Part shown: piece after piece, positions 1 to 64,000 of the stretch | Numbering within the stretch: position 1 is the stretch's first letter | How the letters are laid out: every line of letters starts with the position of its first letter | Assembly (NCBI RefSeq): GCF_011045215.1 | Contig: NZ_CP049201.1 | DNA from: Escherichia coli | Lineage (GTDB): Bacteria; Pseudomonadota; Gammaproteobacteria; Enterobacterales; Enterobacteriaceae | Length of the DNA stretch: 64,000 bases | Strand: one strand, 5' to 3' | Notes under the pieces: model-generated | What the model was told of the DNA's origin: nothing | What the model saw: only the letters and a program-made list of their open reading frames with translations | The model's database searches: none | Made by a program: the position numbers and the translations under genes

Positions 1-10887: not shown

Positions 10888-12428
10888 AAATCCGTTCGCA
10901 AGTCGGCATGGTGCTTAATCTCGATAAATGTATCGGCTGCCATACCTGTTCGGTGACCTGTAAAAACGTCTGGACCGGACGCGAAGGCATGGAGTACGCA
11001 TGGTTTAACAACGTCGAAACCAAACCGGGCATTGGTTATCCGAAAAACTGGGAAGATCAGGAAGAGTGGCAAGGCGGCTGGGTGCGTGATGTGAATGGCA
11101 AGATACGCCCGCGTCTGGGCAACAAGATGGGCGTAATAACCAAAATCTTCGCCAACCCGGTGGTGCCGCAGATTGATGATTACTACGAACCTTTCACCTT
11201 CGACTACGAACATTTGCATAGCGCACCGGAAGGCAAACATATTCCTACTGCTCGCCCGCGTTCACTGATTGACGGCAAACGGATGGACAAAGTGATCTGG
11301 GGGCCAAACTGGGAAGAACTGCTGGGCGGTGAGTTCGAAAAACGTGCCCGCGACCGCAACTTCGAGGCCATGCAAAAGGAGATGTACGGGCAGTTTGAAA
11401 ACACCTTCATGATGTACCTGCCGCGCCTGTGCGAACACTGCCTCAATCCCAGCTGCGTGGCGACCTGCCCAAGCGGCGCTATCTACAAACGCGAAGAAGA
11501 CGGCATTGTGCTGATTGATCAGGATAAATGCCGTGGCTGGCGTTTGTGCATAAGCGGTTGTCCGTACAAAAAAATCTACTTCAACTGGAAAAGCGGCAAG
11601 TCAGAAAAATGCATCTTCTGTTACCCACGAATTGAGTCCGGTCAACCGACCGTGTGCTCAGAAACCTGCGTGGGTCGCATCCGGTATCTGGGCGTGCTGC
11701 TTTACGACGCCGACCGCATCGAGGAAGCGGCGAGCACCGAGCGCGAAGTTGACCTCTATGAACGCCAGTGCGAAGTGTTCCTCGATCCACACGATCCCTC
11801 AGTGATCGAGGAAGCCCTGAAACAAGGTATTCCACAAAATGTGATTGACGCTGCCCAGCGTTCGCCAGTCTACAAAATGGCGATGGACTGGAAACTGGCA
11901 CTACCGTTGCACCCTGAATACCGCACCCTGCCGATGGTCTGGTACGTTCCTCCGCTGTCACCGATTCAGTCCTACGCAGATGCGGGCGGTTTGCCGAAAA
12001 GCGAAGGCGTGCTGCCCGCCATCGAAAGCCTGCGTATTCCGGTGCAATATCTCGCCAATATGTTGAGTGCCGGCGATACCGGTCCGGTACTGCGGGCGCT
12101 GAAACGGATGATGGCGATGCGCCACTATATGCGTTCACAAACCGTGGAAGGCGTTACTGATACTCGTGCCATCGACGAAGTAGGCCTGAGCGTCGCCCAG
12201 GTCGAAGAGATGTATCGCTATCTCGCCATTGCCAACTATGAAGATCGTTTTGTTATCCCGACCAGCCATCGGGAAATGGCGGGCGATGCCTTCGCAGAAC
12301 GCAACGGCTGCGGTTTTACCTTTGGCGACGGTTGCCACGGTTCGGACAGTAAATTCAACCTGTTCAACAGTAGCCGTATCGATGCCATCAACATCACCGA
12401 AGTGCGCGACAAAGCGGAGGGCGAATAA
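10884..12428 (+). CDS. narY: Nitrate reductase 2 beta subunit NarY (Fe-S)
   Basis: 514 aa with ferredoxin-type Cys clusters (CIGCHTC...C); start overlaps narZ stop. Confidence 0.93.
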   Translation: MKIRSQVGMVLNLDKCIGCHTCSVTCKNVWTGREGMEYAWFNNVETKPGIGYPKNWEDQEEWQGGWVRDVNGKIRPRLGNKMGVITKIFANPVVPQIDDYYEPFTFDYEHLHSAPEGKHIPTARPRSLIDGKRMDKVIWGPNWEELLGGEFEKRARDRNFEAMQKEMYGQFENTFMMYLPRLCEHCLNPSCVATCPSGAIYKREEDGIVLIDQDKCRGWRLCISGCPYKKIYFNWKSGKSEKCIFCYPRIESGQPTVCSETCVGRIRYLGVLLYDADRIEEAASTEREVDLYERQCEVFLDPHDPSVIEEALKQGIPQNVIDAAQRSPVYKMAMDWKLALPLHPEYRTLPMVWYVPPLSPIQSYADAGGLPKSEGVLPAIESLRIPVQYLANMLSAGDTGPVLRALKRMMAMRHYMRSQTVEGVTDTRAIDEVGLSVAQVEEMYRYLAIANYEDRFVIPTSHREMAGDAFAERNGCGFTFGDGCHGSDSKFNLFNSSRIDAINITEVRDKAEGE

Positions 12429-13123
12429 TGCAGATCCTCAAAGTGATCGGCCTGTTGATGGAGTATCCGGACGAGCTGTTGTGGGAATGCAAGGAGGACG
12501 CGCTGGCGTTGATCCGCCGCGACGCGCCGATGCTTACGGATTTCACCCACAACCTGCTTAACGCGCCGCTGCTGGATAAACAGGCCGAATGGTGCGAAGT
12601 GTTTGACCGCGGGCGCACTACGTCGCTGCTGCTGTTCGAACATGTTCATGCCGAGTCCCGCGATCGCGGCCAGGCAATGGTGGACCTGCTGGCGGAGTAT
12701 GAAAAGGTCGGCCTGCAGCTGGATTGTCGGGAACTGCCCGATTATCTACCGCTGTATCTGGAGTATTTAAGCATACTGCCTGACGATCAGGCGAAAGAAG
12801 GATTGCTCAATGTTGCGCCGATCCTCGCCCTGCTTGGCGGTCGCTTAAAACAACGCGAGGCACCGTGGTACGCGTTGTTTGATGCTCTGCTGCAACTGGC
12901 GGGAAGTACACTTTCAAGTGACAGTGTCACAAAACAAGTAAACAGCGAAGAGCGCGATGACACCCGCCAGGCGCTTGATGCAGTGTGGGAAGAGGAACAG
13001 GTGAAGTTTATTGAAGATAACGCCACGGCGTGTGACAGCTCGCCGCTTAATCAATATCAGCGACACTTTAGCCAGGATGTCGCGCCGCAGTATGTCGATA
13101 TCAGTGCGGGAGGTGGGAAATGA
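12428..13123 (+). CDS. narW: Nitrate reductase 2 assembly chaperone NarW
   Basis: 231 aa, [18 protein letters not shown]; position in operon. Confidence 0.9.
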
Positions 13124-13800
13124 TTCAGTATCTGAACGTCTTTTTTTACGATATCTACCCGTACATTTGTGCGACGGTGTTTTTCCTCGGCAGCTGGCTG
13201 CGCTACGACTACGGGCAGTACACCTGGCGCGCCTCCTCAAGTCAAATGCTCGATAAACGCGGGATGGTGATATGGTCGAATCTGTTCCATATTGGCATTT
13301 TGGGGATTTTCTTCGGGCACCTGTTCGGCATGTTAACGCCGCACTGGATGTACGCGTGGTTTTTGCCGGTGGCAGCGAAACAACTAATGGCGATGGTGCT
13401 CGGAGGCATTTGCGGTGTGTTGACGTTGATTGGTGGCGCAGGACTGCTGTGGCGCAGGCTGACAAATCAGCGCGTGCGTGCCACTTCCACTACGCCGGAT
13501 ATCATCATCATGAGCATTTTGCTGGTCCAGTGTCTGTTGGGGCTAAGCACCATACCGTTTTCAGCACAGTATCCTGATGGTAGCGAAATGATGAAGCTGG
13601 TGGGTTGGGCGCAAAGCATTGTCACTTTCCGTGGTGGATCGTCAGAGATGCTTAACGGTGTAGCGTTCGTTTTCCGCCTGCATCTGGTGTTGGGAATGAC
13701 CATCTTCCTGCTCTTCCCGTTCACTAGACTGGTGCATGTGTGGAGCGCGCCGTTTGAGTACTTTACTCGTCGGTATCAGATTGTGCGTTCGCGGCGATAA
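13120..13800 (+). CDS. narV: Nitrate reductase 2 gamma subunit NarV (cytochrome b)
   Basis: 226 aa membrane protein, [15 protein letters not shown]; overlaps narW stop. Confidence 0.9.
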
Positions 13801-13879
13801 TTTTCACCCTGGCCGGATAGCCCTTCGCTCTCCGGCCACTTGCAGGCTATGATAGTTCTCCAGTCACAGGAGAACGTTA

Positions 13880-14773
13880 ATGAAACCGCAGGTTTACCAC
13901 GTCGATGCTTTTACCTCTCAACCATTTCGCGGCAATTCTGCCGGTGTTGTTTTCCCCGCCGATAATCTTAGCGAAGCGCAAATGCAGCTTATCGCCCGCG
14001 AATTAGGTCATTCGGAAACTGCTTTTCTGCTGCACAGCGACGACGGCGATGTGCGCATCCGCTACTTTACGCCAACCGTTGAAGTGCCAATTTGTGGTCA
14101 CGCGACAGTAGCTGCGCACTATGTACGTGCGAAGGTGTTAGGTTTAGGAAATTGCACGGTCTGGCAAACATCGCTGGCAGGAAAACATCGCGTGACTATC
14201 GAAAAGCACCACGATGGTTATCGTATTTCGCTGGAACAAGGTACGCCGGGCTTTGAGCCACCGCTGGAAGGTGAAACACGTGCGGCGATTATCAACGCGC
14301 TTCATCTCACTGAGGACGATATTCTGCCAGGCTTGCCAATTCAGGTGGCAACAACAGGACACTCAAAAGTGATGATCCCACTGAAACCGGAAGTGGATAT
14401 CGACGCCCTTTCGCCTGACCTTAATGCGCTGACCGCTATCAGCAAACAGATTGGCTGCAATGGTTTCTTCCCGTTCCAGATCCGCCCAGGCAAAAACGAA
14501 ACCGATGGTCGCATGTTCTCGCCTGCGATTGGTATTGTGGAAGATCCGGTGACTGGCAATGCCAATGGCCCGATGGGTGCATGGTTGGTACATCACAACG
14601 TATTGCCCCACGATGGCAAGGTGCTGCGTGTTAAAGGCCATCAGGGGCGCGCATTGGGGCGTGACGGCGTGATTGAAGTGACGGTGACAATTCGTGATAA
14701 CCAACCGGAAAAAGTCACCATTTCTGGCGCGGCGGTGATTTTGTTTCATGCCGAATGGGCAATTAAACTCTGA
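13880..14773 (+). CDS. yddE: PhzF-family isomerase-like protein YddE
   Basis: 297 aa, MKPQVYHVDAFTSQPFRGNSAGVVF (PhzF-like). Confidence 0.85.
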   Translation: MKPQVYHVDAFTSQPFRGNSAGVVFPADNLSEAQMQLIARELGHSETAFLLHSDDGDVRIRYFTPTVEVPICGHATVAAHYVRAKVLGLGNCTVWQTSLAGKHRVTIEKHHDGYRISLEQGTPGFEPPLEGETRAAIINALHLTEDDILPGLPIQVATTGHSKVMIPLKPEVDIDALSPDLNALTAISKQIGCNGFFPFQIRPGKNETDGRMFSPAIGIVEDPVTGNANGPMGAWLVHHNVLPHDGKVLRVKGHQGRALGRDGVIEVTVTIRDNQPEKVTISGAAVILFHAEWAIKL

Positions 14774-14780
14774 AACCGTT

Positions 14781-14856
14781 GCCTGATGCGCTTCGCTTAT
14801 CAGGTCTACAACCGAGCTAATGTATGCCGGATAAGGCGTTTACGCCGCATCCGGCA
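14781..14856. repeat. REP/BIME element (two REP units) between yddE and nhoA
   Basis: gcctgatgcgcttcgcttatcaggtctaca and gccggataaggcgtttacgccgcatccggca are classic REP palindromes. Confidence 0.75.
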
Positions 14857-14868
14857 ACCTGACATAAA

Positions 14869-15714
14869 TTATTTTCCCGCCTCCGGGTGCGTATCAAACG
14901 CCGCCATCACCAGCGCTAACTCATCCACGGTTAAGCCATGTTTCGCATCATCCACGCCCAGACCAAACTGTTCTTGCATCACAGCATATAACGACGCCAC
15001 ATCCGGTAGATTTCGCTGCTCCACAGCGTGCCCATTTTCATAATGGGTAAAATGAAAATTGGTCAGTGTCAGCTTGCCGCCGTCCGGCAAATGGCGGCAC
15101 ATCAGCAAATGATGGCGAAAATGCGACTGCGGCCAGTGCGCCGACCAGAAATTGCCCATCACATAATCGCTTTGTTGCTGCTCGCAGAGATCAAAACGGT
15201 ACATCGACTGCCAATGCTGATGATGATTAAACTGCAACACCCAATCATCACCCTCCTGCAACAACCGATACTCTCCGTGTGGCGTGGTCTGCACGAGATC
15301 GGGAACTAAACGAATCGGCGCGGTTAGCGTCTGCCCACCGAAACCGACATCAGCAATCCATTTTTCCTCTTCCAGTTCCACCAACAGCAAACGATGGGTG
15401 CGCGGGGGTAATGCTGGCGGATTTGATAACACTACCCGCCCTAACAAGCTGCGAACGTGAAACCCCAGCTCGCGTAACACCCGCTCAAACACGCCATTCT
15501 GCTCAAAACAGTAACCGCCACGACGGGCTATCACGAGTTTCTCTTCCAGCGATTGATCATCAAGCTGCATTTCCCTCGGCAGCAAAACGTCGAGGTTTTC
15601 AAACGGAATGGTGCAATTGTGTTTCAGGTGCAATGCACGAAGCGTATCAATATTGACCGCAGCAGTTCCCGACCAGTTAATACGGGCAAAATAGTGATTC
15701 AGAATGGGCGTCAT
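14869..15714 (-). CDS. nhoA: Arylamine N-acetyltransferase / N-hydroxyarylamine O-acetyltransferase NhoA
   Basis: 281 aa, MTPILNHYFARINWSG...GGYCFEQN (NAT catalytic Cys motif). Confidence 0.9.
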   Translation of the reverse strand: MTPILNHYFARINWSGTAAVNIDTLRALHLKHNCTIPFENLDVLLPREMQLDDQSLEEKLVIARRGGYCFEQNGVFERVLRELGFHVRSLLGRVVLSNPPALPPRTHRLLLVELEEEKWIADVGFGGQTLTAPIRLVPDLVQTTPHGEYRLLQEGDDWVLQFNHHQHWQSMYRFDLCEQQQSDYVMGNFWSAHWPQSHFRHHLLMCRHLPDGGKLTLTNFHFTHYENGHAVEQRNLPDVASLYAVMQEQFGLGVDDAKHGLTVDELALVMAAFDTHPEAGK

Positions 15715-15886
15715 CAGGCGTTTCCCTTAGTGGTTTTCTCAACTTATAACCTGGAATAGACGCCGCACCGGCTATTTTGTGCGATCGCGGACATGCATCA
15801 CGTTCGCAAATCGCCAATCCCGTTAATTTCGTTACTTATTGCGTTACGGACTACGCTTAAAAAAACCTTCTTCGCGAGGCGATACC

Positions 15887-16456
15887 ATGAGCCGATTCAT
15901 CCCCATAGAATTACACCATGCCAGCCGTCTGTTAAATCATGGCCCAACTGTCTTGATCACCAGTTTCGATGAGCAATCCCAGCGGCGTAACATTATGGCT
16001 GCAGCCTGGTCAATGCCGGTGGAGTTTGAACCTCCACGCGTGGCGATTGTGGTAGATAAATCGACATGGACCAGGGAGTTGATTGAACATAACGGTAAAT
16101 TTGGCATCGTTATCCCGGGCGTTGCAGCAACTAACTGGACGTGGGCAGTGGGAAGTGTATCTGGGCGTGAAGAAGATAAATTTAATTGCTACGGCATTCC
16201 GGTGGTGAAAGGTCCGGTGCTTGGTTTGCCACTTGTTGAAGAGAAATGCCTGGCGTGGATGGAGTGCCGCCTGCTACCTGCGACTTCTGCGCAACAAAAA
16301 TACGACACGCTGTTTGGCGAGGTGGTATCAGCAGCGGCAGACGCACGGGTATTTGTCGAAGGCCGCTGGCAGTTTGATGATGATAAGCTCAATACGTTGC
16401 ATCATTTAGGTGCTGGCACGTTTGTTACCAGCGGCAAGCGAGTTACGGCAGGTTAA
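15887..16456 (+). CDS. yddH: Flavin reductase-like protein YddH
   Basis: MSRFIPIELHHASRLLNHGP; ATG at 15887 gives the recalled 189 aa. Confidence 0.8.
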   Translation: MSRFIPIELHHASRLLNHGPTVLITSFDEQSQRRNIMAAAWSMPVEFEPPRVAIVVDKSTWTRELIEHNGKFGIVIPGVAATNWTWAVGSVSGREEDKFNCYGIPVVKGPVLGLPLVEEKCLAWMECRLLPATSAQQKYDTLFGEVVSAAADARVFVEGRWQFDDDKLNTLHHLGAGTFVTSGKRVTAG

Positions 16457-16459
16457 GCA

Positions 16460-16687
16460 TTACATGCTGTAACCGGGTTTCTTTATCAAAGCCTCCATTT
16501 GGGGCGCGATTTCGGCATCCCAGATAGCTTGCCAAGATTCTGGTTGAATCTGCTGTAGAGCAATGCTTATCGAAATGTCTTTACTGTTCAGATGGCGAAT
16601 AATAACGTCGGTAATATCTGCAGCAAGTGCTGCTTTTTGTTGTTCGTCCAGTTCACGCGGAAAACATTTAATGTCGATGTGCGGCAT
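16460..16687 (-). CDS. pptA: Tautomerase PptA (4-oxalocrotonate tautomerase family)
   Basis: [33 protein letters not shown]; Pro2 tautomerase signature; ATG at 16685-16687 with an upstream AGGAG. Confidence 0.85.
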
Positions 16688-16978
16688 GATTGTGCTCCTT
16701 TTGAAAGATGTCAGTAAAATTAACACACATTGTGAATGTCGTATGTCCGGTGATGCGTTTTTACGACAATAATGCCTACTTGAAATTGTAGATATTTGCA
16801 CTACACCCTTTTAAATAAAGCACCAACAAATCGTCAACTTGCAGAACATATTCTTCTGCCTACATACCATTAAGAAAACATCAAGTTTCCGACTTGCCAA
16901 TTTATTAATGCCCATTATAGACGCTGAAACAAGCCACGGACAAAGAAGATGCCAAAATTACCGGCGATGCAGAAAAAC

Positions 16979-17350
16979 TCAACGAACCAGGGCAAGATTA
17001 CGAAAGCCCGCTCCCGCAAGGACTGACGCCAGATAGTTTCTGTCCATGGCTGCTTTTCGCATCTTACGTCTTAACCCTGCCTTGAATACCTTATCATTCG
17101 TCAAAATATTAATAGCAATGTGCCGTATCCCTGAAAATAATTCTGCAGCATTTCCTCTTCTTATTTTGCAGTCGTCTTCATTCATTACCACGTCCAGACG
17201 CCAGTGCAGCTTATTCTCCACGTGCCAGTGGTTTCGGATTGCTGTGGCGAACTTCTCTGCGGTTAAATCAGCAGAACTGATATAATATCTGACCGTCATT
17301 TCTGGCTCTTTCTTTTGTTCTGCTATTATTGACCGAAAGGAGACTGCCAC
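16979..17350 (-). mobile_element. Truncated H-repeat-associated (ISAs1-family) transposase remnant, C-terminal 123 aa only
   Basis: [30 protein letters not shown] is the conserved C-terminal DDE region of H-rpt/ISAs1 transposases (K-12 ydcC/yncI lie at the equivalent place). The N-terminal two-thirds is missing. Confidence 0.7.
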
Positions 17351-17667
17351 GCATAATTTCTTCAGTCCTTTCCATTCAAACGTGAAATCAATAAGTTCAT
17401 CAGGGACATCGCAAACAATATGAAGACGGATTTCTTCTCTGCCGTGACTAAAATGCGAATTATTTAGTACAAAAAAAGCGGCGCACCTTGTTCTTTCCCA
17501 GATTCCTAATATGGCAACTTTAAGTTATCGCCGTCTATACTTATAGAAATTTCATCAGGGGTGACGTAAATAGAATTTTTTTCATCCTCAATTGCCCATA
17601 ACTGATTAATAAAAAAGTATTTTTTTCATCTAATAAAAAATTATCACATGTAGTAAAATTATTAATA

Positions 17668-18327
17668 TCAAAAAAAATCATCAGCACAATTAATTTTTAA
17701 ATTTAAAAAATAAAGAAAAATATTATTGATTGATTTGAGTGTAAACCACTTGTCATTAACAAATTTATAGCCAGATGATTTTATAAAATAATAATTATCT
17801 CCTGGTATAAAGGCATACATATCATTTAAGGTTATACTCAACAAAAAACTACGACCTGGTTTAATAGTATTCCACCGTTCAGGATTCGTATTAATTTCAA
17901 AAGGACATGAACCACCTAAGTAGTCCAACGTGATATTCCCAGAGTTGATTCTGAATGGTTTTTTGCATATCGCATCATATTCATCTCCTTTTCCATCTTT
18001 TACTTTCATAGGTAGATAATATTTAGAAAAAAAATACGTGGTAGAGCTATTGTTAGTAAAGGTTATGTTAGCAAAAATCCTGTTATTTTTTTTACTCATA
18101 GCTAATTGAGCATTGACATCCGCTATATAATTTATATGATTACATTTTTTCTTACACTCATCATAATTTTCGATAGGATAAATTAATGGCCTTCCTTTGA
18201 TATCTCTCTCAAGCCCAAACCCGTATTTTTTTATTAAAACCATTTCATCCGCAGTCGATTGAAAGGAATAGAAAAATATAATATTTACGATTGTCATTAT
18301 TATGATTTTTTTTATAGCTTGCAGCAT
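17668..18327 (-). CDS. Hypothetical exported protein (219 aa) with N-terminal signal peptide; AT-rich island ORF
   Basis: Hydrophobic N-terminus IIIMTIVNIIFFYSFQSTADE; strongly AT-rich; no family recognised. Confidence 0.45.
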   Translation of the reverse strand: MLQAIKKIIIMTIVNIIFFYSFQSTADEMVLIKKYGFGLERDIKGRPLIYPIENYDECKKKCNHINYIADVNAQLAMSKKNNRIFANITFTNNSSTTYFFSKYYLPMKVKDGKGDEYDAICKKPFRINSGNITLDYLGGSCPFEINTNPERWNTIKPGRSFLLSITLNDMYAFIPGDNYYFIKSSGYKFVNDKWFTLKSINNIFLYFLNLKINCADDFF

Positions 18328-18350
18328 TAATATATTTCTCGACTTATTAG

Positions 18351-18653
18351 TTAATGGAGAAGTGCTTTTTCTAATTCCGCTATTTTTTTCTTAACTGAAT
18401 TGCTTAATATTTCATCATTAATCGAGTCTATCTCACTTTCAATTAATCTTATTTCAAAATATCTTTCTATGTTATATGCATTCTCAAATATTTGATCTTT
18501 TTGTTTAGAGATCAGTTTAGTTGCAATACGGATATGTTCGTCATATGAAACTTCATCCTCTTTGCACGTTGAATATTTATCAGTAGTTGTATAATTCTGT
18601 GACCACATACCACCTTTTTTATTATCCCCATAATACCACTGAATATGAGACAT
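18351..18653 (-). CDS. Hypothetical small protein (100 aa), candidate immunity or accessory protein
   Basis: ATG at 18651-18653 with GGAAAGGA upstream; AT-rich; inside the VgrG island. Confidence 0.4.
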   Translation of the reverse strand: MSHIQWYYGDNKKGGMWSQNYTTTDKYSTCKEDEVSYDEHIRIATKLISKQKDQIFENAYNIERYFEIRLIESEIDSINDEILSNSVKKKIAELEKALLH

Positions 18654-18691
18654 TTCATGACATAAAGTAGCAACATGAGAATCCTTTCCCG

Positions 18692-19141
18692 TTACTGGAT
18701 TTTTTTGCCATCTCTATACTCAAATTTTGCGCCTATGTTAATTATATAGGGCATATCCTTACTTGGGCTGACGAATGCTGCAAATTCATTACAACCTGTA
18801 TAATTTATAAAACTGCTCATTGTTAAATCATTAGCTATAATCATTAATCTTCTCACACCATCCATCATAAGAAATCTAGCATTCATGCGCCTAACTGTAT
18901 TATGTCCATATTTTCTTATATTAACTTCCTTATTTCCTTTAACACCAAAGATCTTACTGAAATCATATTCCTCCTGTGCTCCCCATCTCAAAAGATCATC
19001 TGCTCTTTTTATCAAAACCAACTTTTGTGCCTTACGAACCTTATCAATCATTATTTTAAAATGATCAGTTATTTTTTGCTCTTTCACACATTCTTCTGGC
19101 TCTGGCTTTGGTTGTCCAGAAGTTTGATTATTATCGTCCAT
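18692..19141 (-). CDS. Hypothetical protein (149 aa from the ATG with an RBS; the longest ORF runs to 19198)
   Basis: GGAAGGA then ATG (MDDNNQTSGQ...) at 19141; AT-rich; no recognisable domain. Confidence 0.4.
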   Translation of the reverse strand: MDDNNQTSGQPKPEPEECVKEQKITDHFKIMIDKVRKAQKLVLIKRADDLLRWGAQEEYDFSKIFGVKGNKEVNIRKYGHNTVRRMNARFLMMDGVRRLMIIANDLTMSSFINYTGCNEFAAFVSPSKDMPYIINIGAKFEYRDGKKIQ

Positions 19142-19327
19142 AGTGTCCTTCCATTGAGAGAAAATCATCATTCGCAAATAGCAACTAAAAAGCAGCATTA
19201 CTTGACCTTTCCCTGCATAACAATATTTATAAAATAATACGTTTTATGATCTCACCTTGGGCTCCCAACAAGATAATTTCAGTTTTAAAGACTTTCACGA
19301 AAAAATATAGAAATACCTCACCACCCT

Positions 19328-19618
19328 TCACTTACCAATTAATCTCACAGGAAATCCAACTTCCTTACCACAAATACAATCCCAAGTAACATTTCCCAAA
19401 ATTTTTGATACTTTAGGCTGCAATGGCATTATTGACATTATAAATTTATCAAGTTCTTCGCTATATTTAATTCCCTTTATATTTCTTATTATTGATATTC
19501 TAGCAGTAAAGATAGCCGTCTCTCCATCTACACTAAAAGTGTAATTACAATTTTTTGTAATCTCATCAAATTCAACCGATAACAAATCAATATTATGGTT
19601 TGTAAACACTATGCCCAT
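19328..19618 (-). CDS. Putative cognate immunity protein (96 aa) for the upstream T6SS toxin
   Basis: Start overlaps the toxin stop by 26 nt, a typical toxin-immunity arrangement; small and AT-rich. Confidence 0.5.
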   Translation of the reverse strand: MGIVFTNHNIDLLSVEFDEITKNCNYTFSVDGETAIFTARISIIRNIKGIKYSEELDKFIMSIMPLQPKVSKILGNVTWDCICGKEVGFPVRLIGK

Positions 19619-21032
19619 TCCATACCTCCTTAAATTCCTGTTCAGTCATCAGATATCGACTCCCTTGATATGGATCATATATTATCACATTCCCAGCATC
19701 ATCAACACCCTTAACAAGTACCCAATGTCCTACTTTACTTCCAGAATCCCACATCATTGCTCCCCATGAACCAGTATTACTGAGGGCATATAAACTAGAT
19801 TCGCTCACTGCATTCCCTTCCCAGCCGACATCAAATTTATTAAGCTTGTTTGCCAGCGACGTCATAGATGTTAATTCTGTTCCAATTACATTTTGCGTGA
19901 CAAAAATATACCTATCCCTAAGCAACATTTCCCCACAGGCCGCTCCACAGCCTGTTAAAGTCAATTGCTTTATTACATTTGAATCTAAAACCTCATCAAA
20001 TACTGTCCAATTGCCACCAGCACCACCTTCTAAAACTACCGGCTCTACAAATACTTTCCCAGAGATATTTTCTTCTGGTATTTTTGCGGGTATCATAAAG
20101 CCCCATAAAAAGCTGGAAAAATGCTCCAGAGCAATCTGATCACCATTATTTGCATCCATTATCATTTTTTTAAGTGCATCCCATGCTTGCCCATTTATCA
20201 ATGAATCACTAATATTAAATAAAGCCTGTTCTTTTTCGTTTAAATTTATATTTGCCTGTTCACATAACCCATCTTCGCCTATCGGGCAAGCAACCGTTGC
20301 CGTTGCCGTATCTAACAGAGCATCGAATGTAACTAAGGCTAAATCCGCCACACCATGTAAAGTGGTGATTGCTCCATTCCCCATTTGAGTAAGTGTGTTC
20401 TCTCCAAACCATTCTCTAATTTGAGATTTATCTCCTTCAATACCATTCCTGAGAGATTCTCTGATATTCTTTATTGAAAAAAACTCCCCCCATGATTGGT
20501 CAGGATCTTTTATTTGGAATAAATCATTTTTAACCTCAGGTGAAATATCTCCGTCAAAAATATTACCAACAGAGAGGAGATCCTTCAGAAGCAGTAAATC
20601 GTGTATTACTTCAGCAGTCCTTTCATAATTAAAACTTCTATCAATGACAGAAATCATTGGTGATTTTATTTTGGTATATAATTTACCAAGGCAGTTATGG
20701 TTATTAATCCCAACAACTGAACCATGATAAGCAACAGGTTTCCCTTCTATTGTTACAGTCGGACTTCCCGTTAAAATAACACAGTCACCCGTTCCTTGAG
20801 ATGTACCGGATATGACACCTTTACCGGCATTACTTTGAGTTCCAGCAATCACTGAACCAACATTTAAAGCTCTGCATCCACGCGCCCATACCGTTGAACT
20901 GTACTGTCTTTCACTATCTAAAGTCTGGTAACTGTCAAAAGGAACCTTGTAACCTCCTACTTCACATACATCTGGTGAAGTACACACGACTCTAAATCTA
21001 GATTCACCATCCCCGATATGATAGTTACCCAT
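19593..21032 (-). CDS. T6SS polymorphic toxin: N-terminal PAAR-like (DUF4150-type) domain, C-terminal papain-like cysteine peptidase (C39-like) domain; 479 aa
   Basis: N-terminus VCTSPDVCEVGG...GSPTVTIEGKPVAYHGS resembles PAAR-like spike-capping domains. C-terminus has a CGAAC motif at residues 362-366 and GHWVLV...D...IYDP at 436-453, a Cys/His/Asp arrangement like peptidase C39 folds. Follows vgrG and the DUF2169-like gene. Confidence 0.6.
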   Translation of the reverse strand: MGNYHIGDGESRFRVVCTSPDVCEVGGYKVPFDSYQTLDSERQYSSTVWARGCRALNVGSVIAGTQSNAGKGVISGTSQGTGDCVILTGSPTVTIEGKPVAYHGSVVGINNHNCLGKLYTKIKSPMISVIDRSFNYERTAEVIHDLLLLKDLLSVGNIFDGDISPEVKNDLFQIKDPDQSWGEFFSIKNIRESLRNGIEGDKSQIREWFGENTLTQMGNGAITTLHGVADLALVTFDALLDTATATVACPIGEDGLCEQANINLNEKEQALFNISDSLINGQAWDALKKMIMDANNGDQIALEHFSSFLWGFMIPAKIPEENISGKVFVEPVVLEGGAGGNWTVFDEVLDSNVIKQLTLTGCGAACGEMLLRDRYIFVTQNVIGTELTSMTSLANKLNKFDVGWEGNAVSESSLYALSNTGSWGAMMWDSGSKVGHWVLVKGVDDAGNVIIYDPYQGSRYLMTEQEFKEVWNGHSVYKP

Positions 21033-22071
21033 AATATTTTTTCCCTATACATTCAGGAATAATACAACTCAGCACTCCTTCTTTCATTCCAAAAAAATCA
21101 GGTATTGTTAATCTCCAGGTAAGGTATATTTCCTGTCGACTTAAATCGATAACCATTGTATCCGCAACAGGTAAGAACATATGTGATGTATTATGCTTGG
21201 TTTTTAATATAAGTACAGGTCGTATACCTGGCAATTTTGTCTTAACAACCTGTTCAAATTTAAAAAAACCTTCAAGAGAGATGTTTTCATCGCCAGAGAG
21301 AAACCCCGTGTATATCATATCCGGATGAGCACTATTGTAGAACCGCTCATCAAAATCATCCGGCAAATAGGGATAGCGCTTTTCACGCCATACTTCATTG
21401 TAGGTTCCTGCATACTGGAGGCGACTTTTCCACCATCGAGATACAGGGCCAACACCTTGAAAAAAGTCAGATTCCCCATTAAAAATGGTAGCGTTTTCTG
21501 ACAAAGCAGAGCTGGTTATTTGTGGGAGTTTATATTGACAACTTGTATTAAGTTGGGAAATATCAGGATAATATCCACAACCTACAGGGTTTGCTGAAAA
21601 AACCAATTTCTCCATACCATCTGGTTGCCAAATACCACCGTAAGCAAGCTCATAGCGTAGAGGAATATTAATAATTTTATCTGGTAAGCTCATCTGCCAA
21701 CGATTTCGCTCATATTGTAAGTAGCGGACACCAGATAAACTCAGTTCTTTAGAAAAACTATTAACCCTCACACAAGCCTTCCACTGAGACTTATCCCCTG
21801 AAGGGGCATGAGCACTACCTGTCACGTGAATATCTGTATTTCTTTTACAAAGAACTAAGTCTGTTTCAGATTTTAGACTACTTGTTTCAGGCTCCCCATA
21901 GTATTCATCAGACATGGACAATTCTCTTTGAAATTCAGCAAGATCAGCATAAAATCCATTTTTAATTCGCAATGACATTTTAATAGCAATAACATCAAAC
22001 AAAAGACCATAACGACCATATTTTTCAAATGACAACAAAGGAAATGGCGTGTTATTTTTCATTTCTATCAT
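21025..22071 (-). CDS. DUF2169-like T6SS adaptor/chaperone protein (348 aa)
   Basis: Called mainly by context: lies between vgrG and a PAAR-like toxin, and its stop overlaps the toxin start by 8 nt (translational coupling). Confidence 0.5.
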   Translation of the reverse strand: MIEMKNNTPFPLLSFEKYGRYGLLFDVIAIKMSLRIKNGFYADLAEFQRELSMSDEYYGEPETSSLKSETDLVLCKRNTDIHVTGSAHAPSGDKSQWKACVRVNSFSKELSLSGVRYLQYERNRWQMSLPDKIINIPLRYELAYGGIWQPDGMEKLVFSANPVGCGYYPDISQLNTSCQYKLPQITSSALSENATIFNGESDFFQGVGPVSRWWKSRLQYAGTYNEVWREKRYPYLPDDFDERFYNSAHPDMIYTGFLSGDENISLEGFFKFEQVVKTKLPGIRPVLILKTKHNTSHMFLPVADTMVIDLSRQEIYLTWRLTIPDFFGMKEGVLSCIIPECIGKKYYG

Positions 22072-22177
22072 GCTTATTGATCCCTGAATAAGTCATGCTA
22101 TGATTAATTTAAACAATCACAAATGGTGATTCACAGGCGTATAAAGCAAATACAATCACCATGTTTTATATTCTGCA

Positions 22178-24160
22178 CTATCCGTTCAGATGAATATCTT
22201 TTCCTTTAATATCTACAGGACCGGTAGCCTCAAATAGAAACTCCGTCCCCCGTATTATTATCTTTCCTGTTTTCTCCAGTTTTATGGAACAAGTCCCGCT
22301 CTCTCCCTGCCCACAAATTAGCTCAATACTGTCCCCAGATATGATTTTTGTACCATGCTCAACTTTCAGTTCGTAATTATCACCTATTTTAATACTCTGT
22401 TTTTTGACGACTTCTTCGGTATCAGTTCCCGTCACCTTGCTTGTCTGGTTGTTATTCACAACCTTGTGCCGGTCATTTTTTATCGTGAGATGCTGATCGT
22501 TCGCTACCGTCACTTTCTGGTCATGACCACCTTCCTTTTTGCTCCCCACATTCACCGTCTGGCCCTTCACCACCGTTATCTTCTGGTTGTTACCGATGGT
22601 TTCCGTATGGTCATGTTTCACATCCGTTGTCCGGTCGTTGAGCACCTCCGTATCCATGTTCTTCTGGGCATGGATATACACCTGCTCATTACTGGTGGCG
22701 TCTTCAAACCGTAGCTCGTTAAATCCGCTTCCTTTATAGGTTTTTGACCGGATGGTCATCTGCGTCTTCGTTCCCGGCAGGTCGCCCGGGGAGCGGTTAT
22801 CTTCATGGTAGGTCCGTCCCGTGACGATGGGCTGGTCCGGGTCGCCGTTCAGGAAGTCAACAATCACCTCCTGGCCCACCCGCGGTATCGCCAGGTTACC
22901 GAACCCCGGCCCCGCCCACGCCTGCGATACCCGCACCCAGCATGAACTCGCCTCCGTCATCCCGTGATAACGGTCCCAGTGGAACTTCACCCGTACCCGG
23001 CCATGTTCGTCGCAGAATATCTCCTCACCCTTCGGCCCGGTCACAATGGCACTCTGCGGCCCGTCCACCTTCGGTTTGCTTTGCAGCCGTGGACGCCACG
23101 TCCGGTCTGCCGGTATCACCTCTAACTGATTTCCCAGCGTGGTTCCCCTCCCCTGGCTGCCGTGCAGCGCCTGCGGCTGGCTTCCTGACAGTATGCTCTG
23201 TACCACCTGCCATTCACGGTTCAGCATCTTCTGCGGATGCCCCGTCAGCGTAAACCGCGTTCCCGGCCACAGCTTCGGTGAATTACTCTGCCCTGTGGCC
23301 TTTTCCGCATCACTGCGCAGGCTGTCCATCTGGTACAGCGTGAAATCCTTGCCGTGCTGCTCATCCTTGAACCTTCCCGGATAATCAAATATCTCGTACT
23401 GCGCCAGCTGTCCGTTCAGGTTCTCACCCTGCTGCTCATACATCCCCGGCCAGTCCGGCACCTTAAACGTGTAATCCTGACTCTGCACCGACGACGGGCG
23501 GACATGCGCCTCATAACGGAACGTACTGAGACACTCCGTCTCCGCTCCTGCCGATGTGTCCGGGTTAAACGGAAGCTCTCCCGCCTGTGACAGCCCCGCC
23601 ACATCGTCGCACAGCGTCAGCTTCTGCTCCGGGCTGTCCGCCGCAAACCGCTCAAAGAAGAAAATCCCCTCCTCCGCCCACAGCCGCGCCAGAAACGCCA
23701 GGTCGCTCTCTCCGTACTGGACACAGAACTCCCGCGCCGGATGGTCTTCATAAAACAGCGGCGTCCACTCCGTGACGCCGTTCTCATTCAGTAACGTGGC
23801 CGATATCGTCCGGATATCCTGCTGCTGGAAGATACGGAAGTTCTGCCGCAGCCCGCACCGCCATAACGGCGGCTCAATACGCAGGTGATAACGCATCTGC
23901 CAGCCATTGTTCTCCTGCATGCCAAAACCCGCCACCACGCCGGTGACATAACGCAGCGGGATGACGCCCTGCCAGATGGTCAGCGTCGCCTTCTTCTCCA
24001 GCAGCATCTCCGCCGTCTGCATAAAAGAGTCGCTGGCAACATCCACACTCATCACAAACGGATATGACTGGTTCTGGATTAACCTGAAGCTCACCACTGC
24101 AAAGGTGTCCGGCTCCTGGCCGTCAACCTCCAGCGTAAAGCGCAGACCTTTTAAGGACAT
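22178..24160 (-). CDS. vgrG: Type VI secretion spike protein VgrG (660 aa)
   Basis: N-terminus MSLKGLRFTLEVDGQEPDTFAVVSFRLIQ and central gp27/gp5-like regions (IFDYPGRF, HWDRYHG, VGQEVIVDFLNGDPDQPIVTGRTYH) are hallmark VgrG motifs. The C-terminal third is AT-rich and repetitive. Confidence 0.88.
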   Translation of the reverse strand: MSLKGLRFTLEVDGQEPDTFAVVSFRLIQNQSYPFVMSVDVASDSFMQTAEMLLEKKATLTIWQGVIPLRYVTGVVAGFGMQENNGWQMRYHLRIEPPLWRCGLRQNFRIFQQQDIRTISATLLNENGVTEWTPLFYEDHPAREFCVQYGESDLAFLARLWAEEGIFFFERFAADSPEQKLTLCDDVAGLSQAGELPFNPDTSAGAETECLSTFRYEAHVRPSSVQSQDYTFKVPDWPGMYEQQGENLNGQLAQYEIFDYPGRFKDEQHGKDFTLYQMDSLRSDAEKATGQSNSPKLWPGTRFTLTGHPQKMLNREWQVVQSILSGSQPQALHGSQGRGTTLGNQLEVIPADRTWRPRLQSKPKVDGPQSAIVTGPKGEEIFCDEHGRVRVKFHWDRYHGMTEASSCWVRVSQAWAGPGFGNLAIPRVGQEVIVDFLNGDPDQPIVTGRTYHEDNRSPGDLPGTKTQMTIRSKTYKGSGFNELRFEDATSNEQVYIHAQKNMDTEVLNDRTTDVKHDHTETIGNNQKITVVKGQTVNVGSKKEGGHDQKVTVANDQHLTIKNDRHKVVNNNQTSKVTGTDTEEVVKKQSIKIGDNYELKVEHGTKIISGDSIELICGQGESGTCSIKLEKTGKIIIRGTEFLFEATGPVDIKGKDIHLNG

Positions 24161-24178
24161 AAATACCTCTCAGACATA

Positions 24179-24463
24179 TCAGCCTATATTTACCGTACCG
24201 CCACCAATGACCACGCCGCCGCAGTCAACAGCATCACCGCTTCTGGCGGCGGGCAGGCCGTCAATAAAGACGGTTGAAGAACCTCTGGCGATTTTACGGG
24301 GATGAGGGGGATGCTTCGGTTTAGCATGCGGCGTCAGCGGATCTCCCTGACGGGCTGCGGGGAGACCATCGATAAAAACGGTGGATGACCCGGCGGTGAT
24401 GACGGTCTCGTAATAACCGTCGTGCTGAGTGCCTTTGTCGGTGAGTTTGGCTGCTAAAGGCAT
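24179..24463 (-). CDS. PAAR-repeat protein (T6SS spike tip), 94 aa
   Basis: Two copies of SSTVFIDGLPAAR(Q/S)GD plus an N-terminal AAKLTD motif; 18 nt upstream of vgrG on the same strand. Confidence 0.75.
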   Translation of the reverse strand: MPLAAKLTDKGTQHDGYYETVITAGSSTVFIDGLPAARQGDPLTPHAKPKHPPHPRKIARGSSTVFIDGLPAARSGDAVDCGGVVIGGGTVNIG

Positions 24464-25002
24464 AATTTCTCCTGTTCAGAATTTCTACAGCAGCAGGTTT
24501 CAAAAATCCGGAGAAATATTCAACGAAATATTAATCACTTCACCGGATATTCTGATACGTACCTTCACTGGTCTATTTAAGTAATACAAATTGTTGGCGT
24601 GTATTAAGTTCCATTTTGTTCTCCTTAATTATGTAAGGAGTATTTGATCATGTATAAGCAATAAAAACAGCTTCAGGAAATAAGGAATATCGCAATTTTT
24701 AAACATAAAATGCGAATCGTTCAATACAAAAAAGCAGCGTTGCGTAATCTTTCCCTGATTAAATACGCTACCGCCCTACCCTGATGACATGATCTGCACT
24801 GCACTATCATATCGACATGTTTCTCTACATGCGAAAAGATGTTTTATTTTCGGATTATATTAAATTGACATTTCATATAAAAAACGAAATTACATCAATC
24901 ATATAAATAATTGTACCAACTTTAATTACTATTCATAGCAAACAAATGGATATCCAGTTAACTACGCCAGTGATTCATTAACATTAACCTCCGGCATTAT
25001 TG

Positions 25003-25620
25003 TTAAATAATGACATTCCTTTTTAATACTTCTTGTAATTTCGGTAACTGACATACTGCATCAGCAATCGCACTGATATTCGTGGCATTATCCTGAAACC
25101 ATTCATGCCCAGGCCCCCATGTGCGCATAGTGCAAAGATAACAGTCCACCAGCGTTAGTTGCTCACCAAACGCATAAGGTTCAGCGGTCAATTGTGAATT
25201 CAGCCAGATATAAAGCGATTTACGATATTCAATAACATTCTTCTTTAACTGTTCAGGTGCGTCAGATGCCCAACGCTCAGGGTAATCGGCGAAAGTGAAT
25301 GTTGGATAGACATTAGCAACCAGCCAGACCAATAGCCGTTGAAACTGCTGACGTTCGGCGCGCCCAACCGGTGGCGCAAGGTCCGGGCGACGATCGAGAA
25401 CCATCAATGCAATCGCCGCTGTCTCCGTCATAATCTCGTCATTTTCCAGAGCCAGTGTCGGAACCTGACACAACGGGTTCAGGGTTTTCAATAACTCGCG
25501 TGAAGTTCCCTCGTGGTCAAAACCACTGACATCAACGAACTGATAAGGAATATCAGCTAGTGTTAGCATCAGCTCACTGATTGTAGAGCCCCATCCGGGT
25601 ACGCCATACACCTTAATCAT
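25003..25620 (-). CDS. yncG: Glutathione S-transferase homolog YncG
   Basis: 205 aa, MIKVYGVPGWGSTISELMLTLADIPYQFVDV (GST N-terminal fold). Confidence 0.85.
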   Translation of the reverse strand: MIKVYGVPGWGSTISELMLTLADIPYQFVDVSGFDHEGTSRELLKTLNPLCQVPTLALENDEIMTETAAIALMVLDRRPDLAPPVGRAERQQFQRLLVWLVANVYPTFTFADYPERWASDAPEQLKKNVIEYRKSLYIWLNSQLTAEPYAFGEQLTLVDCYLCTMRTWGPGHEWFQDNATNISAIADAVCQLPKLQEVLKRNVII

Positions 25621-25886
25621 ATGCCCCTCACAATCTTTTAAAGATTAAGTGTAGGACAGTACACAGGTTAACCAGCAAAAGGATTTGTCATTTTTTCGTC
25701 AGTTGTATTGATCCCCTTCAGGATTGTAAGGGGATGTTTTGCATCGTTTATCGATAACGGGTAGGATGCTGCGCCGATAGTTTTATACCCATAAAGAATA
25801 ATGGTGATAACTATCATCGCCAGGATGAATAAACATTGTTCATGGCAACTTATATGACTTTTTCATTAAAGCAATCAGGGAGAGCA

Positions 25887-27386
25887 ATGAGTAAACACGA
25901 CACCGACACTTCAGATCAACACGCCGCGAAACGCCGCTGGCTTAATGCCCACGAAGAGGGGTATCACAAAGCGATGGGCAATCGCCAGGTGCAGATGATC
26001 GCCATTGGCGGCGCGATTGGTACGGGTTTGTTTTTAGGCGCAGGAGCCCGACTGCAAATGGCGGGGCCAGCACTGGCATTGGTCTATTTGATCTGCGGCC
26101 TGTTTTCATTTTTTATTCTGCGTGCATTGGGTGAGCTGGTGTTACACCGCCCTTCCAGTGGCAGTTTTGTCTCTTATGCCCGCGAGTTTTTGGGTGAGAA
26201 AGCCGCTTATGTTGCGGGCTGGATGTACTTCATCAACTGGGCGATGACGGGGATTGTCGATATCACCGCCGTCGCTCTGTATATGCATTACTGGGGTGCG
26301 TTTGGCGGCGTGCCGCAGTGGGTCTTTGCGCTCGCTGCACTTACCATCGTTGGCACCATGAATATGATCGGTGTGAAATGGTTTGCGGAGATGGAGTTCT
26401 GGTTTGCGCTTATTAAAGTGCTCGCCATTGTGACCTTTTTGGTCGTGGGTACAGTGTTCCTCGGTAGTGGTCAGCCGCTGGATGGCAACACCACTGGCTT
26501 TCATTTAATCACCGATAATGGCGGCTTCTTCCCCCACGGTTTGCTGCCTGCGCTGGTGTTGATTCAGGGCGTAGTGTTTGCTTTTGCCTCCATTGAAATG
26601 GTGGGTACAGCTGCCGGAGAATGTAAAGATCCGCAGACCATGGTGCCTAAAGCCATTAACAGTGTGATTTGGCGTATTGGCCTGTTTTACGTCGGCTCCG
26701 TGGTGTTGCTGGTTATGTTATTGCCGTGGAGCGCGTATCAGGCGGGGCAAAGTCCGTTCGTGACGTTTTTCTCTAAACTGGGTGTGCCATATATCGGCAG
26801 CATTATGAACATTGTGGTGCTGACCGCTGCCCTCTCCAGCCTGAACTCAGGCCTGTACTGCACCGGGCGTATTCTGCGCTCGATGGCGATGGGCGGTTCC
26901 GCACCGAGTTTTATGGCGAAAATGAGTCGTCAGCATGTGCCGTATGCCGGGATTCTGGCGACACTGGTTGTGTATGTCGTCGGCGTATTCCTCAACTATC
27001 TGGTGCCGTCGCGCGTATTTGAGATTGTGTTGAACTTCGCGTCGCTGGGAATCATCGCTTCATGGGCGTTTATCATCGTGTGCCAGATGCGCCTGCGTAA
27101 AGCGATTAAAGAAGGCAAAGCAGCGGATGTCAGTTTTAAACTGCCTGGCGCGCCCTTCACTTCCTGGCTGACATTACTGTTTTTACTGAGTGTCCTTGTG
27201 CTGATGGCGTTCGATTACCCGAACGGGACTTATACTATCGCGGCGCTGCCGATTATCGGTATTCTGCTGGTTATAGGCTGGTTTGGTGTGCGCAAACGCG
27301 TTGCTGAAATTCACAGCACTGCGCCAGTCGTCGAGGAAGATGAAGAAAAACAGGAAATCGTGTTTAAGCCTGAAACGGCGAGCTAA
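25887..27386 (+). CDS. ansP: L-asparagine permease AnsP (APC family)
   Basis: MSKHDTDTSDQHAAKRRWLNAHEEGYHKAMGNRQVQMIAIGGAIGTGLF; 499 aa from the ATG at 25887. Confidence 0.9.
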   Translation: MSKHDTDTSDQHAAKRRWLNAHEEGYHKAMGNRQVQMIAIGGAIGTGLFLGAGARLQMAGPALALVYLICGLFSFFILRALGELVLHRPSSGSFVSYAREFLGEKAAYVAGWMYFINWAMTGIVDITAVALYMHYWGAFGGVPQWVFALAALTIVGTMNMIGVKWFAEMEFWFALIKVLAIVTFLVVGTVFLGSGQPLDGNTTGFHLITDNGGFFPHGLLPALVLIQGVVFAFASIEMVGTAAGECKDPQTMVPKAINSVIWRIGLFYVGSVVLLVMLLPWSAYQAGQSPFVTFFSKLGVPYIGSIMNIVVLTAALSSLNSGLYCTGRILRSMAMGGSAPSFMAKMSRQHVPYAGILATLVVYVVGVFLNYLVPSRVFEIVLNFASLGIIASWAFIIVCQMRLRKAIKEGKAADVSFKLPGAPFTSWLTLLFLLSVLVLMAFDYPNGTYTIAALPIIGILLVIGWFGVRKRVAEIHSTAPVVEEDEEKQEIVFKPETAS

Positions 27387-27394
27387 TTGCAAAA

Positions 27395-27417
27395 TTGCCC
27401 GGCTACGTGCCGGGCAA
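27395..27417. terminator. Bidirectional hairpin terminator between ansP and yncE
   Basis: ttgcccgg-ctacgtg-ccgggcaa inverted repeat flanked by A/T runs. Confidence 0.6.
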
Positions 27418-27500
27418 CTTCAAATTACTGACGAAGGTGTGCCGCATACGGCGTGATAAAAGTCAGGCAAGTCTCTCCGTTTTCACCCTCGCCATATCTA

Positions 27501-28562
27501 TTACAGCGCAATACGAATCACATCGTCCGGCTGGGTAGCTTCCTGCTGTTTAGTGGATTTTTGTTTTACACTGACATACAGCGTTTTGCCATCGGCAGAC
27601 AGCGCCAGGCTGTTCGGATGAGTCGGCGTATCGAACGTTTTCACCACTTTATAGCTTTTCGCGTCAATCACACTGACTTTACCTGCCTGACGATGCGTTA
27701 CGTAGGCTTCATTACGCGCTGGGTTAAACAGCACAGCCAGTGATTCCGGTGCCGCAACCTTCGCCAGAATATTGCCATTACGGGTATCGACCACTAACAC
27801 TTCTGCCGCTTTAGAATCGGTGATAAATGCACGCTGCCTGGCGGTATCAAGGCTAATGTTGATAAAGAAGTGCTCTTTGCCGTCATCCAGCAGCTTTTTA
27901 CGGCTGAGGATTTTATTGTCGGCGGTGTCGATGGTAATCAATTCGCCGTCAGCGTTAGTGGTGTAAAGACGTTTGCCTTTGCTATCCAGCGCCAGACCGG
28001 TACTCATTTTACCGGTGTTCTGGATGGCGGTTTTCAGTTTGATATTCTCGCCATCAACGACCCAAATCACGCTCTCTTTACCAATACCACTGATGTAAAC
28101 GGTGTTCGTGGCATCATCAGCTACCAGCTCACGCGGTTGCAGCGGGCGCACCTCTTCCGTGCGCTTACGATCATCCAGCACCAGACGGCCTTTCACTTCG
28201 CCCGTTTTGGCATCTATCGCCGTGACCGCGCTGTTTACGGTGTTACCAAACCACAACGTCTGAGTCGTGTTATTGATGGTGGCACCAAACGGCTTGAGAT
28301 CGTTATGGATCGCCTGCGTCACTTCCAGAGTGACCGGATCAAGACGATAAACCACGCCACCTTTATCCAGTTTGCGGCTTTGCGAAGTGGCGAGCCACAG
28401 TGCGTTTTCTTGCTGGCTATAAGCCATTTCGTAGGCACCTTTACCTACCGCTTTACGCAGCATTTCTTCTGCGGCCTGCGTACTGAATGATGAAGCAACA
28501 AGCAATGAACCTAACAGTAATGAACCACGCAGGCGCGATGAAAACAGATGACGTAAATGCAT
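27501..28562 (-). CDS. yncE: Periplasmic beta-propeller protein YncE (353 aa)
   Basis: Signal peptide MHLRHLFSSRLRGSLLLGSLLVASSFSTQA-AEE; length matches recalled YncE. Confidence 0.88.
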   Translation of the reverse strand: MHLRHLFSSRLRGSLLLGSLLVASSFSTQAAEEMLRKAVGKGAYEMAYSQQENALWLATSQSRKLDKGGVVYRLDPVTLEVTQAIHNDLKPFGATINNTTQTLWFGNTVNSAVTAIDAKTGEVKGRLVLDDRKRTEEVRPLQPRELVADDATNTVYISGIGKESVIWVVDGENIKLKTAIQNTGKMSTGLALDSKGKRLYTTNADGELITIDTADNKILSRKKLLDDGKEHFFINISLDTARQRAFITDSKAAEVLVVDTRNGNILAKVAAPESLAVLFNPARNEAYVTHRQAGKVSVIDAKSYKVVKTFDTPTHPNSLALSADGKTLYVSVKQKSTKQQEATQPDDVIRIAL

Positions 28563-28648
28563 GACGACTCCCTTTGATGAACCGATATTTTTGCTGCTTC
28601 ACAATGCTTCGCTAAGCGTAATCATCGTTACGCTCTTGTTATAAATGG

Positions 28649-28667
28649 GAATGGTAATCATTATTTT
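28649..28667. promoter_or_regulatory. Putative Fur box in the yncE-yncD divergent promoter region
   Basis: gaatggtaatcattatttt is close to the Fur consensus GATAATGATAATCATTATC; both flanking genes are iron-related. Confidence 0.45.
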
Positions 28668-28803
28668 CTCAAATGTGGAGCATTTCTTGCCGTTACGACT
28701 ACAATTTTCTCAATTACTTAACGTATCGTGCCGTTTCGTTTCCCATAAATTTACAATTTCATTACCATAACGGCGTTTTCCCATTCTTAACCTGGCTTTT
28801 TTC

Positions 28804-30906
28804 ATGAAGATTTTTTCCGTCCGACAGACCGTTTTGCCCGCACTACTTGCCCTTTCCCCCGTTGTTTTTGCCGCTGATGAACAGACCATGATTGTCAGTG
28901 CCGCACCGCAGGTGGTTTCAGAACTGGATACCCCAGCAGCAGTAAGCGTGGTGGATGGCGAGGGGATGCGCCTGGCAACACCGCGCATTAACTTGTCCGA
29001 ATCACTGACCAGCGTGCCTGGTTTGCAGGTACAAAATCGGCAGAACTATGCGCAAGATTTACAGCTGTCGATTCGCGGATTTGGCTCCCGCTCCACTTAC
29101 GGAATTCGCGGTATTCGCCTGTATGTGGACGGTATTCCCGCTACCATGCCCGACGGGCAAGGGCAAACATCCAACATCGATTTAAGCAGTGTGCAAAATG
29201 TGGAAGTGCTGCGTGGCCCCTTCTCTGCCCTGTATGGCAACGCGTCTGGCGGTGTAATGAATGTCACCACCCAGACCGGGCAACAGCCACCAACCATTGA
29301 AGCCAGCAGTTACTACGGCAGTTTTGGCAGCTGGCGCTATGGGCTCAAAGCAACGGGTGCAACGGGCGACGGCACACAGCCCGGCGATGTCGATTACACC
29401 GTCTCAACCACGCGTTTTACGACCCACGGCTATCGTGACCATAGTGGCGCACAGAAAAATTTAGCTAATGCCAAACTGGGCGTACGCATTGATGACGCCA
29501 GCAAATTAAGCCTGATTTTCAATAGCGTGGATATCAAAGCAGATGACCCTGGTGGGCTAACCAAAGCAGAATGGAAAGCGAATCCGCAACAAGCGCCACG
29601 CGCTGAACAATACGACACGCGAAAAACCATCAAGCAAACTCAGGCTGGGTTGCGCTATGAACGTAGCCTGAGTTCGCGGGATGATATGAGTGTGATGATG
29701 TATGCCGGAGAGCGAGAAACGACCCAGTACCAGTCAATACCCATGGCACCACAACTTAACCCGTCACATGCGGGCGGCGTGATTACCCTGCAGCGCCATT
29801 ACCAGGGAATAGACAGCCGCTGGACACACCGTGGTGAACTGGGCGTTCCGGTCACGTTCACTACCGGCCTGAACTACGAAAACATGAGTGAAAACCGCAA
29901 GGGCTACAATAACTTCCGCCTGAATAGCGGCATGCCGGAGTACGGGCAAAAAGGTGAGTTGCGTCGCGACGAACGCAATCTGATGTGGAACATCGATCCC
30001 TATTTACAGACGCAGTGGCAGCTGAGCGAAAAACTGTCGCTGGATGCTGGCGTGCGCTACAGCTCCGTGTGGTTTGATTCCAACGACCATTACATTACTC
30101 CGGGTAACGGCGATGACAGCGGTGATGCCAGTTATCACAAATGGCTACCAGCCGGATCGTTAAAATATGCAATGACCGATGCCTGGAATATCTATCTGGC
30201 AGCCGGGCGTGGTTTTGAAACGCCGACGATTAATGAGCTGTCTTATCGGGCTGATGGGCAAAGCGGTATGAACTTTGGTTTAAAACCATCCACCAACGAT
30301 ACAATTGAGATCGGCAGTAAAACGCGTATTGGTGATGGGCTGCTTAGTCTCGCATTGTTCCAGACCGACACCGATGATGAAATTGTTGTCGATAGCAGTA
30401 GCGGTGGGCGTACGACTTACAAAAATGCTGGAAAGACCCGTCGTCAAGGCGCTGAACTGGCATGGGATCAACGTTTCGCGGGAGATTTTCGCGTAAACGC
30501 GTCCTGGACCTGGCTTGATGCGACCTATCGCAGCAATGTTTGCAATGAACAGGATTGTAACGGTAATCGGATGCCAGGGATCGCCCGTAATATGGGCTTT
30601 GCGTCGATAGGTTATGTACCGGAAGATGGCTGGTATGCAGGCACGGAAGCGCGTTATATGGGCGATATTATGGCAGATGATGAAAATACGGCCAAAGCGC
30701 CGTCTTATACTCTCGTCGGCTTATTCACCGGGTATAAATACAATTACCACAATTTAACTGTGGATTTATTTGGTCGTGTCGATAATTTATTCGATAAAGA
30801 ATACGTTGGTTCTGTCATTGTCAATGAGTCAAACGGGCGATATTACGAACCTGCGCCCGGGCGAAATTATGGTGTCGGCGTGAATATAGCATGGCGATTT
30901 GAGTAA
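28804..30906 (+). CDS. yncD: TonB-dependent outer-membrane receptor YncD (700 aa)
   Basis: Signal peptide, TonB-box-like DEQTMIVSA, plug and barrel features, C-terminal aromatic (WRFE). Confidence 0.88.
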   Translation: MKIFSVRQTVLPALLALSPVVFAADEQTMIVSAAPQVVSELDTPAAVSVVDGEGMRLATPRINLSESLTSVPGLQVQNRQNYAQDLQLSIRGFGSRSTYGIRGIRLYVDGIPATMPDGQGQTSNIDLSSVQNVEVLRGPFSALYGNASGGVMNVTTQTGQQPPTIEASSYYGSFGSWRYGLKATGATGDGTQPGDVDYTVSTTRFTTHGYRDHSGAQKNLANAKLGVRIDDASKLSLIFNSVDIKADDPGGLTKAEWKANPQQAPRAEQYDTRKTIKQTQAGLRYERSLSSRDDMSVMMYAGERETTQYQSIPMAPQLNPSHAGGVITLQRHYQGIDSRWTHRGELGVPVTFTTGLNYENMSENRKGYNNFRLNSGMPEYGQKGELRRDERNLMWNIDPYLQTQWQLSEKLSLDAGVRYSSVWFDSNDHYITPGNGDDSGDASYHKWLPAGSLKYAMTDAWNIYLAAGRGFETPTINELSYRADGQSGMNFGLKPSTNDTIEIGSKTRIGDGLLSLALFQTDTDDEIVVDSSSGGRTTYKNAGKTRRQGAELAWDQRFAGDFRVNASWTWLDATYRSNVCNEQDCNGNRMPGIARNMGFASIGYVPEDGWYAGTEARYMGDIMADDENTAKAPSYTLVGLFTGYKYNYHNLTVDLFGRVDNLFDKEYVGSVIVNESNGRYYEPAPGRNYGVGVNIAWRFE

Positions 30907-30916
30907 TTACTTTGAG

Positions 30917-30934
30917 GCCCGGTATTTGCCGGGC
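30917..30934. terminator. Hairpin terminator between yncD and mcbR
   Basis: gcccgg-tatttg-ccgggc followed by T-rich sequence. Confidence 0.55.
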
Positions 30935-30941
30935 ATTTACT

Positions 30942-31607
30942 TTAACGATTGTATTGCTGGTATAAAATAGCAATATTTTGTTGCATAATTTCAGCAAGAC
31001 AATGTCTGCATCCCTCTTTGTCTTTTGCTTTTAACGCAGCGAGTAACAGATGATAGTTTTCTATATGCTCCCGTAATTCCGCTGGATTAATCGCTTCATA
31101 GAGATAATGTAAACCAGGCCCCATCCTGACCCACAGTTGCTCAATCATCTCACACAGGATGGGCATATTTGAGCGATGATAAATCGCTAAGCGAAATAGC
31201 CTGTTTACATTAATGATTTGTTCCATGTCGCCCTTTTCTTGCGCCTGCTGTAATTTCTCGAGCAATTCCTGGAGTTCCGCCAGGTCTTGCGGGGTAAGGT
31301 TTTCAACAGCCAGAGCAACTGCCATTAATTCCAGTTCGTAGCGGATCCGATTGATTTCGTCTAATTGACGTTTCCCCACTTCCGGAACTGTAAATGCTTG
31401 CGCTGGTGCGACAGAAAGCGCATTCACCGAAACCAGACGTAATAATGCTTCACGCACAGGTGTAATACTCATACCTAATTGCTCCGCCAGATTTTTAGTA
31501 ATCAGGCGTGCGCCAGGTTTTAGTGCGCCAATACTAAGCTGATGTTTCAGGTCGTTCTCAACCTGCAGAGTCAAACTGACATGTTTCATTTTTTCCGTTC
31601 CAGGCAT
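30942..31607 (-). CDS. mcbR: GntR/FadR-family transcriptional regulator McbR (YncC)
   Basis: HTH region LKPGARLITKNLAEQLGMSITPVREAL; 221 aa from the internal Met. Confidence 0.85.
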   Translation of the reverse strand: MPGTEKMKHVSLTLQVENDLKHQLSIGALKPGARLITKNLAEQLGMSITPVREALLRLVSVNALSVAPAQAFTVPEVGKRQLDEINRIRYELELMAVALAVENLTPQDLAELQELLEKLQQAQEKGDMEQIINVNRLFRLAIYHRSNMPILCEMIEQLWVRMGPGLHYLYEAINPAELREHIENYHLLLAALKAKDKEGCRHCLAEIMQQNIAILYQQYNR

Positions 31608-31804
31608 TTTAATTCCTTCGCGTGTTTTCTGTCCAACCCTGCCTGCATGGCAGAAGGAATTCACCTGGTGTATTAAAGTGAATAATCATAAACCACTCAC
31701 CTTTGTTGTTATTAGCAGCAGAACAATGATGTGGTTAGTTAATTAAAGCTGAAAATAAGCTTTTTGCCTGGATTTTTATGGCGGCTTACGCCGCCGTTGA
31801 AACT

Positions 31805-32842
31805 TTAATCATCACCCGCCACGCGGATCACCACTTTGCCGAAGTTTTTACCCTTCAGCAGGCCGATAAACGTCTGTGGCGCATTCTCTAAACCGTCAGT
31901 AATTTCTTCTCGGTAGTGGATTTTATCCTCTTTCACCCATTGCCCCATCTCCTTCTGAAACTCATGGATGCGGTGACCATAATCCTGAGCGATAATAAAC
32001 CCTTGCAAGCGAATACGTTTTTTCAGCACCGTTGCCATCAACAGGGGTAAACGATCCGGACCGGGTGGTAGCTCTGTAGCGTTATAGCTGCTCACTAATC
32101 CGCAGACGGGAATGCGCGCAGATGTATTAAGTAATGGTAGCACTGCATCAAATACCTTACCGCCCACGTTTTCATAATAGATATCAATACCTTTTGGGCA
32201 CGCTTTCGCCAGTTGTTCGGCAAAATCATCCGCGTGGTGATCAAGACAAACATCGAAGCCTAACACCTCGGTAGCATGGCGGCATTTTTCCGCGCCACCG
32301 GCTACCCCCACCACTCTGCAACCTTTAAGTTTGCCGATTTGCCCCACCGTCGCCCCCACTGGTCCTGTCGCCGCAGCTACCACCAACGTTTCGCCCTCTT
32401 TAGGCTGACCGATATCCAGTAGGCCCATATAAGCGGTAAAGCCTGGCATCCCTAGCACACCCAGCGACCACGATGGATTTTGCGGATGATCGCCAAGTTT
32501 CACCAGATCATCACCACTGGATATGTCATAGTCTTGCCATCCACTGTAGCCCAGCACCCAGTCGCCAGACTGATAATCAGGATGATTCGACTCCACGACA
32601 CGGCTCACCGTACCGCCGACCATCACGCCGCCAATATCAACCGGCGGTGAATAAGATGGCTCATCGCTCATACGTCCACGCATATACGGGTCCAGGGACA
32701 AATAAACTGTGCGCAGTAACACCTGTCCTTCACCCGGTGTGGCGACATCATCTTCTTCAAGACGGAAATTCTCCGGAACCGGTGCGCCATGTGGACGCGA
32801 GGCCAGAACCCAACGTCGATTACGCTGCTTTTGTTGCCCCAT
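31805..32842 (-). CDS. curA: NADPH-dependent curcumin/dihydrocurcumin reductase CurA (YncB)
   Basis: MGQQKQRNRRWVLASRPHGAPVPENFRLEE; MDR/zinc-independent oxidoreductase; 345 aa. Confidence 0.88.
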   Translation of the reverse strand: MGQQKQRNRRWVLASRPHGAPVPENFRLEEDDVATPGEGQVLLRTVYLSLDPYMRGRMSDEPSYSPPVDIGGVMVGGTVSRVVESNHPDYQSGDWVLGYSGWQDYDISSGDDLVKLGDHPQNPSWSLGVLGMPGFTAYMGLLDIGQPKEGETLVVAAATGPVGATVGQIGKLKGCRVVGVAGGAEKCRHATEVLGFDVCLDHHADDFAEQLAKACPKGIDIYYENVGGKVFDAVLPLLNTSARIPVCGLVSSYNATELPPGPDRLPLLMATVLKKRIRLQGFIIAQDYGHRIHEFQKEMGQWVKEDKIHYREEITDGLENAPQTFIGLLKGKNFGKVVIRVAGDD

Positions 32843-33022
32843 AATGCTCTCCTGTGCTTTTGGCATGAATCCATCAATAGTAGCAGGCTCACGGGATTGG
32901 TTTTGTTTGCAGCCGTCACATCCCCTCTGCAACACGCAATAATTTCATCGAGGAATCCGTTGCTTCGGGCTGTTTTCGATAGTATTGATAACATCATCAT
33001 CATTATTTTATCGAGGCCAGAC

Positions 33023-33541
33023 ATGTCCATCCGTTTTGCCCGCAAAGCCGACTGTGTTGCCATTGCGGAAATTTATAACCACGCCGTGTTGTATACGGCG
33101 GCTATCTGGAATGACCAAACGGTGGATGCAGATAACCGCATTGCCTGGTTTGAAGCGCGGACCATAGCAGGTTATCCGGTGCTGGTAAGTGAAGAAGATG
33201 GCGTAGTGACGGGATATGCCTCGTTTGGCGACTGGCGTAGTTTCGATGGTTTTCGCCATACCGTGGAACATTCGGTTTATGTCCATCCCGATCATCAGGG
33301 CAAAGGTCTGGGGCGTAAATTGTTAAGCCGATTGATTGATGAAGCGCGGGATTGCGGGAAGCATGTCATGGTCGCCGGGATCGAATCGCAAAACCAGGCT
33401 TCGCTGCATCTCCACCAGTCGCTGGGATTTGTCATCACCGCACAAATGCCGCAGGTAGGCACTAAATTTGGGCGCTGGCTGGATCTGACATTTATGCAGT
33501 TGCAACTCGACGAGCGCACTGAACCGGACGCGATTGGATGA
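33023..33541 (+). CDS. mnaT: L-amino acid N-acyltransferase MnaT (YncA), GNAT family
   Basis: MSIRFARKADCVAIAEIYNHAVLYTAAIWN; 172 aa. Confidence 0.85.
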   Translation: MSIRFARKADCVAIAEIYNHAVLYTAAIWNDQTVDADNRIAWFEARTIAGYPVLVSEEDGVVTGYASFGDWRSFDGFRHTVEHSVYVHPDHQGKGLGRKLLSRLIDEARDCGKHVMVAGIESQNQASLHLHQSLGFVITAQMPQVGTKFGRWLDLTFMQLQLDERTEPDAIG

Positions 33542-33987
33542 ATCAGTCGCTCACCCTTGCTTTTTTGATTGCCGCCGGAATTGGTCTGGTAGTCCAGAAC
33601 ACGCTGATGGTGCGCATCACCCAGACCTCCTCTACCATTCTCATCGCCATGTTGCTGAACTCACTGGTGGGGATTGTGCTCTTTGTTTCTATTTTATGGT
33701 TTAAACAAGGTATGGCGGGGTTTGGCGAACTGGTGTCCAGCGTGCGCTGGTGGACACTTATACCCGGCTTGCTGGGATCGTTTTTTGTCTTTGCCAGTAT
33801 CAGCGGATATCAGAATGTGGGAGCGGCGACAACTATTGCAGTACTGGTCGCCAGCCAGCTGATTGGCGGTCTGGTGCTGGATATCTTCCGCAGTCATGGC
33901 GTACCACTACGGGCATTGTTCGGCCCAATTTGTGGCGCAATTTTACTTGTGGTTGGCGCCTGGTTGGTGGCCAGACGCTCATTTTAA
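33538..33987 (+). CDS. ydcZ: Inner-membrane protein YdcZ (149 aa)
   Basis: Multi-TM 149 aa protein; start overlaps mnaT stop; synteny. Confidence 0.8.
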   Translation: MNQSLTLAFLIAAGIGLVVQNTLMVRITQTSSTILIAMLLNSLVGIVLFVSILWFKQGMAGFGELVSSVRWWTLIPGLLGSFFVFASISGYQNVGAATTIAVLVASQLIGGLVLDIFRSHGVPLRALFGPICGAILLVVGAWLVARRSF

Positions 33988-34221
33988 TCACAGGATGGTG
34001 CCGCCTTTGGTTAACTGTTCGTGGCGCGCTTCCGTATCTTCTTTATGCTTGCGACCGTGATGAGCAATAGCGGTGCGCAAACGCTGCTGCTGGGTGTAGC
34101 GATCTTCCCGACTTAACTCCGCGTCATCGCTCAGGGCGATTAATAATTCGTTCATATGGGCAATGACGCTCTCTTCAATCGCGGCATCCACACGCGCGAT
34201 GACTTCATCCAGATGCGACAT
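33988..34221 (-). CDS. ydcY: Small protein YdcY (77 aa)
   Basis: MSHLDEVIARVDAAIEESVIAHMNELL; length and position. Confidence 0.75.
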   Translation of the reverse strand: MSHLDEVIARVDAAIEESVIAHMNELLIALSDDAELSREDRYTQQQRLRTAIAHHGRKHKEDTEARHEQLTKGGTIL

Positions 34222-34306
34222 ACTTTCTCCTTAGCCACTTGTGAAATTTATCGATTCATCCAAATGATATAAGTCTGCGTGGTGCCGTCAAGCCAGTGAG
34301 TAAGAT

Positions 34307-34480
34307 TTAAAACAGTGAAAACAACAGCGCCACCGGGAAACTCATCGGCCATGTTGCCCCCACCAGAAAGGCGCTTAAGAAACGGATGCGTTTCTTATCG
34401 TGAGAAAGAAACCAAGTGATAAGAAATGAGATTGCTGCCATAACCGCATAAAAAACAAGCATGTGTTGATAGAGAGACAT
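34307..34480 (-). CDS. ortT: Orphan membrane toxin OrtT (YdcX), 57 aa
   Basis: MSLYQHMLVFYAVMAAISFLITWFLSHDKKRIRF... small hydrophobic peptide. Confidence 0.75.
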   Translation of the reverse strand: MSLYQHMLVFYAVMAAISFLITWFLSHDKKRIRFLSAFLVGATWPMSFPVALLFSLF

Positions 34481-34674
34481 GTACGGGCGTCCAGCCAGAT
34501 GAATAAAACGCGCGCAAATATGCGTCATTTTTTGATGTGCATCAAGTTTTTTAACCGGTTTGAGAAAAAAACATCAAACAGCAACTTGCCCTTATCCATC
34601 TTCAGAATGAGTATTATTGCGGATTTTCTTAACCCGTACTATACACATAGGGGCAATGATAAAAGGTGGCAAAA

Positions 34675-34770
34675 ATGAATGTTTCCAGTAGAACTGTAGT
34701 ACTGATAAATGTCTTTGCTGCTGTTGGTTTGTTTACTCTTATCTCTATGAGATTTGGCTGGTTTATTTGA
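34675..34770 (+). CDS. yncL: Small membrane protein YncL (31 aa)
   Basis: MNVSSRTVVLINVFAAVGLFTLISMRFGWFI with AAAGGTGG RBS upstream. Confidence 0.7.
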   Translation: MNVSSRTVVLINVFAAVGLFTLISMRFGWFI

Positions 34771-35171
34771 TGTAGTGATTTTGCACGCAGCACGTACTGT
34801 CAGAGAAATCAGTGCTCTGACAGTACGCAAGATCTTCTCATACTCTCCAGGTTTACAACATTATCCTTAATATTTACTTCTTTTTGCTGGTATCTACATT
34901 GAAATGAGTAGAAAACATCCCCCTACTGTCGTCTATACAAACAGCTTACTGATTCAAAGGGAATCTTGTTTTCACATTTTTCTATCATGAATACTTTATA
35001 CGCGCGGGAGTCTATAAATGCTTTATACTTTCAAGGAATAACGTAAATATAAAAAGATGGCGTGAAGTATATGCATGGCAGGATGTTTGCAACCTCCTTG
35101 ATGACGCTGCCCCATTGAAATTGCAAACCCCGCCCTGGTTATCTTGCCCATTTATCATGCAAAACAGATAA

Positions 35172-35981
35172 TTATAGGCCTCTGAATACCTCAGAAAGAT
35201 TGAATTTTTTATAGTCCCTCTCTTGAATATTTCCATTTGAAATCAATCGATTCATCTCTTCAACAAAATAATTTATATCATCACACTTGTTATTATCCGG
35301 AAGATCTGAGTAGTTATAATTCCACCATTTTATTCTCAACAGTTCATCAATAACATTTGAATCAAACCTAAATCTGATTATTTTTGCAGGAACTCCTGCA
35401 ACTATGGCATATGGGGGCACATCTTTGGTAACAACGGAATTGGCAGCAATAACAGCACCATCACCTATTACGATGCCACCTTTCAATACAACATCATTTC
35501 CTATCCAGACATCATTTCCTATAATCGGATTTTCAGGTTTGGTAATGAATGGTTTCAATGTCCAGCTACGTTCAAACTCACTCATAGCAAACTTATCAAA
35601 TTCACCGTTATAAGTCATCATGTGAGTAGTAAAACGATTCAAAGGATGATTTCCACCCATTATTTTTACATTTGATGCAATACTACAAAATCGACCTATA
35701 CGTATATTCCCTGAAAAATGACAGGTCGGAAATGAAAAAGCGCCGACACTGGAGAAATTTTTTACAGGCATTGTTGAATATTCTTCAGCAATAACATTAT
35801 CTTCAATTGTTATCTTGTCACCTTTTGAGAAAAGAAATAAATTCCTTTCTTTATAAGACTTCTTCCCCTTATGATTTAAAAAGATTTTATTATCCATACA
35901 AAACTCAAAGTGTTTTTTCGTCCATCTGAAGGTAAGGGTTTTATTTTTATCTTCCGTGAATTTGTACAATTGAACTTTCAT
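35172..35981 (-). CDS. Hexapeptide-repeat xenobiotic acetyltransferase (XAT family; resembles Vat streptogramin A acetyltransferases / CatB); start uncertain (alternative ATGs would give about 241 or 199 aa)
   Basis: C-terminal block IGNDVWIGNDVVLKGGIVIGDGAVIAANSVVTKDVPPYAIVAGVPAKIIRFRFDSNVIDELLRIKWWNY closely parallels the recalled VatD/SatA core; NHPLNRFTTH His region also present; AT-rich gene. Confidence 0.7.
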   Translation of the reverse strand: MKVQLYKFTEDKNKTLTFRWTKKHFEFCMDNKIFLNHKGKKSYKERNLFLFSKGDKITIEDNVIAEEYSTMPVKNFSSVGAFSFPTCHFSGNIRIGRFCSIASNVKIMGGNHPLNRFTTHMMTYNGEFDKFAMSEFERSWTLKPFITKPENPIIGNDVWIGNDVVLKGGIVIGDGAVIAANSVVTKDVPPYAIVAGVPAKIIRFRFDSNVIDELLRIKWWNYNYSDLPDNNKCDDINYFVEEMNRLISNGNIQERDYKKFNLSEVFRGL

Positions 35982-36190
35982 TGTTAATACTTCTACTTAT
36001 AAATTATTAGTTTAATAACAATACTCTAAAGCCTTATGCTAATCAACTGTGACAGGATGAAAAATCGCCATCAAACATTTAGTCTAATTTTTACGCTAGT
36101 TATTAATGTAATCATTCTAATACTTAACCGCCATTAAACTCAGAACCTAAAACGATAGTGGCCGTCCTATAACAGCCACTAACATCTAAC

Positions 36191-37615
36191 TTAATGTTTA
36201 ACCATGACGTGGCGGACGACGGTGTAATCCTCCAGCCCATAAAGTGACATATCCTTGCCGTAACCAGAAAGTTTCTGCCCACCGTGCGGCATTTCACTCA
36301 CCAGCATAAAATGGGTATTGACCCAGGTACAACCATATTGCAGCCGTGCGCTGACGCGATGCGCCCTGCCCACATCTTTCGTCCATACCGAAGATGCAAG
36401 TCCGTACTGGCTGTCATTCGCCCAGTTCACCACCTGTTCTTCGTTGTCAAAGGGCGTAACACTCACTACTGGACCAAATACCTCTTTTTGCACGATGGCA
36501 TCGTCCTGTAATGCGCCAGCCAGCAGCGTCGGCGCATAGTAATAGCCATTACCCTTGCGCTTTTCACCACCGGTGATCACTTTGATATGCCCTGTCGCTT
36601 TCGCCTCTTCTACTGCCTTGCTGACGCGTTCGAGATGCGCCAGCGAGCTTAAAGGTCCAAGCTCCGTAAACTCGTCATCCGGCGCACCAGATTTTAACGT
36701 TGCCACCGCAGCACCCAGTTTTTCCACCAGCGTATCGTAAATGCCTTTTTGCGCGTAGATCCGACAAGCCGCAGTACAATCCTGTCCGGCATTGTAATAG
36801 CCAAATGTACGTACACCTTCGACCACTGCTTCAATATCCGCATCATCAAAAACAATCACTGGCGCTTTGCCACCAAGTTCCATATGAGTACGCTTAATGG
36901 AGGGCGCGGTATGGCTGATGATGTGCTCGCCGGTGGCGATAGAGCCCGTCAGCGACACCATCCGCACTTTAGGATGTCCGGTCAGCGGATCGCCCACCGT
37001 TTTGCCTCTGCCAAACAGTACGTTAATCACGCCTGCCGGGAAGATATCTTTCGCCAGCTCCGCCAACTTCAACGCGGTCAGCGGGGTAATTTCTGATGGT
37101 TTAAGCACTACGCAGTTCCCTGCCGCCAGCGCCGGAGCCAGTTTCCACGCTGCCATCATCAGCGGATAATTCCACGGTGCGATAGAAGCCACGACCCCCA
37201 ACGGATCGCGACGGATCATCGAAGTATGACCTTCAAGATATTCACCTGCCGCCAGACCATTCAGACAGCGCGCCGCACCCGCGAAAAAGCGAAAAACATC
37301 GACAATCGCCGGGATTTCATCATTGAACGCACTATGCAGCGGTTTGCCACAATTACGGGACTCCAGTTCGGCAAAAACCTGACCATTTTCTTCGATTACA
37401 TCAGCCAGTTTCAGCAGACATTCCGCACGCACTTTCGGCGTGGTTTGCCCCCATTCGGCAAATGCTGCATCTGCCGCGCGCACAGCAGCATCGACCTGCT
37501 CTGCGGATGCCTCGGCAATCTCCAGTAAAACGTCCCCCGTTGCCGGATTATAGACAGGCTGTTTTTCCCCTTCGCCGCTAACCAGTTCTCCGTTAATCAG
37601 TAACTTATGTTGCAT
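36191..37615 (-). CDS. patD: Gamma-aminobutyraldehyde dehydrogenase PatD (YdcW/Prr)
   Basis: 474 aa ALDH with catalytic [10 protein letters not shown] motif; synteny. Confidence 0.9.
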
Positions 37616-37636
37616 AGCATATTCCTGTATCAGTGG

Positions 37637-38431
37637 TTATTGACCATTGTCGCCTTCGCGGGTTAGCCACCAGGCCCCCAGGATCGGCAAGGTTGTTACC
37701 AACATAACCAGCAGTGCCACCACGTTAGTTACCGGTACATCACGCGGTCGCCCAAGCTGATTGAGCAACCACAACGGTAACGTTCGTTCATGACCTGCCG
37801 TAAAGGTCGTAACGATGATTTCATCGAACGACAAGGCAAACGCCAGCATTCCTCCTGCCAGTAATGCCGAACTGAGATTCGGCAACACTACGTAGCGGAA
37901 GGTTTGCCAGCCATTGGCCCCAAGATCCATTGACGCCTCAACCAGACTCCACGAGGTGCGGCGAAAACGGGCGATGACATTGTTAAACACCACAACTACA
38001 CAAAAAGTCGCATGACCGACCACGATGGTGAAAAATCCCGGCTCCAGATTGATGGTTTTAAAGGCGGTTAATAACGCCAGACCAGTGACAATGCCCGGCA
38101 GCGCAATGGGCAGCAGCAGTAACAGCGAAATGGCGTTTTTGCCGAAAAAGTCTCGTCGCCACAGCGCGGCAGCTGCCAGCGTCCCTAACACCAGCGCCAT
38201 TAATGTCGCCAGCGCCGCCACTTTAAGTGACAATGTCACGGCATCAAGAATATCACTACGCTGTGCTGCCACGCTAAACCAGCGCAGCGTCAGGCCCTGC
38301 GGTGGAAAACTAAACGCCGCATCTTCAGTGTTAAACGCATAGGCGGCGATTATCAGGATGGGAAAATGTAGGAAAACAACGCCGCCCCAGGCCGCCAGTT
38401 TGAGGAAAAACGGTGCGCGTTCAGAGTGCAT
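37637..38431 (-). CDS. ydcV: ABC transporter permease YdcV
   Basis: 264 aa multi-TM permease; ydcSTUV operon order. Confidence 0.85.
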
Positions 38432-39362
38432 CGAACGCTCCCAGACGTTTCACGAACGCCAGGTACAGTGCGATAAGAACAATCGGCACCAGGGTGAATG
38501 CCGCCGCCATCGGCATATTGCCAATCGCCCCCTGCTGGGAATAAACCATATTGCCGATAAAATATCCTGGCGGGCCAACCAGCTGCGGGACGATAAAATC
38601 GCCCAGTGTGAGTGAGAAGGTAAAGATAGAGCCAGCGGCAATACCCGGGATCGCCAGCGGCAGCACCACATAGCGAAAGGTTTGTCGTGGACGTGCGCCG
38701 AGATCAGCTGACGCCTGCAACAATGACGGCGGCAAACGCTCAAGCGCCGCCTGCACGGGCAGGATCATGAACGGCAGCCAGATATAGAGAAACACCAGAA
38801 AGCGCCCCAGCCCGGAAGTTGACAGCGTATTGCCGCCCACCGCAGGTAATGTAAGGAACGCAGTCAGCAGTGGTTCCAGCCCAAGATGTTGTAAAAACCA
38901 CTGAGCCACGCCATCTTTTGCCAGCAATAACGTCCAGGCATAGGCTTTAACAATGTAGCTCGCCCACATCGGCAACATTACCGCAATATAAAAAAACGCT
39001 TTCATTTTCCCGCTGGTATAGCGCGCCATATACCACGCCATTGGAAAAGCCAGAATGGCGCTGGCGATAGTGACTGCCACAGCCATAGTCAGCGTGCGGA
39101 GAATGATGTCGTAATTCGCCGGATTAAACAGCGCACGGATATTCGCCAGCGTCAGTTCCGGCGTTACCGACATGGTGAAATCGTCAAAAGTATAAAAGCC
39201 CTGCCATAACAGCGTTAGCAGCGAGCCGAAATAGACAATGCCAAACCACATTAGCGGGCCAAGCAGCAGCAAAAACAGCCCCAGCCCCGGATTCCGCCAG
39301 AAGAAACCGGACACCTTACCCAGACCTGGACGTGAAGGTGATTGCAATACGTTCATCGCCAT
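38421..39362 (-). CDS. ydcU: ABC transporter permease YdcU
   Basis: 313 aa permease; overlaps ydcV start. Confidence 0.85.
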
Positions 39363-40376
39363 TCACCTCTCCTCAACCAGCGGCACCATCACATCACGCG
39401 ACCAGGAAACCATCACCTGTTGTCCGGGCGTGAGCGTGGCAGGCAGTTCTTCGCCTGTCATATTGGCCTGACTCACAAGCAGTTTTTCACCGCCATTCAA
39501 TTTCAGTTCAAAACGGGTCGCTGCGCCCTGATATTGCACCGCCTGGATCGTGCCATTAGCCTGCATTTCGCCGGGGGTATTGAGACGGATATGTTCCGGT
39601 CGCAGGGCGAAGCTTCCCGTCATGCCGCAAAGATTCTCGGCCATTAGCGGATCAAAAACGTTGGATGTCCCGACGAATCCGGCAACAAACGGCGTGCGCG
39701 GGCGCATATAGAGATCGCGCGGGGAATCGACCTGCTCAATGCGTCCATTATTGAAAACCGCCACACGATCGGACATCGATAACGCTTCGCCCTGATCGTG
39801 GGTAACGAAGATAAAAGTGATACCGAGAGACTGTTGCAGTTTTTTCAGTTCCAGCTGCATCTGCTCACGCAATTTGAGATCCAGTGCGCCGAGCGGTTCA
39901 TCCAACAGCAATACGCGCGGTTCATTCACCAATGCTCTGGCGATAGCAACCCGCTGGCACTGACCACCAGAAAGTTGTGACGGTTTACGTTGCTGTACAA
40001 ACCCCAACGCCACTTTCTCCAGCGCCTCTTGCGCCATTGCGTGCCGCTGCTTTTTATTCACGCCTTTGACCATCAGCCCATAGGCGACATTGTCAAGAAT
40101 CGACATATGCGGAAATAGCGCGTAGTCCTGAAAGACAGTATTCACGTCCCGCTCCCACGGTGGCAGATTGCTGGCGGGTTTACCAAAGATAGAGATAGCC
40201 CCGCCGGAAAGCTGTTCGAAGCCAGCAATCAGGCGCAGGCAGGTGGTTTTGCCGGAGCCGGACGGCCCCAGCATAGAGAAGAACTCACCATCTTTTATCG
40301 CAATACTGACGCCATCTACTGCGCGCACGTCACCGTACAACCGCGAGACGTTGTCAAACTCCACTGCGTACGTCAT
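39363..40376 (-). CDS. ydcT: ABC transporter ATP-binding protein YdcT
   Basis: Walker A GPSGSGKTT, signature LSGGQ, Walker B LLLDEP. Confidence 0.9.
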   Translation of the reverse strand: MTYAVEFDNVSRLYGDVRAVDGVSIAIKDGEFFSMLGPSGSGKTTCLRLIAGFEQLSGGAISIFGKPASNLPPWERDVNTVFQDYALFPHMSILDNVAYGLMVKGVNKKQRHAMAQEALEKVALGFVQQRKPSQLSGGQCQRVAIARALVNEPRVLLLDEPLGALDLKLREQMQLELKKLQQSLGITFIFVTHDQGEALSMSDRVAVFNNGRIEQVDSPRDLYMRPRTPFVAGFVGTSNVFDPLMAENLCGMTGSFALRPEHIRLNTPGEMQANGTIQAVQYQGAATRFELKLNGGEKLLVSQANMTGEELPATLTPGQQVMVSWSRDVMVPLVEER

Positions 40377-40393
40377 AAAGCACCCCAGCGAAG

Positions 40394-41539
40394 TTAGCGA
40401 CCGCCCATAATGGCAATGTAATCCTGCGTCCAGCGACTGTAGGGAACAAACTTGCCCCCTTCTGCTATAGGCGTTTTCCAGAAGGCGATTTTGTCGAAAT
40501 AGTTAAAACCGTTGGTTTCACAACCTTTTTCGCCTAATAACGGACTGGCTTTACACCCTTGCGGCACTACCGGTAACGAGCCAAACCAGGCCGCCACATC
40601 GCCCTGCACTTTTGGCGTTAATGACCAGTTCATCCATTTGTAGGCGCAAACCGGATGTTTCGCTTCGCTATGCAGCATGGTGGTATCAGCCCAACCGGTA
40701 ACACCCTCCTTCGGGAAAACGGTAGCAACAGGCTGGCCTTCGGCTTTCAGGGCGTTGGCCTGATAGGGCCAGGCACTGGAAGCAACCACACCCTCGTTTT
40801 TGAAATCGCTCATTTGCACGGTAGTGTCATGCCAGTAGCGATGGATCAAACTGTGTTGAGCGCGCAGCACTTTCAGCACCGCCTGGTACTGTTCTTCGGT
40901 GAGTTGATACGGATCGCTGATGCCCAACTGCGGCTGAGTGGCTTTAACGAACAACGCAGCGTCCGCAATATAGATAGGGCCATCATAAGCCTGAACGCGG
41001 CCTTTATTGCTCTTGCCGTCCGGCAGATTTTGCTCAACAAAAACCACTTGCCAGCTATCCGGCGGCGTCGGGAAGGTTTTAGTGTTGTACATCAGCAGGT
41101 TCGGCCCCCATTGGTAAGGTGTGCCGTAAACTTTGCCGCCAACGTTAAACCAGTCGCCTTTAACCACGCGCGGATCGAGCGTTTTCCAGTTGGGAATCAA
41201 GGCGGTATTAATCGGCTGCACGCGTTTACCCATAATCAAACGCAGCGAGGCATCGCCGGATGCCGTAACCAGATCGTAACCCCCTTTGGTCATCAGACTG
41301 ACCATTTCATCGGAAGTCGCGGCGGTTTTAACATTCACCGCGCAGCCTGTCTCTTTTTCGAATTGCGTTACCCAGTCGTATTGTTTATCAGTTTGTCCGC
41401 GTTCGATATATCCCGGCCAGGCGATAATATCCAGTCGCCCTTCCGGTTTATCTAAATTGGTAGGCGGTTCGGCGGCGTGAGCGGTCATTATTGTCATGCT
41501 GAGCGCACACAGGCTGCTGCGGGCAAATGTCTTGCTCAT
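40394..41539 (-). CDS. ydcS: Periplasmic substrate-binding protein YdcS (polyamine-type)
   Basis: 381 aa with signal peptide; first gene of the ydcSTUV operon. Confidence 0.88.
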   Translation of the reverse strand: MSKTFARSSLCALSMTIMTAHAAEPPTNLDKPEGRLDIIAWPGYIERGQTDKQYDWVTQFEKETGCAVNVKTAATSDEMVSLMTKGGYDLVTASGDASLRLIMGKRVQPINTALIPNWKTLDPRVVKGDWFNVGGKVYGTPYQWGPNLLMYNTKTFPTPPDSWQVVFVEQNLPDGKSNKGRVQAYDGPIYIADAALFVKATQPQLGISDPYQLTEEQYQAVLKVLRAQHSLIHRYWHDTTVQMSDFKNEGVVASSAWPYQANALKAEGQPVATVFPKEGVTGWADTTMLHSEAKHPVCAYKWMNWSLTPKVQGDVAAWFGSLPVVPQGCKASPLLGEKGCETNGFNYFDKIAFWKTPIAEGGKFVPYSRWTQDYIAIMGGR

Positions 41540-41783
41540 AAGGTCTTACTCCTGTCGTAATTAATTGTTCAGCCGCCGTGCCGTAAAAATATCTCCTTGT
41601 TTAACCATAGACGGCGGCTTGCAGGCACACCTTCGCCCCTGAGAAAATTTAATCAGGTTGTGAGCTACCGCGCATTATGCCGTCTGTAAGGTTATCTTCT
41701 GGAGTATAGTCAAGGAGTTAGGAAATATGACTGCTATTCGAAATTCATATTACCCAATCTAAGAGGAATTAAATTAAACGCTA

Positions 41784-43190
41784 TTACAGCCGTTCTTGAA
41801 TAAGTTTGCCTAATTGTTTTACCGCCTGTTCTTCACGTTCTCCCCACTGCCACACGGTATTAAAACGAAAAAAACGTGACCAGTTTTCACCGGTAGAAAA
41901 CATTGTACCCGGCGCAATACTGATATGATGCGTCAGTGCCGCCAGGCTCAATTCGCCGGCATCTAACGGCTCGGGGAGCTCCAGCCAGAGAAAATAACCG
42001 CTGTCATTATGATGAATTTTCACTTCCGCAGGCAGATAACGCAGCAGTGCCTGCCAGGCACGTTGTTTACGTTCCGCAAGCTGGCGACGCAGGCGACGAA
42101 GATGGGCGTCGTATCGGCGCGTGGAAAGGTAATCCACCAGCGCAAGCTGCATCGGTGAGCTGGTGGAAAGCGTACTCATCAACTGCAAGCGTTGAATTTT
42201 ACGTGCATGTTTTCCGGCGGCGACCCAACCAATACGAAAACCAGGCACCAGACATTTCGAAAACGAAGAGCAATGCAAAACGCCATCGTGGCGATCCCAC
42301 GCTTTCGCAGGCAGCGGTTTTTCCCGTCCAAAATAAAGTTCGCTGTAAACGTCATCTTCAATCAGCGTTACGTTGTACTGATTGAGCAACGCCACCAGTT
42401 GTGCTTTTTTTTGCGGCGTTAAGGTAAATCCGAGTGGATTCTGGCTATTAGTCATCAGCCAGCACGCTTTCACCGGATACTCCTGCAACGCCAGTTCCAG
42501 CGCCTGAAGATCGATCCCTTCTTTAACATCCGTCGCCACCGATAACGCCTTCAGCCGTAGCCGCTCCAGCGCCTGCAACGCACCGTAGAAACAAGGATTC
42601 TCTACTATCACCCAATCGCCCGGTTCAGTTACCGCTTGCAAACTGAGGTTTAATGCCTCTAACGCCCCGGCAGTAATGACAATTTCATCAGGAGAAATGG
42701 TGATGCCCTGTAAGGCATAGCGACGGGCAATAGCCTGACGCAGTTCTGCGTTTCCTGGCGGCAAGTTTTCAATCACGCTCATCGCCGTGGCGGTTTTGCT
42801 TACCTGCGCCAGCGAGCGGTTTAGTTGTTGGAGGGGGAAAAGTCGCGGGTCGGGAAAGGCCGAGGCAAACGGAACGACCGACGGATCGCGACTGGCCTGC
42901 AACATATCAAAAATATAAGTGTTGATATCGACTGCTTCATCTCGAGTGACTGGAATGACTGGCGCTTTCGGCATTTTTATTGCCTGTGGCGCAACGTAAT
43001 AACCCGACTGCGGTCGTGCGATAATATATCCCTGACTTTCGAGCAACTGATAGGCATGGCTGACAGTCATAAAGCTCATGCCAGAAAGCGCCACCTGGTC
43101 ACGCAACGAAGGTAAACGATCGCCGGGTTGCCAGATACCCGACGCAATCTGCTCGCGTAATTGTTCTGCAAGCTGCTGGTATTTTTTCAT
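41784..43190 (-). CDS. ydcR: MocR-family transcriptional regulator YdcR (GntR HTH + aminotransferase-like domain)
   Basis: 468 aa; N-terminal HTH followed by a PLP-fold domain; synteny. Confidence 0.85.
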   Translation of the reverse strand: MKKYQQLAEQLREQIASGIWQPGDRLPSLRDQVALSGMSFMTVSHAYQLLESQGYIIARPQSGYYVAPQAIKMPKAPVIPVTRDEAVDINTYIFDMLQASRDPSVVPFASAFPDPRLFPLQQLNRSLAQVSKTATAMSVIENLPPGNAELRQAIARRYALQGITISPDEIVITAGALEALNLSLQAVTEPGDWVIVENPCFYGALQALERLRLKALSVATDVKEGIDLQALELALQEYPVKACWLMTNSQNPLGFTLTPQKKAQLVALLNQYNVTLIEDDVYSELYFGREKPLPAKAWDRHDGVLHCSSFSKCLVPGFRIGWVAAGKHARKIQRLQLMSTLSTSSPMQLALVDYLSTRRYDAHLRRLRRQLAERKQRAWQALLRYLPAEVKIHHNDSGYFLWLELPEPLDAGELSLAALTHHISIAPGTMFSTGENWSRFFRFNTVWQWGEREEQAVKQLGKLIQERL

Positions 43191-43268
43191 TATCGAATCG
43201 TAATTATGTGCAGATGATTCGGCAGTCTATATCAGTTGTTAAAAATGACAACTTTTCGTTAACTGTAA

Positions 43269-43706
<438 letters not shown>

Positions 43707-43730
43707 GTCATTAACCTTTTTAATTGGCGA

Positions 43731-43907
43731 TTAACTCAAACCGAGTTGTTTCAGGATTGCTTTACGCAATGGTTCTTTAATCTCATCGCAGGGGTGACGC
43801 GGCATGACACTGCGCCTCCCATGAAACCTGAGTTTCAAATGGTTGCTGCCATTCGCTACATCGACGCCCTGAGATTCGAGCCAACGTCTGAACTCGCTTT
43901 GTTTCAC
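43731..43907 (-). CDS. hicA: mRNA interferase toxin HicA (58 aa, GTG start)
   Basis: Hand translation of the minus strand gives (V/M)KQSEFRRWLESQGVDVANGSNHLKLRFHGRRSVMPRHPCDEIKEPLRKAILKQLGLS. Below the 60-aa cutoff of the ORF track. Confidence 0.8.
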   Translation of the reverse strand: MKQSEFRRWLESQGVDVANGSNHLKLRFHGRRSVMPRHPCDEIKEPLRKAILKQLGLS

Positions 43908-44128
43908 ATCGCCTCCCTGCCGCTGAGTATATCAACAAAGTAAACATTAGTGTTTACCTCCGTGTGTAATTTGCTCGAAAATAGCACTAAATCGCCGCAA
44001 CGGCAGAATGCAATGCAAAATCAGGAAGGAAGATTCCAGAATTTCTTTGCGCTAATTTGCAAAACTGAATAATAACCTCAAGAAACGATCGGCATCATAG
44101 CGGCAAAAGGTAAGAAAAAGGTGGCAGG

Positions 44129-44359
44129 ATGTTTACGAAGGCGTTATCGGTTGTCTTATTAACGTGTGCGCTGTTCTCAGGACAACTCATGGCAGGGCAC
44201 AAAGGACATGAATTTGTGTGGGTAAAGAATGTGGATCATCAGCTGCGTCATGAAGCAGACAGCGATGAATTGCGTGCTGTGGCGGAAGAGTCGGCGGAAG
44301 GTTTGCGCGAGCATTTTTACTGGCAAAAATCGCGCAAACCAGAAGCGGGACAACGTTGA
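44129..44359 (+). CDS. yncJ: Small exported protein YncJ (76 aa)
   Basis: Signal peptide MFTKALSVVLLTCALFSGQLMA. Confidence 0.8.
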   Translation: MFTKALSVVLLTCALFSGQLMAGHKGHEFVWVKNVDHQLRHEADSDELRAVAEESAEGLREHFYWQKSRKPEAGQR

Positions 44360-44366
44360 GTCGTTT

Positions 44367-44399
44367 GATGCCGGATGCGGCGTAACGCCTTACCCGGCA
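44367..44399. repeat. REP element downstream of yncJ
   Basis: gatgccggatgcggcgtaacgccttacccggca matches the REP consensus. Confidence 0.65.
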
Positions 44400-44450
44400 G
44401 GCAATATCATGCAGATTCAATAAGTTGTGAGTAACCAGAAAACTGGCGTT

Positions 44451-46454
44451 TTACCCTTTTCGCTTCGGCAATGTTTTCAGCAGCTCATCCGGACTTACGG
44501 ATGCCACTACGCTTCCCGGTAACGGCATTTTCAGTATGTGATTTTTGATTTTGCCAATGACGTGCATCTCGCATGGGCGGCAATCAAACTTTAGCGTTAA
44601 TACTTCATCGCCGTTTACCAGTTGCATTGGCGTCGCCTTCCAGCTTTTGATATTGCCTTTCGCCTGTTTCGGGCACAGATTAAAGGCAAAGCGCAGACAA
44701 TGCTTGGTGATCATCACCGGGACTTCGCCCTTCTCTTCATGTGCCTCATACGCCGCGTCAATCAGCTGCACACCATAGCGATGATAAAATTCACGCGCTT
44801 TCTGGTTGTAAACGTTCGCGAGGAAACTCAGATGCGTTTGAGGATAAACCGGCGCAGGATCAGCAACCGGTTTACGGCTGCCGCGCTGGTAACTGGCAAG
44901 ACGCGCAGCATCCAGCATGTCAGCAGCTTCACGGCGGAACTGGTTTAACAGACTGTTTGGTACAAACAGCGCCCCCGGCAAATTAATTTGCACATCGCGG
45001 GCGTAATAGATGGTTTGCCCCAGTTTTGCCAGACCATCCTTCAGATTGTTCATTGCTTTTTCGGCGTTATTGGCTTCGTCGAACTGCCCATCCAGCGTAT
45101 GCGTGATGCTGACCCCCTCTTCACTGGTGAGGGTCAGAATCAGTTGTTCCTGCCAGCCGCCCAGTTCAATGTCTACCGCCACCCGACGTTCGCTGGAGGT
45201 TTTTGTCAGTGCCTGCTGCCAGTTATGATCAAGATTACGGTTTAGTGGGTGATGCGGGCGAATTTTGTGCAAATCTGCTGGCATTTCATTGGGCCAGACG
45301 CGGTACTGATTTTCTCCGGTTTTCTCGACCGTATTGGCACGAAAACCGACGACTTCACGTTTAATCAACACGTTCAGGCCATCGCCATTTGCCAGTGGAT
45401 CGGTAACGGCAACATCGAGATGATCTTTCGCCACTTTCAATACTTCACCCACCGGCAGGCCGATAAATTTCGGCGAATCGAACGCGCCAATATCGCCTTT
45501 ACGGGCATTCACAAAATAATCTGTGCTACCACGATGGAAAGTCTTTTCCGTCGATGGAACAAAGAAATGTTCAGTACGACCTGATGAAGCGCGCGCCAGA
45601 TCGCCACGTTCTTCAATAATGGCATCCAGCATCTGGCGATAATGGGCGGTGATATTCTTCACGTAGCTCATATCTTTGTAACGCCCTTCAATCTTGAAGG
45701 AGCGTACGCCAGCATCAATCAGCGCGCCGAGGTTGGCAGTCTGATTGTTATCTTTCATCGACAGCAGATGTTTTTCATAGGAAACCACCCGCCCCTGATC
45801 GTCTTTCAATGTGTATGGCAAACGGCACGCCTGCGAGCAATCGCCACGGTTGGCGCTACGCCCTGTTTGCGCATGAGAAATGTAGCACTGACCCGAATAG
45901 GCCACGCACAATGCGCCATGAATAAAGAATTCAATGGTCGCGTCCGTGGCCTGGTGAATCGCGCGGATCTGCTCAAGATTCAGCTCTCGCGCCAGCACAA
46001 TCTGCGTGAAGCCAACATCAGAGAGGAACTTCGCTTTTTCTACTGTACGAATGTCGCACTGCGTACTGGCGTGCAGTTCAATCGGCGGAATATCAAGTTC
46101 CAGAATCCCCATATCCTGAACAATCAGCGCATCGACACCGGTCTGGTAGAGGTCGGTAATCAGCCGTTGCGCGGGTTCCAGCTCATCATCATGCAAAATG
46201 GTGTTAAGTGTGACGAAAATTTTTGCACCATAACGATGGGCAAACGGCACCAACTCGGCAATATCTTTCAGGCTATTACTGGCATTATGACGGGCACCAA
46301 AACCAGGGCCGCCGATATAAACAGCATCGGCACCGTGCAAAATAGCTTCGCGGGCAATGGCGGCATCGCGTGCCGGGCTTAACAGTTCAAGTCGATGAGA
46401 AGATACGGTCACATTCTTATCCAGTAGCTGAAAAATGGCGGCTATTTTAGCCAC
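44451..46454 (-). CDS. rlhA: Peptidase U32-family protein YdcP / RlhA (23S rRNA 5-hydroxycytidine synthase); exact start uncertain
   Basis: About 660 aa U32 family protein; synteny between yncJ and ydcN. Confidence 0.85.
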   Translation of the reverse strand: MAKIAAIFQLLDKNVTVSSHRLELLSPARDAAIAREAILHGADAVYIGGPGFGARHNASNSLKDIAELVPFAHRYGAKIFVTLNTILHDDELEPAQRLITDLYQTGVDALIVQDMGILELDIPPIELHASTQCDIRTVEKAKFLSDVGFTQIVLARELNLEQIRAIHQATDATIEFFIHGALCVAYSGQCYISHAQTGRSANRGDCSQACRLPYTLKDDQGRVVSYEKHLLSMKDNNQTANLGALIDAGVRSFKIEGRYKDMSYVKNITAHYRQMLDAIIEERGDLARASSGRTEHFFVPSTEKTFHRGSTDYFVNARKGDIGAFDSPKFIGLPVGEVLKVAKDHLDVAVTDPLANGDGLNVLIKREVVGFRANTVEKTGENQYRVWPNEMPADLHKIRPHHPLNRNLDHNWQQALTKTSSERRVAVDIELGGWQEQLILTLTSEEGVSITHTLDGQFDEANNAEKAMNNLKDGLAKLGQTIYYARDVQINLPGALFVPNSLLNQFRREAADMLDAARLASYQRGSRKPVADPAPVYPQTHLSFLANVYNQKAREFYHRYGVQLIDAAYEAHEEKGEVPVMITKHCLRFAFNLCPKQAKGNIKSWKATPMQLVNGDEVLTLKFDCRPCEMHVIGKIKNHILKMPLPGSVVASVSPDELLKTLPKRKG

Positions 46455-46484
46455 AAGCGCGACGTTGCGAAATAGTTTTCCCGC

Positions 46485-47036
46485 TTAACTGCGCGGGTAA
46501 TGGATGAGGGAATGAAAATGTACGGTTTGCTCCCCACCATTACGATAGACATGCGTGACGTCTGCAGCAAATCGAACGCCTTCCCCACAATTAAGGCTCT
46601 GCCATTCACCATCAACGCACAGATCAAGTTGTCCATCAATGACGACGACATGTTCGATTACCCCCTTCTCATGGGGCGTCGATTCGCTTATTGCACCGGG
46701 TGCCATCTGAATCGAGAAGTGTTCAAAGCAGAGTTGTGGATCATAAGGAAACAGCGAAGTGATCACCATCGCCTGCTGTTGTGGATCATAAACTGAAGGC
46801 GTAGCGGACTGTGGCGGAGAAATAAATGTCGAAAATGGCACGTTCAACCCAGTGGCAATTTTCCATAATGTCGCGACCGTCGGGCTGGACTCATTACGCT
46901 CAATCTGTCCTAACATTGCTTTAGAAACGCCCGTCGCTTCTGCCAGTCGCGAAAGACTCCAGCCGCGCTGCTGACGTAGTTGTTTAAGTGTGGTGGTAAA
47001 AAGCGAGCGAGATTTTCCATGCGACTCCTCCGGCAA
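46485..47036 (-). CDS. ydcN: XRE-family HTH regulator with cupin domain, YdcN
   Basis: N-terminal HTH (LKQLRQQRGWSLSRLAEATGVSKAMLGQIER) and C-terminal cupin. Confidence 0.85.
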   Translation of the reverse strand: MPEESHGKSRSLFTTTLKQLRQQRGWSLSRLAEATGVSKAMLGQIERNESSPTVATLWKIATGLNVPFSTFISPPQSATPSVYDPQQQAMVITSLFPYDPQLCFEHFSIQMAPGAISESTPHEKGVIEHVVVIDGQLDLCVDGEWQSLNCGEGVRFAADVTHVYRNGGEQTVHFHSLIHYPRS

Positions 47037-47111
47037 AACGGAAGTTTATCACTTGTGCGTTATAACGGACAAATGCTACGGTACCTGTACGCTATAACGC
47101 ACGAGGTGACT

Positions 47112-48284
47112 ATGCGTCTGTTTTCTGTTCCTCCACCCACGCTACTGGCGGGGTTTCTGGCGGTATTAATTGGCTACGCCAGTTCAGCGGCAATAATCTG
47201 GCAAGCAGCGATTGTCGCCGGAGCCTCCACTGCACAAATCTCTGGCTGGATGACGGCGCTGGGGTTGGCAATGGGCGTCAGTACGCTGACTCTGACATTA
47301 TGGTATCGCGTACCTGTTCTCACCGCATGGTCAACGCCTGGCGCGGCTTTGTTGGTCACCGGATTGCAGGGACTAACACTTAACGAAGCCATCGGCGTTT
47401 TTATTGTCACCAACGCGTTAATAGTCCTCTGCGGCATAACGGGACTCTTTGCTCGTCTGATGCGCATTATTCCGCACTCGCTTGCGGCGGCAATGCTTGC
47501 CGGGATTTTATTACGCTTTGGTTTACAGGCGTTTGCCAGTCTGGACGGTCAATTTACGTTGTGTGGAAGTATGTTGCTGGTATGGCTGGCAACCAAGGCC
47601 GTTGCGCCGCGCTATGCGGTAATTGCCGCGATGATTATTGGGATCGTGATCGTTATCGCGCAAGGTGACGTTGTCACAACTGATGTTGTCTTTAAACCCG
47701 TTCTCCCCTCTTATATTACCCCTGATTTTTCGTTTGCTCACAGCCTGAGCGTTGCACTCCCCCTTTTTCTGGTGACGATGGCATCGCAAAACGCACCGGG
47801 TATCGCAGCAATGAAAGCAGCCGGATATTCAACTCCTGTTTCGCCATTAATTGTATTTACTGGATTGCTGGCACTGTTTTTTTCCCCTTTCGGCGTTTAT
47901 TCAGTCGGTATTGCGGCAATCACCGCGGCTATTTGCCAAAGCCCGGAAGCGCATCCGGATAAAGATCAACGTTGGCTGGCAGCTGCCGTTGCAGGCATTT
48001 TCTATTTGCTCGCAGGTCTGTTTGGTAGTGCCATTACCGGGATGATGGCTGCCCTGCCCGTAAGTTGGATCCTGATGCTGGCAGGTCTGGCTCTGCTAAG
48101 TACTATTGGCGGCAGTTTGTATCAGGCGCTGCATAATGAGCGTGAGCGAGACGCGGCGGTGGTGGCATTTCTGGTAACGGCAAGTGGATTGACGCTGGTC
48201 GGGATTGGTTCTGCGTTTTGGGGATTAATTGCCGGAGGCGTTAGTTACGTGGTGTTGAATTTAATCGCTGACAGAAACCGATAA
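47112..48284 (+). CDS. ydcO: BenE-family transporter YdcO
   Basis: MRLFSVPPPTLLAGFLAVLIGYASSAAIIW; 390 aa multi-TM protein. Confidence 0.85.
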   Translation: MRLFSVPPPTLLAGFLAVLIGYASSAAIIWQAAIVAGASTAQISGWMTALGLAMGVSTLTLTLWYRVPVLTAWSTPGAALLVTGLQGLTLNEAIGVFIVTNALIVLCGITGLFARLMRIIPHSLAAAMLAGILLRFGLQAFASLDGQFTLCGSMLLVWLATKAVAPRYAVIAAMIIGIVIVIAQGDVVTTDVVFKPVLPSYITPDFSFAHSLSVALPLFLVTMASQNAPGIAAMKAAGYSTPVSPLIVFTGLLALFFSPFGVYSVGIAAITAAICQSPEAHPDKDQRWLAAAVAGIFYLLAGLFGSAITGMMAALPVSWILMLAGLALLSTIGGSLYQALHNERERDAAVVAFLVTASGLTLVGIGSAFWGLIAGGVSYVVLNLIADRNR

Positions 48285-48290
48285 TAAAAA

Positions 48291-48310
48291 GCGCCATCTA
48301 ACGATGGCGC
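48291..48310. terminator. Hairpin terminator between ydcO and ydcL
   Basis: gcgccatc-taac-gatggcgc perfect inverted repeat. Confidence 0.55.
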
Positions 48311-48318
48311 AACTGGTA

Positions 48319-48987
48319 TTACTTTTTGTTAACGTCAAACATGGTGGCATCGGTCGCCATGTCATCAATAACTTGTTTAATATTTTCGAAAGCCATTGGC
48401 GTACTTTCGTTATTCAGGTCTTTACCTTCGCCCTGACGAACGACTTTGATAACCGGTTTATTAGTCGCTGCATCAATCAGCTCACCTTCAAAATAGAGGC
48501 GAGTATCCATGGTACGGTGGCCTGTAGCCATTTGCGTCCCCGCAACCACTAATGCAACAGGAACCACTTCATAGAATTGCAGCCCTTCTTTGCTGGTATC
48601 TACACCGGTAATGGCCCCACGGAAAATCAGACTACGCGGCCCAGCGGTGGTAACCAGTGGTTTACGCTGCGCTATCGCTTCTTTCATTTCGGTGTTGGTA
48701 TAGTTCAAAATTTTATCCAGAACTTTCTGCCCTACCTGGGTTGAAGGTTTCGGTACCGGATAATAAGTGATTGGGTTCCAGACGATGCTGTCATATTTGC
48801 TTTGATCAAAACTCGGGTCTACCCAACGTAAAACCGGTTTACCTGTAGCCGAGGTTGTTTCTTTTAAATCAGAGTAATTGTTTAAAAAACCAGAATATTT
48901 ATCTGGCTGGGTGATTTTAGAGGCACAACCAGACAGAGCCAACAAGCCGCATAAAGCTGCAACTTTCGCAAATGATGTGGTACGCAT
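48319..48987 (-). CDS. ydcL: Lipoprotein YdcL (222 aa)
   Basis: Lipobox LALSGC in MRTTSFAKVAALCGLLALSGCASK. Confidence 0.85.
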   Translation of the reverse strand: MRTTSFAKVAALCGLLALSGCASKITQPDKYSGFLNNYSDLKETTSATGKPVLRWVDPSFDQSKYDSIVWNPITYYPVPKPSTQVGQKVLDKILNYTNTEMKEAIAQRKPLVTTAGPRSLIFRGAITGVDTSKEGLQFYEVVPVALVVAGTQMATGHRTMDTRLYFEGELIDAATNKPVIKVVRQGEGKDLNNESTPMAFENIKQVIDDMATDATMFDVNKK

Positions 48988-49289
48988 GAATAGTTTCCTG
49001 AGATGATTATATTACTTTTTAAGTTATAGCAAAAAGCGCCGCTTCGTGTTGTGGCAAAAAAAGTGTTGGTGAAAATAAATTTTTTAGCCCCTTTTCAGAC
49101 GACATAGTCAATGCCGAAAAAGGGGCTAAGTCAATCATCAGTAGTTAAATTTCAGTAAGTTAAGCTGCTAAAAAACTTCGACTACTGTGATTAATTTCAC
49201 ATCCCTTCGATAAAAAATATGCTTACCGAAAAGAAGAACAGTAAACCATCTCAGCGTGGGGAATTTTCACGTGCTTTGTTCTTACCGGG

Positions 49290-49883
49290 TCATTTTTTAC
49301 GTGCCAGCATCGTGGCGAAACGCAGTTTAATACGATTACCGTTGGCGTCGGTGCGGTGCAGCTCGCCGACGTCCTCATTGTATTTCACCATCTCCCAGTC
49401 TTCGTAATATCGACGTAATTCTCCCTCTTTGAAGGCAAATGGGAAGCCGACGGTACATGGATAATCAGCGGTATCCATCGCCGCCACAATCAGGTTGTAA
49501 CCGCCAGGTTTCGTGCAACGTTGCATATTGGCAATCAGCCCTGGGATGGTTTTAGCCTCAAGGAACATCAGCACCACAGTCGAAAGAATAAAATCGTACT
49601 GTCCAGCAAATGTGAGGTTATTCAGATCAACGACCCGGGTGTGTAAATTATCCAGATTTTCAATAGATTTAATGCGCTCGACGTTGGCGATACTCATGGC
49701 ATTTTTATCCCATGCGTCAACATCATAACCATTGGCTGCCAGGTAAAGACTGTTACGACCATTGCCACAGCCCAGATCCAGCGTTTTACCCGGTTTAACC
49801 ACTTTCACCGCTTCCAGTACTTCAGAGTGTGTGCGGGTTAATTCATATTTATCAGTAAAATAGTTTTCGTCACGAATGATCAT
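49290..49883 (-). CDS. tehB: Tellurite methyltransferase TehB (SAM-dependent)
   Basis: 197 aa; SAM motif [15 protein letters not shown]. Confidence 0.9.
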
Positions 49884-50872
49884 TCTTTGTCCTCTGCTTT
49901 CATTAAAACGGCGCGCTCGGTTCTGACTAACAATTTTCCCTGCATCAGAAGCGCAAAAGTACGGATGAGCAGTATTGCAATAATAAAATTGGTAAAGATA
50001 AACAGCGGCACCGCCAGCGTATGGAAAAATCCATTATCGCTGCCACTCCCCAGATGCAAACCGGTGGTTGCCAGTGCAGATACGCCGAACGAGAAACTCC
50101 AGAATGAAGCATTAAATGGCTGGGAGAGATACCATGGCATCAGACGTAGCATAAACAGCAGTTGCAGCAGTCCATAACCGAAAAGCATTTTCGCCAGCGT
50201 GTCACCCTCGCCGCCGTTGACGCTCAGCCAGGCACTACAGGCCACCAGCGCAGGAGCGAGTTGAATGCCGAGAGATGTCCGCAGTGCCGTGGGTAATTCT
50301 CCCGAACTGCGCAGACGCTGCAAGATCACCGGTTCAAGGCTTAGCCATGAGAAAACGCCTGCGCCTAAAAACACCAGACCGGCGTCGGTGTAGCCCAACG
50401 CACCACAGGCCATTGCGCTGATAAAGTTGTTGGCAACTGTCGGCAGATACAGTCCAGGCGTGGTAGCTTCTTCAGGGTGAGATCCGCGCCATAATCCCGC
50501 AGTTTGCCAGGCGGCATAAGCCAACTGAACCACGACACCAAAACTGAACAGGCACACCGCCAGTGGGCGAAACCACGGAACAAAACCAATCGCCACCAGC
50601 ATCGTCGTTGCCGGAAACAAACTCACAAAACTGCTCAGCACTGGATGGCGAACTTCCGCCAGCACGCTATGCGGAAAGCGTATGAGTCGGGTAATAAATG
50701 CGCTAGTCAATAATCCCCAGATGATCATCGCCAGAATCACCAGCCCATCCCCTAACCAGTGGCTGACCTGCCAAACCTGGCTGGCATAGCGCCAGGCAAA
50801 TCCCATCCCTATCGTCCCCAACACAATACCAAAGTAGCCTGCCGGCAAATTGAGCACTTTATCGCTCTGCAT
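49880..50872 (-). CDS. tehA: Tellurite resistance / dicarboxylate-transporter-family membrane protein TehA (330 aa)
   Basis: [30 protein letters not shown]; 3' end overlaps tehB start. Confidence 0.9.
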
Positions 50873-50995
50873 CTTCTTACTCATTTTGTTTAATTTATAA
50901 AGTATATTTGAAATGCATTTTATGGAATTTTCTCGAGCATAGCCAGAGCCGCAGAATTTGCTACGGTTATAGTAAGTCACCTGTGGGAAAACGCT

Positions 50996-51976
50996 ATGCG
51001 CAAATATCGTCTAAGTGAAGAACAGCGAGCCTTTAGTTATCAGGAAGATGGCACTAAAAAAAATGTGTTATTACGGCAGATTATCGCCATTAGCGATTTT
51101 AACGATGTGATAGCAGGAACCGCTGGCGGCTGGATCGATCGCGAAACGGTGTTAGCACAGGAAGGAAATTGCTGGATTTACGACCAGAATGCTATTGCGT
51201 TCGGCGGAACGGTGATTTCCGGTAATACGCGCATCACCGGCACCAGCGTACTGTGGGGAGAGGTTTACGCAACGGATAATGTCTGGATCGATAATAGTGA
51301 AATCAGCCAGGGTGCATATATAAGTGACAGTGTCACCATTCATGACTCACTGGTTTGCGGTCAATGTAGAATATTTGGTCACGCCTTAATTGATCAACAT
51401 TCTATGATCGTCGCCGCACAAGGCTTAACGCCCGACCATCAACTCCTGCTCCAAATTTATGATCGCGCAAGGGTTAGCGCCTCGCGTATTGTCCACCAGG
51501 CACAAATTTATGGCGATGCCGTCATCCGGTATGCTTTTATTGAACATCGCGCCGAAGTTTTTGATTTTGCCAGTATTGAAGGTAATGAAGAGAACAACGT
51601 CTGGCTATGCGATTGCGCTAAAGTCTACGGTCACGCGCAGGTGAAAGCTGGCATAGAAGAAGATGCCATTCCAACGATTCATTACAGTTCGCAGGTGGCG
51701 GAATATGCCATTGTGGAAGGTAATTGTGTGTTAAAACATCATGTCTTGATTGGCGGAAATGCCGTGGTACGTGGCGGACCGATTCTGCTCGACGAGCACG
51801 TTGTAATACAAGGTGAGAGCCGTATTACAGGTGCGGTGATAATTGAAAACCATGTGGAGTTAACCGACCACGCCGTCGTTGAAGCCTTTGATGGCGACAC
51901 GGTTCATGTCCGTGGTCCAAAAGTCATTAACGGCGAGGAGCGCATTACGCGAACGCCGCTGGCAGGGTTATTATGA
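50996..51976 (+). CDS. ydcK: Hexapeptide-repeat protein YdcK (326 aa)
   Basis: Left-handed beta-helix repeats; synteny. Confidence 0.85.
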
Positions 51977-52507
51977 ATCGATAATACGCGCGTATAAGTT
52001 CACATCATCATAGGCATCATTCAGGAACTCAGCCTGTTTCAGGCAACCTTCAAGGATAAAACCATTGCGCAAAGCGACCTGGTTGCTTTGCGGATTGTCC
52101 ACCCGACATTTGATCACGAAGCGTCTAAGTTCACCAGACTGGGCGTAATGATGAATCAGTGCCTGCAGCGCCTGAGAAATGATCCCCTGCCCCTGATGAG
52201 ATTCGTCCAGCCAGTAGCCGATTTCAGCGGTTTTATTCAGTGGTTCAATACGATTAAACGAGATAACGCCGATAAGTTCATCTTCTTTGAAAATCATGAA
52301 CATTTTGGCATAGCCGCGTTGATGCAACATCACATTACCCTGCACCGTTTTTCGCGTGTCCTCTTCACTCTGAACGAACTGCGGCCAGTTTAGCGACTGC
52401 TGTAACCAGGTTTTATTTTTACAGATTAACTGATAAAGAGGAGTGACGTGATTTTCTGCAACAGCATGTAATTCAAGTGATTCGCTTACTTTTATCGTTT
52501 CAGTCAT
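51971..52507 (-). CDS. rimL: Ribosomal protein L7/L12-serine acetyltransferase RimL (GNAT)
   Basis: [27 protein letters not shown]. Confidence 0.85.
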
Positions 52508-52569
52508 CTTATCTCCAGTCAATCCATGCAGTTGTTAAAAAAGCCGCCTGGCTGGCGGCTTAGGAAAGT

Positions 52570-52794
52570 TTACACCTCTTTGACGCTCTCATGCTGCAGG
52601 ATTTTGAGCATCTCATCTTTTAACTGTAGCTTTTGTTTTTTCATGCGGACCACTTCCGCATTGTACCCTCGACCGTCGGAACCTTCCTTTCTGGCAATTT
52701 CATGATCAAGTTTATTGTGTTTATCGAACAAGGACATAAAGCGAGGATTTTCGTTTTTCAGACGGGATATTAAATCTCGATATTCTGGAAACAT
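52570..52794 (-). CDS. ydcH: DUF465-family small protein YdcH (74 aa)
   Basis: MFPEYRDLISRLKNENPRFMSLFDKHNKLDHEI. Confidence 0.8.
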   Translation of the reverse strand: MFPEYRDLISRLKNENPRFMSLFDKHNKLDHEIARKEGSDGRGYNAEVVRMKKQKLQLKDEMLKILQHESVKEV

Positions 52795-52933
52795 ACGCAC
52801 TCCCTGTTAGTGGCTGACAAGGTGTATCTGAAATACACACCATCAGATTACTCATTTAACTTAGGGAAAAATGCGAGCGGGATCGTGTTTAACCAGACGG
52901 CACCTCCCGAAGAAGGTGCCGAAGAAAAAACGA

Positions 52934-54589
52934 TTAACTCATCACGCGGTCGTCAACATACTGACGTTTATCCGGCGCTGGCGGGAAATACTGATACAGC
53001 CATGTTTCACTGATAGCGTCCCCCTGACAACGCAGATACATCCGCATATCGACCGGATCAGTGGAGTCCGACGTCGGATACCAGTCAAACTGAATACGAT
53101 AACCATCAATGGGTTCAATATAGAGAATTTCGATTTGCTTCGCTTCCCCACTGGAAAGCGTAATCACCGGCTCAATGCCTTTTGGTGCGGCAGCTTTCAG
53201 ATCACCACCAACGAAATCGACGGCAAAACGACGCGCCCATTTTTCGGGATAGTGTTCACCTGGCGCCCAACCTTCCGGGAAACCGCCCATGCCGGTACGC
53301 GTCGCCATAACGCGCGCTAATGGGCAATGAACAGGCGGTTGCGCACTCCAGTACAGACGATACTGGAATGCAAACTCATCACCCGCTTTTACAGCTTTTT
53401 CTGGCTGCCAGAAGCAGACAATGTTATCCAGCGTTTCGCCCGTTGTTGGGATTTCCATCAGGCCGATGGTGCCCTTACCCCACTTGTTACGCGGTTCCAC
53501 CCACAGACTTGGGCGTTTGTTATACCAGCCCATAATGTCCTGATAATGGGAGAAGTCACGATCCAGTTGCAATAAACCAAACCCTTTCGGGTTGTTGTCG
53601 GTGTAAGCATTGAACTGCAATTTTTGCGGATTATTCAGCGGACGGCAAATCCACTCGCCGTTGCCCCGCCACATGGACAGACGATCAGAGTCATGAATTT
53701 GCGGATGAATGGTATCGCACATCCGACGTTCATTAGTACCGCAGCTGAACATACTGGTCATCGGCGCAATGCCCAGCTGTTTAATGTCTTTGCGCGCATA
53801 CAGGTGATTTTCCACATCCATAATCACCTGACTTTTCTCACAATGGATAGTGAACTTATAGGCACCAGTAATGCTGGCGCTATCGAGCAACGCATAAACG
53901 GTAAAGGTAGTTGCCCCCGGTTTTACCGTATCAAACCAGAAGGCGGTAAAGTCGGGGAACTCTTCTTTACTGTCGGTGTAAGTGTCAATCGCCAGGCCGC
54001 GGGCCGACAAACCGTATTGATATGTGTCATCAACGGCGCGGAAATAACTCGCTCCGAGGAATGATACTACATCACGGCGCGCCAGTTCGGGGGCTTTAAA
54101 CACGCGAAAACCGGCAAAGCCGAGATCGCTTTGCCCTTCTAATTGTTTGGTATCAACACCTGCATCGTTGTATTTGAACAACTCCGGGCGAAAGTGAATT
54201 TCACGCGCCAGATGTGTTGCTGGATCTACAGAAAACATACGAACGCGGCGACGGAATCCCATTCCCATATGGAAGAACTGAGCGTCCAGTTGACGGTTCT
54301 CAACGTTATGCCAGAGCGATTTTTCGGCGTCGTATTGAATACTGTTATAAGCCTGCGGCGTCATTGTCGCCAGCGTGTCAGGTAACGGACGAGGCGCACC
54401 ACGCCACGCTGTTTGCGCTAAGTCGTGCGCCATTGACTGTAGAATGGAGAAGTCAAAACGCTGGGTTTGCCCGTCGGCAATATCAGAATCTGCCGCGAAT
54501 GCCGCCTGAGAAAAAAGAGAAGCAATGCCGCTGGTACCGCACACGGCGGCCATAGCCATTGAACCTTTAATAAATCGTCTACGATCCAT
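52934..54589 (-). CDS. opgD: Osmoregulated periplasmic glucan biosynthesis protein OpgD (MdoD), Tat-exported
   Basis: 551 aa; twin-arginine signal [18 protein letters not shown]. Confidence 0.9.
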
Positions 54590-54813
54590 ACCTGAAAGTG
54601 AGTCCTTCTGGTGTTGTGAATGGTCCCGCGCTGGTCGTTTTCAGCGGCAAGAAAGTGCTTATTTATGACCGCTCACTCTAGACAATATTTATTAATAATC
54701 CAATTGTTGAACTCAGAGAATATGCATAAATCGGCAATTTTTTTATGTCGATGGGATGAGCCTGATTCGTTTGTAAAATCAGGCAAATTTTTGCAAAGGC
54801 GGATGGTCAGAAT

Positions 54814-56157
54814 TTAAAGCAAACCACAGCGATGTTTACTGCGTTCTTCCGCTTCCTGATAAAGCTGGAACTCATCCAAAACAGGACAACCCAACGCCTG
54901 CTCAAATGCCTCGCGACTGGCATTACCGTGATTGCGTGCCTGCGTTTCATTACCCAGATTTGACTGGAAGATCCCCGCCGCGCTAACGGGCAAGAAATCT
55001 TCATAGGTAATGGGTTGCGCCGCGACCCAACCACGTTCAATTAAGGGCTGTGGATCGTCTCCGGGATGAATCGCCTGACGATGCGCCTCACCTGAAGGCG
55101 TCAGACGGTACCGGAACCATGCCAGCCCTTGCTGACGCATTAAAAACTCACTGTCAGGAAAAGTGCGGAAGGTTTCCTGTAAATGCATTTGGTGAGTGAG
55201 ATTATCCTGCCCGGTTCCAGCGTTACGCAGAAGATCATCATACAGTTGTCGCCCTTTCGGCGTTAATGCCACGCCACGCTGCTCAATTTCACCAAAGCGC
55301 GCGGTATGCGTGCCCTGTTTCTGCCCCGCAAACAACACCATCTCTTCCAGTGCCTTAAAGCTGGTCTGCCGTAGTAAAATCAGCACCTCGCGGCGCGGCG
55401 GCCCTTCGATCAGAATTTTGGGTTCAATCCCGCATTCAGGCATCATCGACTGCACCCGGTCAATATCCAGCGTACGTGGCGTCAGGTGGTTGATATGGCA
55501 TCCAGGGAAACAGACCACATCAGCAATCAACCGATGTTCGTTGTGCAAGGCGCGATAGGTTTCTTCATCTACCGTTGCTGACTGGTGCCAACGGAACGTT
55601 TCCAGGGCTTCCTGCACAAACTCCTGTGCCTGTGTTTCGTTAAAACCGCCCTGCTGCTCATATTCCTCTAACAGTTGTCGACAACGTGGGGTGAAGATAT
55701 CGCGCTGACGCAGAATCTCCGCCGCTTTCTGGCGCAAAATTTCGTTCTCGATAAGCTCAAGGCGGAGTAAGGAGGTAAAAACGCGGAAGGGATTACGCGC
55801 CAGAGAAGCATCATCAATGGGCCGAAATGCTGTCGAATGTACCGGCACCCCTGCCTGCGAGAGATCGTAATAGCTCACCGGGTACATCCCCATAATGGCA
55901 AACATCCGCCGAAGAGTAGCAAGCTCTTGTGCAGTCCCAACGCGAATCGCCCCATGACGTTCAACATTCAGTCGCGCCAGCTCGTCTGCATTTACCATTT
56001 TTTCGTGCAGTTGAGGATTGTTTTCCAGCACAGCCAGATTCACATCAGCTACCAGTTCCAGCAGCGTGCCATATTGCGGAACTTCTTGCTGGTACATGGC
56101 TGACATTGCCTGCGAAAACTGTTCCCGAATCTCATCCGCCGTGATGCTGTTCGCCAT
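54814..56157 (-). CDS. ydcJ: DUF1338-family protein YdcJ (447 aa)
   Basis: Length and synteny between opgD and ydcI. Confidence 0.85.
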   Translation of the reverse strand: MANSITADEIREQFSQAMSAMYQQEVPQYGTLLELVADVNLAVLENNPQLHEKMVNADELARLNVERHGAIRVGTAQELATLRRMFAIMGMYPVSYYDLSQAGVPVHSTAFRPIDDASLARNPFRVFTSLLRLELIENEILRQKAAEILRQRDIFTPRCRQLLEEYEQQGGFNETQAQEFVQEALETFRWHQSATVDEETYRALHNEHRLIADVVCFPGCHINHLTPRTLDIDRVQSMMPECGIEPKILIEGPPRREVLILLRQTSFKALEEMVLFAGQKQGTHTARFGEIEQRGVALTPKGRQLYDDLLRNAGTGQDNLTHQMHLQETFRTFPDSEFLMRQQGLAWFRYRLTPSGEAHRQAIHPGDDPQPLIERGWVAAQPITYEDFLPVSAAGIFQSNLGNETQARNHGNASREAFEQALGCPVLDEFQLYQEAEERSKHRCGLL

Positions 56158-56373
56158 AGTGTCTGCCTCCAGTGGTCAGTAATGTGGAGTGTAGGTAACC
56201 GCATTCACTCTGGCGGGAAGAATTTACAAACTGTGATCTCGCCGCGAAAACATCAATATTATCCATTTTGCTGTAACATAATTGCTTTAATTGTTAATAA
56301 TATTTTGCAATCAAGTTATCATAATCAAACAACTTCACTTGTCAGCGACACCGCTTCGTTTTTAACATCGCTT

Positions 56374-57297
56374 ATGGAAAAAAATAGTCTGTTTAGTCAG
56401 CGCATCCGTTTGCGCCACCTTCATACATTCGTAGCTGTCGCACAACAAGGAACTTTGGGGCGCGCGGCTGAAACCCTTAATTTGAGTCAACCTGCGCTCT
56501 CTAAGACATTGAATGAACTGGAGCAACTGACGGGCGCTCGCTTGTTTGAGCGTGGTCGTCAGGGGGCGCAACTTACCTTACCCGGCGAACAATTTTTAAC
56601 GCATGCAGTCAGAGTTCTTGACGCCATCAACACTGCTGGACAGTCGCTTCATCGTAAAGAAGGTCTTAATAATGATGTCGTCAGGGTTGGTGCACTACCT
56701 ACTGCGGCACTGGGGATATTACCTTCGGTTATAGGTCAGTTTCATCAGCAACAAAAAGAGACGACCTTGCAAGTTGCGACAATGAGTAACCCTATGATTC
56801 TGGCGGGTTTGAAAACCGGGGAAATCGATATCGGCATTGGTCGGATGTCAGATCCTGAACTGATGACCGGGCTTAATTACGAACTGCTGTTTCTTGAATC
56901 GCTGAAGCTGGTTGTCCGCCCTAATCACCCGCTACTTCAGGAGAACGTAACGCTAAGCCGGGTGCTGGAATGGCCGGTCGTTGTATCACCAGAAGGCACT
57001 GCACCACGCCAGCATTCAGATGCATTAGTACAGAGCCAGGGATGTAAAATTCCTTCGGGTTGTATCGAAACGCTGTCTGCTTCGCTATCTCGTCAACTTA
57101 CGGTTGAATACGACTACGTGTGGTTTGTCCCTTCTGGCGCGGTAAAAGACGACCTGCGTCATGCCACGCTGGTGGCCCTGCCTGTTCCGGGACATGGTGC
57201 AGGCGAACCGATTGGAATACTGACCCGCGTAGATGCGACGTTCTCTTCTGGTTGCCAGTTGATGATTAACGCTATTCGAAAATCAATGCCGTTCTGA
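56374..57297 (+). CDS. ydcI: LysR-family transcriptional regulator YdcI (307 aa)
   Basis: LysR HTH IRLRHLHTFVAVAQQGTLGRAAETLNLSQPALSKTLNELE. Confidence 0.88.
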   Translation: MEKNSLFSQRIRLRHLHTFVAVAQQGTLGRAAETLNLSQPALSKTLNELEQLTGARLFERGRQGAQLTLPGEQFLTHAVRVLDAINTAGQSLHRKEGLNNDVVRVGALPTAALGILPSVIGQFHQQQKETTLQVATMSNPMILAGLKTGEIDIGIGRMSDPELMTGLNYELLFLESLKLVVRPNHPLLQENVTLSRVLEWPVVVSPEGTAPRQHSDALVQSQGCKIPSGCIETLSASLSRQLTVEYDYVWFVPSGAVKDDLRHATLVALPVPGHGAGEPIGILTRVDATFSSGCQLMINAIRKSMPF

Positions 57298-57304
57298 AAG
57301 GTGA

Positions 57305-57326
57305 AGGGATCTGTCGATCCCTCCTT
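57305..57326. terminator. Hairpin terminator between ydcI and trg
   Basis: agggatc-tgtc-gatccct inverted repeat between convergent genes. Confidence 0.5.
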
Positions 57327-57334
57327 TAACATTT

Positions 57335-58975
57335 TCACACCGTAGCGAAACTAACTGGTTCACCCGCTCCGCGAGGTTCTGCCAACACAGATTGTTTGTT
57401 CAGACGGAATACGTCCACCGCCTCAGTTAATTGTGCCGCCTGTTCTTCAAGGGACACCGCCGCCGCTGAGGCCTCTTCTACCAGAGAAGCATTCTGTTGC
57501 GTCACCTTATCCATTTCAGAAATCGCCTGGCTAACCTGCGTTATGCCCCTACTTTGCTCATCCGAGGCGGCGGCAATTTCCTGCATGATATGTGTGACAC
57601 TCGCGACGGCATCAACAATAGTGCTCATGGTTTTCCCGGCCGTTGCCACCTCATCCGATCCCAGGTCAATTAACCTGACTGATTCACTGATCAAGCCTTC
57701 AATTTCTTTTGCCGCCTGGGCGCTGCGGCTTGCGAGTGTCCGTACTTCGCTGGCGACAACGGCAAATCCACGCCCTTGCTCACCCGCTCGCGCAGCTTCA
57801 ACGGCAGCATTCAGTGCCAGAATATTCGTCTGGAAAGCAATACTGTTGATGACGGCGGTGATCTCAGAAATTTTCTTCGAACTCGTGGAGATAGCGCCCA
57901 TCGTTTTTACTACACCGGAAACCGTCTGCCCGCCATCGCTGGCTTTAATAGAAGCCTCTTGCGCCAGTTTGCTGGCATAATGCGCGTTATCCGCATTCTG
58001 TTTCACCGTCGCAGTGAGTTGCTCCATGCTGGCGGCAGTTTGTTCGATAGCCGCCGCTTGTTCTTCGGTGCGAGATGACAGGTCCGCATTGCCAGCTGAA
58101 ATTTCGCTGGTGCCACGATAAATCTCTTCCGCACCCTGTCGAACAGTCCCTACGGTCATCCCCAGTGAATGCTGCATTTGCTGTAAATGACGACTTAAGC
58201 GACCGATTTCATTACGACCCGCCGGTTCATCCTTCATCGTCAGATCGCCACTAGCGATTTTTTCAATCCGTTGTGCGGCATGTTGCAGTGGACGAATGAC
58301 GATCCGACGTAGCACCATAAATGTTATCAGCGTCATGACCAGGGCAAGCACAAACGCACCAATCATGAACATCCCGCCCAGGCGGGTGCGCTGATGGGCC
58401 AGTTCCGCCAGTTGGTTGGCTCTGGTGCTACGTATCTTAACGGCTTTGTTCAAAATATCGGTATAAGCATTATCCAGCGTTCGGATCTGCTCACTTTCAT
58501 GATTGATAATTGCTTCAAACATACCATTTTTGGCATATTTCAACATAGGTTGCATACCCGTGATATAAGCCTGAAAGCGTTGATTTAATTCAGTGTCGAG
58601 GGCTTCATCAGCAGGTGTTTTCACCGGCCGATTCTGATAAGCACGATAACCTTGCTGCGACTGTTTAATCTCCGATTCGGCTTGCGCAATATTTCGCTTC
58701 ATTGCTTCCATTTCCGCAATACGACTCGCAGCCCCGGCCTGAATCATATTGATCCGGGCTGAACGCAAAAAATCTGAACTGTTCGCTAACCCGGTCCGAA
58801 TCTCAATCTCCGCAGTAACATCACGCTGATCGCGATCGGCCTGCCAGAGGAAATAGCCAGCCAGGGCTGAACTTAATGCGAATAGAACTAAGATACCGCC
58901 AAGAATGCAGGCAAATAACGGAACCAGCCTGATGTGATGCAAAAAACCTAATCGCTGTGAGGGAGTTGTATTCAT
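57335..58975 (-). CDS. trg: Methyl-accepting chemotaxis protein III (ribose/galactose sensor) Trg
   Basis: 546 aa MCP with two TM segments, HAMP and the conserved signalling domain. Confidence 0.9.
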
Positions 58976-59261
58976 TACCGTTGTCTCTCGTCCAGGTTTA
59001 CTCCTGATAGAAAGTCATCGGCACTTGACGGTAATTACTTATGACCAAATACCTCTTTGCGTCACATTTTTACAACAATTATTGCAGAGAAAATTAATGC
59101 TATTGGAATGAAGAGAGTAACGAATGGCTAAACCGAATGACGAAAAATTCTGGAAAACAGCACGCAATTTCGTGAAGTGATTATTTTCGTCCCTAAGGAA
59201 ACCTCATAGGATGCCTGCGGGTGCCTGAGACTTTCTGTTTTCAGGCTAACCGGGAATCAGA

Positions 59262-59306
59262 AAGACGAAGGCCCCGACCGATATTTCTATCAACCGAGGC
59301 CAACGA

Positions 59307-59317
<11 letters not shown>
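59262..59317 (-). ncRNA. sokB: Antisense RNA SokB (antitoxin of the hokB type I TA locus), approximate
   Basis: Placed by the canonical hok/sok layout: antisense to the mokB leader and start. Coordinates from recalled K-12 spacing, not an independent motif. Confidence 0.45.
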
Positions 59318-59514
<197 letters not shown>

Positions 59515-59520
59515 GGGCAA

Positions 59521-59541
59521 GCGCGGGGATTTTCCCCGCGC
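59521..59541 (+). terminator. Hairpin terminator just after hokB
   Basis: gcgcgggga-tttt-ccccgcgc inverted repeat. Confidence 0.6.
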
Positions 59542-59585
59542 ATCTGACTAGCAGATTCATTTTCTCATGGCACCCCTTTTACACT

Positions 59586-59759
59586 TCAGTTAGTGCATGT
59601 TTTTTTCGATGCACTAATAGAACCATCATTACAGACAAATTTGCCGCCTGCCGTACAGTGTGAGATCCCCCCTTTCGAACCAGAACAGGGTTTGCGCCCG
59701 GCATCGGCATAAAAGGAAACAAGCGTTCCCATAAACAAAATAAGTGCCAGTTTTTTCAT
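59586..59759 (-). CDS. ydcA: Small exported Cys-containing protein YdcA (57 aa)
   Basis: Hand translation: MKKLALILFMGTLVSFYADAGRKPCSGSKGGISHCTAGGKFVCNDGSISASKKTCTN. Confidence 0.7.
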   Translation of the reverse strand: MKKLALILFMGTLVSFYADAGRKPCSGSKGGISHCTAGGKFVCNDGSISASKKTCTN

Positions 59760-59929
59760 ATAACCTCCATGGTTTATCGAATCTTATGTTCGATTTGAAC
59801 GTTATACGCTGGTTTATTTTGATACCGTTGATGAGATCAAAGATCGGGTGAATTGATTAAAAATAAGGCAGATGGACGTATGGGCAAGGATTATGGTTTT
59901 ATTTGTCATACAAATAAATATAATAGGCG

Positions 59930-59993
59930 CTTCCGATGTAGACCCGTATTCTTCGCCTGTACCACGGGTCGGTTTTAGTACAGGCGTTTTCTT
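59930..59993 (+). ncRNA. rydC: Hfq-dependent small RNA RydC
   Basis: cttccgatgtagacccgtattcttcgcctgtaccacgggtcggttttagtacaggcgttttctt matches the recalled RydC sequence; convergent with cybB as in K-12. Confidence 0.7.
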
Positions 59994-60003
59994 TAAATAT
60001 CCT

Positions 60004-60534
60004 TCAGGAACGTTTACGCGGCATCATGCGTAGAAGTGTGTTGTCCTTCCAGAAATAGTGGTGTGCCAGTGCAACCGCAGCGTGCAAACCGATGACAAAA
60101 TATCCCAGATTCGCCAGCGTTTCATGCCACGACTTTAAGCTATCTACCCGTTCGAAATTGGCCTCTGAAGCGTAAGGCATCGTCAAACCAAACGCAAACC
60201 ACGGGTTGCCCAGGTTATACATCATCACCAAACCAATCACTGGCAGCGCAATAAACAGGAGATAAATCACCAAATGTCCCAAATGCGCCAGTCCCGTCAT
60301 CATCGGTTTCGGCTTAGGTATAATCGGCGGGGTTGGGTATTTCAGTCTTAACAAAAGACGAACCACCATCAGCACGAGAATTGAGATGCCACAGGAAACA
60401 TGAATCATGTTGATGAGCGGCCGATCGCTACGTGGGAAGAAACCCCGAAACTCCATTGCGCAATACGCTGCGATAACCAGCAAAAAGACCAGCCAGTGAA
60501 TGCTGATTTGTAACCTTGAGTATTTATTTTCCAT
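60004..60534 (-). CDS. cybB: Cytochrome b561 CybB (176 aa)
   Basis: MENKYSRLQISIHWLVFLLVIAAYCAMEFRGFFP; conserved His ligands. Confidence 0.9.
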   Translation of the reverse strand: MENKYSRLQISIHWLVFLLVIAAYCAMEFRGFFPRSDRPLINMIHVSCGISILVLMVVRLLLRLKYPTPPIIPKPKPMMTGLAHLGHLVIYLLFIALPVIGLVMMYNLGNPWFAFGLTMPYASEANFERVDSLKSWHETLANLGYFVIGLHAAVALAHHYFWKDNTLLRMMPRKRS

Positions 60535-60722
60535 AACATTTCCTGCTTTAACATAATTTTCCGTTAACATAACGGGCTTTTCTCAAAATTTCATTAAATA
60601 TTGTTCACCCGTTTTCAGTACGTTACGTTTCACTGTAAGAATGGAGATTGCCCATCCCACAATCCTGGGCTAAGCCTGGAAAGGATCAATTTTCATCCGA
60701 ACGTTCCTGACAGGAGAAAACC

Positions 60723-61724
60723 ATGAGTAAAGTTGGTATTAACGGTTTTGGTCGTATCGGTCGACTGGTGTTGCGTCGATTACTTGAAGTCAAAAGCAAC
60801 ATAGACGTTGTCGCTATTAATGATCTTACTTCCCCAAAAATTCTCGCCTATCTGCTGAAACATGATTCAAACTATGGTCCGTTCCCCTGGAGCGTTGATT
60901 TTACGGAAGATTCACTTATCGTTGATGGGAAAAGTATCGCGGTTTACGCCGAAAAAGAGGCTAAAAATATTCCGTGGAAAGCGAAAGGTGCAGAAATCAT
61001 TGTCGAATGTACTGGCTTTTATACCTCCGCCGATAAATCGCAGGCGCATCTTGATGCTGGTGCGAAGAAGGTGTTGATTTCCGCTCCTGCCGGTGAAATG
61101 AAAACCATCGTTTATAACGTTAATGACGACACTCTGGATGGCAACGATACCATTGTTTCCGTGGCGTCATGCACCACTAACTGCCTTGCGCCGATGGCCA
61201 AAGCCTTGCATGACAGTTTCGGGATAGAAGTCGGCACGATGACGACCATTCATGCCTATACTGGCACCCAGTCACTGGTGGATGGCCCGCGTGGTAAAGA
61301 TTTACGTGCTTCACGCGCCGCGGCAGAAAATATCATTCCCCACACTACGGGCGCGGCAAAAGCCATTGGTCTGGTGATCCCGGAACTGAGCGGCAAACTG
61401 AAAGGTCATGCGCAACGCGTGCCGGTGAAAACAGGTTCGGTCACTGAACTGGTATCGATTCTCGGAAAAAAAGTGACTGCCGAAGAGGTGAATAACGCAC
61501 TTAAACAAGCAACCACCAATAACGAGTCATTTGGTTATACCGATGAAGAAATAGTCTCTTCCGATATCATTGGCAGCCATTTCGGTTCGGTGTTTGATGC
61601 CACGCAAACGGAAATTACCGCCGTGGGCGATTTACAACTGGTGAAAACGGTCGCCTGGTACGATAACGAATATGGCTTCGTCACGCAGCTTATTCGCACC
61701 CTCGAAAAATTCGCTAAACTCTGA
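60723..61724 (+). CDS. gapC: Glyceraldehyde-3-phosphate dehydrogenase GapC, apparently intact (333 aa)
   Basis: Rossmann [10 protein letters not shown] and catalytic [10 protein letters not shown] motifs in one uninterrupted frame. Confidence 0.88.
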
Positions 61725-61731
61725 CGCGCAC

Positions 61732-61760
61732 AGGCGGAGGAAAAAACCTCCGCCTCTTTC
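61732..61760. terminator. Bidirectional hairpin terminator between gapC and aldA
   Basis: aggcggagg-aaaaaac-ctccgcct followed by a T-rich run. Confidence 0.6.
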
Positions 61761-61765
61761 ACTCA

Positions 61766-63205
61766 TCAAGACTGTAAATAAACCACCTGGGTCTGCAGAT
61801 ATTCATGCAGGCCATGTTTACCATCTGCGCCGCCAATACCGGATTTACGCCATCCGGCGTGGAAGCCTTGCATAGCTTCGAAGTTTTCACGGTTGATGTA
61901 AGTTTCACCAAACTTCAGCCCTTTAATGGCTTTCATCGCGACGTTCAGATTTTGGGTATAGATTGATGAGGTCAGGCCGTAATCACTGTCATTAGCCATT
62001 GAGATAGCATCTTCCAGCGTGTCAAATGCGACAACTGGCAGCACCGGGCCAAAGGTTTCCTCATGCATAATCGACATTTCCTGGCGAACATCCAGCAGCA
62101 ATGTCGGCGGATAATAATATCCTTTCCCCTCTACCGCTTTGCCACCCAACGCCACTCTCGCCCCTTCTTCTACTGCGCGCGCCACTTTTTGCTCGACCCT
62201 TTCCAGCGCCGCGGCGTTAATCAACGGCCCCATCGCAATGTCGTTGCGTTCAGCGGGGTTACCAAATTGAACCGCCTGCATCGCTTCACCCAGCCGATTG
62301 ACGAACTGATCATAAATGCCTTTCTGTACATAAACACGTTCTGCACAGTTACACACTTGCCCACTATTAATGACGCGTGAATCAACGATGGCTTTGACTG
62401 CCAGTTCAAGATCGGCATCGTCCATTACGATAGCTGGTGCTTTACCACCCAATTCCAGACACACTTTAGTGATGTTTTTCGCCGCAGTCGCCATGATCTT
62501 CTCACCTGCAGAGACGCTGCCTGTCATACTGACCATTGCGACCTTTGGGTTACCCGCCAGTTCTTGCCCAACGGTTTCACCACGCCCCAGAACAAGGTTA
62601 AACACGCCGCGCGGAAGGCCTATTTCATCGACGATTTTGGCGAATGCAATCGCATTGTTTGGCGTAAATTCACTGGGTTTAATGACGATGGTATTACCGG
62701 TCAAAAGAGCGGGAGCCATTTTGCGGGCAATGAGGAAGAACGGGAAGTTCCACGGCAGAATGCCGGTAGTCACGCCAAGTGCACGTTTAAACAGAAGAAT
62801 ATTTTCTCCTGGACGATCGCTTTGAATAATCTCGCCCTCGTAACGCCGTGCCCACTCCGCCATGTAATCGATATAGTCCGCAGTAAAAGCCACTTCGACT
62901 TCAGCCAGCTGCTGGATCTTGCCCCCTTCTTCAACAATCAGCGCACTGATTTCACTGGCGCGTTCGCGGATCCCGGCGGAGATTTTGCGCAACCAACTGG
63001 CGCGTTCAATGGCAGGCAACGCTTCCCATTCTGGTTGTGCACGTTCTGCTGCATCGATTGCCTTACGGGCATCCTCGGCCTGACCATCGGGAATGCGGGA
63101 AATGACAGCCTCTGTAGCAGGGTTTACCACATCAATCCATGCGTCTCCACGCCAGGTAACAAACTGTCCATCAATATACATAGGATGTTGAACGGGTACT
63201 GACAT
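61766..63205 (-). CDS. aldA: Lactaldehyde dehydrogenase AldA (479 aa)
   Basis: MSVPVQHPMYIDGQFVTWRGDAWIDVVNPATE; ALDH Cys motif GQVCNCAERV. Confidence 0.92.
   Translation of the reverse strand: MSVPVQHPMYIDGQFVTWRGDAWIDVVNPATEAVISRIPDGQAEDARKAIDAAERAQPEWEALPAIERASWLRKISAGIRERASEISALIVEEGGKIQQLAEVEVAFTADYIDYMAEWARRYEGEIIQSDRPGENILLFKRALGVTTGILPWNFPFFLIARKMAPALLTGNTIVIKPSEFTPNNAIAFAKIVDEIGLPRGVFNLVLGRGETVGQELAGNPKVAMVSMTGSVSAGEKIMATAAKNITKVCLELGGKAPAIVMDDADLELAVKAIVDSRVINSGQVCNCAERVYVQKGIYDQFVNRLGEAMQAVQFGNPAERNDIAMGPLINAAALERVEQKVARAVEEGARVALGGKAVEGKGYYYPPTLLLDVRQEMSIMHEETFGPVLPVVAFDTLEDAISMANDSDYGLTSSIYTQNLNVAMKAIKGLKFGETYINRENFEAMQGFHAGWRKSGIGGADGKHGLHEYLQTQVVYLQS

Positions 63206-64000: not shown

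Follow-up and report, generated by a model that had tools for sequence, protein, structure and literature searches.

In Vibrio cholerae, T6SS effector-immunity modules are exchanged together with the 3' ends of the genes that carry them (Kirchberger 2017, PMC5361080; Unterweger 2015, PMC4557670). A conserved 5' carrier is joined to a variable 3' end, and this end segregates with the effector and immunity genes that follow it, as in the variable 3' ends of vgrG-2 and vgrG-3 and the tap-1 chimeras; the junction shows as a shift in GC within the carrier gene, homologous recombination acts without a fixed site, and displaced older genes stay downstream. The vgrG gene analyzed here, which lies in a 64,000-nt stretch of Escherichia coli DNA (the window), follows the same module-exchange logic in each of these respects, including the GC shift. 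It differs in that a VgrG tip goes with a DUF2169/PIPY pair, where V. cholerae uses a DUF4123 adaptor or a VgrG-fused toxin, and in that the E. coli exchange also takes place between two chromosomal loci of one species, the main T6SS cluster and the yncG island.

In Agrobacterium, effector specificity depends on the variable C-terminus of VgrG, which varies together with the DUF2169 and DUF4150 proteins, according to the account in PMC6971182, which cites Bondage 2016. As described there, the A. tumefaciens paralogues VgrG1 and VgrG2 are >90% identical save for a divergent C-terminus, the order of genes (1D1609 modules included) is vgrG-DUF2169-DUF4150 effector, and VgrGs with the same C-terminus have near-identical DUF2169 and DUF4150 partners despite differing toxin domains; our locus is alike, strain A30 (discussed below) providing the parallel for the last point. 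The role of the C-terminus is experimental in A. tumefaciens, whereas here we infer it, and that account reports no compositional step. Rhs and CdiA C-terminal toxin displacement, as summarized in PMC5361080, likewise combines a constant 5' region with a variable 3' region, new 3' ends arising by recombination and old ends or immunity genes being orphaned downstream; in that summary the variable part is the toxin itself, whereas here it is a structural docking end with separate cargo genes.

The minimal three-gene arrangement at our locus is that of the VgrG-DUF2169-PIPY spike complexes of synteny type B, in which VgrG-PIPY spike formation requires DUF2169 and the N-terminal DUF4150 cone of the effector lacks PAAR motifs (Sachar 2025, PMC11883445). 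Unlike that type, our effector has the motif K-V-P-F rather than P(I/V)P(Y/F), and vgrG is immediately preceded by a canonical PAAR gene. The cargo is the same as in E. coli ATCC 11775, whose Cpe1 cleaves GyrB and ParE, an activity known for the ATCC 11775 protein only (PMC12136450; PDB 9L5U). In contrast to the usual Cpe1-Cpi1 site, the main cluster near yafV, the pair is found here in the yncG island behind a different vgrG core. The features of the island are listed in Table 1.

Table 1. Features of the vgrG island, in window coordinates.
Feature	Coordinates	Strand	Description
yncG (glutathione S-transferase family)	25003..25620	minus	Pfam GST domains; chromosomal left flank of the island
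Canonical PAAR protein gene	24179..24463	minus	94 aa; directly upstream of vgrG; Pfam PAAR_motif, E = 5e-21
vgrG/tssI	22178..24160	minus	660 aa, reading frame intact
vgrG core, yncG-locus lineage	22566..24160	minus	vgrG nt 1-1595, codons 1-532; gp27-like hub, OB fold, proximal gp5 beta-helix; GC3 0.67-0.75
Crossover interval of the recent exchange	22457..22565	minus	vgrG nt 1596-1704; core lineage joins tail/cassette lineage
AT-rich tip module of vgrG	22178..22429	minus	codons 578-660 + stop; GC3 0.337, near that of the downstream cassette
DUF2169 T6SS accessory/chaperone gene	21025..22071	minus	348 aa; Pfam DUF2169, E = 1.3e-72
cpe1	19593..21032	minus	479 aa; N-terminal PAAR-like (DUF4150/PIPY) cone + papain-like cysteine protease toxin
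cpi1 immunity gene	19328..19618	minus	96 aa; matches PDB 9L5U chain C (Cpi1) residues 1-96, E = 2.6e-61
Right-hand end of segment common to main-cluster copies	19184..19327	minus	blastn against L002, L005 and L006 stops at 19184 in all
M35-like metallopeptidase remnant, older cargo	18351..19198	minus	frameshift gives ORFs of 168 + 100 aa, split at the HEMSH motif
219-aa ORF of older M35 module	17668..18327	minus	matched by the region downstream of vgrG2-M35 in CFT073
ISAs1-family transposase remnant	16988..17449		closes the island; 91-98% identical to ISAs1/ISEc1 annotated in L002, L005 and L006

Judging from homology, the cargo of the vgrG cassette is the characterized Cpe1/Cpi1 pair. Residues 337-479 of Cpe1 match chain A of the Cpe1tox-Cpi1 complex (PDB 9L5U; E = 2.6e-94), Pfam finds Tox-PAAR-like (PF13665) at residues 15-115 (46.6 bits, cut-off 31) and Peptidase_C39 at residues 352-474, and the RefSeq name of the orthologue is cpe1. 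Residues 26-33 read G-G-Y-K-V-P-F-D, where V-P-F fits P(I/V)P(Y/F) and Lys takes the place of the first Pro. Its gene and the end of the DUF2169 gene overlap; the latter encodes a single domain, lies 106 nt downstream of vgrG and has a product 99% identical to the main-cluster copy. The canonical PAAR protein scores 156.5 bits against NCBIfam T6SS_PAAR_dom (cut-off 124). Within the 64-kb window we found no T6SS core genes, and neither internal repeats nor a second vgrG fragment.

Comparison with other E. coli alleles reveals that this vgrG is a mosaic. Compared with the alleles of A30 and O145 at the yncG locus, its core is 96-100% identical in most 100-nt windows, and 89-94% over nt 1101-1400. 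When the gene is compared to the main-cluster allele of MS 200-1, 109 of the 111 differences fall at or before vgrG nt 1595 (Fisher p = 1e-8); the last core-type mismatch to the main-cluster alleles of MS8320 and FDAARGOS_1254 is likewise at nt 1595. Across three independent main-cluster alleles, then, the last core mismatch is at nt 1595 and the next mismatch at nt 1704. Beyond nt 1595, identity to main-cluster copies is 99-100% through DUF2169, cpe1 and cpi1 as far as window position 19184.

The same kind of junction appears in alleles with other payloads. Homology to yncG-locus alleles with DUF4123 or M35 cargo ends at nt 1524 and nt 1664, and among E. coli VgrGs with other cargo, identity is 94-98% in the core versus 13-36% in the tail. 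The allele alignment proposed in the first-pass annotation thus located breakpoints for both main-cluster and other-cargo alleles. The crossover points vary, lying at nt 1474 (a deletion), 1524, 1595-1704 and 1664, with P0100 also mosaic at nt 400; this scatter fits homologous recombination without a fixed site. There are zero Chi sites in vgrG, and we rejected them as the cause of the junction.

The flanks of the island place the core at the yncG locus. On the left, yncG, PAAR and core are collinear with A30, O145 and 2018-05-2CC, where yncG is annotated as such; on the right, the M35 remnant and ISAs1 are collinear with O145, 2018-05-2CC and, in part, CFT073. The M35-like gene is intact in 2018-05-2CC (263 aa, annotated 'peptidase M35'), and window positions 17449-18339 are 98.3% identical to the CFT073 region downstream of vgrG2-M35; the 219-aa ORF is possibly the immunity gene of this older module. 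The island copy in 2018-05-2CC is interrupted by IS600, and the O145 copy is a deletion derivative. In four other genomes at 80% coverage or more, the match starts no earlier than the PAAR gene; the single one inspected adjoins yafV in the main cluster. The Cpe1/Cpi1 pair lies beside the main T6SS cluster near yafV in almost all genomes that carry it.

We consider it likely that this vgrG arose by homologous recombination between a yncG-locus core and an imported 3' block of the main-cluster type. According to this model, nt 1-1595 would derive from a lineage resident at the yncG (rhsE-region) island of E. coli, and a single block of 3.4 kb, from window position 22565 to 19184 (vgrG nt 1596 to ~145 nt past cpi1), would have been imported; in B2-type E. 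coli, an essentially identical module adjoins the main T6SS cluster. The import would have brought the tip of VgrG with the distal part of its beta-helix, the chaperone DUF2169, the protease toxin Cpe1 with its PAAR-like (PIPY) cone, and Cpi1. The vgrG core, 94-98% identical between the paralogous loci over most of its length, probably served as the left homology arm, and the earlier cargo of the yncG locus, the M35-like peptidase module, would have been pushed downstream, where it decayed.

The movement could also have gone the other way, with the tail and cassette as older residents and the GC-rich core as the part that moved, overwritten by gene conversion from a paralogous vgrG in the course of concerted core evolution. 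Over nt 1-1000, cores from different loci share 94-98% identity, with mosaic boundaries that vary, pointing to frequent gene conversion among paralogues, and the GC3 of the vgrG core is the highest of all T6SS genes examined (0.75 versus 0.45-0.64). However, both flanks of the block match other yncG-locus islands with different cargo in between, main-cluster copies match the block at 99-100% identity, and among 5426 complete genomes just A30 and 2018-05-2CC have this tail-DUF2169 block next to yncG. Downstream, the decayed M35 gene also resembles displaced earlier cargo. We therefore regard movement of the core as unlikely and favor import of the 3' block.

The composition of vgrG is not uniform. 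In 200-nt windows, GC falls from 0.56-0.65 over 22800-24100 to 0.37-0.41 over 22100-22500, and the best two-segment split of all bases is at vgrG nt 1413 (window position 22747), with GC of 0.60 before and 0.44 after. This fall in total GC from ~22750 comes from the amino-acid make-up of the conserved gp5 beta-helix, rich in Lys/Asn/Thr/Asp, and not from foreign DNA: in codons 461-577 the share of K+N+T+I+D+E rises from 28% to 50% of residues, and the drop that results is confined to GC1 and GC2, with GC3 at 0.61-0.68 compared to 0.754 in the core, a difference that is not significant (p = 0.15). The synonymous break comes at codon 577 (window ~22430), where GC3 goes from 0.61-0.75 to 0.337; the change-point support covers codons 575-579 (window 22423-22435; permutation p < 0.001). 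Past this point the tip is similar in composition to the cargo genes (GC3 of 0.281 in DUF2169, 0.25-0.30 in cpe1 and 0.227 in cpi1), and both are unlike the 5' end of vgrG (0.34 and 0.23-0.30 versus 0.75).

The first-pass annotation had reported a compositional break in vgrG, to be checked by windowed GC and codon usage. The break is real, seen as the step in GC3 from ~0.7 to 0.34, but was misplaced: the junction lies 130-370 nt further 3', and cassette-like composition is limited to ~250 nt (22178-22429) of the 22178-22700 originally assigned to it. The Lys/Asn/Thr richness attributed to the tail is also present, but it starts at about residue 461, inside the part conserved in all alleles. 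Because AT-coded amino acids abound in the conserved beta-helix, total GC sets the junction several hundred bases off; the lesson for genome scans is that GC3 together with allele comparison gives its right position. Since the GC3 step at codon 577 does not coincide with the homology junction (codons 532-568), two separate events must be assumed; codon 577 would then mark an older junction within the imported block, with the AT-rich codon usage of the cassette beyond it.

Could the AT-richness of the 3' end reflect only the Lys/Asn/Thr/Ile-rich composition of the beta-helix, with no recombination at all? This is true of window positions 22430-22750, where GC1 and GC2 fall, GC3 stays at 0.61-0.68, and K+N+T+I+D+E make up 50% of residues in a stretch conserved in all alleles. 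In codons 578-660, however, the GC3 step and the homology breakpoints reject amino-acid composition as the sole cause: GC3, which is independent of amino-acid content, halves at codon 577 (p < 0.001), identity to other alleles shifts abruptly at nt 1595, and alleles with other cargo have unrelated tails. As an account of the whole gene, composition alone is thus very improbable. Least credible is an assembly artefact joining reads from two vgrG paralogues of one genome: this core family has 1593 copies in the 5426 genomes, with a median of two in each genome that carries it, mis-assembly is a classic result of conserved cores, and the exact island is intact in no complete genome searched, but the same join occurs at the same locus in the independent complete genomes A30 and 2018-05-2CC and in the O145 deletion derivative, collinear at 97.5-99%, and the 660-aa frame is intact with continuous flanks on both sides.

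The tail is linked to the cassette and decoupled from the core. The 320-nt tail is found in 300 of 5426 complete genomes, with at least 99% identity and one copy per genome; a separate query across the tail-DUF2169 junction (at least 80% coverage) also finds 300 of the 5426. Identical C-termini with unrelated cargo, the observation that would have spoken against the first-pass annotation, were not found among the 300 tail-bearing genomes. A 98-100% identical tail is carried by cores that are 87%, 95% and ~98% identical to this core, at both the yafV and yncG loci, and among 120 homologues, E. coli cores of 87-98% identity bear at least six unrelated tails. Cores from Citrobacter, Hafnia, Salmonella and Yokenella are only 70-76% identical, yet have the same tail type; the order hcp-vgrG-DUF2169-PAAR-like was seen in all four of the other-genus contexts examined. 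Together with the breakpoint at nt 1595, this linkage and decoupling bear out the main proposal of the earlier reading, that the C-terminus was acquired with the adaptor/toxin cassette and recombined onto a resident VgrG core.

The tip (codons 578-660) is 42-59% identical to the tails of other DUF2169-linked VgrGs, versus 13-36% for other E. coli tail types. In strain A30, the same tail, DUF2169 and PAAR-like domain are found with a different toxin domain. The tail tracks the DUF2169/PAAR-like adaptor-tip pair and not the toxin. Citrobacter and Yokenella tails are 49-53% identical and their DUF2169 and PIPY proteins ~30% identical; the divergence of the tail is not proportional to that of its partners, so the co-variation is categorical, and we rejected a quantitative relation.

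The C-terminal part had been described as an extension of VgrG, a description that does not hold up. At 660 aa the protein has the normal length for a VgrG, and Pfam assigns Phage_GPD (PF05954, gp27-like hub) to residues 34-328 (E = 1.2e-74), Phage_base_V (OB fold) to 385-451 and Gp5_trimer_C (beta-helix) to 468-542. NCBIfam TIGR03361 scores 601.3 bits (cut-off 186.35) over residues 8-519, where the NCBIfam VgrG models stop, short of the tail; P. aeruginosa VgrG1 (4MTK) matches with E = 2e-87. Searched alone, the tail hits Gp5_trimer_C at residues 543-604 (E = 3.7e-10), and it is collinear, in a weak alignment, with residues 504-602 of the solved P. aeruginosa VgrG1. The normal length, the Gp5_trimer_C match and this collinearity identify the tail, at the level of homology, as the distal needle and tip. 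In an AF2 monomer model from a 48-sequence alignment (mean pLDDT 64.9), the OB fold and helix (residues 364-549) have pLDDT <50, and the last 90 residues reach 68-83 with three short strands; this confidence is insufficient to support fold comparison.

These features suggest how the exchanged part might work. The swapped tail would make up the final third of the gp5-like needle trimer, with the blunt end that seats a cone-shaped tip protein, and would probably offer a docking surface to the Cpe1 PIPY cone, kept loadable by DUF2169. Firing of the loaded spike by the T6SS would bring the protease domain of Cpe1 into the target cell, where it would cleave GyrB and ParE, with Cpi1 shielding the producer. 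By analogy with work in other species, the tail may determine which cargo is loaded.

Binding of PAAR proteins to the spike tip is believed to depend little on sequence. The canonical PAAR gene directly upstream of this vgrG weakens the idea that tip sequence alone encodes specificity. Residues ~533-577 are 58-80% conserved across genera of DUF2169-type spikes and have core-like codon usage. A speculative reading, which we consider unlikely, is a two-tier code in the end of VgrG: residues ~533-577 would be a class region for DUF2169-type spikes, and the last 83 residues an allele-specific tip that has to move along with its own DUF2169/PIPY pair; given the upstream PAAR gene, the spike could be capped by either PAAR or PIPY-Cpe1. 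If true, the spike would come with an inherent option, an armed tip or an unarmed one.

The locus is a cleanly resolved E. coli case of T6SS payload exchange, in which a 3.4-kb block probably moved between two chromosomal loci by way of the vgrG core arm. The last sixth of vgrG probably arrived by recombination with chaperone, toxin and immunity genes, a clear but ordinary exchange; there is no new mechanism, as the principle was known from Vibrio and Agrobacterium, and Cpe1/Cpi1 is already characterized.

Protein searches gave a wider view of the tail. A word-indexed search with the tail only gave nine matches, all of them fragments, and is uninformative on other taxa. No close AT-rich donor of the older block was found in tail searches of representatives clustered at 50% identity, which hides tail variants. 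An exhaustive search of representatives with the 115-aa tail gave 47 matches, the full-length ones lying at the extreme C-terminus of VgrG-length proteins with 25-44% identity. Two of three contexts of these distant matches are on short contigs, and in one a DUF6484 gene follows, the type A synteny.

The 660-aa product of vgrG has the usual three-part VgrG layout in Pfam and matches TIGR03361 with 601 bits over residues 8-519. The cassette downstream of it comprises a DUF2169 gene, cpe1 and cpi1; the products of the last two both match PDB 9L5U, the solved Cpe1tox-Cpi1 complex of toxin and immunity protein. The Cpe1 toxin of E. coli ATCC 11775, a T6SS effector, cleaves both GyrB and ParE (PMC12136450). 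The locus would offer one spike two alternative caps, the PAAR protein encoded directly upstream and the PAAR-like (PIPY) cone of the downstream effector. The same arrangement occurs in the main T6SS cluster of MS8320, and many B2-type genomes list this gene set; the MS 200-1 main cluster has hcp-vgrG without PAAR.

Features of the yncG-locus island (window positions; codons in vgrG numbering, which runs towards lower window positions)
Feature	Position	Strand	GC3	Remarks
yncG, ansP, yncE				chromosomal genes upstream of vgrG
canonical PAAR gene	24179..24463			upstream of vgrG
vgrG, 660 aa	22178..24160	minus		Phage_GPD 34-328, Phage_base_V 385-451, Gp5_trimer_C 468-542
vgrG codons 1-460			0.754	
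vgrG codons 461-532			0.667	no difference from core, p = 0.15
vgrG codons 533-577			0.61-0.68	
vgrG codons 578-660			0.337	
DUF2169 gene	21025..22071	minus	0.281	downstream of vgrG
cpe1	19593-21032	minus	0.25-0.30	downstream of vgrG; PDB 9L5U, E = 2.6e-94; RefSeq orthologue name cpe1
cpi1, 96 aa	19328..19618	minus	0.227	downstream of vgrG; PDB 9L5U, E = 2.6e-61; RefSeq orthologue name cpi1
M35-like zinc-peptidase gene	18351-19198			frameshift exactly at HEMSH motif; ORFs of 168 and 100 aa

The first-pass annotation described the 3' part of vgrG as a C-terminal extension. This label is wrong: the protein, at 660 aa against 643 for P. aeruginosa VgrG1, is of normal length, and the tail by itself scores above cut-off as Gp5_trimer_C (residues 543-604, E = 3.7e-10). 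The tail is also collinear with VgrG1 residues 504-602, in a weak alignment (E about 0.02); an AF2 monomer model of VgrG was of too low quality in the helix region to be informative. The tail is the distal part of the needle, blunt end included.

The 3' part had also been called compositionally distinct, and it is, with the boundary in another place. In 200-nt windows, GC is 0.56-0.65 at 22800-24100 vs 0.37-0.41 at 22100-22500, and the optimal split over all bases falls at vgrG nt 1413 (window 22747; 0.60 vs 0.44). When codon positions are separated, the drop between 22750 and 22430 is located in GC1 and GC2, because the gp5 beta-helix, conserved in every allele, is rich in Lys, Asn, Thr and Asp. 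GC3 changes at codon 577 (support 575-579, window 22423-22435), with a likelihood ratio exceeding all 1000 permutations. The cassette-like signature is therefore limited to the last ~250 nt. AT-rich cargo is general at the yncG locus too: CFT073 cargo genes have GC3 of 0.24-0.44, while in MS 200-1 the structural genes of the T6SS have 0.45-0.64. Further AT-rich stretches (GC 0.36-0.38; window mean 0.478) at 2001-6000 and 34001-36000 may be other horizontally acquired segments.

Alignment with other E. coli VgrGs places the recombination breakpoint. By megablast against 5426 complete E. coli genomes, the core family occurs in 700, with a median of two copies per genome, and matches end at nt 1983, ~nt 1664 or nt 1474. 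Compared with the allele in the MS 200-1 main cluster (hcp-vgrG-DUF2169-cpe1-cpi1, adjoining yafV), 109 of 111 differences lie at or before nt 1595 and two beyond (Fisher p 1e-8); past this point identity is 99-100% across the cassette, up to window 19184. Two more main-cluster alleles likewise have their last mismatch at nt 1595. CFT073 yncG-locus alleles with DUF4123 or M35 cargo have cores ~96% identical to this one, and their homology ends at nt 1524 and nt 1664. The recent junction is therefore placed in nt 1596-1704 (window 22565-22457), apart from the GC3 step at codon 577. This discrepancy points to an earlier event within the block, in which the AT-rich tip (codons 578-660) and cassette would have been joined to a DUF2169-type vgrG. 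In a further allele with the same tail (locus L017, protein P0100), the first 400 nt are only 65-80% identical to vgrG 22178-24160 and the rest about 97-100%, so the 5' end is mosaic as well.

Tail and cassette are linked. The 320-nt tail alone is found in 300 of the 5426 genomes, always in single copy at ≥99% identity, and a query spanning the tail-DUF2169 junction is likewise found in 300 (≥80% coverage); the same tail was never seen with unrelated cargo in this set. Among 120 homologues, E. coli VgrGs with cores 87-98% identical differ in their tails, of which there are at least six unrelated types (13-36% identical over residues 578-660). VgrGs of Citrobacter, Hafnia, Salmonella, Enterobacter, Yokenella, Kluyvera and Lelliottia (662-666 aa) are only 70-76% identical in the core but have tails 42-59% identical, with the common end motif G-x-x-F-x-F-x-A-x-G-P-x-x-I-K-G-K-D-V-x-I-N; all four contexts examined have the order vgrG-DUF2169-PAAR-like(-Rhs), three directly after hcp. 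The yncG locus also hosts a second E. coli tail type (654 aa), with a divergent, frameshifted DUF2169 and PAAR-like effector of its own downstream. The core thus goes with the species, the tail with the adaptor-tip class; the relation is categorical, not proportional. In A30 the tail, DUF2169 and PIPY are kept and the toxin changes after window 20081; the tail tracks DUF2169 and PIPY rather than the toxin.

Within cpe1, two independent rearrangement junctions lie at most 14 nt apart at the PIPY/linker-protease domain boundary: homology to A30 ends at 20081, at its toxin-domain swap, and in O145 a deletion has fused vgrG nt 1474 to 20094. About 60 nt downstream, at 20014-20021, is a Chi site (GCTGGTGG, coding strand) that may have stimulated crossover; cpe1 20014-20094 looks like a second module boundary.

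By alignment, both flanks are of yncG-locus lineage. On the left, yncG-PAAR-core is 97.5-98.5% identical to and collinear with A30 and O145; on the right, window 19184-16988 is ~98.9% identical to and collinear with O145 and 2018-05-2CC. The right flank holds the M35-like gene, a putative displaced T6SS effector that is intact in 2018-05-2CC (263 aa), and a 219-aa ORF that shares 98.3% identity with the region following the CFT073 vgrG2-M35 module; an ISAs1 remnant comes next. Only 6 of 5426 genomes cover ≥80% of a query running from yncG into the cassette. A30 and 2018-05-2CC are alone in matching it from yncG; the other four match from the PAAR gene onward, and the single one of these inspected adjoins yafV in the main cluster. 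The intact island is absent from all complete genomes searched: 2018-05-2CC has IS600 within vgrG, O145 has lost 22687-20094 by deletion, and A30 carries a different toxin domain. Most simply, a vgrG resident at the yncG locus would have received the tail and cassette as a copy, which displaced an M35 module. The proposal that the C-terminus was gained with the adaptor/toxin cassette and recombined onto a resident core is supported by the breakpoints, the flank lineage and the tail-cassette linkage.

This mechanism is textbook for T6SS. In V. cholerae, inserted modules bring along conserved vgrG sequence of varying extent and shift older genes downstream, and the ~60-aa variable C-terminal region of VgrG-2 is assigned to the effector module (PMC5361080); an internal GC step in tap-1 was taken as an argument that the tap-1 3' end and the effector segregate together (PMC4557670). 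The vgrG tail swap adds one more well-resolved case to a known process, and its cargo is known too. By analogy, the swapped tail would most likely serve as the docking surface for the PIPY cone of Cpe1, with DUF2169 as the chaperone of that cone. VgrG-PIPY spike formation needs DUF2169 (PMC11883445), and a passage of PMC6971182 citing Bondage 2016 states that in Agrobacterium the variable VgrG C-terminus sets the delivered effector, and that where C-termini are identical, DUF2169 and DUF4150 are near-identical as well, even with differing toxins.

A 51-nt element at window 17449-17499, next to ISAs1 remnants, is 84-86% similar to sequence directly after the main-cluster cpi1 cassette and may mark the right-hand limit that effector modules at the two loci have in common. 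Rfam places a sok antitoxin RNA (hok/sok-type locus) and the sRNA RydC at window 59219-59370 and 59930-59993, both expected in the corresponding E. coli chromosome region.

Follow-up and report, generated by a model that had tools for sequence, protein, structure and literature searches.

The window, a 64,000-nucleotide stretch of an Escherichia coli chromosome, carries a type VI secretion system (T6SS) island bordered by narZ...nhoA, yddH and pptA on one side and by yncG, ansP and yncE on the other. The features of the island, in window positions, are given below from the PAAR promoter side to the distal end.

24604-24757: end fragment of ISAs1/ISEc1 (155 bp, 92% match), just upstream of the PAAR promoter region
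24464..25002, minus strand: upstream region, AT-rich (32.5% GC), with promoter-like sites
24179..24463, minus strand: PAAR gene, encoding a stand-alone (class 1) T6SS PAAR spike-tip protein of 94 aa
24281..24340, minus strand: segment PLTPHAKPKHPPHPRKIARG (aa 42-61) of the PAAR protein, the presumed linker, which is beta-hairpin 2 of the cone and contains the predicted metal ligands H46 and H54
22178..24160, minus strand: vgrG, encoding a chimeric spike protein of 660 aa (Phage_GPD, Phage_base_V and Gp5_trimer_C by Pfam; TIGR03361)
21025..22071, minus strand: gene for a DUF2169 (TvpA) chaperone of the PAAR-like/PIPY domain (PF09937, 1.3e-72)
19593..21032, minus strand: cpe1, 479 aa, with matches to Tox-PAAR-like (DUF4150/PIPY; PF13665, 4e-12) and PF03412 (3e-6)
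19328..19618, minus strand: cpi1, encoding an immunity protein of 96 aa, 95 of them identical to S88 Cpi1
17668..19198, minus strand: decayed former cargo, a 042-type 'peptidase M35' gene and its truncated neighbour, delimited by tblastn and nucleotide alignment to EAEC 042
16988..17499, no strand assigned: internally deleted ISAs1/ISEc1 copy (98.5% to ISEc1 of FDAARGOS_1254) at the distal end of the island

A good Shine-Dalgarno sequence, AGGAGAAATTATG, precedes the ATG start codon of the PAAR open reading frame at 24179..24463 (minus strand). Between its stop and the ATG of vgrG, which has a Shine-Dalgarno sequence of its own, lie 18 nt. Promoter-like hexamers occur on the minus strand at 24881-24854 (10/12), 24835-24806 and 24656-24628, in a scan for promoters and terminators of low information value, with 25 promoter-like sites where 14.3 were expected. 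No other vgrG or PAAR gene was found within the 64-kb window. The reading frame is intact and its product is 100% identical to WP_001127492.1, so that the disruption of the gene that the earlier note had considered does not exist. This RefSeq entry, annotated "type VI secretion system PAAR protein", is found in E. coli A30 and EAEC 042, and the PAAR genes of both strains differ from the window gene by synonymous changes only.

Family and structure comparisons agree on the identity of the protein. It matches the Pfam family PF05488 (PAAR_motif) over aa 20-86 (5e-21; 75.1 bits against a cutoff of 27) and the NCBIfam model NF033420 (T6SS_PAAR_dom) over all 94 of its 94 positions and without gaps (156.5 bits against a cutoff of 124). 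Among proteins of known structure, it aligns with c1882 of strain CFT073 (PDB 4JIW_D; E=1.6e-57) at 89 of 93 residues (96%) and with VCA0105 of Vibrio cholerae (PDB 4JIV; E=1.3e-32). AlphaFold2, run on 31 homologues, gives a model with a mean pLDDT of 95.9 and a conical fold of three beta-hairpins. In Foldseek, this model superimposes on 4JIW_D with a TM score of 0.97 and an rmsd of 0.6 Å over 93 residues, and the next-best matches are VCA0105, gp5.4 of phage T4 (TM 0.89) and other phage PAAR tips. The 94 residues comprise the PAAR domain alone, with neither an N- nor a C-terminal extension, as in class 1 ('orphan') PAAR proteins. From these comparisons, it is nearly certain that the gene encodes a canonical stand-alone T6SS PAAR protein, essentially c1882. 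The protein is a full member of its family, displays every testable defining feature and is already known. Alleles in E. coli differ mostly at synonymous sites; between the window and the CFT073/MS20645 allele, 23 differences are synonymous and 8 non-synonymous. This pattern indicates that the gene is under purifying selection.

The translation confirms what the earlier note had read at this position, a PAAR gene with two near-identical motifs. These are SSTVFIDGLPAARQGD (aa 26-41) and SSTVFIDGLPAARSGD (aa 62-77), with aa 42-61 between them. A third, degenerate copy of the repeat, PLAAKLTD (aa 2-9), had been overlooked. The protein thus holds three PAAR-type motifs, PLAAK (aa 2-6), PAAR (aa 35-38) and PAAR (aa 71-74), which are conserved across the alignment of 31 sequences. 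The two 16-mers agree at 15 of 16 residues and at only 34 of 48 nucleotides, and they are therefore an ancient internal repeat whose copies selection has kept similar, reflecting the pseudo-threefold PAAR fold. Such a repeat would let a monomer sit on a trimer. Two other origins of the resemblance, a chance match (given the 15/16 residues and 34/48 nucleotides) and a recent internal duplication or gene conversion (given the 34/48 nucleotides), were rejected.

The segment between the two full motifs is rich in proline and histidine, with five Pro and three His in 20 residues, and had been taken for an unusual linker inserted into the protein. Its composition is indeed odd, and the Pfam match, in which 67 residues occupy 61 profile positions, is about six residues longer than the generic model. 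However, the segment lies inside both the Pfam match and the gap-free alignment to the 94 positions of NF033420, which means that it is no insert. Its counterparts in c1882 (PLTPHDKPKHPPHPRKIARG) and VCA0105 (PLAPHDKPKHPSHGRAIAAG) are nearly unchanged. Across 31 homologues at 62-96% identity, from Escherichia, Salmonella, Citrobacter, Enterobacter, Lelliottia, Buttiauxella, Yokenella, Yersinia, Photobacterium, Vibrio, Aeromonas and Halodesulfovibrio, aa 42-61 form the most conserved block. The invariant columns of this alignment, which includes c1882, comprise H14, H46, P49, H54 and C81; K48, P52, P53 and R56 reach at least 90% conservation, and H51 is variable, an extra histidine of the loop. 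PAAR proteins thus commonly have this segment. A disordered or low-complexity linker was likewise rejected on the structure prediction, which gives an ordered beta-hairpin with strands at 42-46 and 54-58 (pLDDT 96-98).

In published descriptions, the PAAR fold comprises three beta-hairpins that differ in length, and a tetrahedrally coordinated metal, with three His and one Cys as ligands, links their tips (PMC10715212; PMC12407873; PMC7773334). Both c1882 and VCA0105 bind zinc through this site (PMC10715212; PMC12407873; PMC7773334). By homology, H14, H46, H54 and C81 are the predicted 3His+1Cys metal site of the window protein. The conservation pattern, the modelled strands and the published descriptions of the metal site together identify the Pro/His-rich segment as hairpin 2, which supplies two of the four predicted ligands. 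The idea that it is an unusual insert conferring a special property on this PAAR protein thus has a negligible chance of being right; the c1882 and VCA0105 counterparts, the 31-sequence alignment and NF033420 already refute it. The feature that was flagged matters little, given a protein identical to a RefSeq entry and 96% identical to a crystallised one, in which the hairpin is the textbook metal-binding vertex of PAAR cones.

The position of the gene is also that of c1882. In CFT073, the gene right after yncG and directly upstream of vgrG c1883 has a translation that equals the 4JIW sequence exactly, and because the setting between yncG and vgrG is the same, the window PAAR gene is the positional orthologue of c1882. 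Another CFT073 PAAR gene, at 1721906, was considered as c1882 and rejected, as its translation mismatches 4JIW and the true c1882 adjoins yncG. The earlier note correctly placed the window gene upstream of vgrG but saw a peculiarity in this order, which c1882, likewise upstream of c1883, does not bear out. The PAAR gene family is present in 687 of 5426 complete E. coli genomes (989 copies), and every E. coli locus inspected has the PAAR gene as the immediate upstream neighbour of a vgrG. The Citrobacter freundii gene directly precedes a vgrG-DUF6484-DUF2169-...-Tox-PAAR-like series. In Salmonella and Yersinia, the PAAR homologue is the last gene, after the vgrG-cargo module, and in Photobacterium a close homologue stands at the end of the core cluster. 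Across the loci inspected in these genera, the position of PAAR varies, and a place upstream of vgrG is the norm of E. coli.

Downstream of PAAR, the island encodes a spike protein and a toxin module. VgrG ends in a blunt beta-helix tip, ...GPVDIKGKDIHLNG, which resembles the tip strand of c1883, GGVDIKGAKINLNG. The DUF2169 protein is identical to its S88 counterpart at 345 of 348 residues. Cpe1 has an N-terminal Tox-PAAR-like domain followed by a papain-like (C39-like) cysteine protease toxin domain, and it shares 473 of 479 residues with the product of the S88 gene annotated cpe1, including the catalytic C362 within GCGAAC. The cpe1-cpi1 region as a whole is about 99% identical in nucleotide sequence to the S88 genes annotated cpe1 and cpi1. 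The DUF2169 gene overlaps cpe1, and cpe1 overlaps cpi1. Cpe1 is a papain-like cysteine protease effector of the T6SS that cleaves GyrB and ParE, and Cpe1-dependent killing has been shown with E. coli ATCC 11775 (PMC12136450). The PF13665 match of Cpe1 bears out the earlier suggestion that the island encodes a second PAAR-type tip domain, carried on a toxin. The N-terminus of Cpe1 reads YKVPFDSY (K-V-P-F), without the first Pro of the P(I/V)P(Y/F) motif, and the His/Cys pattern of PAAR was not found in it by pairwise comparison. With vgrG (PF05954 and related families), a single-domain DUF2169 gene (PF09937) and a DUF4150 gene (PF13665) in consecutive order, the island has the arrangement that defines synteny type B, or Tvp class I.

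The two parts of the island differ in their relatives. In sliding-identity comparisons, 24700-22600 (the upstream region, PAAR and the 5' part of vgrG) resembles 042 and CFT073, whereas 22600-19300 matches the S88 module at 96-100% identity and has no relation to 042. The differences between the window and S88 VgrG proteins are distributed accordingly, 26 of 27 falling within aa 1-532 and one within aa 533-660. The 3'-terminal ~420 nt of vgrG (S88-like, 99%) are thus part of the Cpe1 module, and the sequence 5' of ~22600 comes from the yncG-locus lineage. Similarity to 042 resumes past 19186 (98.4%). There, the 042-type 'peptidase M35' effector gene (HEMSH motif) is broken by a 1-nt deletion near 18707, and its neighbour, a putative immunity gene bearing a signal peptide, is cut from 274 to 219 aa. 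EAEC 042 has this same PAAR protein in front of another VgrG C-terminus and the M35 cargo. A step in GC content also runs through the operon, from 57.5% in PAAR and 58.8% in the 5' part of vgrG to 37% in the DUF2169 gene, 39% in cpe1 and 30% in cpi1. A GC-rich core with an AT-rich tip is typical of vgrG/Rhs cassettes.

The sliding identity and the distribution of the amino acid differences indicate that the resident, conserved arm of the locus includes PAAR and that the Cpe1 module was imported by recombination within vgrG. In this cargo swap, the resident PAAR gene and 5' part of vgrG were joined near 22600 to a vgrG 3' end followed by DUF2169-cpe1-cpi1, a module otherwise found in B2 strains, in the aspV T6SS core cluster behind hcp. 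The result is a paar-vgrG-DUF2169-cpe1-cpi1 unit at the yncG/pptA (RhsE) locus with PAAR as its first cistron. No match to this exact combination at the yncG locus was found among the 5426 complete E. coli genomes. Among the best matches, either the module is at the fadE/ivy (aspV) locus or, as in A30, the locus and the PIPY domain are shared and the toxin domain is another one. The island illustrates clearly how vgrG islands of E. coli diversify, with a GC-rich arm of PAAR and the vgrG 5' part serving as a recombination handle, an AT-rich DUF2169-Cpe1-Cpi1 cargo swapped in and an earlier effector left decaying downstream.

The ISAs1/ISEc1 pieces at 16988-17499 and 24604-24757 have the same orientation and bracket the T6SS island; the Pfam family DDE_Tnp_1 matches the reading frame at 16979-17350. 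Copies of the 155-bp IS-end piece also follow the cargo modules of A30 and S88. In A30 (7939-12364), PAAR-vgrG-DUF2169-PAAR-like genes occupy the yncG locus and are 98.5% identical to the window down to position 20081. A different toxin domain follows the PAAR-like domain in this strain, and a second vgrG fragment and an M23 peptidase module lie downstream.

Several described systems resemble parts of the island. The crystal structure of c1882 on a VgrG-like tip (PDB 4JIW) was reportedly presented by Shneider et al. 2013, Nature 500:350. The window protein shares with c1882 the chromosomal position after yncG and upstream of vgrG and differs from it by G40E, A47D, S75T and V79I (window residue to c1882 residue), so that the His/Pro hairpin is the same except for A47D. 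The two loci differ in the C-terminal part of the partner VgrG and in the cargo, which is of the DUF4123 type in CFT073 and DUF2169-Cpe1 in the window. VCA0105 has the same length class, fold and H/H/H/C pattern at 64% identity to the window PAAR, and its gene is presumably not adjacent to a vgrG. T4 gp5.4 and the phage PAAR-repeat tips (PDB 4KU0, 9F4B and 6P1Z) have the same three-hairpin cone with three His and one Cys and with hairpin 2 the longest. However, they are only 26-29% identical to the window PAAR, the metal of gp5.4 is Fe, and they cap a phage spike rather than a T6SS VgrG.

Modules of the order vgrG-DUF2169-PAAR-like effector are known as class I Tvp (PMC13373197). The order vgrG-DUF2169-PAAR-like toxin-immunity also occurs in VgrG2-Atu3641-Tde2 of Agrobacterium tumefaciens and with VP1415 of Vibrio parahaemolyticus (PMC11883445; PMC13373197). 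The window island differs from other class I Tvp, or synteny type B, modules in the canonical PAAR gene directly upstream. DUF2169 genes are rarely near PAAR genes, which is a statistical tendency and not a strict criterion (Sachar et al., PMC11883445). The window module departs from this tendency, and the pairing recurs in ~80 E. coli genomes and in Citrobacter freundii. In ATCC 11775 and S88, the Cpe1-Cpi1 module (PMC12136450) stands behind hcp in the aspV core cluster, with no PAAR gene next to it, unlike that of the window, which lies at the yncG locus behind PAAR and has a chimeric vgrG. The island is thus a class I Tvp, or synteny type B, module with Cpe1-Cpi1 and no new kind of system.

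The presence of two tip proteins raises the question of which one caps this VgrG. By homology to solved structures, the PAAR protein is a cone of ~94 aa with three beta-hairpins, in which the three PAAR-type motifs would make a threefold crossover on the blunt end of the VgrG trimer and H14, H46, H54 and C81 would bind one metal ion that ties the hairpin tips. For PIPY domains, the predicted fold is a PAAR-like cone that lacks the zinc site, and a functional spike forms from them only with DUF2169, which in turn occurs strictly together with VgrG and DUF4150 (PMC11883445). As a VgrG trimer would carry a single tip, PAAR and the PAAR-like (PIPY) domain of Cpe1 would be mutually exclusive caps. 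The toxin-loaded spike would then consist of VgrG and the Cpe1 PIPY domain held by DUF2169, while PAAR would cap toxin-free trimers, either of the island VgrG or of paralogues whose cargo has no tip domain. Capping by PAAR may in turn support baseplate and sheath assembly, for which PAAR is required in EAEC (PMC10715212). The PAAR-VgrG interface is mainly backbone-mediated (PMC12407873), and the association of one PAAR protein with differing VgrG C-termini, here and in 042, fits such an interface. Together with the purifying selection on the gene, the closeness of the VgrG tip strand to that of c1883 suggests that PAAR is still usable on this VgrG. A canonical PAAR protein, a cargo-swapped operon and alternative caps together provide the best overall explanation, at a probability of roughly 0.8. 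The more specific division of labour, with Cpe1-PIPY and DUF2169 on the loaded spike and PAAR as a mutually exclusive generic cap, is favoured with some reservation.

The distribution of the genes bears on this division. All complete E. coli genomes with the Cpe1 module hold a c1882-like PAAR gene somewhere, the PAAR-only and combined sets both numbering 687 genomes. By estimates from a synthetic two-part query and evenly spread rows of its matches, PAAR lies directly upstream of the vgrG of a Cpe1 module in ~80 genomes, and hcp takes this place in ~218. S88 and ATCC 11775 have the order hcp-vgrG-DUF2169-cpe1-cpi1, and no PAAR gene was found in the entire T6SS core cluster of S88, which favours Cpe1 as the cognate tip. 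The lack of a PAAR gene beside the S88-type module does not imply that PAAR is dispensable, because every E. coli genome with a Cpe1 module carries one at some locus.

Universal carriage of the PAAR family by these genomes would also be expected if PAAR were the only true cap and Cpe1 rode elsewhere, on the beta-prism side or through DUF2169, with both on one spike. The translational adjacency of PAAR to vgrG points in the same direction, as does the tip strand of this VgrG, which is close to that of c1883, with which c1882 was crystallised. Against this stand the match of the Cpe1 N-terminus to Tox-PAAR-like and the prediction that Tox-PAAR-like domains are PAAR cones that form VgrG-PIPY-DUF2169 tips (PMC11883445; PMC13373197). 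The ~218 genomes with the module behind hcp and no adjacent PAAR, along with the S88 core cluster, speak against it as well, and PAAR as the sole cap is improbable. It is quite improbable, too, that PAAR is a functionless passenger retained in the conserved 5' recombination arm of a vgrG cassette. The gene does lie in the resident arm, outside the imported Cpe1 module; the S88-type module occurs without it, and the old cargo nearby is decaying. However, PAAR itself has not decayed: the reading frame is intact, the protein is identical in A30 and 042 with synonymous gene differences only, all metal ligands and PAAR motifs are retained, and so are the Shine-Dalgarno sequence and the spacing to vgrG.

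Alternative capping, the preferred reading, leaves room for a functional side to the recurrent pairing of PAAR with VgrG-DUF2169-PIPY. The two tips might compete for the same VgrG trimer and so set the ratio of blank, assembly-competent spikes to Cpe1-loaded ones, or the VgrG tip might first be primed by PAAR and then receive the PIPY domain from DUF2169; both ideas are speculative and on balance doubtful. With both tips in one operon, the island is a natural setting in which to study how a VgrG comes to be capped by a plain PAAR protein or by a PAAR-like toxin with its chaperone.

Related arrangements are found in other genomes. Citrobacter freundii carries tandem vgrG-cargo-PAAR arrays that end in PAAR-vgrG-DUF6484-DUF2169-x-Tox-PAAR-like/Tox-GHH2, so that a canonical PAAR gene immediately precedes a class II Tvp module. 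A collapsed locus of ~2.6 kb, seen in NZ_OZ282453.1, NZ_CP031347.1 and NZ_AP024921.1, is carried by about 35 genomes, O145:H28 strains among them. This locus contains PAAR, a gene annotated tssI, a reading frame with a C39 domain and cpi1, and the DUF2169 gene and the PAAR-like domain have apparently been deleted from it.

Follow-up and report, generated by a model that had tools for sequence, protein, structure and literature searches.

The closest described counterpart of the locus analyzed here is the c1882-c1889 region of Escherichia coli CFT073, which its authors concluded to be a cryptic RfaH-regulated locus where H-NS-StpA represses initiation (Hustmyer et al., 2022, mBio, PMC9765446). 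Data set S2 of that study places the ops element GGCGGTAGCGTA 312 bp upstream of c1882, at 1715753-1715764; this site is one of eight in CFT073 that load RfaH. The RfaH ChIP signal spans c1882-c1888, is seen only in a delta-hns delta-stpA mutant and is gone in delta-rfaH; ChIP of sigma70 gives a peak upstream of c1882 in delta-hns delta-stpA only, and H-NS occupies c1880, c1884-c1889 and the promoter region of c1882 (PMC9765446). For type VI secretion systems (T6SS) more broadly, mutagenesis of the EAEC sci1 core cluster has shown that ops and RfaH are required for its transcription (Taillefer et al., 2025, bioRxiv 10.1101/2025.02.08.637259)—though in that system ops1 and ops2 lie inside the core cluster (hcp-clpV intergenic region), whereas the ops considered here heads an orphan spike/effector island. 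In the classical ops/JUMPstart leaders (rfa (waaQ), rfb/wzx, kps, hly, and tra), the ops likewise occupies the non-template strand within a 5' leader and, as proposed here, precedes a long, horizontally acquired, H-NS-bound operon. The ops/RfaH site and H-NS silencing have been published for the CFT073 locus and are thus already known. What we add are small, previously unreported details: an insertion sequence (IS) scar, an AGTGC repeat and a strand-specific hairpin, all found in our leader and not described in the CFT073 paper (PMC9765446), and an ops block common to orphan vgrG islands.

The 64-kb stretch of E. coli DNA that we analyzed (hereafter the window) is oriented in reverse relative to K-12. 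On its minus strand, yncG (25003..25620; GST family by Pfam) is followed by a PAAR gene (24179..24463; PF05488, E 5e-21; Shine-Dalgarno AGGAG at 24473-24469) that is the first gene of the operon, then by vgrG (22178..24160; Phage_GPD, Gp5_trimer_C and Phage_base_V) and, by domain call, a DUF2169 adaptor (21025-22071) and a Tox-PAAR-like/peptidase C39-like effector (19593-21032). Positions 24464-25002 are therefore exactly the 539-bp gap between yncG and PAAR. At 32.5% GC, this leader is well below the 47.8% of the whole window, and just 3.9% of windows of 539 bp reach its AT content; low GC also marks the cargo region (17158-22491). An earlier note on this DNA had described the interval as an AT-rich leader of about 0.5 kb upstream of PAAR-vgrG that holds no operon-strand open reading frame (ORF) of 60 aa or more, a description that stands: ORFs wholly inside the interval reach at most 31 aa on the minus strand and 29 aa on the plus strand, and one mechanical 60-aa TTG ORF (24321..24503, minus strand) starts in the leader and crosses the PAAR gene in another reading frame. 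The leader is a three-part mosaic on the minus strand, comprising the yncG-proximal segment A (25002-24763; GC 0.325), the IS remnant of segment B (24762-24604; GC 0.302) and the PAAR-proximal segment C (24603-24464; GC 0.350). Segment A is specific to this leader type, and the complete 539-bp leader is present in 686 of the 5426 complete E. coli genomes surveyed.

This leader is colinear with the yncG-c1882 interval of CFT073 (L004:2527-3066) and about 98% identical to it (A 99.2%, B 96.3%, C 98.6%). The two loci share the chromosomal site (ansP-yncG ... pptA) and an identical ops 12-mer, placed 312 bp before a 285-bp PAAR gene that is followed by vgrG (tssI). They differ in the cargo past vgrG (i.e., DUF2169 plus the Tox-PAAR-like effector in the window, DUF4123 plus a second PAAR-vgrG module in CFT073) and in yncG, which is intact in the window and a pseudogene in CFT073. 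More widely, yncG is frameshifted or a pseudogene by annotation in CFT073, N24, DETEC-E1005, MS20657 and RIVM_C037884 (L004 1908-2526; L005 2382-3000; L006 2400-3000; L016 1-248), and the window, A30 and CB6886 have it as an intact 205-aa ORF.

Because H-NS, sigma70 and RfaH data exist for this near-identical CFT073 leader, we read the interval as a promoter region silenced by H-NS with an RfaH-loading site downstream of it, and we consider it likely, with some reservation, that it forms the 5' leader of a PAAR-vgrG-DUF2169-effector operon that is silenced by H-NS and depends on RfaH. The earlier suggestions that the region carries the island promoter and is a target of nucleoid-protein silencing thereby gain support by analogy from the colinear leader, including through the check that had been proposed for them (H-NS ChIP of the homologous locus), since CFT073 shows H-NS binding at the c1880-c1882 region (PMC9765446). 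As we picture it, transcription would start within the 228 bp that separate the yncG stop from the ops, at a sigma70 promoter, or would arrive by read-through from yncG, and H-NS/StpA filaments on this 32.5%-GC DNA would normally repress that initiation. When polymerase exposes the non-template ops (24775-24764), RfaH would bind and displace NusG. The RfaH-modified polymerase, resistant to Rho, pausing and H-NS roadblocks, could then pass the IS remnant and the terminator-like hairpin of the 312-nt untranslated leader and continue through the AT-rich cargo genes; any effect on expression in the present strain is likewise an inference.

The element on which this reading turns, GGCGGTAGCGTA (24764..24775, minus strand), is on the same strand as PAAR and vgrG, i.e., the non-template (coding) strand of the operon. 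It is intergenic, 228 nt past the yncG stop and 312 nt before the PAAR ATG, with candidate promoters upstream, and it matches GGCGGTAGCGTG at 11/12 positions. Against the 12-nt consensus GGCGGTAGnnTG its GGTAGnnT core is intact and only the final G is changed (G12 to A). It is the sole match with at most one mismatch in the 64-kb window, where 0.23 would be expected, and the 12-mer is invariant across six strains with variable flanks. The A at position 12 should weaken the pause and counts against RfaH loading, yet the kps ops of CFT073 also ends in A and is RfaH-bound in wild type (PMC9765446).

The ops is also the 3' end of a JUMPstart-like block (CAGTGCA-N18-GGGCGGTAGCGTA; 24764..24801, minus strand), and the Rfam JUMPstart model (RF01707) selects the same site as the motif search. 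This match is sub-threshold (19.7 bits and E 0.029 in 161 bp, against a gathering score of 35 bits), and its alignment covers the two end blocks only, the 5' one overlapping the AGTGC repeat. The 18-nt spacer is unrelated to the consensus, unlike in classical JUMPstart leaders, and an IS fragment directly follows the ops, unlike in classical ops leaders. The corresponding Rfam match in CFT073 (L004 2728-2765) ends exactly at the published ops coordinates. At permissive Rfam thresholds, positions 24000-25900 returned no other RNA family. The pentanucleotide repeat itself, (AGTGC)2 at 24796..24805 on the minus strand, sits between the candidate -10 TATGAT and the ops and varies between strains, with two copies in the window, five in N24 (L005) and 11 (11.4) in MS20657 (L016 446-502); its copy number could shift the start-to-ops distance or the 5' end of the transcript.

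Two candidate sigma70 promoters lie on the minus strand upstream of the ops. P1 (TTTATA-16-TATAAT, 10/12; 24854..24881) is ~72 nt upstream of it, and both of its hexamers are invariant in six strains; P2 (TTCGCA-18-TATGAT, 9/12 by consensus scan; 24806..24835) would start transcription ~25 nt upstream of the ops and has its -10 within the block common to other vgrG leaders. Promoter prediction, a check proposed in the earlier note, thus delivered candidates but no fixed position: the leader holds four promoter-like sites against 3.3 +/- 1.7 in shuffles, and with no excess over shuffles a consensus scan cannot place the promoter. No intrinsic terminator is predicted between yncG and the ops, so read-through from yncG is possible. 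The H-NS high-affinity 10-mer TCGATAAATT has no leader match at two or fewer mismatches against 1.6 per kb window-wide, so the motif scan is not informative. A classic Rho-loading site would be C-rich and G-poor, which the leader transcript is not.

Several of these observations count against the RfaH model, namely the composition of the transcript, the sub-threshold JUMPstart score and promoter matches that do not exceed those in shuffles. The good Shine-Dalgarno sequence of PAAR, unlike many RfaH targets, also counts against it, as does the limitation of RfaH occupancy at the CFT073 locus to the delta-hns delta-stpA mutant. The lack of visible RfaH in wild-type cells sets this leader apart from classical ops leaders, a difference that we attribute to a silenced promoter.

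The ops block extends well beyond this leader type. With an 88-bp query it is found in 4516 of the 5426 complete genomes (83%), at a median of two places per genome. At the cusS place, the block carries the variant AGCGGTAGCATA (L008/L009 5001-5053) and lies 335 bp upstream of a vgrG-DcrB-Rhs island that is absent from CFT073; upstream of the K-12 rhsE pseudogene, it carries GGCGGTAGCGTA (L001 4578-4614). The cusS-vgrG and K-12 rhsE' leaders share ~88% identity over roughly 420 bp, and their common ~430-bp leader occurs in 3759 of 5426 genomes (median two places), where it typically enters an annotated vgrG, or an Rhs remnant in K-12-type strains. As in the window, an ops block (~37-52 bp in these two leaders) precedes the first island gene, about 280-335 bp before vgrG or the rhsE' remnant, but both leaders are without the IS remnant, the PAAR gene and the segment-C hairpin, and their flanks are unrelated to those of the window. 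The ~50-bp ops block is the only sequence common to the window leader and the yncH-vgrG/rhsE and cusS-vgrG leaders, and it is 83-95% identical across these three otherwise unrelated leaders.

A contig scan with CATGNNATCAGGGNNNNGCGGTAGC for spread outside Escherichia gave chance matches and one "Citrobacter sp." MAG contig. This contig (DXKH01000108.1; L012, 7.9 kb) carries a yncG-leader-ansP locus with ~93% identity to the window and is probably a wrongly binned Escherichia contig. In the sequence that carries the cusS-adjacent block (L008), the cusF-cusC intergenic region (866-985) gave a sub-threshold match to "Vibrio RNA AS5" (44.5 bits against a 96-bit gathering score), which we judge from its sequence to be an ERIC/IRU-type repeat and not Vibrio RNA AS5.

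The earlier note had missed, besides the ops, the IS remnant and the strand-specific terminator-like hairpin. Segment B (24604..24762, minus strand) makes up ~30% of the interval and is what remains, over 154-159 bp, of the left end of an ISAs1-family element (ISEc1/H-repeat, ydcC type). Still present are the terminal repeat (CAGGGAAAGAT from 24757), the 5' UTR and, of the transposase ORF, its first 11 nt. The upstream ends of ISAs1/ISEc1 transposase genes annotated in >5000 genomes match this remnant at 85-94% identity, and the K-12 ydcC upstream region matches it at 93.8%. Neither an intact DDE transposase gene nor a right end lies within 24604-24762, and with just 11 nt of the transposase ORF left the remnant is non-autonomous. 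On the minus strand it contributes a hairpin (CUCCUUA-N6-UAAGGAG; 24621..24640; -8.0 kcal/mol, z -5.6, 0/200 shuffles as stable) that is predicted to sequester the transposase Shine-Dalgarno sequence, and truncation of the transposase gene left a predicted 13-codon upstream ORF (MELNTRQQFVLLK and a stop; 24573..24614) that is conserved in six strains with one E2K change.

Related IS sequences occur elsewhere at these islands. At the distal end of the window island, beside the pptA side, lies an internally deleted ISEc1 copy (16987..17475, minus strand) that joins the 27 bp of its left end directly to its last ~460 bp, and ~210 bp absent from K-12 (16777-16986) separate it from the pptA-side flank. 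In strain A30, IS left-end fragments mark module junctions too (L002 18013-18147, 21962-22090). In RIVM_C037884 (L003 6230-6420), a different, full-length ISAs1-family element with the terminal sequence CAGGGAAAAAGCATG begins directly after the ops GCGTAT, in the same orientation as the window remnant, and is followed by an RHS core gene. Comparison of RIVM_C037884 with window positions 24757-24764 thus places the starts of two distinct ISAs1-type elements within ~5 bp, just past the ops, which could reflect either target preference or IS-IS replacement.

Segment C, the native 5' region next to PAAR, recurs in ECNB21-M121 (L015 26798-26937) ahead of a second PAAR-vgrG module, with ~215 bp and then an ISEc1 copy upstream of the segment, and from this arrangement the window leader looks like a deletion derivative of the order ops, ISEc1, 215 bp, C and PAAR. 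We had considered segment C as the right end of ISEc1 and rejected this, because C and the right end of K-12 ISEc1 are not homologous and because those ~215 bp separate the IS end from C in ECNB21-M121.

The strongest rival reading is that the interval is a recombination scar of AT-rich filler from IS insertion and deletion where a variable island ends, with the ops-like 12-mer a relic that has no physiological role and RfaH loading confined to the artificial delta-hns delta-stpA background. In favor of this are the share of the interval taken up by IS remnant, the joining of segment C to that remnant by deletion, the G12A change in the ops, the neighboring yncG pseudogene in several strains and the absence of an RfaH signal in wild-type CFT073. 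We nonetheless consider this reading unlikely: the ops is unchanged in six strains with varying flanks, its block is kept in three otherwise unrelated leaders and 83% of genomes, and RfaH does load at the CFT073 site once the promoter fires.

The remaining feature of segment C is a long imperfect hairpin (24492..24563, minus strand). It lies ~30 nt ahead of the PAAR ribosome-binding site, and its 3' arm ends in CCGGAUUUUUGA. The sense RNA folds at -25.3 kcal/mol (z -4.35, 0/200 shuffles) and the antisense at just -11.5, the weaker fold being due to seven G.U pairs in the sense hairpin. The stem is AU-rich as well as long, the predicted fold pairs the U-run, and a simple terminator consensus scan does not call the hairpin. 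We regard it as terminator- or attenuator-like, and it may act in termination; at >=96% identity, the segment C copies of all 687 genomes are too similar for a covariation test. The leader RNA as a whole folds somewhat better than shuffles (z -2.56).

This hairpin also bears on a second alternative, in which the main promoter lies downstream of the ops and transcription bypasses RfaH. Promoters are common at IS ends, and the scan lists TATACA-17-CATAAT (24656-24628), a candidate transposase promoter, within the remnant and oriented toward PAAR. The match is only 9/12, expected by chance in AT-rich DNA; the terminator-like hairpin lies downstream of this promoter as well; and the RfaH ChIP signal over c1882-c1888 in CFT073 needs transcription through the ops. 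A bypass promoter therefore seems improbable, more so than a scar.

A third alternative, that the ~50-bp block is itself a promoter (-35 TTATCA, 16 nt, -10 TATATT) whose spacer happens to contain ops-like bases, and not an RfaH site, arises from the other leaders, since TTATCA-16-TATATT is the sole sense-strand call in both the K-12 rhsE' and the cusS-vgrG leader, and we retain it there as a rival. For the window we think it very improbable. The corresponding hexamers are TCATCA and TATTTA (6/12, without the final T); because the IS starts right after GCGTAT, the -10 hexamer is destroyed and the site is not called. RfaH occupancy in CFT073 further argues that the block is transcribed.

We return to the RfaH-dependent leader as the preferred reading and turn to the coding capacity of the interval. 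The earlier note had placed the small K-12 gene yncH at this site and found it unrecognizable here. K-12 does carry the gene (b1455, 70 aa, DUF5445, 76 bp downstream of yncG), and alignment with K-12 yncH bears out its absence, giving neither protein nor DNA similarity. A tblastn search of YncH against the whole window returned only a chance match outside the leader (E 0.62), and the sole blastn match (word size 7) between the leader and the K-12 yncH region is the 37-bp ops block. DNA homology to K-12 ends at the yncG stop codon, beyond which the K-12 yncH-rhsE' interval shares only these 37 bp (24799-24763). The absence of yncH here is an allelic difference and part of a population dimorphism: of 5426 complete E. 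coli genomes, 3597 have the yncH-type segment and 836 the window type. That a hidden small protein or small RNA gene functionally replaces yncH is the least credible alternative: the interval has several 24-31-aa ORFs and the leader RNA fold noted above, but it has no YncH similarity and no Rfam family besides the JUMPstart match, its sole ORF with a strong Shine-Dalgarno sequence is the 13-codon product of transposase truncation, and coding signal is not measurable because every copy is at least 93% identical.

The conservation of the ops block invites a wider and more tentative proposal, which we consider possible, though somewhat short of probable. The ~50-bp block may be a portable entry module of three types of E. 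coli orphan T6SS spike/Rhs island—yncG-PAAR-vgrG, yncH-vgrG/rhsE (including the K-12 relic) and cusS-vgrG-Rhs—with RfaH as a common elongation switch that links these islands to the RfaH-dependent core T6SS clusters. Additions to the leader, e.g., (AGTGC)n in 2 to 11 copies, the IS-derived hairpin with its upstream ORF and the terminator-like hairpin, would then tune output, and ISAs1 elements would prefer the site after the ops. In the literature searched we found neither a link of RfaH to rhsE, yncH or these vgrG leaders (including JUMPstart together with Rhs) nor a statement that RfaH is a general regulator of orphan T6SS effector islands.

For annotation, the "empty" gap beside yncG would be a regulatory leader, with an ops site and an IS scar, and not a degraded yncH. 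For the biology of these islands, the RfaH-dependent leader would explain how AT-rich, H-NS-coated T6SS cargo comes to be expressed, i.e., initiation is de-repressed and polymerase is then bound by RfaH at the ops. If the block is functional at its other places too, orphan T6SS effector islands would in general be regulated by RfaH.

What the first reader, a model, noticed from the sequence alone, without database searches (positions are those of the whole stretch)
28563..28803. Fur-box-like site in the yncE/yncD divergent promoter
The sequence gaatggtaatcattatttt at 28649-28667 is near the Fur consensus and lies between a TonB-dependent receptor gene and yncE, which fits iron-responsive control of one or both genes.
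Basis: partly seen in the sequence, partly recalled or inferred. Interest (0 to 1): 0.3.

Follow-up and report, generated by a model that had tools for sequence, protein, structure and literature searches.

The report
Known Fur operator of yncE promoter
The flagged sequence is a real, already published binding site for the iron-sensing repressor Fur that shuts off the E. coli gene yncE when iron is plentiful, so it is correct but ordinary.

Summary
The window is E. coli. The 241-bp gap 28563-28803 separates yncE (- strand) from pqqU/yncD (+ strand). The best Fur-box register is 28647-28665 (GGGAATGGTAATCATTATT), which matches the consensus at 15 of 19 positions and is the top 19-mer in the window. 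A PWM built here from 19 other K-12 Fur promoters scores it 14.7 bits, also the window's top hit. A second site shifted by 6 bp (28641-28659) scores 12.0 bits.

Published data settle the function. The CFT073 Fur ChIP-seq summit maps to 28661, and the K-12 ChIP-exo peak maps to 28643-28655. yncE rises 9- to 280-fold in fur mutants of eight strains. The box core is invariant across more than 20 enterobacterial genera, always about 75-88 nt before the yncE start codon.

Both candidate -10 hexamers lie inside the box, so promoter occlusion is the likely mechanism. This step is inferred because I found no TSS data.

pqqU imports PQQ, not iron. It is reported as not Fur-regulated in MG1655, but it rose 4- to 8-fold in W3110 and 042 fur mutants.

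The site is already known and of low interest. Side observations are a covarying 5'UTR hairpin and a conserved RyhB-complementary block.

The parts
28647..28665 (.). Core 19-bp Fur box GGGAATGGTAATCATTATT (+ strand); it reads AATAATGATTACCATTCCC on the yncE strand
   Evidence: It matches the consensus at 15/19, the best in the window. The PWM gives 14.67 bits on + and 14.02 on -, the top hits in the window. The CFT073 ChIP-seq summit maps to 28661. The core TAATGATTA..TATTC.CA is invariant in 22 species.
28641..28659 (+). Second, overlapping Fur site shifted by 6 bp (ATAAATGGGAATGGTAATC); together with the core box it forms a 25-bp hexamer array at 28641-28665
   Evidence: The PWM gives 12.03 bits. 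The W3110 ChIP-exo peak 1524928-1524940 maps to 28643-28655. In other genera the same array is stronger, for example GATAATGAGAATAATAATC at 23.7 bits.
27501..28562 (-). yncE coding sequence (353 aa periplasmic beta-propeller protein), the regulated gene
   Evidence: Expression in fur-/wt is 147-fold higher in CFT073 and log2FC is 3.1-8.1 in 8 strains.
28804..30906 (+). pqqU (yncD) coding sequence, the divergent TonB-dependent PQQ importer
   Evidence: Function is. Fur dependence is absent in MG1655 (log2FC 0.12) and present in W3110 (2.95) and 042 (2.02).
28651..28656 (-). Candidate yncE -10 hexamer TACCAT (TACTAT in most genera). An alternative -10, AATAAT, lies at 28660-28665. Both are inside the Fur box.
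   Evidence: This is inferred from the sequence and from conservation in alignment A2. I found no TSS data. The tool's promoter scan did not call it because it scores 8/12, below the 9/12 threshold.
28674..28679 (-). Candidate yncE -35 hexamer TCCACA, 17 nt upstream of TACCAT, within the nearly invariant block CTCCACATT
   Evidence: Conservation is shown. It overlaps an 11/14 marbox-like 20-mer at 28674-28693. That marbox would place RegulonDB's MarA site at -41.5 (quoted) relative to a TSS at about 28642. This is inference.
28615..28634 (-). Conserved hairpin in the yncE 5'UTR (AGCGTAA-CGATGA-TTACGCT)
   Evidence: The inverted repeat was found. All 7 of 7 pairs show compensatory changes across 22 species. 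93% of cells are paired, against 33-50% when the partners are slid, and 0 of 500 shuffles reach the observed value. There is no Rfam match.
28599..28611 (-). RyhB-complementary block CGAAGCATTGTGA in the yncE 5'UTR
   Evidence: It matches the reverse complement of RyhB UCACAUUGCUUCC at 11/13, which 0.35% of shuffles reach. The local duplex is -20 kcal/mol. 69 of the 80 sequences scored (window plus 79 loci) have a 10-12/13 match, nearly all of them 44-49 nt before the ATG. RyhB activation of yncE is published.

Best explanation
The 25-bp array 28641-28665 (core box 28647-28665) is the Fur operator of the yncE promoter. When iron is sufficient, Fe2+-Fur dimers bind the overlapping hexamer array. 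The array covers both candidate -10 hexamers and the likely transcription start of yncE, so RNA polymerase is excluded and yncE stays off. When iron is scarce, Fur leaves and yncE is transcribed at high level. RyhB, which Fur also represses, then boosts the yncE mRNA further, so Fur loss acts on yncE through two reinforcing routes. Shown by published experiments mapped here: Fur occupancy at this exact spot and Fur-dependent expression. Shown here: motif quality, uniqueness in the window and deep conservation. Inferred: the promoter elements, the start site and the occlusion mechanism.
For: The site is the best consensus match (15/19) and the best PWM hit (14.67 bits) in the 64-kb window, with a 6-bp-shifted partner of 12.03 bits. 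The CFT073 Fur ChIP-seq summit at 1711868 (height 845) maps to window 28661. The ChIP-exo peaks in W3110, and the equivalent one in MG1655, map to 28643-28655. yncE fur-/wt is 147-fold in CFT073. log2FC is 3.1-8.1 in 8 of 9 E. coli strains. YncE protein is overproduced in a fur mutant. K-12 ChIP and expression data agree. A Fur box in the yncE promoter is attributed to McHugh 2003. A Fur box of at least 10 bits lies within 130 nt of the yncE ATG in 57 of 64 species loci, with a median of 14.6 bits. The box core is the longest invariant block of the intergenic region. The 61-bp core is present in 5410 of 5426 complete E. coli genomes. The covarying hairpin beginning at 28634 requires a start site upstream of it, which fits a -10 inside the box.
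Against: No TSS data could be retrieved, so the overlap with the -10 and the start site is inferred. The candidate promoter is weak by consensus (8/12) and the tool's scan did not call it. The PWM score alone would occur by chance about 0.5-3 times per 64 kb. The PWM was seeded with the textbook consensus, so it is not fully independent of it. A Reg-Seq supplement states that the Fur site is not annotated in RegulonDB.
Confidence: 0.93

Rival explanations
1. The box is a shared operator: Fur bound at 28641-28665 represses both yncE and the divergent pqqU. It could do so by blocking elongation from a distal pqqU promoter located upstream of the box, or by spreading to weak sites over the proximal pqqU promoter.
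For: yncD/pqqU rose 7.7-fold (log2FC 2.95, p 3e-51) in a W3110 fur mutant and 4-fold in strain 042, and the W3110 peak was assigned to both genes. A sigma70-like match on the + strand (TTCACA-16-AATCAT, 28598-28625) would start transcription near 28632, so that transcript would read through the box. Weak Fur-like sites of 7.8 bits, 6 bp apart, lie at 28748-28772 over the predicted pqqU -10. A review lists yncD/yncE among head-to-head pairs with overlapping UTRs.
Against: MG1655 shows no change in pqqU (log2FC 0.12, p 0.39). Two groups state that pqqU is not Fur- or iron-regulated. The pqqU-proximal half of the region has no conserved Fur box: the median best score is 4.6 bits in 64 loci, and a 7.8-bit hit is expected by chance 0.1 times per 110 nt. 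The box is about 100 nt from the predicted pqqU -35. PqqU's substrate is PQQ, not iron.
Confidence: 0.25
2. The match is a chance AT-rich sequence, or is conserved only because it is the yncE -10/spacer, and the Fur dependence of yncE is indirect.
For: The PWM score is not rare genome-wide. Candidate -10 hexamers overlap the box, so some of the conservation could come from promoter function.
Against: ChIP-seq and ChIP-exo peaks from two laboratories, in three strains, centre on the site. Conservation extends over the whole 19-25 bp with a Fur-like hexamer periodicity, and the match is stronger in other genera, up to 23.7 bits. That is more than a -10 hexamer requires.
Confidence: 0.03
3. The site is mainly an operator for another regulator with a similar AT-rich palindrome (for example Zur, or H-NS nucleation), and Fur is secondary.
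For: Nothing direct supports this. Fur-family boxes resemble one another. MarA is annotated at yncEp with weak confidence.
Against: The fur deletion alone gives derepression of 9- to 280-fold. Fur ChIP is positive. The Reg-Seq study did not recover the MarA site.
Confidence: 0.02

Closest known systems
Classical E. coli Fur boxes at iron-uptake promoters (fhuA, fiu, fecI, mntH, sodA, fhuF and others)
   Same: It has the same 19-bp consensus and hexamer-array architecture. Its PWM score lies in the middle of the range of these sites (14.7 bits against leave-one-out scores of 6.8-22.5). It sits over the core promoter and gives strong derepression in fur mutants.
   Different: [quoted passage not shown] The E. 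coli version is a somewhat degenerate copy (G at three consensus A/T positions) of the stronger array found in Enterobacter and Lelliottia.
cirA regulation: Fur repression plus RyhB activation
   Same: Transcription is repressed by Fur and the mRNA is positively regulated by RyhB. The result is that Fur loss acts through two reinforcing routes under iron starvation.
   Different: For yncE the pairing site and the activation mechanism have not been defined in the papers I could read. Here I only point to a conserved complementary block at 28599-28611.
Bidirectional Fur-controlled intergenic regions fepA-fes, fepD-entS and fepB-entC
   Same: The genes are divergent with a Fur site between them.
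   Different: In those regions both divergent operons are strongly Fur-regulated. Here only yncE is robustly regulated, and pqqU responds weakly and only in some strains.

Membership tests
Fur box (Fe2+-Fur operator of Enterobacteriaceae) | Sequence match to the 19-bp consensus GATAATGATAATCATTATC, or to an array of at least three GATAAT-like hexamers | tested here: met
   The site matches at 15/19 and is the top of the window. The PWM gives 14.67 bits, within the range of 19 bona fide sites, plus an overlapping 12.03-bit site shifted by 6 bp. Under the 7-1-7 model it matches at 11/14.
Fur box (Fe2+-Fur operator of Enterobacteriaceae) | Fur occupies the site in vivo | tested here: met
   I mapped published coordinates onto the window. 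The CFT073 ChIP-seq summit falls at 28661. The W3110 and MG1655 ChIP-exo peaks fall at 28643-28655. This is not an experiment of mine.
Fur box (Fe2+-Fur operator of Enterobacteriaceae) | The adjacent gene is derepressed in a fur mutant or under iron limitation | tested here: met
   The evidence is from the literature. yncE is 147-fold up in CFT073, has log2FC 3.1-8.1 in 8 strains, is 16-fold up under iron limitation, and is overproduced at the protein level in a fur mutant. For pqqU the evidence is mixed.
Fur box (Fe2+-Fur operator of Enterobacteriaceae) | The site overlaps the core promoter (-35/-10/TSS), so that Fur excludes RNA polymerase | tested here: inconclusive
   Both candidate -10 hexamers (28651-28656 and 28660-28665) lie inside the box. 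The covarying hairpin requires a TSS upstream of 28634. No experimental TSS was retrieved.
Fur box (Fe2+-Fur operator of Enterobacteriaceae) | The site is conserved at orthologous promoters | tested here: met
   57 of 64 loci from more than 20 genera have a site of at least 10 bits, 74-88 nt before the yncE ATG. The core is invariant in the 22-species alignment.
Fur box (Fe2+-Fur operator of Enterobacteriaceae) | Purified metal-loaded Fur binds directly in vitro (footprint or EMSA) | not testable with these tools
   I could not read any paper reporting a footprint at yncE. McHugh 2003, Seo 2014 and Baba-Dikwa 2008 are not held.

The most novel reading that the evidence does not exclude
The same Fur array also throttles the divergent PQQ importer gene pqqU in some strains or conditions (4- to 8-fold in W3110 and 042). 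It might do this by blocking a distal pqqU transcript that starts inside the yncE leader, or through weak sites over the pqqU -10. That would couple uptake of the redox cofactor PQQ to iron status. Together with the conserved RyhB-pairing block and the covarying hairpin in the yncE leader, the region would then be a compact iron-responsive control hub for both genes, not a one-gene operator.
Probability: 0.25. Interest if true: 0.35.

Novelty: already known. Interest (0 to 1): 0.1.

Why it matters
The result confirms that reading the sequence alone can pick out a real operator, but it adds no new biology. yncE has been known as an iron- and Fur-regulated gene with a Fur box since 2003. It is a direct Fur ChIP target in several strains and a member of the Fur regulon in eight of nine strains examined. 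The remaining practical value is modest. One preprint supplement says the site is not annotated in RegulonDB, so exact coordinates plus conservation could support curation. YncE is a vaccine and diagnostic antigen whose expression in the host depends on this switch. Whether pqqU shares the operator is still unsettled.

Tried and rejected
1. The consensus search with up to 3 mismatches returned nothing because the site has 4 mismatches; I replaced it with a full match-count scan.
2. I looked for an experimental yncE or pqqU TSS. The Reg-Seq supplement gives only a MarA site at -41.5 and no coordinate. The held Cappable-seq supplements contain no coordinates in this range. Wang 2015 gives no TSS. 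The promoter therefore remains inferred.
3. Chen et al. 2007 (Fur site clusters) does not mention yncE.
4. Seo 2014, McHugh 2003 and Baba-Dikwa 2008 are not held. What I say about them comes from papers that cite them.
5. One search hit (bioRxiv 882472) was a false match on 'yNCellulose'.
6. TATAAC (28638-28643) was rejected as the -10. Its start site would fall inside the covarying hairpin, and the hexamer is not conserved in Klebsiella or Raoultella.
7. Full-length RyhB/UTR duplex folding was uninformative (3% of shuffles were as good), so I used a local core comparison instead.
8. An Rfam scan of the region found nothing.
9. The MG1655 ChIP-exo table is offset by one row in the held text and uses older genome coordinates. 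I relied on the W3110 peak, which I could map exactly.

Full report
**Identity of the region**

The window is Escherichia coli. The ORF at 27501-28562 on the - strand is yncE (353 aa). The ORF at 28804-30906 on the + strand is the TonB-dependent receptor now called PqqU (formerly YncD). The same arrangement is found in 5411 of 5426 complete E. coli genomes. Compared with K-12, the window has four base differences in the intergenic region, at 28727, 28738, 28742 and 28769. All lie on the pqqU side and none lies in or near the box.

**The observation**

- The best alignment is 28647-28665, GGGAATGGTAATCATTATT, which matches GATAATGATAATCATTATC at 15 of 19 positions.
- That is the single best of all 127,964 19-mers on both strands of the window.
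- The tool's search with at most three mismatches found nothing, because the site has four.

**PWM test**

- I fetched 19 upstream regions of classical Fur-regulated K-12 operons: fepA-fes, fepD-entS, fepB-entC, fhuA, cirA, ryhB, tonB, exbB, sodA, fecI, fecA, fiu, fhuE, feoA, nrdH, mntH, fhuF-yjjZ, yddA and fur.
- I took the best site in each by a consensus-seeded iteration. yncE was left out.
- The matrix's consensus reproduced GATAATGATAATCATTATC.
- It scores the yncE site at 14.67 bits on the + strand and 14.02 on the - strand. These are the two highest scores in the window and sit in the middle of the leave-one-out scores of the training sites (6.8-22.5).
- A second site shifted by exactly 6 bp (28641-28659) scores 12.03 bits. 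Together they form a 25-bp hexamer array, ATAAAT GGGAAT GGTAAT C ATTATT.
- A 14.67-bit hit is expected 0.5 times per 64 kb at the window's composition, and up to about 3 times at 65% AT. The score alone is therefore not decisive. Within the 241-bp region the expectation is 0.002-0.01.
- The matrix was seeded with the textbook consensus, so it is not wholly independent of it.

**Published experiments mapped onto the window**

- Banerjee et al. 2020 (PMC7157518) list a Fur ChIP-seq peak for yncE/yncD_1 in CFT073 at 1711868, height 845. In NC_004431.1 this is 99 nt upstream of the yncE ATG. The CFT073 sequence aligns without gaps and is identical over the box, so the summit is window position 28661, inside the box.
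- Gao et al. 2023 (PMC10164565) give a 13-bp ChIP-exo peak in W3110 at 1524928-1524940. Mapped through NC_007779.1, this is window 28643-28655, sequence ACCATTCCCATTT on the yncE strand. The MG1655 peak P44 (1521238-1521250 in the older genome numbering) is the same place to within 1-2 nt.
- In CFT073, yncE is up 147-fold in fur-, unchanged in ryhB-, and up 18-fold in fur- ryhB-.
- log2 fold changes in fur mutants are 3.1-8.1 in eight of nine E. coli strains.
- yncE rises 16-fold under iron limitation, of which about 3-fold is attributed to RyhB.
- YncE protein is overproduced in a fur mutant.
- Beauchene et al. 2015 list yncE among K-12 operons bound upstream by Fur.
- A Fur box in the yncE promoter is attributed to McHugh et al. 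2003. I could not read that paper.

**Conservation**

- A scan of one genome per species returned 80 yncE loci from Escherichia, Citrobacter, Salmonella, Enterobacter, Klebsiella, Raoultella, Leclercia, Lelliottia, Kluyvera, Atlantibacter, Phytobacter, Trabulsiella and others.
- In nearly all of them the best PWM hit within 300 nt upstream of yncE lies 74-88 nt before the ATG. It is often stronger than in E. coli, for example GATAATGAGAATAATAATC at 23.7 bits in Lelliottia.
- Of the 64 loci for which the intergenic region could be delimited, 57 have a site of at least 10 bits in the yncE-proximal 130 nt, with a median of 14.6 bits. The pqqU-proximal 110 nt have a median best score of only 4.6 bits.
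- In a 22-species alignment the box core TAATGATTA(C/T)(C/T)ATTC.CA is the longest invariant block of the whole intergenic region.
- Within E. coli the 61 bp around the box are present at 95% identity or better in 5410 of 5426 genomes.

**Mechanism**

No experimental transcription start could be retrieved, so this part is inference.

- On the yncE strand the nearly invariant block CTCCACATT gives a -35-like TCCACA (28679-28674). Seventeen nt downstream lies TACCAT (28656-28651; TACTAT in most genera). No indels occur between them in any species.
- An alternative -10, AATAAT, lies at 28665-28660.
- Both candidates are inside the Fur box. Both are weak by consensus (8/12), and the tool's scan did not call them.
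- Two indirect observations favour a start near 28642-28652.
  - A hairpin at 28634-28615 covaries strongly, so it must be transcribed. All 7 of 7 pairs show compensatory changes, 93% of cells are paired against 33-50% in the slid controls, and 0 of 500 shuffles reach the observed value. This excludes the better-looking TATAAC (28643-28638) as the -10.
  - An 11/14 marbox-like 20-mer at 28674-28693 overlaps the -35. It would put RegulonDB's weak MarA annotation at -41.5 (quoted) relative to a start at 28642.
- On either candidate, Fur bound to 28641-28665 covers the -10 and the start site. The likely mechanism is therefore ordinary promoter occlusion.

**pqqU**

- The predicted pqqU core promoter has a -10 TACCAT at 28763-28768, which falls in the conserved block ATG(T/G)TAA of the alignment. 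It lies about 100 nt from the box.
[quoted passage not shown] PqqU imports PQQ, not iron.
- In the Gao et al. data, MG1655 agrees (log2FC 0.12, p 0.39). However, W3110 shows log2FC 2.95 (p 3e-51) and strain 042 shows 2.02, and yncD is filed in the accessory Fur regulon.
- Possible routes for such control are weak 7.8-bit sites at 28748-28772 over the pqqU -10 (expected by chance 0.1 times per 110 nt), or a sigma70-like match at 28598-28625 on the + strand whose transcript would have to pass the box.
- A review lists yncD/yncE among head-to-head pairs with overlapping UTRs.
- I rate shared control at about 0.25.

**Comparison and verdict**

- The site meets the sequence, occupancy, regulation and conservation criteria for a Fur box. 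Promoter overlap is inferred, and in vitro binding could not be checked.
- It works like the classical Fur operators. Because RyhB also activates the mRNA, it most resembles cirA.
- The site is already known, so interest is low.
The register is 28647-28665, extended to 28641-28665. The robustly controlled gene is yncE, not the TonB-dependent receptor.

**Side observations**

- The yncE leader carries the covarying hairpin. It has no Rfam match.
- Immediately 3' of the hairpin, a block CGAAGCATTGTGA (28611-28599) matches the reverse complement of the RyhB core UCACAUUGCUUCC at 11/13. A 10-12/13 match is found in 69 of the 80 sequences scored (window plus 79 loci), nearly always 44-49 nt before the ATG, and 0.35% of shuffles reach 11/13.
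- RyhB activation of yncE is published. A review notes that CopraRNA predicted only about -5 kcal/mol for this pair. The block is therefore a candidate for the unmapped pairing site.

Noticed in passing
window 28615-28634 (- strand, yncE 5'UTR): The hairpin AGCGTAA-CGATGA-TTACGCT shows strong covariation across 22 enterobacterial species. All 7 of 7 pairs have compensatory changes and 93% of cells are paired. The loop C(G/C)ATGA is conserved. There is no Rfam family. It may be a 5'-proximal stabiliser or part of the RyhB-responsive leader.
   Followed up: yes
window 28599-28611 (- strand): The block CGAAGCATTGTGA is complementary (11/13) to the RyhB core UCACAUUGCUUCC. The consensus in other genera is GGAAGCnATGTGA. 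It sits at a fixed position 44-49 nt before the yncE ATG in most genera. It is a candidate pairing site for the published RyhB activation of yncE, which CopraRNA reportedly ranked poorly.
   Followed up: partly
window 28715-28734 (and 28674-28693), - strand orientation: A marbox-like 20-mer ACGGCACGATACGTTAAGTA matches AYnGCACnnWnnRYYAAAYn at 13/14 and lies in a block conserved in all genera (TAACnGCACATTgCGTTAA), just upstream of the predicted pqqU -35. A weaker 11/14 marbox overlaps the predicted yncE -35. RegulonDB is quoted as annotating MarA at -41.5 of yncEp, which Reg-Seq did not recover.
   Followed up: partly
window 28748-28772 and about 28912-28948: Two weak Fur-like sites of 7.8 bits, 6 bp apart, lie over the predicted pqqU -10/-35. 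The MG1655 ChIP-exo table also lists an intragenic peak without a motif inside yncD/pqqU (old coordinates 1520944-1520980, about 108-144 nt into the CDS). Either may relate to the strain-dependent Fur effect on pqqU.
   Followed up: partly
window 28598-28625 (+ strand): The only sigma70-like match the tool called in the region is TTCACA-16-AATCAT. It lies inside the yncE leader and points toward pqqU. A transcript from it would cross the Fur box and be antisense to the start of the yncE mRNA. A review lists yncD/yncE as head-to-head genes with overlapping UTRs.
   Followed up: no
window 25797-25815: A near-palindromic Fur-like site AATAATGGTGATAACTATC (14/19 on both strands, 10.9 bits) lies 72-90 nt upstream of the annotated ansP start, between yncG and ansP. 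ansP fell 2.6-fold in the MG1655 fur mutant (log2FC -1.39) but not in W3110. I saw no ChIP peak listed there.
   Followed up: partly
window 32173-32191: The window's highest-scoring Fur PWM hit outside the yncE box is GGTATTGATATCTATTATG (13.9 bits, - strand). By coordinate transfer from K-12 it lies inside the curA coding sequence. It is probably a chance match.
   Followed up: no
L001 (CFT073 NC_004431.1 1709622-1711725): pqqU is annotated as a frameshifted pseudogene in the uropathogen CFT073, while yncE and its Fur box are intact and identical.
   Followed up: no

Follow-up and report, generated by a model that had tools for sequence, protein, structure and literature searches.

An uninterrupted ydcO-ydcL junction in Escherichia coli as a probable never-occupied target site of IS609

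Insertion sequences of the IS608 and ISDra2 type move as single strands, insert 3' of a fixed motif without duplicating their target, and excise seamlessly. The motif is TTAC for IS608 of Helicobacter pylori and TTGAT for ISDra2 of Deinococcus radiodurans, and in the TnpB-carrying members the same motif doubles as the target-adjacent motif (TAM). TnpB of these elements works with an RNA from the right end of the element whose guide is the flanking DNA, and it cuts the empty site formed by the TAM and the target. IS609 resembles IS608 and ISDra2 in inserting 3' of a fixed motif with no target duplication, but its motif is TTAT instead, and its tnpA and tnpB genes are divergent, unlike the paradigm set by those two elements. 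The literature that we found on the function of IS609 or of its TnpB homologue InsQ consisted of surveys and mobile-element lists, and we did not find biochemistry. In a survey of TnpB-carrying insertion sequences, the cleavage site reported most often was TTAT at the left end and TCAA at the right end (PMC9956272).

In E. coli K-12 MG1655 (NC_000913.3), "insertion sequence:IS609" is annotated at 1503161-1504908. It is 1748 bp long, lies between ydcL (b1431) and ydcO (b1433), and holds insQ (b1432), which is the tnpB gene, and the tnpA pseudogene yncK (b4578). The stretch of E. coli DNA analyzed here, referred to below as the window, is 64 kb long and carries ydcO and ydcL side by side. A preliminary description of the window named an IS609-type insertion between these genes in K-12 and read its absence, together with three other features, as a sign that the source is not K-12.

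Anatomy of the ydcO-ydcL junction

The features of the junction are as follows, with the basis of each assignment in brackets.

47112-48284, plus strand: ydcO, BenE-family transporter of 390 aa ending in ...ADRNR* (open reading frame list; TIGR00843, E 3e-210; translation compared with K-12)
48264-48283, minus strand: the stretch that forms the IS609 right-end flank in K-12, TATCGGTTTCTGTCAGCGAT (34/34 nt identical to the K-12 flank)
48281-48310, minus strand: predicted intrinsic terminator of ydcL, hairpin and T-tract (terminator scan; RNA fold)
48283-48284, no strand: insertion point of the K-12 IS609, uninterrupted in the window (blastn breakpoints; junction sequences; half-matches in occupied genomes)
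48284-48287, minus strand: TTAT, target (cleavage) motif of the IS609 left end, present intact with no element inserted (flank motif at 5/5 IS609 sites)
48285-48318, no strand: ydcO-ydcL intergenic spacer, 34 bp (open reading frame boundaries)
48319-48987, minus strand: ydcL, DUF3313 lipoprotein of 222 aa (open reading frame list; DUF3313, E 4e-63)

The two genes are convergent, and the separation of 34 bp given in the preliminary description is borne out by the reading frames, which end at 48284 and start at 48319. The length of 390 aa for YdcO is counted from the K-12 start codon (47112); a longer ydcO from an upstream start is annotated in some RefSeq records. The ydcO stop codon is TAA at 48282-48284. 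The YdcL protein is identical in sequence to that of K-12, and its gene ends in TAA in the window versus TAG in K-12.

Most of the spacer is taken up by a stem-loop. On the minus strand, GCGCCATC-GTTA-GATGGCGC at 48310-48291 is followed by the tail TTTTTATTAT at 48290-48281. The hairpin begins 8 nt past the ydcL stop codon, and the terminator scan gives it a stem of 8 pairs, 6 of them GC, and a loop of 4 nt. The RNA fold has a free energy of -17.2 kcal/mol (z -3.8), and none of 200 shuffled sequences was equally stable. A GC-rich stem-loop followed by a U-tract, located downstream of the ydcL stop codon and on the ydcL strand, has the makeup of a rho-independent terminator, and the sequence fits a hairpin and T-tract that would terminate ydcL transcription. 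We also considered the hairpin as a terminator for ydcO. On the plus strand the stem lacks an equivalent T-tract directly behind it, and only the minus strand is called by the scan, so that this was rejected and the hairpin is read as the ydcL terminator. A search for the exact hairpin (AAAAGCGCCATCTAACGATGGCGC) among GTDB species representatives found nothing, and the spacer and IS609 matched no Rfam family at the gathering threshold. The T-tract of this predicted terminator ends in the TTAT motif (48287-48284), which shares bases with the complement of the ydcO stop codon.

Alignment of the whole window by blastn to MG1655 1480000-1579999 showed an arrangement that differs from that of K-12. 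Window positions 36190-48283 align to MG1655 1517003-1504909, and positions 48284-64000 align to 1503160-1487437. Since these blocks abut at 48283/48284, the 1748 bp of IS609 are exactly what the window is without, and the K-12 element does lie at precisely this junction, as the preliminary description had it. The interval singled out in the preliminary description, 48285-48318, is indeed the spacer, but the K-12 insertion point falls 1 bp to the left of it, within the TAA stop codon of ydcO. The K-12 sequence reads CCGATA / 1748 bp / ATAAAAAG, versus CCGATAATAAAAAG in the window. With more of each end included, the K-12 junction is ...AACCGATA / TTGACATCC...(IS609)...GCGCACCGG / ATAAAAAGCGCC... 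and the window junction is ...AACCGATAATAAAAAGCGCC.... The minus strand of the window across the insertion point is GCGCTTTTTAT^TATCGGTTTC. Subtraction of IS609 from the occupied allele yields the empty allele exactly, with no target duplication, scar or boundary ambiguity. At the junction the K-12 flanks match the window base for base, over 34 nt towards ydcO and, towards ydcL, over the TTAT, T-tract and hairpin; the K-12 spacer differs from that of the window at 4 positions 3' of the hairpin. Neither the K-12 IS609 nor IS200C, a second element found at this junction in other strains (see below), matched anything in the whole 64-kb window (blastn, E<=1e-3).

The insertion alters the end of YdcO in K-12. 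The K-12 protein has 391 aa (...DRNRY*) versus 390 aa (...DRNR*) in the window. It gains one C-terminal Tyr because the insertion splits the TAA codon and the IS609 right end supplies T and TGA, giving TAT-TGA; in MG1655 the right end thus overlaps the end of ydcO (1504905-1504908).

The IS609 target motif and the predicted TnpB target

To define the ends and flanks of IS609 we compared five independent insertions, located at ydcL/ydcO, in yedK, in a DUF3251 gene, in a TetR gene next to ytfB, and at gltX/yfeD. At 5/5 sites ...TTAT stands directly before a base-perfect left end (CCGGTGCGCC...), and the right end finishes in ...GGATGTCAA (...GTCAA) at all five. Both motifs agree with those of the published survey (PMC9956272). 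InsQ contains the OrfB_IS605, Cas12f1-like TNB and HTH_OrfB domains, as in a TnpB. The intact TnpA of the O157:H7 copy at the TetR site is a Y1 transposase.

In the empty site, the TATCGGTTTCTGTCAGCGAT stretch stands directly 3' of TTAT. Since TTAT and the next 34 nt match the right-end flank of K-12 exactly, the window allele is the predicted target of a K-12-type resident IS609. By analogy with the TnpB-carrying elements described above, the omega-RNA of such a resident copy would have TTAT as its TAM and the adjacent 20 nt as its target, and the empty allele could serve as a natural substrate for the K-12 TnpB homologue. The K-12 strand that runs from TTAT through the left end to the right end is the plus strand at 1.50 Mb, in the clockwise replichore. 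We infer that it would be the lagging-strand template, as is the expectation for the family.

The right end of IS609 in MG1655 gives a sub-threshold match to the Rfam family HgcC (22 bits, E 0.019, gathering score 50) that spans the 3' end of insQ and the right end of the element and runs 10 nt into the flank. This match lies where a TnpB omega-RNA would be expected, and we take it as a hint and not as evidence. On the K-12 right end, permissive Rfam settings return nothing beyond sub-threshold matches to HgcC and RAGATH-18, which likewise are no more than a hint.

States of the site among E. coli genomes

We searched 5,426 complete RefSeq E. coli genomes and counted matches at >=80% query coverage; the figures are therefore search counts and not curated alignments. 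The uninterrupted site was found in approximately 2,043 of the 5,426 genomes (~38%) with a 200 bp query centred on the junction. IS609 at ydcO/ydcL was found in 3,251 genomes (~60%) with the K-12 element and 500 bp on either side as the query, and IS200C at the same place in 91 genomes with an IS200C construct. In the interrupted genomes sampled, the match to the 200 bp query ends at query position 100, which corresponds to window position 48283, except in one record with the IS200C allele, where it ends at position 105. Counted at any location, IS609 was present in 5,015 genomes, and the median number of places among these was two. O157:H7 strains and other non-K-12 strains (NZ_CP012802.1, NZ_OZ197100.1) have the same uninterrupted 34-bp junction in their RefSeq annotation, and the O157:H7 strains carry IS609 elsewhere in the genome. 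The empty state of the window is thus a common allele and an ordinary, already known presence/absence polymorphism. It is visible in public RefSeq annotation and in itself matters little.

The IS200C alleles (NZ_CP196099.1, NZ_CP086334.1) show a second element of the IS200/IS605 family, oriented like IS609 and lying in the same A/T run, which separates the ydcO stop codon from the hairpin of the predicted ydcL terminator. The IS200C insertion point is 3-5 bp nearer the hairpin than that of IS609 and is equivalent to window positions 48286-48290, the boundary being ambiguous within the T-run. IS200C also differs from IS609 in its size of ~0.7 kb, in carrying tnpA only, and in keeping the ydcO stop codon intact. 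Given this spacing, one 10-bp stretch has been hit by two different IS200/IS605-family elements, which is a modest gain from the comparison. Another is that IS609 targets a TTAT that ends the T-tract of the predicted ydcL terminator, and in doing so has split the ydcO stop codon of K-12 and added one Tyr; along with the rare haplotype patch described below, this terminator target and the one-codon change in ydcO are the points worth keeping.

As a strain marker the empty junction is correct, in that it places the source outside K-12 and outside the ~60% of complete genomes with IS609 at ydcL/ydcO. The missing IS609 alone says little about the source, because an empty site is common to ~38% of complete E. 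coli genomes, O157:H7 included. The remaining features named in the preliminary description were also seen on alignment. gapC is intact and encodes a 333-aa type I GAPDH (60723-61724, plus strand), and K-12 has a pseudogene. The VgrG island proved to be a 660-aa VgrG (22178-24160, minus strand) inside a 7.5-kb segment that replaces K-12 rhsE/ydcD/yncI/ydcC. The porin is a full-length 366-aa OmpC-family protein (1509-2609, plus strand), of which K-12 has only the yddL fragment. Hence all four K-12 markers differ in the window (IS609 at ydcL/ydcO, the gapC pseudogene, the yddL fragment and the rhsE remnant), and the aligned blocks are just 97.6-98.8% identical to MG1655. The source belongs to E. 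coli sensu stricto but is not K-12, as had been proposed.

Origin of the empty site

For elements of the IS200/IS605 family, a site that was never occupied and one that was precisely excised are identical in sequence. We consider it likely that the 34-bp junction is an unoccupied, ancestral-type IS609 target site and that the window DNA never received the insertion. The spacer would be mainly the rho-independent terminator of ydcL, and the last four bases of its T-tract, read on the minus strand, would provide TTAT. IS609, a member of the IS200/IS605 family that would transpose as single-stranded DNA by the mechanism of IS608 and ISDra2, would have integrated directly 3' of this TTAT in the line of descent of K-12 and ~60% of the E. 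coli genomes sequenced. Integration would have proceeded with no target duplication, as is typical of the family, splitting the ydcO stop codon and adding one Tyr. The junction itself would have no function of its own beyond ending ydcL transcription.

The ancestral state was examined with an outgroup. Scanning a degenerate pattern of the YdcO C-terminus across GTDB species representatives returned one genome, CP089930.1 (labelled E. coli strain E69, 4.44 Mb). Its identity to the window is ~89% over 13 kb of the ydcO-ydcJ region, and identity this low suggests a separate species-level Escherichia lineage, probably another Escherichia species or a cryptic clade. CP089930.1 carries the same empty 34-bp junction, CCGATA-ATAAGAAGCGCCATCTTACGATGGCGCAACTGGCATTAC. 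Because this single outgroup record is empty, the empty state is read as ancestral and the K-12 insertion as derived.

The spacer alleles agree with this polarity. The spacer haplotype of the window is GCGCAACTGGTATTAC. Its sequence 3' of the hairpin is AACTGGTATTAC, whereas the common E. coli allele, also found in O157:H7 and other empty strains, is GTCTGGAACTAC. The two alleles differ at 4 positions, and the window matches CP089930.1 at 3 of these, so that it is nearer the 89%-identical outgroup. Both have 48311A, 48312A and 48319T, and all four aligned strains that carry IS609 at the site (MG1655, JNE151685, RM10042 and XJ34) have G, T and C. The base-by-base comparison covered these four occupied strains and six other E. 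coli haplotypes.

The junction also lies on a patch of unusual sequence, the last of the features to be listed.

48073-49440, no strand: rare haplotype patch of ~1.4 kb that spans the junction (private-allele density)

Alleles private to the window make up ~0.9% of positions in 48073-49440 versus ~0.09% elsewhere in 46.7-59.6 kb, which is ~10 times denser. Four of them fall within 32 bp (48073-48104) and result in YdcO Q321L. Among 5,417 complete genomes, the best full-length match to the 1.39-kb patch is 98.6-98.7% identical. The closest flanking haplotype is that of XJ34, which bears IS609. XJ34 is identical to the window over 47266-48072 and 49879-51062, and its 25 mismatches to the window are all in 48073-49878. 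On a larger scale, the nearest complete RefSeq E. coli genomes are <=99.0% identical to the window over 36-61 kb and <=99.5% identical over 88% of 1-25 kb. A rare patch in a common background is the signature of a small recombination event, and the patch resembles a short stretch imported from a lineage that was not sampled.

This patch bears on the best of the alternative explanations, loss of IS609 by allelic replacement. An XJ34-like, IS609-bearing background would have imported ~1.4-1.8 kb from a divergent donor with an empty site; the import would have swapped the 3' end of ydcO, the junction and ydcL, and IS609 would have been deleted with them. As XJ34, the nearest flank haplotype, is occupied, the window lineage may once have had IS609 and lost it in this way. 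The identity to XJ34 on both flanks, the confinement of all 25 differences to 48073-49878, the roughly 0.9% versus 0.09% density of private alleles and the lack of any complete genome more than 98.7% identical to the patch are all consistent with such an event. However, the reverse event would give the same pattern, with an ancestor of XJ34 importing a common-type, IS609-bearing patch into an empty background. In addition, E. coli is mosaic everywhere in this region, and XJ34 is the one closely related flank haplotype found. We therefore regard allelic replacement as possible but doubtful. Its more specific form, a natural loss in which an XJ34-like lineage had its junction replaced by ~1.4-1.8 kb of DNA from an unsampled, divergent Escherichia lineage, we consider unlikely. 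If true, the empty allele would keep a perfect TTAT and a guide-matching target, and the case would be a documented escape, via homologous replacement, from TnpB-enforced retention of the element. Whichever way the import went, a never-occupied allele is the simplest account of the DNA that the junction has today.

Precise excision, in which the Y1 transposase TnpA would have cut an earlier IS609 seamlessly out of this very DNA and restored the original junction, is very improbable. Scarless excision is an established property of the family members IS608 and ISDra2, and the junction has the form of a perfect empty site. Some E. coli strains also have an intact TnpA, as in the O157:H7 copy at the TetR site. 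The spacer alleles nevertheless argue against it. Every IS609-bearing allele sampled has other bases than the window spacer at 4 positions, and at 3 of these the window matches the outgroup; since the sampled IS609-bearing strains all have the common spacer, excision from a sampled haplotype would not give the window spacer. Furthermore, the IS609 copy at ydcL/ydcO has tnpA as a pseudogene in each of the four occupied strains inspected, the window holds no IS609 that could supply TnpA, and a resident TnpB, by analogy with those of related elements, would probably cut the site left by excision. IS609 also showed no movement in K-12 mutation-accumulation lines (PMC5009759).

An assembly artefact, in which a copy of IS609 was collapsed or dropped from the source genome, is hardly credible: repeats can collapse in draft assemblies and IS609 occupies a median of 2 places per carrier genome, but nothing specific points to this here, the junction is base-perfect and recurs uninterrupted in 2,043 complete genomes and the outgroup, and an intact TAA stop codon plus terminator would not result from a collapse.

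The window differs from MG1655 in several further places. A 1.3-kb segment of low GC content (30-36%) at 34877-36189, between patD and yncL, is not in MG1655. An insertion sequence was considered and ruled out, since the segment proved to be a low-GC cassette carrying a gene for a CatB/Vat-like acetyltransferase. Its reading frame at 35172-35981 (minus strand) encodes a 269-aa hexapeptide-repeat O-acetyltransferase that is related to CatB/Vat and scores below the cut-offs of those families. The cassette is present in ~1,154 of 5,415 complete genomes, where it is annotated "CatB-related O-acetyltransferase". The 7.5-kb segment that stands in place of K-12 rhsE/ydcD/yncI/ydcC extends over 17450-25004 and includes the VgrG gene at 22178-24160 (minus strand). 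After VgrG come reading frames of 348 aa and 479 aa that have no NCBIfam match and may encode effector or adaptor proteins. Extra sequence is also found at 1793-4290, in the yddK (leucine-rich repeat) region adjoining the OmpC-family porin. Two RNAs in the window, and only these two, score above the Rfam gathering threshold: the sok antitoxin RNA of hokB/sokB (59219-59370, plus strand) and the RydC sRNA (59930-59993, plus strand), both where K-12 predicts them.

Follow-up and report, generated by a model that had tools for sequence, protein, structure and literature searches.

A putative 3′-end hairpin of tehAB transcripts in the tehB-ydcL spacer of Escherichia coli

In Escherichia coli, tehB and the lipoprotein gene ydcL follow one another on the same strand, separated by a single-copy spacer of 302 bp that is present in 5412 of 5426 complete genomes. 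A long palindrome lies in this spacer, and the question that it raises is whether it serves the end of the tehAB transcript, the control of ydcL or neither. The window analysed is a stretch of 64,000 nucleotides from one E. coli contig (NZ_CP049201.1). A sequence-only reading had placed the palindrome between tehB and ydcL, and both genes were confirmed there, both on the minus strand; RefSeq records, MG1655 included, hold no annotation in the spacer. The features referred to below are listed in the direction of tehAB transcription:

49880-50980, minus strand: tehA
49290-49883, minus strand: tehB, with its stop codon at 49290-49292
49170-49210, minus strand: T1, a hairpin followed by U6 (UCGA 49210-49207, UGUGA 49201-49197, loop, UCACA 49190-49186, UCGA 49181-49178)
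49117-49129, minus strand: 5′ arm of the outer helix of T2, UUAGCCCCUUUUU, which includes the right arm (49118-49129) of the sequence-only reading
49097-49116, minus strand: interior of T2, with the inner helix CGGCAU (49116-49111)/AUGUCG (49105-49100)
49084-49096, minus strand: 3′ arm of the outer helix of T2, GAAAAGGGGCUAA, which includes the left arm (49084-49095) of the same reading
49072-49083, minus strand: tail of T2, AAAA (49083-49080) and then UUUAUUUU (49079-49072), followed by CACC
49023-49033, minus strand: −10-like motif of ydcL, TTTGCTATAAC, conserved across about 10 genera and ~55 nt downstream of T2
48319-48987, minus strand: ydcL, lipoprotein gene

The palindrome and its RNA hairpin

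The perfect 12-bp inverted repeat that had been proposed is real: its arms, TTAGCCCCTTTT at 49084-49095 and AAAAGGGGCTAA at 49118-49129, are complementary at 12 of 12 positions across a spacer of 22 nt, with the earlier coordinates (49086-49130) shifted by 1-2 nt. The corresponding position in MG1655 is 1,502,315-1,502,360. Palindromes whose perfect arms measure 12 bp or more and whose spacer is 3-30 nt occur twice in the window, a number above chance: 200 dinucleotide shuffles averaged 0.085 of them and never gave more than 2. The second one, at 34793-34827, has 13-bp arms and a 9-nt spacer (CGTACTGTCAGAG...CTCTGACAGTACG), and no others were found.

The palindrome is unannotated and single-copy, being found in 5406 of the 5426 complete E. 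coli genomes at a median of one place per genome. This copy number (one in the window, a median of one per genome) excludes REP/BIME or any other repeat family, and the RepRanger supplements that were searched gave no match to the palindrome. An origin from a mobile element (MITE, IS609-related) was likewise rejected: the palindrome is single-copy, IS609 is absent from the window, and the IS609 of K-12 lies on the other side of ydcL. In K-12 MG1655 that element (insQ/TnpB) sits between ydcL and ydcO, at a junction (48284-48319 in the window) from which it is absent here; in strain E66, ydcL and most of the spacer have been replaced by IS1 copies. A scan of 48800-49500 against Rfam 15 at permissive E-values returned sub-threshold noise only. 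The best match, STnc240 (20.8 bits against a gathering score of 55, E=2), was rejected because the locus of that sRNA is yeeY-yoeI.

On the tehB-sense (minus) strand the palindrome encodes an RNA hairpin, named T2 here, which begins 160 nt past the tehB stop codon and spans 46 nt. It consists of a 13-bp outer helix, whose 13th pair is U49117·G49096, a 3-nt bulge (UCU, 49099-49097) and a 6-bp inner helix, which varies between species and, if formed, leaves an apical loop of only 5 nt (UGACU, 49110-49106). The roughly 20-nt loop of the sequence-only reading thus stands as the distance between the arms but not as an open loop, as the 22 nt pair with themselves on the minus strand; with the inner helix counted, the remark that the loop is atypically long falls away.

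The sense-strand fold of T2 has a free energy of −25.3 kcal mol−1 (z −7.4), which none of 200 shuffles equalled, and the antisense RNA folds at −19.1 kcal mol−1, that is, ~6 kcal mol−1 more weakly. Weak predicted folding, which had been put forward as a finding that would speak against a terminator, was therefore not what the energy calculation gave on the tehB-sense strand. The stem is stable and GC-rich, as in intrinsic terminators, and its core helix GCCCC/GGGGC is conserved.

The 3′ flank of T2 and the segment upstream

A U-rich run had been noted behind the palindrome on the minus strand. The run exists, but it is separated from the stem, whose last pair involves A49084, by AAAA, so that no U-tract directly follows the stem (tail AAAAUUUAUUUU; T-tract score 1.06). 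The 15 nt at 49072-49086, which comprise the last three bases of the stem plus the tail, consist of A and U only. On an index of the d'Aubenton-Carafa type, T2 reaches about −48, while orthologous terminators of clear form score +12 to +24; the index was re-implemented with modern energy parameters, is poorly calibrated (12 of 80 tehB loci score above 0) and was used for ranking only. A simple consensus terminator scan, which allows loops of up to 8 nt, did not call T2. T2 is not a canonical intrinsic terminator.

Mapped 3′ ends were the other check that had been suggested. In the Term-seq tables of Adams et al. 2021, which cover three conditions and Rho-dependent regions, nothing is listed at MG1655 1,502,260-1,502,389, and the complete supplementary tables hold no entry for tehB or ydcL. 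The check accordingly yields no listed end at the locus in this one data set. As tehAB is presumably poorly expressed in the media concerned, the blank is weak evidence and neither backs nor refutes termination at T2.

The proposal of a tehAB terminator therefore survives in part. What stands is a stable sense-strand hairpin between tehB and a conserved promoter-like motif of ydcL, in the slot that tehB terminators occupy in other genera. What does not stand is the canonical form, given the tail, index, scan and 3′-end results above and the presence of T1 with its U6 some 40 nt upstream.

Compared with the intrinsic terminators of Enterobacteriaceae, T2 shares a GC-cored sense-strand stem-loop located behind the last gene of an operon, with a run of A and U only on its 3′ side and the promoter of the next gene beyond; it departs from them in the AAAA before UUUAUUUU, in a length of 46 nt with a bulge, which is longer than usual, and in its distance of 160 nt from the stop codon. 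RNA-DNA hybrids of rA:dT and of rU:dA are both weak, and from this general weakness an all-A/U hybrid behind a hairpin of −25 kcal mol−1 could allow partial termination. A second element kind is also relevant. Stems of REP elements and of terminators are known to block 3′ exonucleases, and REP/BIME and terminator stems act as 3′ stabilisers against PNPase and RNase II. Such stabiliser hairpins resemble T2 in being very stable and extragenic and in lying in a 3′ UTR between co-oriented genes, and they need no adjacent U-tract; unlike REP/BIME, T2 is single-copy and has no similarity to the REP consensus, and a stabiliser role for it is putative.

T1, in the tehB 3′ UTR ~40 nt upstream of T2, has the weaker stem. 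Its stem-loop (49178-49210) folds at −8.6 kcal mol−1 and is followed by AG and then by U6 (49175-49170), features that make it a second terminator candidate for tehAB. In other Escherichia lineages the lower helix of T1 shows pair-preserving states (G-C, G·U and A-U) and adjoins U6 directly, with d values of −8 to −14. Transcripts of tehAB may thus meet two imperfect signals in tandem. A further, upstream hairpin of 13 bp, H0 (~49203-49235), competes with T1 in the full-length minimum-free-energy fold.

T1 is contained in a spacer segment of ~130 nt (49140-49285) that is found in Escherichia only; the spacers of other genera measure 140-240 bp and do not have it. It is also missing from Escherichia sp. 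MOD1-EC7003, where T2 persists. Within the genus the segment carries invariant blocks, despite the fast-evolving stretch right after the tehB stop. It further contains a CRP-type site, TGTGAttaattTCACA, with a perfect TGTGA-N6-TCACA at 49186-49201, the sole one in the window (0.05 expected). Both half-sites, the same bases that form the upper stem of T1, are invariant in the seven Escherichia lineages that have the segment. The site precedes the putative start site of ydcL by ~177 bp, which excludes a class I or class II position, and neither tehB nor ydcL appears in the CRP SELEX list (Shimada 2011). On the plus strand, antisense to the 3′ end of tehB, a promoter-like TTCACA-16-TATGCT (49196-49223) overlaps a CRP-type half-site with its −35 and is conserved in six of the seven lineages as read by eye; a terminator-like hairpin on the same strand (49254-49272) comes after it. 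An sRNA, Ssr15, has been predicted computationally in the Shigella SF1779/tehB spacer on the opposite strand (Wang et al. 2016), and the antisense promoter-like site and the hairpin may lie behind this Shigella flexneri prediction.

Conservation of T2 in Escherichia and its slot in other genera

Of the complete E. coli genomes, 1650 have the 82 nt around T2 without any difference and 3750 match them at 95-99% identity. The main other haplotype, that of K-12 and others, has CUGA in place of CUAA, so that U·G replaces a U-A pair, a change that pairs validly in the tehB-sense RNA only. In O157:H7 a G occupies the innermost position of the outer helix and the tail has one extra A. The gap between the sense and antisense folds is 6-9 kcal mol−1 in E. 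coli lineages, while in non-coli Escherichia both strands fold about equally. Tandem duplications occur sporadically within the spacer: strain 104 (chicken) carries three copies of a 15-nt unit of the 5′ arm (GCCCCTTTTTCGGCA), APEC E14033 and AHB3 (human blood) carry a complex 36-bp duplication inside T2, and in Z1323PEC0011 a 42-bp duplication doubles the CRP-type site.

The genus was compared through eight Escherichia lineages, among them E. albertii, E. whittamii and genomes of cryptic clades that were reached via TehB. A 10-bp core, GCCCCUUUUU/GAAAAGGGGC, is essentially fixed across all eight, and the outer helix is 92% paired, with one position appearing as U-A, U·G and C-G. The three outermost pairs are specific to E. 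coli and unconserved within Escherichia, the 12-bp perfect form being restricted to part of E. coli, and in other Escherichia species the inner helix takes the alternative form UGAC/GUCA. Because T2 has 33 invariant columns out of 47 in the genus and the 50 nt that follow the stop codon have 15 out of 52, the comparison argues for T2 being under constraint. RNAalifold on the whole 3′ UTR retained the T2 helix, with almost no compensatory change in the other helices and an unfavourable covariation term (+2.04). Covariation within T2 runs in the right direction and is not significant in these eight close sequences, where 104-127 of 500 shuffles match the observed values.

The genes tehB and ydcL are likewise neighbours in Citrobacter, Salmonella enterica subsp. 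arizonae and diarizonae, Kluyvera, Yokenella, Trabulsiella, Pseudocitrobacter, Atlantibacter and others, and in each of these genera a strong hairpin is located between tehB and a conserved ydcL-proximal motif, TTTGCTAT(A/T)A(C/T). The hairpins of Yokenella, Trabulsiella, Pseudocitrobacter and Atlantibacter are canonical-looking GC hairpins with a normal U-tract. The orthologous terminators end 29-66 nt past the tehB stop, compared with 160 nt for T2. The short spacer of MOD1-EC7003 aligns with those of Citrobacter and Salmonella, and thus T2 shares its slot with their hairpins.

The hairpins of Citrobacter and of S. enterica subsp. arizonae and diarizonae have in common with T2 the flanks GATGATTG and AAATTTGTGC/AAATTTATTTT, a TTCGGCATT core and a tail that is first A-rich and then U-rich. 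Their stems are different: that of Citrobacter (CUGCGUUCG/CGAACGCAG) is unlike the Escherichia-specific outer helix (GCCCCUUUU/AAAAGGGGC), and so is that of Salmonella. T2 is therefore equivalent in position to the tehB-downstream hairpins of other genera, an observation on a par with its fold, its strand bias and its conservation. The slot thus keeps its hairpin potential while its sequence turns over, which is the behaviour expected of an RNA 3′-end element and not of a sequence-specific operator.

Proposed role and alternative readings

In TTTGCTATAAC, downstream of T2, a TATAAC-like hexamer comes directly behind a C at −13, and the motif resembles the −10 element of a ydcL promoter. A peak of the RpoS holoenzyme in genomic SELEX falls in the tehB>ydcL spacer (Shimada 2017), and together the conserved motif and this peak indicate that ydcL has a promoter of its own ~55 nt downstream of T2. 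Given such a promoter, an insulating 3′-end element between the two units makes sense. A second upstream motif of ydcL, ATTTTTGCCACAACA, is also shared by ~10 genera within 49023-49062 (minus strand); it lies 23 nt upstream of TTTGCTATAAC, a spacing too long for a sigma70 −35/−10 pair. A conserved GCCACAACAC-type motif is doubled by a direct repeat of two tandem 17-nt units at 49046-49079 (plus strand, GTGTTGTGGCAAAAAAA/GTGTTGGTGAAAATAAA), and this duplication is confined to Escherichia. Neither a promoter scan nor an inspection by eye of the two TTGACT motifs that flank or lie inside T2 pointed to a promoter leading out of the T2 region: the scan found nothing there, and the motifs have no −10 at the right distance.

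On balance we lean towards T2 being a hairpin at the distal end of the tehAB 3′ UTR that works as a weak terminator, as an exonuclease barrier or as both, and that insulates ydcL. In this mechanism, transcription of tehA-tehB from the minus strand would yield an RNA in which the stretch 160-205 nt past the tehB stop folds into T2. As a weak, non-canonical intrinsic terminator, T2 would act through the weak RNA:DNA hybrid of the A/U-only 15 nt, even though the A residues come first; as a barrier to 3′-to-5′ exonucleases, it would fix and stabilise the mature 3′ end of transcripts whose synthesis ceases at T2 or a little beyond. Either role would shield a separately promoted ydcL from tehAB read-through. 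We infer that tehAB transcripts end or are trimmed at T2, and the same applies to the split between termination and stabilisation.

A different and, in our judgement, unlikely history is that T2 is a functionless relic, an ancestral tehB terminator which the ~130-nt segment displaced from the stop codon and which lost its adjacent U-tract, with termination now left to T1, to Rho or to nothing at all (tehAB-ydcL read-through). The non-canonical tail and low terminator index of T2 would fit this history, as would an upstream T1 that has U6 and a covarying lower helix, the lack of listed 3′ ends (Adams et al. 2021) and the tolerance of tandem duplications inside T2 in some isolates; overall intergenic identity in the genus is high, so that conservation alone is weak evidence. 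Against this, the counts of invariant columns given above show T2 to be much better conserved than the part of the 3′ UTR next to the stop codon, and the helix in E. coli has been lengthened to 12-13 perfect pairs, with no decay. MOD1-EC7003, which is without T1, moreover keeps T2 with pair-preserving changes.

That the palindrome acts as DNA, either as the site of a dimeric or tetrameric regulator or as a cruciform, and controls ydcL from ~70-110 bp upstream of its start site, strikes us as very unlikely. The protein-binding alternative of the sequence-only reading is of this kind and is disfavoured by the comparison between genera: an operator should keep its arm sequence wherever ydcL is kept, but the arms are wholly different in Citrobacter and Salmonella, where hairpin potential persists, and are replaced in other genera as well, with the ydcL promoter motif conserved throughout. 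Within the genus the outer 3 bp are unconserved, and the substitutions pass through G·U states, which are compatible with an RNA helix and are mismatches in DNA. The position upstream of the ydcL promoter-like motif would suit a regulator, Escherichia shows no variation in the loop motif CATTGACTAT or in GATTGACT upstream, and the adjacent 17-nt direct repeats suggest a regulatory region. Against this, the centres of the half-sites are 34 bp apart, which would be unusual for a simple dimer, ATTGACT occurs in the window at chance frequency (8 found, 7.9 expected), and the papers retrieved for tehB and ydcL report no binding site here.

We give equally little credence to T2 as the 3′ hairpin of a separate sRNA, derived from the tehB 3′ UTR or made from a promoter of its own in the Escherichia-specific segment, or as part of the antisense Ssr15. 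An sRNA would account for the intergenic RNA as a whole folding far better than shuffles (z −5.6) and for the invariant blocks in the 130-nt segment, and the Shigella prediction points the same way; Ssr15, however, is outside the candidates validated by RT-PCR (Wang et al. 2016). T2 lacks the adjacent U-tail of Hfq-type sRNAs, the region has no Rfam match at the gathering score, the promoter scan found no consensus promoter upstream on the sense strand, and the helices beyond T2 are almost devoid of covariation. On the plus strand the T-run comes before the hairpin and thus cannot terminate an antisense RNA.

Also very unlikely, in our view, is that the Escherichia-specific tehB 3′ UTR, with H0, a T1 whose DNA carries the perfect CRP-type site, and T2, forms a conditional read-through module or a regulatory RNA derived from the 3′ UTR. 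Alternative pairings, in which H0 would compete with T1 and the upstream GUUUUUUAGC segment would compete for the 3′ arm of T2, would then set the flow of tehAB transcription into ydcL, or would release a stable, structured RNA of ~60-200 nt ending at T2.

Taken as the 3′-end hairpin that we favour, T2 is unannotated and ordinary and belongs to a well-known kind of element, and its relevance would extend little beyond annotation. It would add a 3′-end hairpin to the tehAB unit and mark the boundary with a separately, and probably RpoS-, promoted ydcL. It would also be a modest example of a terminator-slot hairpin that is kept by selection while its sequence and its U-tract turn over between genera, of a type that terminator predictors would miss.

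Follow-up and report, generated by a model that had tools for sequence, protein, structure and literature searches.

The window, i.e., the whole 64-kb stretch of Escherichia coli DNA that was analyzed, was scanned against Rfam 15 at gathering thresholds and gave two hits, one of which was the small RNA (sRNA) RydC. The RydC match (RF00505) lay on the plus strand at 59930-59993, reached 92.5 bits (gathering score, 48; E = 5.2e-17), and spanned positions 1-64 of the 64-position model, i.e., the full model. The matched sequence, CTTCCGATGTAGACCCGTATTCTTCGCCTGTACCACGGGTCGGTTTTAGTACAGGCGTTTTCTT (64 nt), was identical by alignment at 64/64 nt to rydC of K-12 MG1655 (b4597). The K-12 gene, an ncRNA labelled "small regulatory RNA RydC", lies on the minus strand at 1491442-1491506 and is flanked by cybB (+) and ydcA (+); its annotation runs one T further, to window position 59994. 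The gene was present in one copy in the window. An earlier note, made from the sequence alone, had attributed these 64 nucleotides to RydC; the covariance model placed the family exactly on the claimed interval and the K-12 alignment gave the same identity. The stretch is thus almost certainly the chromosomal rydC of E. coli (probability of about 0.96, given jointly for this identity and the whole explanation set out below), which is an already known, textbook and annotated sRNA gene. The features of the locus and of other parts of the window are collected in Table 1.

Table 1. Position, strand, and basis of assignment of the window features discussed in the text.
Feature	Position	Strand	Basis
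PAAR-like toxin-domain protein, C-terminal Peptidase_C39 domain, 479 aa	19593-21032	-	
DUF2169 protein	21025-22071	-	
VgrG, 660 aa	22178-24160	-	
Hexapeptide-repeat transferase ORF, 269 aa	35172-35981	-	
trg	57335-58975	-	ORF and K-12 annotation
hokB/mokB/sokB locus	about 59219-59514		
ydcA, 57 aa, divergent upstream neighbor	59586..59759	-	ORF, K-12 annotation
15-bp palindrome ATTTGT-CAT-ACAAAT (-29 to -15), candidate YieP (GntR/FadR family) operator	59901..59915	.	Motif, conservation
-10 hexamer TATAAT of the rydC sigma-70 promoter (-11 to -6)	59919..59924	+	Direct location
rydC, 64-nt RydC sRNA gene	59930..59993	+	Rfam RF00505, K-12 b4597 identity
5' seed, single-stranded, target-pairing, CUUCCGAUGUA	59930..59940	+	Present in window; role in PMC4337610, PMC6755755
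Pseudoknot helix S1, 7 bp	59941..59970; arms 59941-59947 (GACCCGU), 59964-59970 (ACGGGUC)	+	Rfam consensus structure
Pseudoknot helix S2 = terminator hairpin, 9 bp	59954..59986; arms 59954-59962 (CGCCUGUAC), 59978-59986 (GUACAGGCG)	+	Pairing, MFE
3' U-rich tail UUUUCUU(U), terminator end and Hfq proximal-face binding site	59987..59994	+	Sequence; role from RydC-Hfq crystal structure (PMC4337610)
cybB, cytochrome b561 / superoxide oxidase, convergent downstream neighbor	60004..60534	-	ORF, K-12 annotation, close genomes
gapC	60723-61724	+	ORF and K-12 annotation

Genomic setting and distribution of rydC

The gene order trg, sokB-mokB-hokB, ydcA (-), rydC (+), cybB (-), and gapC (+) was that of K-12 in reverse. 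The ydcA start codon lies on the other strand, 170 nt upstream of the rydC transcription start (+1), and on the other side 10 nt separate position 59993, where the RNA ends, from the stop codon of the convergent cybB (60004-60006); the placement of rydC between ydcA and cybB, convergent with the latter as in K-12, had been proposed in the earlier note and was upheld by both the ORFs and the K-12 annotation. The cybB ORF as called extends over 60004-60570, and the start of the 176-aa K-12 protein maps to 60534. The ydcA-cybB intergenic region shared 99% identity with K-12, with two differences only, at 59868 (G in the window and C in K-12) and 59905, both of them upstream of the RydC RNA. Of 5426 complete E. 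coli genomes, 5411 had one rydC copy, which in 4063 of them fell in the band of at least 99% identity, which for a 64-nt query means an identical sequence. No feature was listed under the rydC match in the PGAP-annotated E. coli genomes, and this missing label is an annotation gap rather than counter-evidence.

Several side observations were made in the same neighborhood. An Rfam sok match (RF01794, 109.7 bits) was located at 59219-59370 on the plus strand, the same strand as the ORFs of the mokB/hokB region at 59307-59474 (+) and 59365-59514 (+), while sokB as annotated in K-12 corresponds to about 59261-59317 on the minus strand. It thus seems that RF01794 recognizes the leader of the hok mRNA in its sense orientation and not the antisense Sok RNA, and the strand of the match is not to be taken as that of sokB. 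Two tandem Rfam sok matches were identified beside rydC in E. coli E69 (locus L004, 1742-1894 and 2238-2389) compared to one in the window and in K-12, which suggests that the hok/sok locus is duplicated in some E. coli. The gapC gene was an intact 333-aa glyceraldehyde-3-phosphate dehydrogenase ORF in the window, is named "gap" in the closest genomes, and is a pseudogene (b4493) in K-12 MG1655.

The window also differed from K-12 further away from rydC. The segment at ~17450-25004 had no megablast match in the compared K-12 region, where K-12 has yncH/rhsE/ydcD/yncI/ydcC; it encodes the VgrG, DUF2169, and PAAR-like proteins of Table 1 together with several further ORFs that gave no Pfam match, and has the appearance of an orphan vgrG/effector island for type VI secretion at the Rhs site. 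A stretch of about 1.3 kb between patD and yncL (34877-36189), containing the hexapeptide-repeat transferase ORF, was absent from K-12. IS609 (insQ/yncK), which in K-12 occupies 1.75 kb between ydcL and ydcO, was in turn missing from the window, leaving a clean alignment junction at 48283/48284.

Pseudoknot fold and conservation among homologs

The published fold of RydC is an H-type pseudoknot (Antal 2005 and Frohlich 2013, cited in PMC4337610; RydC-Hfq crystal structure, PMC4337610), and its two helices were recovered in the window as S1, pairing nt 12-18 with nt 35-41, and S2, pairing nt 25-33 with nt 49-57. Homologs were collected by searching the 18-mer CTTCCGATGTAGACCCGT against one-genome-per-species contigs, which returned 11 loci; these were checked with Rfam, and ten homologs were aligned. 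One locus (L005) ends inside rydC. An exact 18-nt match at 583-600 of a further locus (L006; CANQMQ010000010.1, an "uncultured Clostridia bacterium" MAG) had no Rfam RydC match and was rejected, probably as a chance 18-mer, of which the ~300-Gb collection (about 600 Gb over both strands) should contain several, or else as possible contamination. The exact 18-mer scan recovered no Klebsiella or Enterobacter homologs. The covariation set was small, consisting of seven distinct sequences from Escherichia, Salmonella arizonae, and five Citrobacter.

Pairing was evaluated by explicit pair counting on the pseudoknot string. All nine S2 pairs were 100% paired in the seven distinct sequences, with none broken and 4/9 changed on both sides, and the seven S1 pairs were likewise 100% paired and invariant (7/7), so that S1 provides no covariation for or against the helix. 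Overall, 99.2% of the pseudoknot cells were paired compared to 26-44% in controls in which the pairing partner was shifted by 1-3 columns. An optional outer pair, A11-U42 in other strains, is A-G in both the window and K-12. Among the aligned homologs from Escherichia, Salmonella, and Citrobacter, nucleotides 1-18 did not vary, a circular result because identity at these very positions was the criterion by which the homologs had been collected; conservation of the seed and of the S1 5' arm is therefore not independent evidence. The RNAs were 63, 64, or 66 nt long as a result of 1-nt indels, with gaps at alignment columns 20, 35, and 44. The pseudoknot attributed to RydC in the earlier note was hence supported by pairing potential and compensatory S2 changes, in addition to the crystal and solution work of PMC4337610.

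The S2 3' arm GUACAGGCG is followed by UUUUCUUU, giving the layout of a Rho-independent terminator at the RydC 3' end. A consensus terminator scanner did not list S2, whose 15-nt loop exceeds the 3-8 nt limit of the program, and reported instead a 6-bp hairpin at 59955-59969 that was discarded as an artefact of this limit since it mixes S2 and S1 arms; S2 is the real terminator. The nested minimum free energy (MFE) of the 64 nt was -14.4 kcal/mol (z = -0.48 versus shuffles) with S2 as the sole stem found, and was dropped as a structure test because ViennaRNA cannot represent pseudoknots, which accounts for an energy no better than that of the shuffles. The UU steps T23/T24 and T45/T46 were invariant among the homologs and correspond to Hfq rim contacts (PMC4337610). 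With the 3' U-tail and these UU steps present as sequence determinants, RydC of this strain would be expected to bind Hfq and to depend on it for stability, in line with the Hfq binding demonstrated for E. coli and Salmonella RydC (PMC4337610). The Hfq dependence named in the earlier note is established knowledge for RydC of the identical sequence (PMC4337610).

Promoter, candidate YieP operator, and alternative explanations

The rydC promoter has been described as having a "perfect -10 box ... no obvious -35 box" (PMC11340327). This was consistent with the window, where the TATAAT hexamer had no -35-like hexamer upstream at spacers of 15-19 and where a consensus promoter scan found no site at rydC, a silence explained by the missing -35. 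The hexamer was kept in 11/12 taxa, the exception being Citrobacter koseri (TATACT), and the upstream alignment of these 12 taxa showed a conserved palindrome block just 5' of the -10, with the flanks and regions further upstream diverging. In C. koseri the central triplet of the palindrome is inverted (ATG, not CAT).

In E. coli, deletion of yieP, encoding a GntR-family repressor, de-represses a rydC'-lacZ fusion about 20-fold, and RydC is barely detectable in wild-type K-12 during standard growth (PMC11340327). The reverse complement of the palindrome, ATTTGTATGACAAAT, matched the YieP ChIP-exo motif atTTGTaTGAcaAAT (PMC7642389) at 15/15 positions on the minus strand and was the only match to this motif with up to two mismatches in the 64-kb window. 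These data point to a YieP operator at 59901-59915 overlapping the promoter spacer, where a bound repressor would occlude RNA polymerase. In the text consulted, PMC11340327 defines no rydC operator, and no YieP ChIP-exo peak coordinates for rydC/ydcA were found for PMC7642389.

The intergenic difference at 59905 falls inside the palindrome, such that the window with G matches the motif at 15/15 positions compared to 14/15 in K-12, which has A and therefore one imperfect half-site. The 45-nt promoter segment of the window (59885-59929, which includes 59905) was identical in 3870/5415 E. coli genomes (about 71%) and is the majority form in the species. The studies of rydC regulation were all done in K-12, i.e., with A in this half-site. 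It is conceivable, if rather improbable, that the K-12 G-to-A change weakens YieP binding and that most natural E. coli repress rydC more tightly, damping cfa activation more, than K-12 suggests. The slightly new element of the analysis would be this explicit candidate operator and the G/A polymorphism that sets it apart from the K-12 sequence.

Other explanations of the locus were weighed against a functional rydC. That the gene is rydC by descent but a silent or functionless relic in this strain would agree with the near absence of RydC expression reported for wild-type cells in the laboratory (PMC11340327), yet the RNA does not differ from the functional K-12 allele, a perfect -10 box and an intact candidate operator are present, and the promoter segment is the one shared by 3870/5415 genomes; moreover, the RNA is conserved in three genera and shows compensatory changes, a sign of purifying selection, which makes a relic very unlikely. 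Even less probable was the possibility that the hairpin serves mainly to terminate the convergent cybB, the RydC match being incidental. S2 does lie only ~17-50 nt past the cybB stop codon, and no other terminator-like site for cybB was found in 59930-60004. However, on the minus strand S2 is followed by AAGAAUACGGG, an A-rich tract rather than a U-tract, which would make a poor intrinsic terminator for cybB, the U-tract being on the plus strand. Termination of cybB would also leave the promoter, the operator, and the 5' seed unexplained, and a full-length covariance-model match at E = 5e-17 is far beyond chance and is not incidental.

A conserved stretch of this kind could instead encode a small protein, in place of or besides the sRNA, and an ATG-initiated 53-aa ORF (59872-60033, plus strand) does cover all of rydC. 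The 1-nt indels among the homologs would shift any such frame, the substitutions are paired across S2 instead of following codon position, the would-be N-terminal coding region upstream of the core promoter is unconserved, and the K-12 annotation has no CDS there; a coding function was accordingly regarded as barely credible. The likeliest function of the locus was the known one, i.e., that of a YieP-repressed, Hfq-dependent sRNA stabilizing cfa mRNA. Its transcription, YieP binding at 59901-59915, Hfq dependence, and regulatory outcome would follow by analogy with the literature on the identical K-12 sequence.

Target pairing, proposed mechanism, and related sRNAs

The best-documented RydC target is the long sigma-70-dependent cfa mRNA isoform, where pairing masks an RNase E site and stabilizes the message (PMC6755755, PMC4337610) and also counters Rho-dependent termination (PMC11340327). 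Since cfa is outside the window, pairing was computed on K-12 cfa DNA with RNAduplex: RydC nt 3-13 formed an 11-bp duplex with positions -109 to -99 of the K-12 cfa 5' UTR, including one G-U, at -17.7 kcal/mol, an energy that 1/500 shuffled seeds equalled with cfa. No exact complement of the seed was found in the K-12 cfa UTR, a search that failed because of this single wobble. The paired region holds the RNase E cut G-100/A-99 and the position of the compensatory mutation (PMC6755755). The computed register sets RydC C4 opposite cfa G-100, and PMC6755755 names the pair C4G/G101C, a numbering difference of one nucleotide. Other reported targets include yejABEF, csgD (PMC3985669), and pheA and trpE (cited in PMC11340327).

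In the mechanism proposed from these elements, rydC would be transcribed on the plus strand from a sigma-70 promoter with a perfect -10 and no -35, which YieP (GntR/FadR-type) would normally keep off, most likely via the 59901-59915 palindrome. The 64-nt transcript is predicted to terminate at the S2 hairpin and U-tail, and to fold into an H-type pseudoknot (S1 of 7 bp and S2 of 9 bp) leaving the first ~11 nt single-stranded, while Hfq would protect the RNA by binding its 3' U-tail and both UU steps in the loops. The free seed could then pair with the long cfa isoform at about -109 to -99, which would mask the RNase E site and increase the level of cyclopropane fatty acid synthase, with weaker repression of pheA, trpE, csgD, and yejABEF as reported.

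Beyond correct annotation, the finding of rydC matters little. Through RydC, a YieP signal is linked to acid tolerance and to how much cyclopropane fatty acid the membrane contains, and recognizing the gene keeps a locus that PGAP usually leaves unlabelled from being taken for empty sequence or for a spurious small ORF. A mildly useful by-product is that a candidate YieP operator was placed precisely on the spacer of the rydC promoter, with a natural G/A polymorphism between this strain and K-12.

The closest known relative, K-12 rydC, also has the TATAAT -10 box and both pseudoknot helices in common with the window. The RydC RNAs of Salmonella and Citrobacter share the seed (nt 1-18 being required by the search), S1, the UU steps, the U-tail, TATAAT, and the upstream palindrome with that of the window; they differ in S2 at four base pairs through compensatory changes and in loop lengths by 1-2 nt. 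Two other sRNAs act on the same long cfa isoform, with ArrS using an overlapping site and also activating cfa (PMC6755755), in contrast to CpxQ, which represses it. Both are of unrelated sequence, are encoded at unrelated loci, and have no pseudoknot.

Follow-up and report, generated by a model that had tools for sequence, protein, structure and literature searches.

Based on earlier work, an intact gapC and its reading as the gene of a second GAPDH are already known in Escherichia coli, and the copy described here is an ordinary gene in its common state. The source cited in PMC10614358 for the description of gapC is Hidalgo et al. 1996 (PMID 9019141), and UniProt P58072, the GapC entry of O157:H7, is cited there as well. 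According to the accounts of Espinosa-Urgel and Kolter (1998) given in PMC2949598 and PMC1796617, environmental isolates had an intact gapC and laboratory strains a truncated one, and the gene was expressed preferentially in fresh water. The gapC-1/-2 transcripts of K-12 derivatives are rpoS-dependent (PMC2759082). A urine qPCR also relies on the gene to recognize the species E. coli and detected it in 98.8% of the samples that were positive in culture (PMC10614358). Two other papers (PMC5610209 and PMC3080795) deal with plant GAPC or merely list a K-12 gapC deletion strain.

The product has been studied in vitro under the name EcGAPDH1, in a form that carries Glu at position 104. This enzyme has a Km for G3P of 0.73 mM and a kcat of 224,926 per min at 50 °C and pH 10; its activity is abolished in the C150A mutant and is lowered about 8000-fold in H177A, and its complexes with NAD, phosphate, G3P and the thioacyl intermediate have been described (PMC8615399). 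A search of the PDB with the protein studied here recovered the E. coli GAPDH entries 7C5F, 7C5H, 7C5G and others, the native sequence of which is identical to it at 332 of 333 residues.

The stretch of E. coli DNA analysed here (64,000 nucleotides, hereafter the window) contains gapC as one uninterrupted plus-strand ORF of 333 aa, from ATG to TGA, both in the list of ORFs and by direct reading of the sequence (Table 1). The order cybB(-), gapC(+), aldA(-) is the same in the window, K-12, the baboon isolate PapM-32-1 and 12 further intact alleles that were sampled. The gapC DNA of PapM-32-1, where the gene is annotated as 'gap' (WP_000048653.1), is 100% identical to that of the window. The GC content of gapC is equal to the average of the whole window (47.8%), so that its composition shows no sign of recent transfer. 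As listed, the cybB ORF has 188 aa and begins at an upstream ATG at 60570, and the RefSeq start lies 12 codons later (60534, 176 aa); the longer ORF would cut the spacer between cybB and gapC to 152 bp.

Table 1. Features of the gapC region, in positions of the 64,000-nucleotide window
Feature	Position	Strand	Remarks
cybB (cytochrome b561 / superoxide oxidase)	60004..60534	-	Divergent, left of gapC; K-12 and PapM-32-1 annotation
cybB-gapC intergenic region, 188 bp	60535..60722	+	Expected to hold divergent promoters
Shine-Dalgarno AGGAG	60712..60716	+	6 nt before the gapC ATG; direct reading
gapC CDS	60723..61724	+	333 codons and TGA; intact type I NAD-dependent GAPDH
Codon 39	60837..60839	+	AAA (Lys) in the window; TAA nonsense in K-12
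Codon 104	61032..61034	+	GAT (Asp) in the window; minority allele
Catalytic Cys150 codon TGC	61170..61172	+	SCTTNC motif, context VASCTTNCL
Catalytic His177 codon CAT	61251..61253	+	Context TTIHAYT
A7 homopolymer, gene nt 744-750	61466..61472	+	A6 in K-12, giving a -1 frameshift
GC-rich hairpin, 9 bp stem, A6 loop	61732..61755		Between the convergent gapC and aldA
aldA (aldehyde dehydrogenase A)	61766..63205	-	Convergent, right of gapC; 479-aa ORF and annotation

The first-pass annotation of this DNA, made without database searches, had described gapC as apparently intact and had named a frameshift hidden from simple reading as one finding that would overturn the call. Such a frameshift was sought by careful alignment and is absent. 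The window protein aligns without gaps to PDB 7C5F over 333 of 333 residues, the sole substitution being Asp104 for Glu104, its DNA aligns to 12 RefSeq-annotated intact alleles without any internal indel, and a family profile is matched at full length; a hidden frameshift is excluded by these gapless alignments. The apparent integrity might still be artefactual if two frameshifts compensated each other or the start were wrong, and the A7 run is indeed a known slippage site; beyond this run nothing pointing to an artefact was found, and the same gapless alignments and full-length profile match make this explanation hardly credible. We therefore take gapC of the window to be intact.

The protein belongs to the type I GAPDH family. 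It scores 446.4 bits against TIGR01534 (the NCBIfam equivalog model for type I GAPDH; curated cut-off 367.2), and its residues 3-325 cover positions 1-330 of the 330 in the model. The two-domain architecture of GAPDH is present, with the N-terminal NAD-binding Rossmann domain (Pfam Gp_dh_N) at residues 3-102 (123 bits) and the C-terminal catalytic domain (Gp_dh_C) at residues 155-313 (195 bits). The GxGxxG NAD loop is found as G8-F-G10-R-I-G13, followed by D34, an acidic residue favouring NAD over NADP. All of the NAD- and phosphate-binding residues named in PMC8615399 (R11, I12, D34, K78, S120, N315, S149, T151, T209, T180, T182 and R232) are present, so that the NAD loop, the acidic residue and the phosphate sites (Ps and new Pi) of a type I GAPDH are all in place. 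Cys150 and His177 are invariant in the 13 intact alleles compared. By analogy with EcGAPDH1, GapC would use these two residues for thioacyl catalysis, and Asp34 and the GxGxxG loop to bind NAD.

Since E. coli already possesses, in Epd, a diverged GAPDH paralog of different function, and since the NCBIfam models for Epd and for ArsJ-associated GAPDH were also matched, GapC could be imagined as a homolog that acts on another substrate, such as the erythrose-4-phosphate used by Epd/GapB, or that has a non-phosphorylating or arsenate-linked role. The scores speak against this. Both Epd profiles lie far under their cut-offs (NF010058, 279.4 bits against 539; TIGR01532, 275.6 against 530.55), which indicates that GapC is not an Epd; the ArsJ-associated model reaches 306 bits against 450, and the cut-off of the GAPDH-I model alone is exceeded. 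Neither the ORFs of the window nor the PapM-32-1 annotation show an arsJ gene next to gapC, and the 332/333-identical protein has measured kinetics with D-G3P as well as crystal structures with G3P and the thioacyl intermediate (PMC8615399). Epd-like and ArsJ-linked functions were rejected on the basis of these profile scores and the G3P kinetics, and the whole explanation appears most improbable. GapC is a genuine, distinct and catalytically competent GAPDH, with presumed activity in the exact Asp104 form and a putative role in the cell. The second functional GAPDH that the first-pass annotation had proposed as a possibility is thus supported in vitro, by a crystallised 332/333-identical enzyme that oxidises G3P and in which Cys150 and His177 are essential.

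That K-12 gapC is a pseudogene had been stated in the first-pass annotation, and this is borne out. In MG1655 the locus (b4493, formerly gapC_1/gapC_2) is annotated in NC_000913.3 as a pseudogene of 1001 bp, and alignment with the window, the check that had been proposed, reveals two disabling lesions in K-12 and none in the window: the nonsense codon K39* and the deletion of one base in the A7 run. The other differences between the two genes consist of R18G, D104E and 12 synonymous changes; including short flanks, the alignment contains 17 differences (16 substitutions and one indel) over 1041 columns. Both the position between cybB and aldA and the near-identical nucleotide sequence place the window gene in the ortholog group of b4493. 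At codon 104, K-12, PDB 7C5F and the 12 other intact alleles sampled all have GAG (Glu).

The distribution of the locus was examined in 5426 complete E. coli genomes with a query of 1201 bases. In 5417 genomes it was recognized at an identity of at least 90%, and in 5407 with a coverage of at least 80%; five matches lay on plasmid-typed records, and a few genomes had two copies. Individual alleles were counted with short queries, designed so that every 28-base megablast seed spans the lesion. The 48-mer for the K-12 A6 frameshift allele matched 1050 of the 5426 genomes and the 55-mer for the K-12 TAA stop allele matched 1155, so that the K-12 lesions exist in about 19-21% of the complete genomes, whereas the Asp104 GAT allele of the window (55-mer) exists in only 85 (1.6%). 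A 47-mer specific for the intact A7 run gave zero matches, although the window and PapM-32-1 carry this sequence, likely because low-complexity masking of A7 by BLAST leaves flanks too short for a 28-base seed. The intact fraction is accordingly an estimate, obtained from the total locus count minus the K-12 alleles, plus sampling, and is not a direct count. For the sampling, 12 other alleles were drawn across the range of identity (down to 95.3%), including those of O157:H7, W and O104:H4, and all 12 were annotated as intact genes of 1002 bp. Intact gapC is the majority and common state in E. coli.

The hosts and sources of the K-12 alleles are diverse and include human, pig, dog, chicken, cattle, wild tapir, kangaroo, bullfrog and housefly, in addition to surface water, seawater, sediment and laboratory derivatives of K-12. 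In strains A27 (tapir, Venezuela) and W409 (chicken, China), gapC is annotated as 'frameshifted; internal stop' and carries exactly the K-12 lesions together with R18G. Because the same two lesions occur in about one-fifth of the complete genomes, many of which are fresh natural isolates, the dead gapC of K-12 is the allele of a natural lineage and not a product of laboratory decay. To speak of gapC as a gene in which laboratory strains 'accumulate mutations' is not the best description. The loss of the gene was probably a single event in a large natural lineage to which K-12 belongs, and the excess of TAA carriers (1155) over A6 carriers (1050) suggests that the K39* stop arose before the A6 deletion. 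Because about one-fifth of sequenced E. coli have no working gapC, the gene is dispensable at least in the K-12-like lineage. An independent loss was found in strain SCPM-O-B-7615 (L016 2624-4801), in which IS1A separates a 198-bp 5' remnant of gapC from a truncated aldA; gapC has lost its 3' part by deletion, and aldA its end. The same strain has an extra Hok-family toxin gene beside its hokB/sokB locus (L016 1116-1232).

These frequencies also bear on the proposal of the first-pass annotation that an intact gapC marks the strain. This is true only weakly: intactness is the majority state and excludes nothing but the K-12-like lineage. The Asp104 allele and the 100% match of the locus to PapM-32-1 are more discriminating as strain markers.

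Taken together, the window very probably contains an intact gapC, orthologous to b4493, that encodes an NAD-dependent phosphorylating type I GAPDH, whereas K-12 and a related natural lineage carry a dead allele. The integrity of the gene, its family, catalytic residues and orthology, the frequencies of its alleles and the purifying selection come from the present analysis; for the activity and the structure of the nearly identical protein, and for expression outside the host, this reading draws on the literature cited above.

An intact frame may nevertheless belong to a silent gene, cryptic and without current function, in which a lesion is still to come. Such decay would agree with the point lesions in 1050-1155 genomes and with the IS1-associated truncation in one sampled strain. 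The 13 intact alleles tell against it: their mean dS is 0.111 and their mean dN 0.0043, giving a dN/dS of 0.039 over a diverse set, 74 of the 84 polymorphic sites fall on the third base of a codon, and only 11 residues of GapC vary, none of them catalytic. Intact gapC is under strong purifying selection, which again supports a functional second GAPDH. This situation is different from that of the dead K-12 allele, which is separated by five changes from strain W, the nearest intact relative in the sample; three of these changes alter the protein (R18G, the stop and the frameshift). One intact allele, that of HH194M (L007, from a migratory bird), has His207 replaced by Gln in a segment of 11 residues; codon 207 is near the loop of residues 208-215 that the structural study discusses, and since GapA has Ser at this position the replacement is probably tolerated.

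The flanking sequence bears on silence from both sides. Upstream, the sequence between cybB and gapC shows 98% conservation over 12 strains including K-12, the AGGAG Shine-Dalgarno sequence is invariant in 12 aligned E. coli alleles, again with K-12 included, and the window differs from K-12 by four substitutions in 206 aligned bases; this conservation speaks against a silent gene. On the other hand, no clear promoter was detected. A consensus scan for promoters and terminators gave no more sites than in shuffled sequence and no convincing sigma-70 promoter, the lone sigma-70-like match on the plus strand being weak (TTTCCA-18-CATAAT at 60528-60557). Expression of gapC has nevertheless been reported (PMC2759082, and the work related in PMC2949598), and a silent or decaying gene therefore seems very unlikely. 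Downstream, the hairpin at 61732-61755 has a folding energy of -18.3 kcal/mol (z = -4.5 against shuffles) and is probably a terminator shared by gapC and aldA; it received no call in the consensus terminator scan because its T tract is weak. Under the preferred reading of a functional gene, GapC would be expressed in the strain of the window as a conditional second GAPDH.

Several other elements were recognized in the window. A hokB/sokB type I toxin-antitoxin locus lies at 59219-59514, with an Rfam 'sok' match at 59219-59370 (+; 109.7 bits) and the HokB ORF at 59365-59514 (+; 49 aa). The small RNA RydC (Rfam RF00505, 92.5 bits) is at 59930-59993 (+), immediately past the 3' end of cybB and on the other strand; K-12 has the same arrangement. 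Positions 1-25000 form a variable region next to narZ/narH/narU, with PAAR-like, VgrG (T6SS tip) and leucine-rich-repeat (EspR1-like) effector genes; this region was covered to at least 80% in only 211 of the 5426 genomes, and parts of it recur, the median number of places in a genome being 11. No genome in the complete-genome collection matches the window throughout: the gapC locus agrees fully (100%) with PapM-32-1, while for positions 25001-50000 the best match, with 98.8% identity, is another strain. This suggests that the window is a recombination mosaic or comes from an unsampled strain.

Beyond correct annotation the importance of these results is small, and K-12 is atypical at the gapC locus. 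The population counts set right a frequent interpretation of the older papers, because the K-12 lesions are shared by over a thousand isolates. A wider and rather doubtful idea is that, in the large majority of E. coli with an intact gapC, GapC may sustain glycolysis or gluconeogenesis without GapA under some conditions, such as at low temperature, in stationary phase or outside the host, and that the gapA dependence of K-12 is specific to a lineage in which gapC was lost in nature. If this were true, strict gapA dependence would be a property of the lineage with K39* and the frameshift, about 20% of the complete genomes, and the loss of gapC would not have come from laboratory domestication, as was earlier suggested, wild-animal isolates being included among the carriers. 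Metabolic models and essentiality calls derived from K-12 assume a single glycolytic GAPDH, and they may fail for the other E. coli, roughly 80%, in which an active second enzyme is encoded and kept under strong purifying selection.

Among known systems, K-12 b4493 is the same locus, between aldA and cybB, with a conserved upstream region and Shine-Dalgarno sequence, but is disabled by TAA at codon 39 and by the A6 run, whereas the window copy is intact; the O157:H7 strain sampled has gapC at the same chromosomal position as the window. EcGAPDH1 (PDB 7C5F, 7C5H etc.) agrees with GapC in length, in the catalytic and ligand-binding residues and in 332 of 333 positions, and differs from it by one conservative substitution, Glu104 there and Asp104 here. 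Below the E. coli entries, the PDB chains 6IQM, 8HMN, 7WWW and 5J9G score 463-482 bits against GapC. They are followed by 3K73 ('GAPDH 1', from MRSA according to PMC8615399) and 4QX6, which are among the nearest solved structures after these (about 410-414 bits) and, coming from other organisms, are much less similar to GapC than the E. coli entries; the enzyme of Bacillus stearothermophilus (1GD1) scores about 306 bits. Within E. coli, Epd/GapB (erythrose-4-phosphate dehydrogenase) is a paralog of the GAPDH superfamily, and GapC falls far short of the Epd cut-off. GapA (b1779), the housekeeping glycolytic GAPDH, shares with GapC the fold family, the SCTTNC/His pair and the NAD-dependent phosphorylating chemistry, but is only 46% identical, lies at a separate locus and is matched by models of the NF011954/PRK15425 type, against which GapC scores 298.7 bits with a cut-off of 662.
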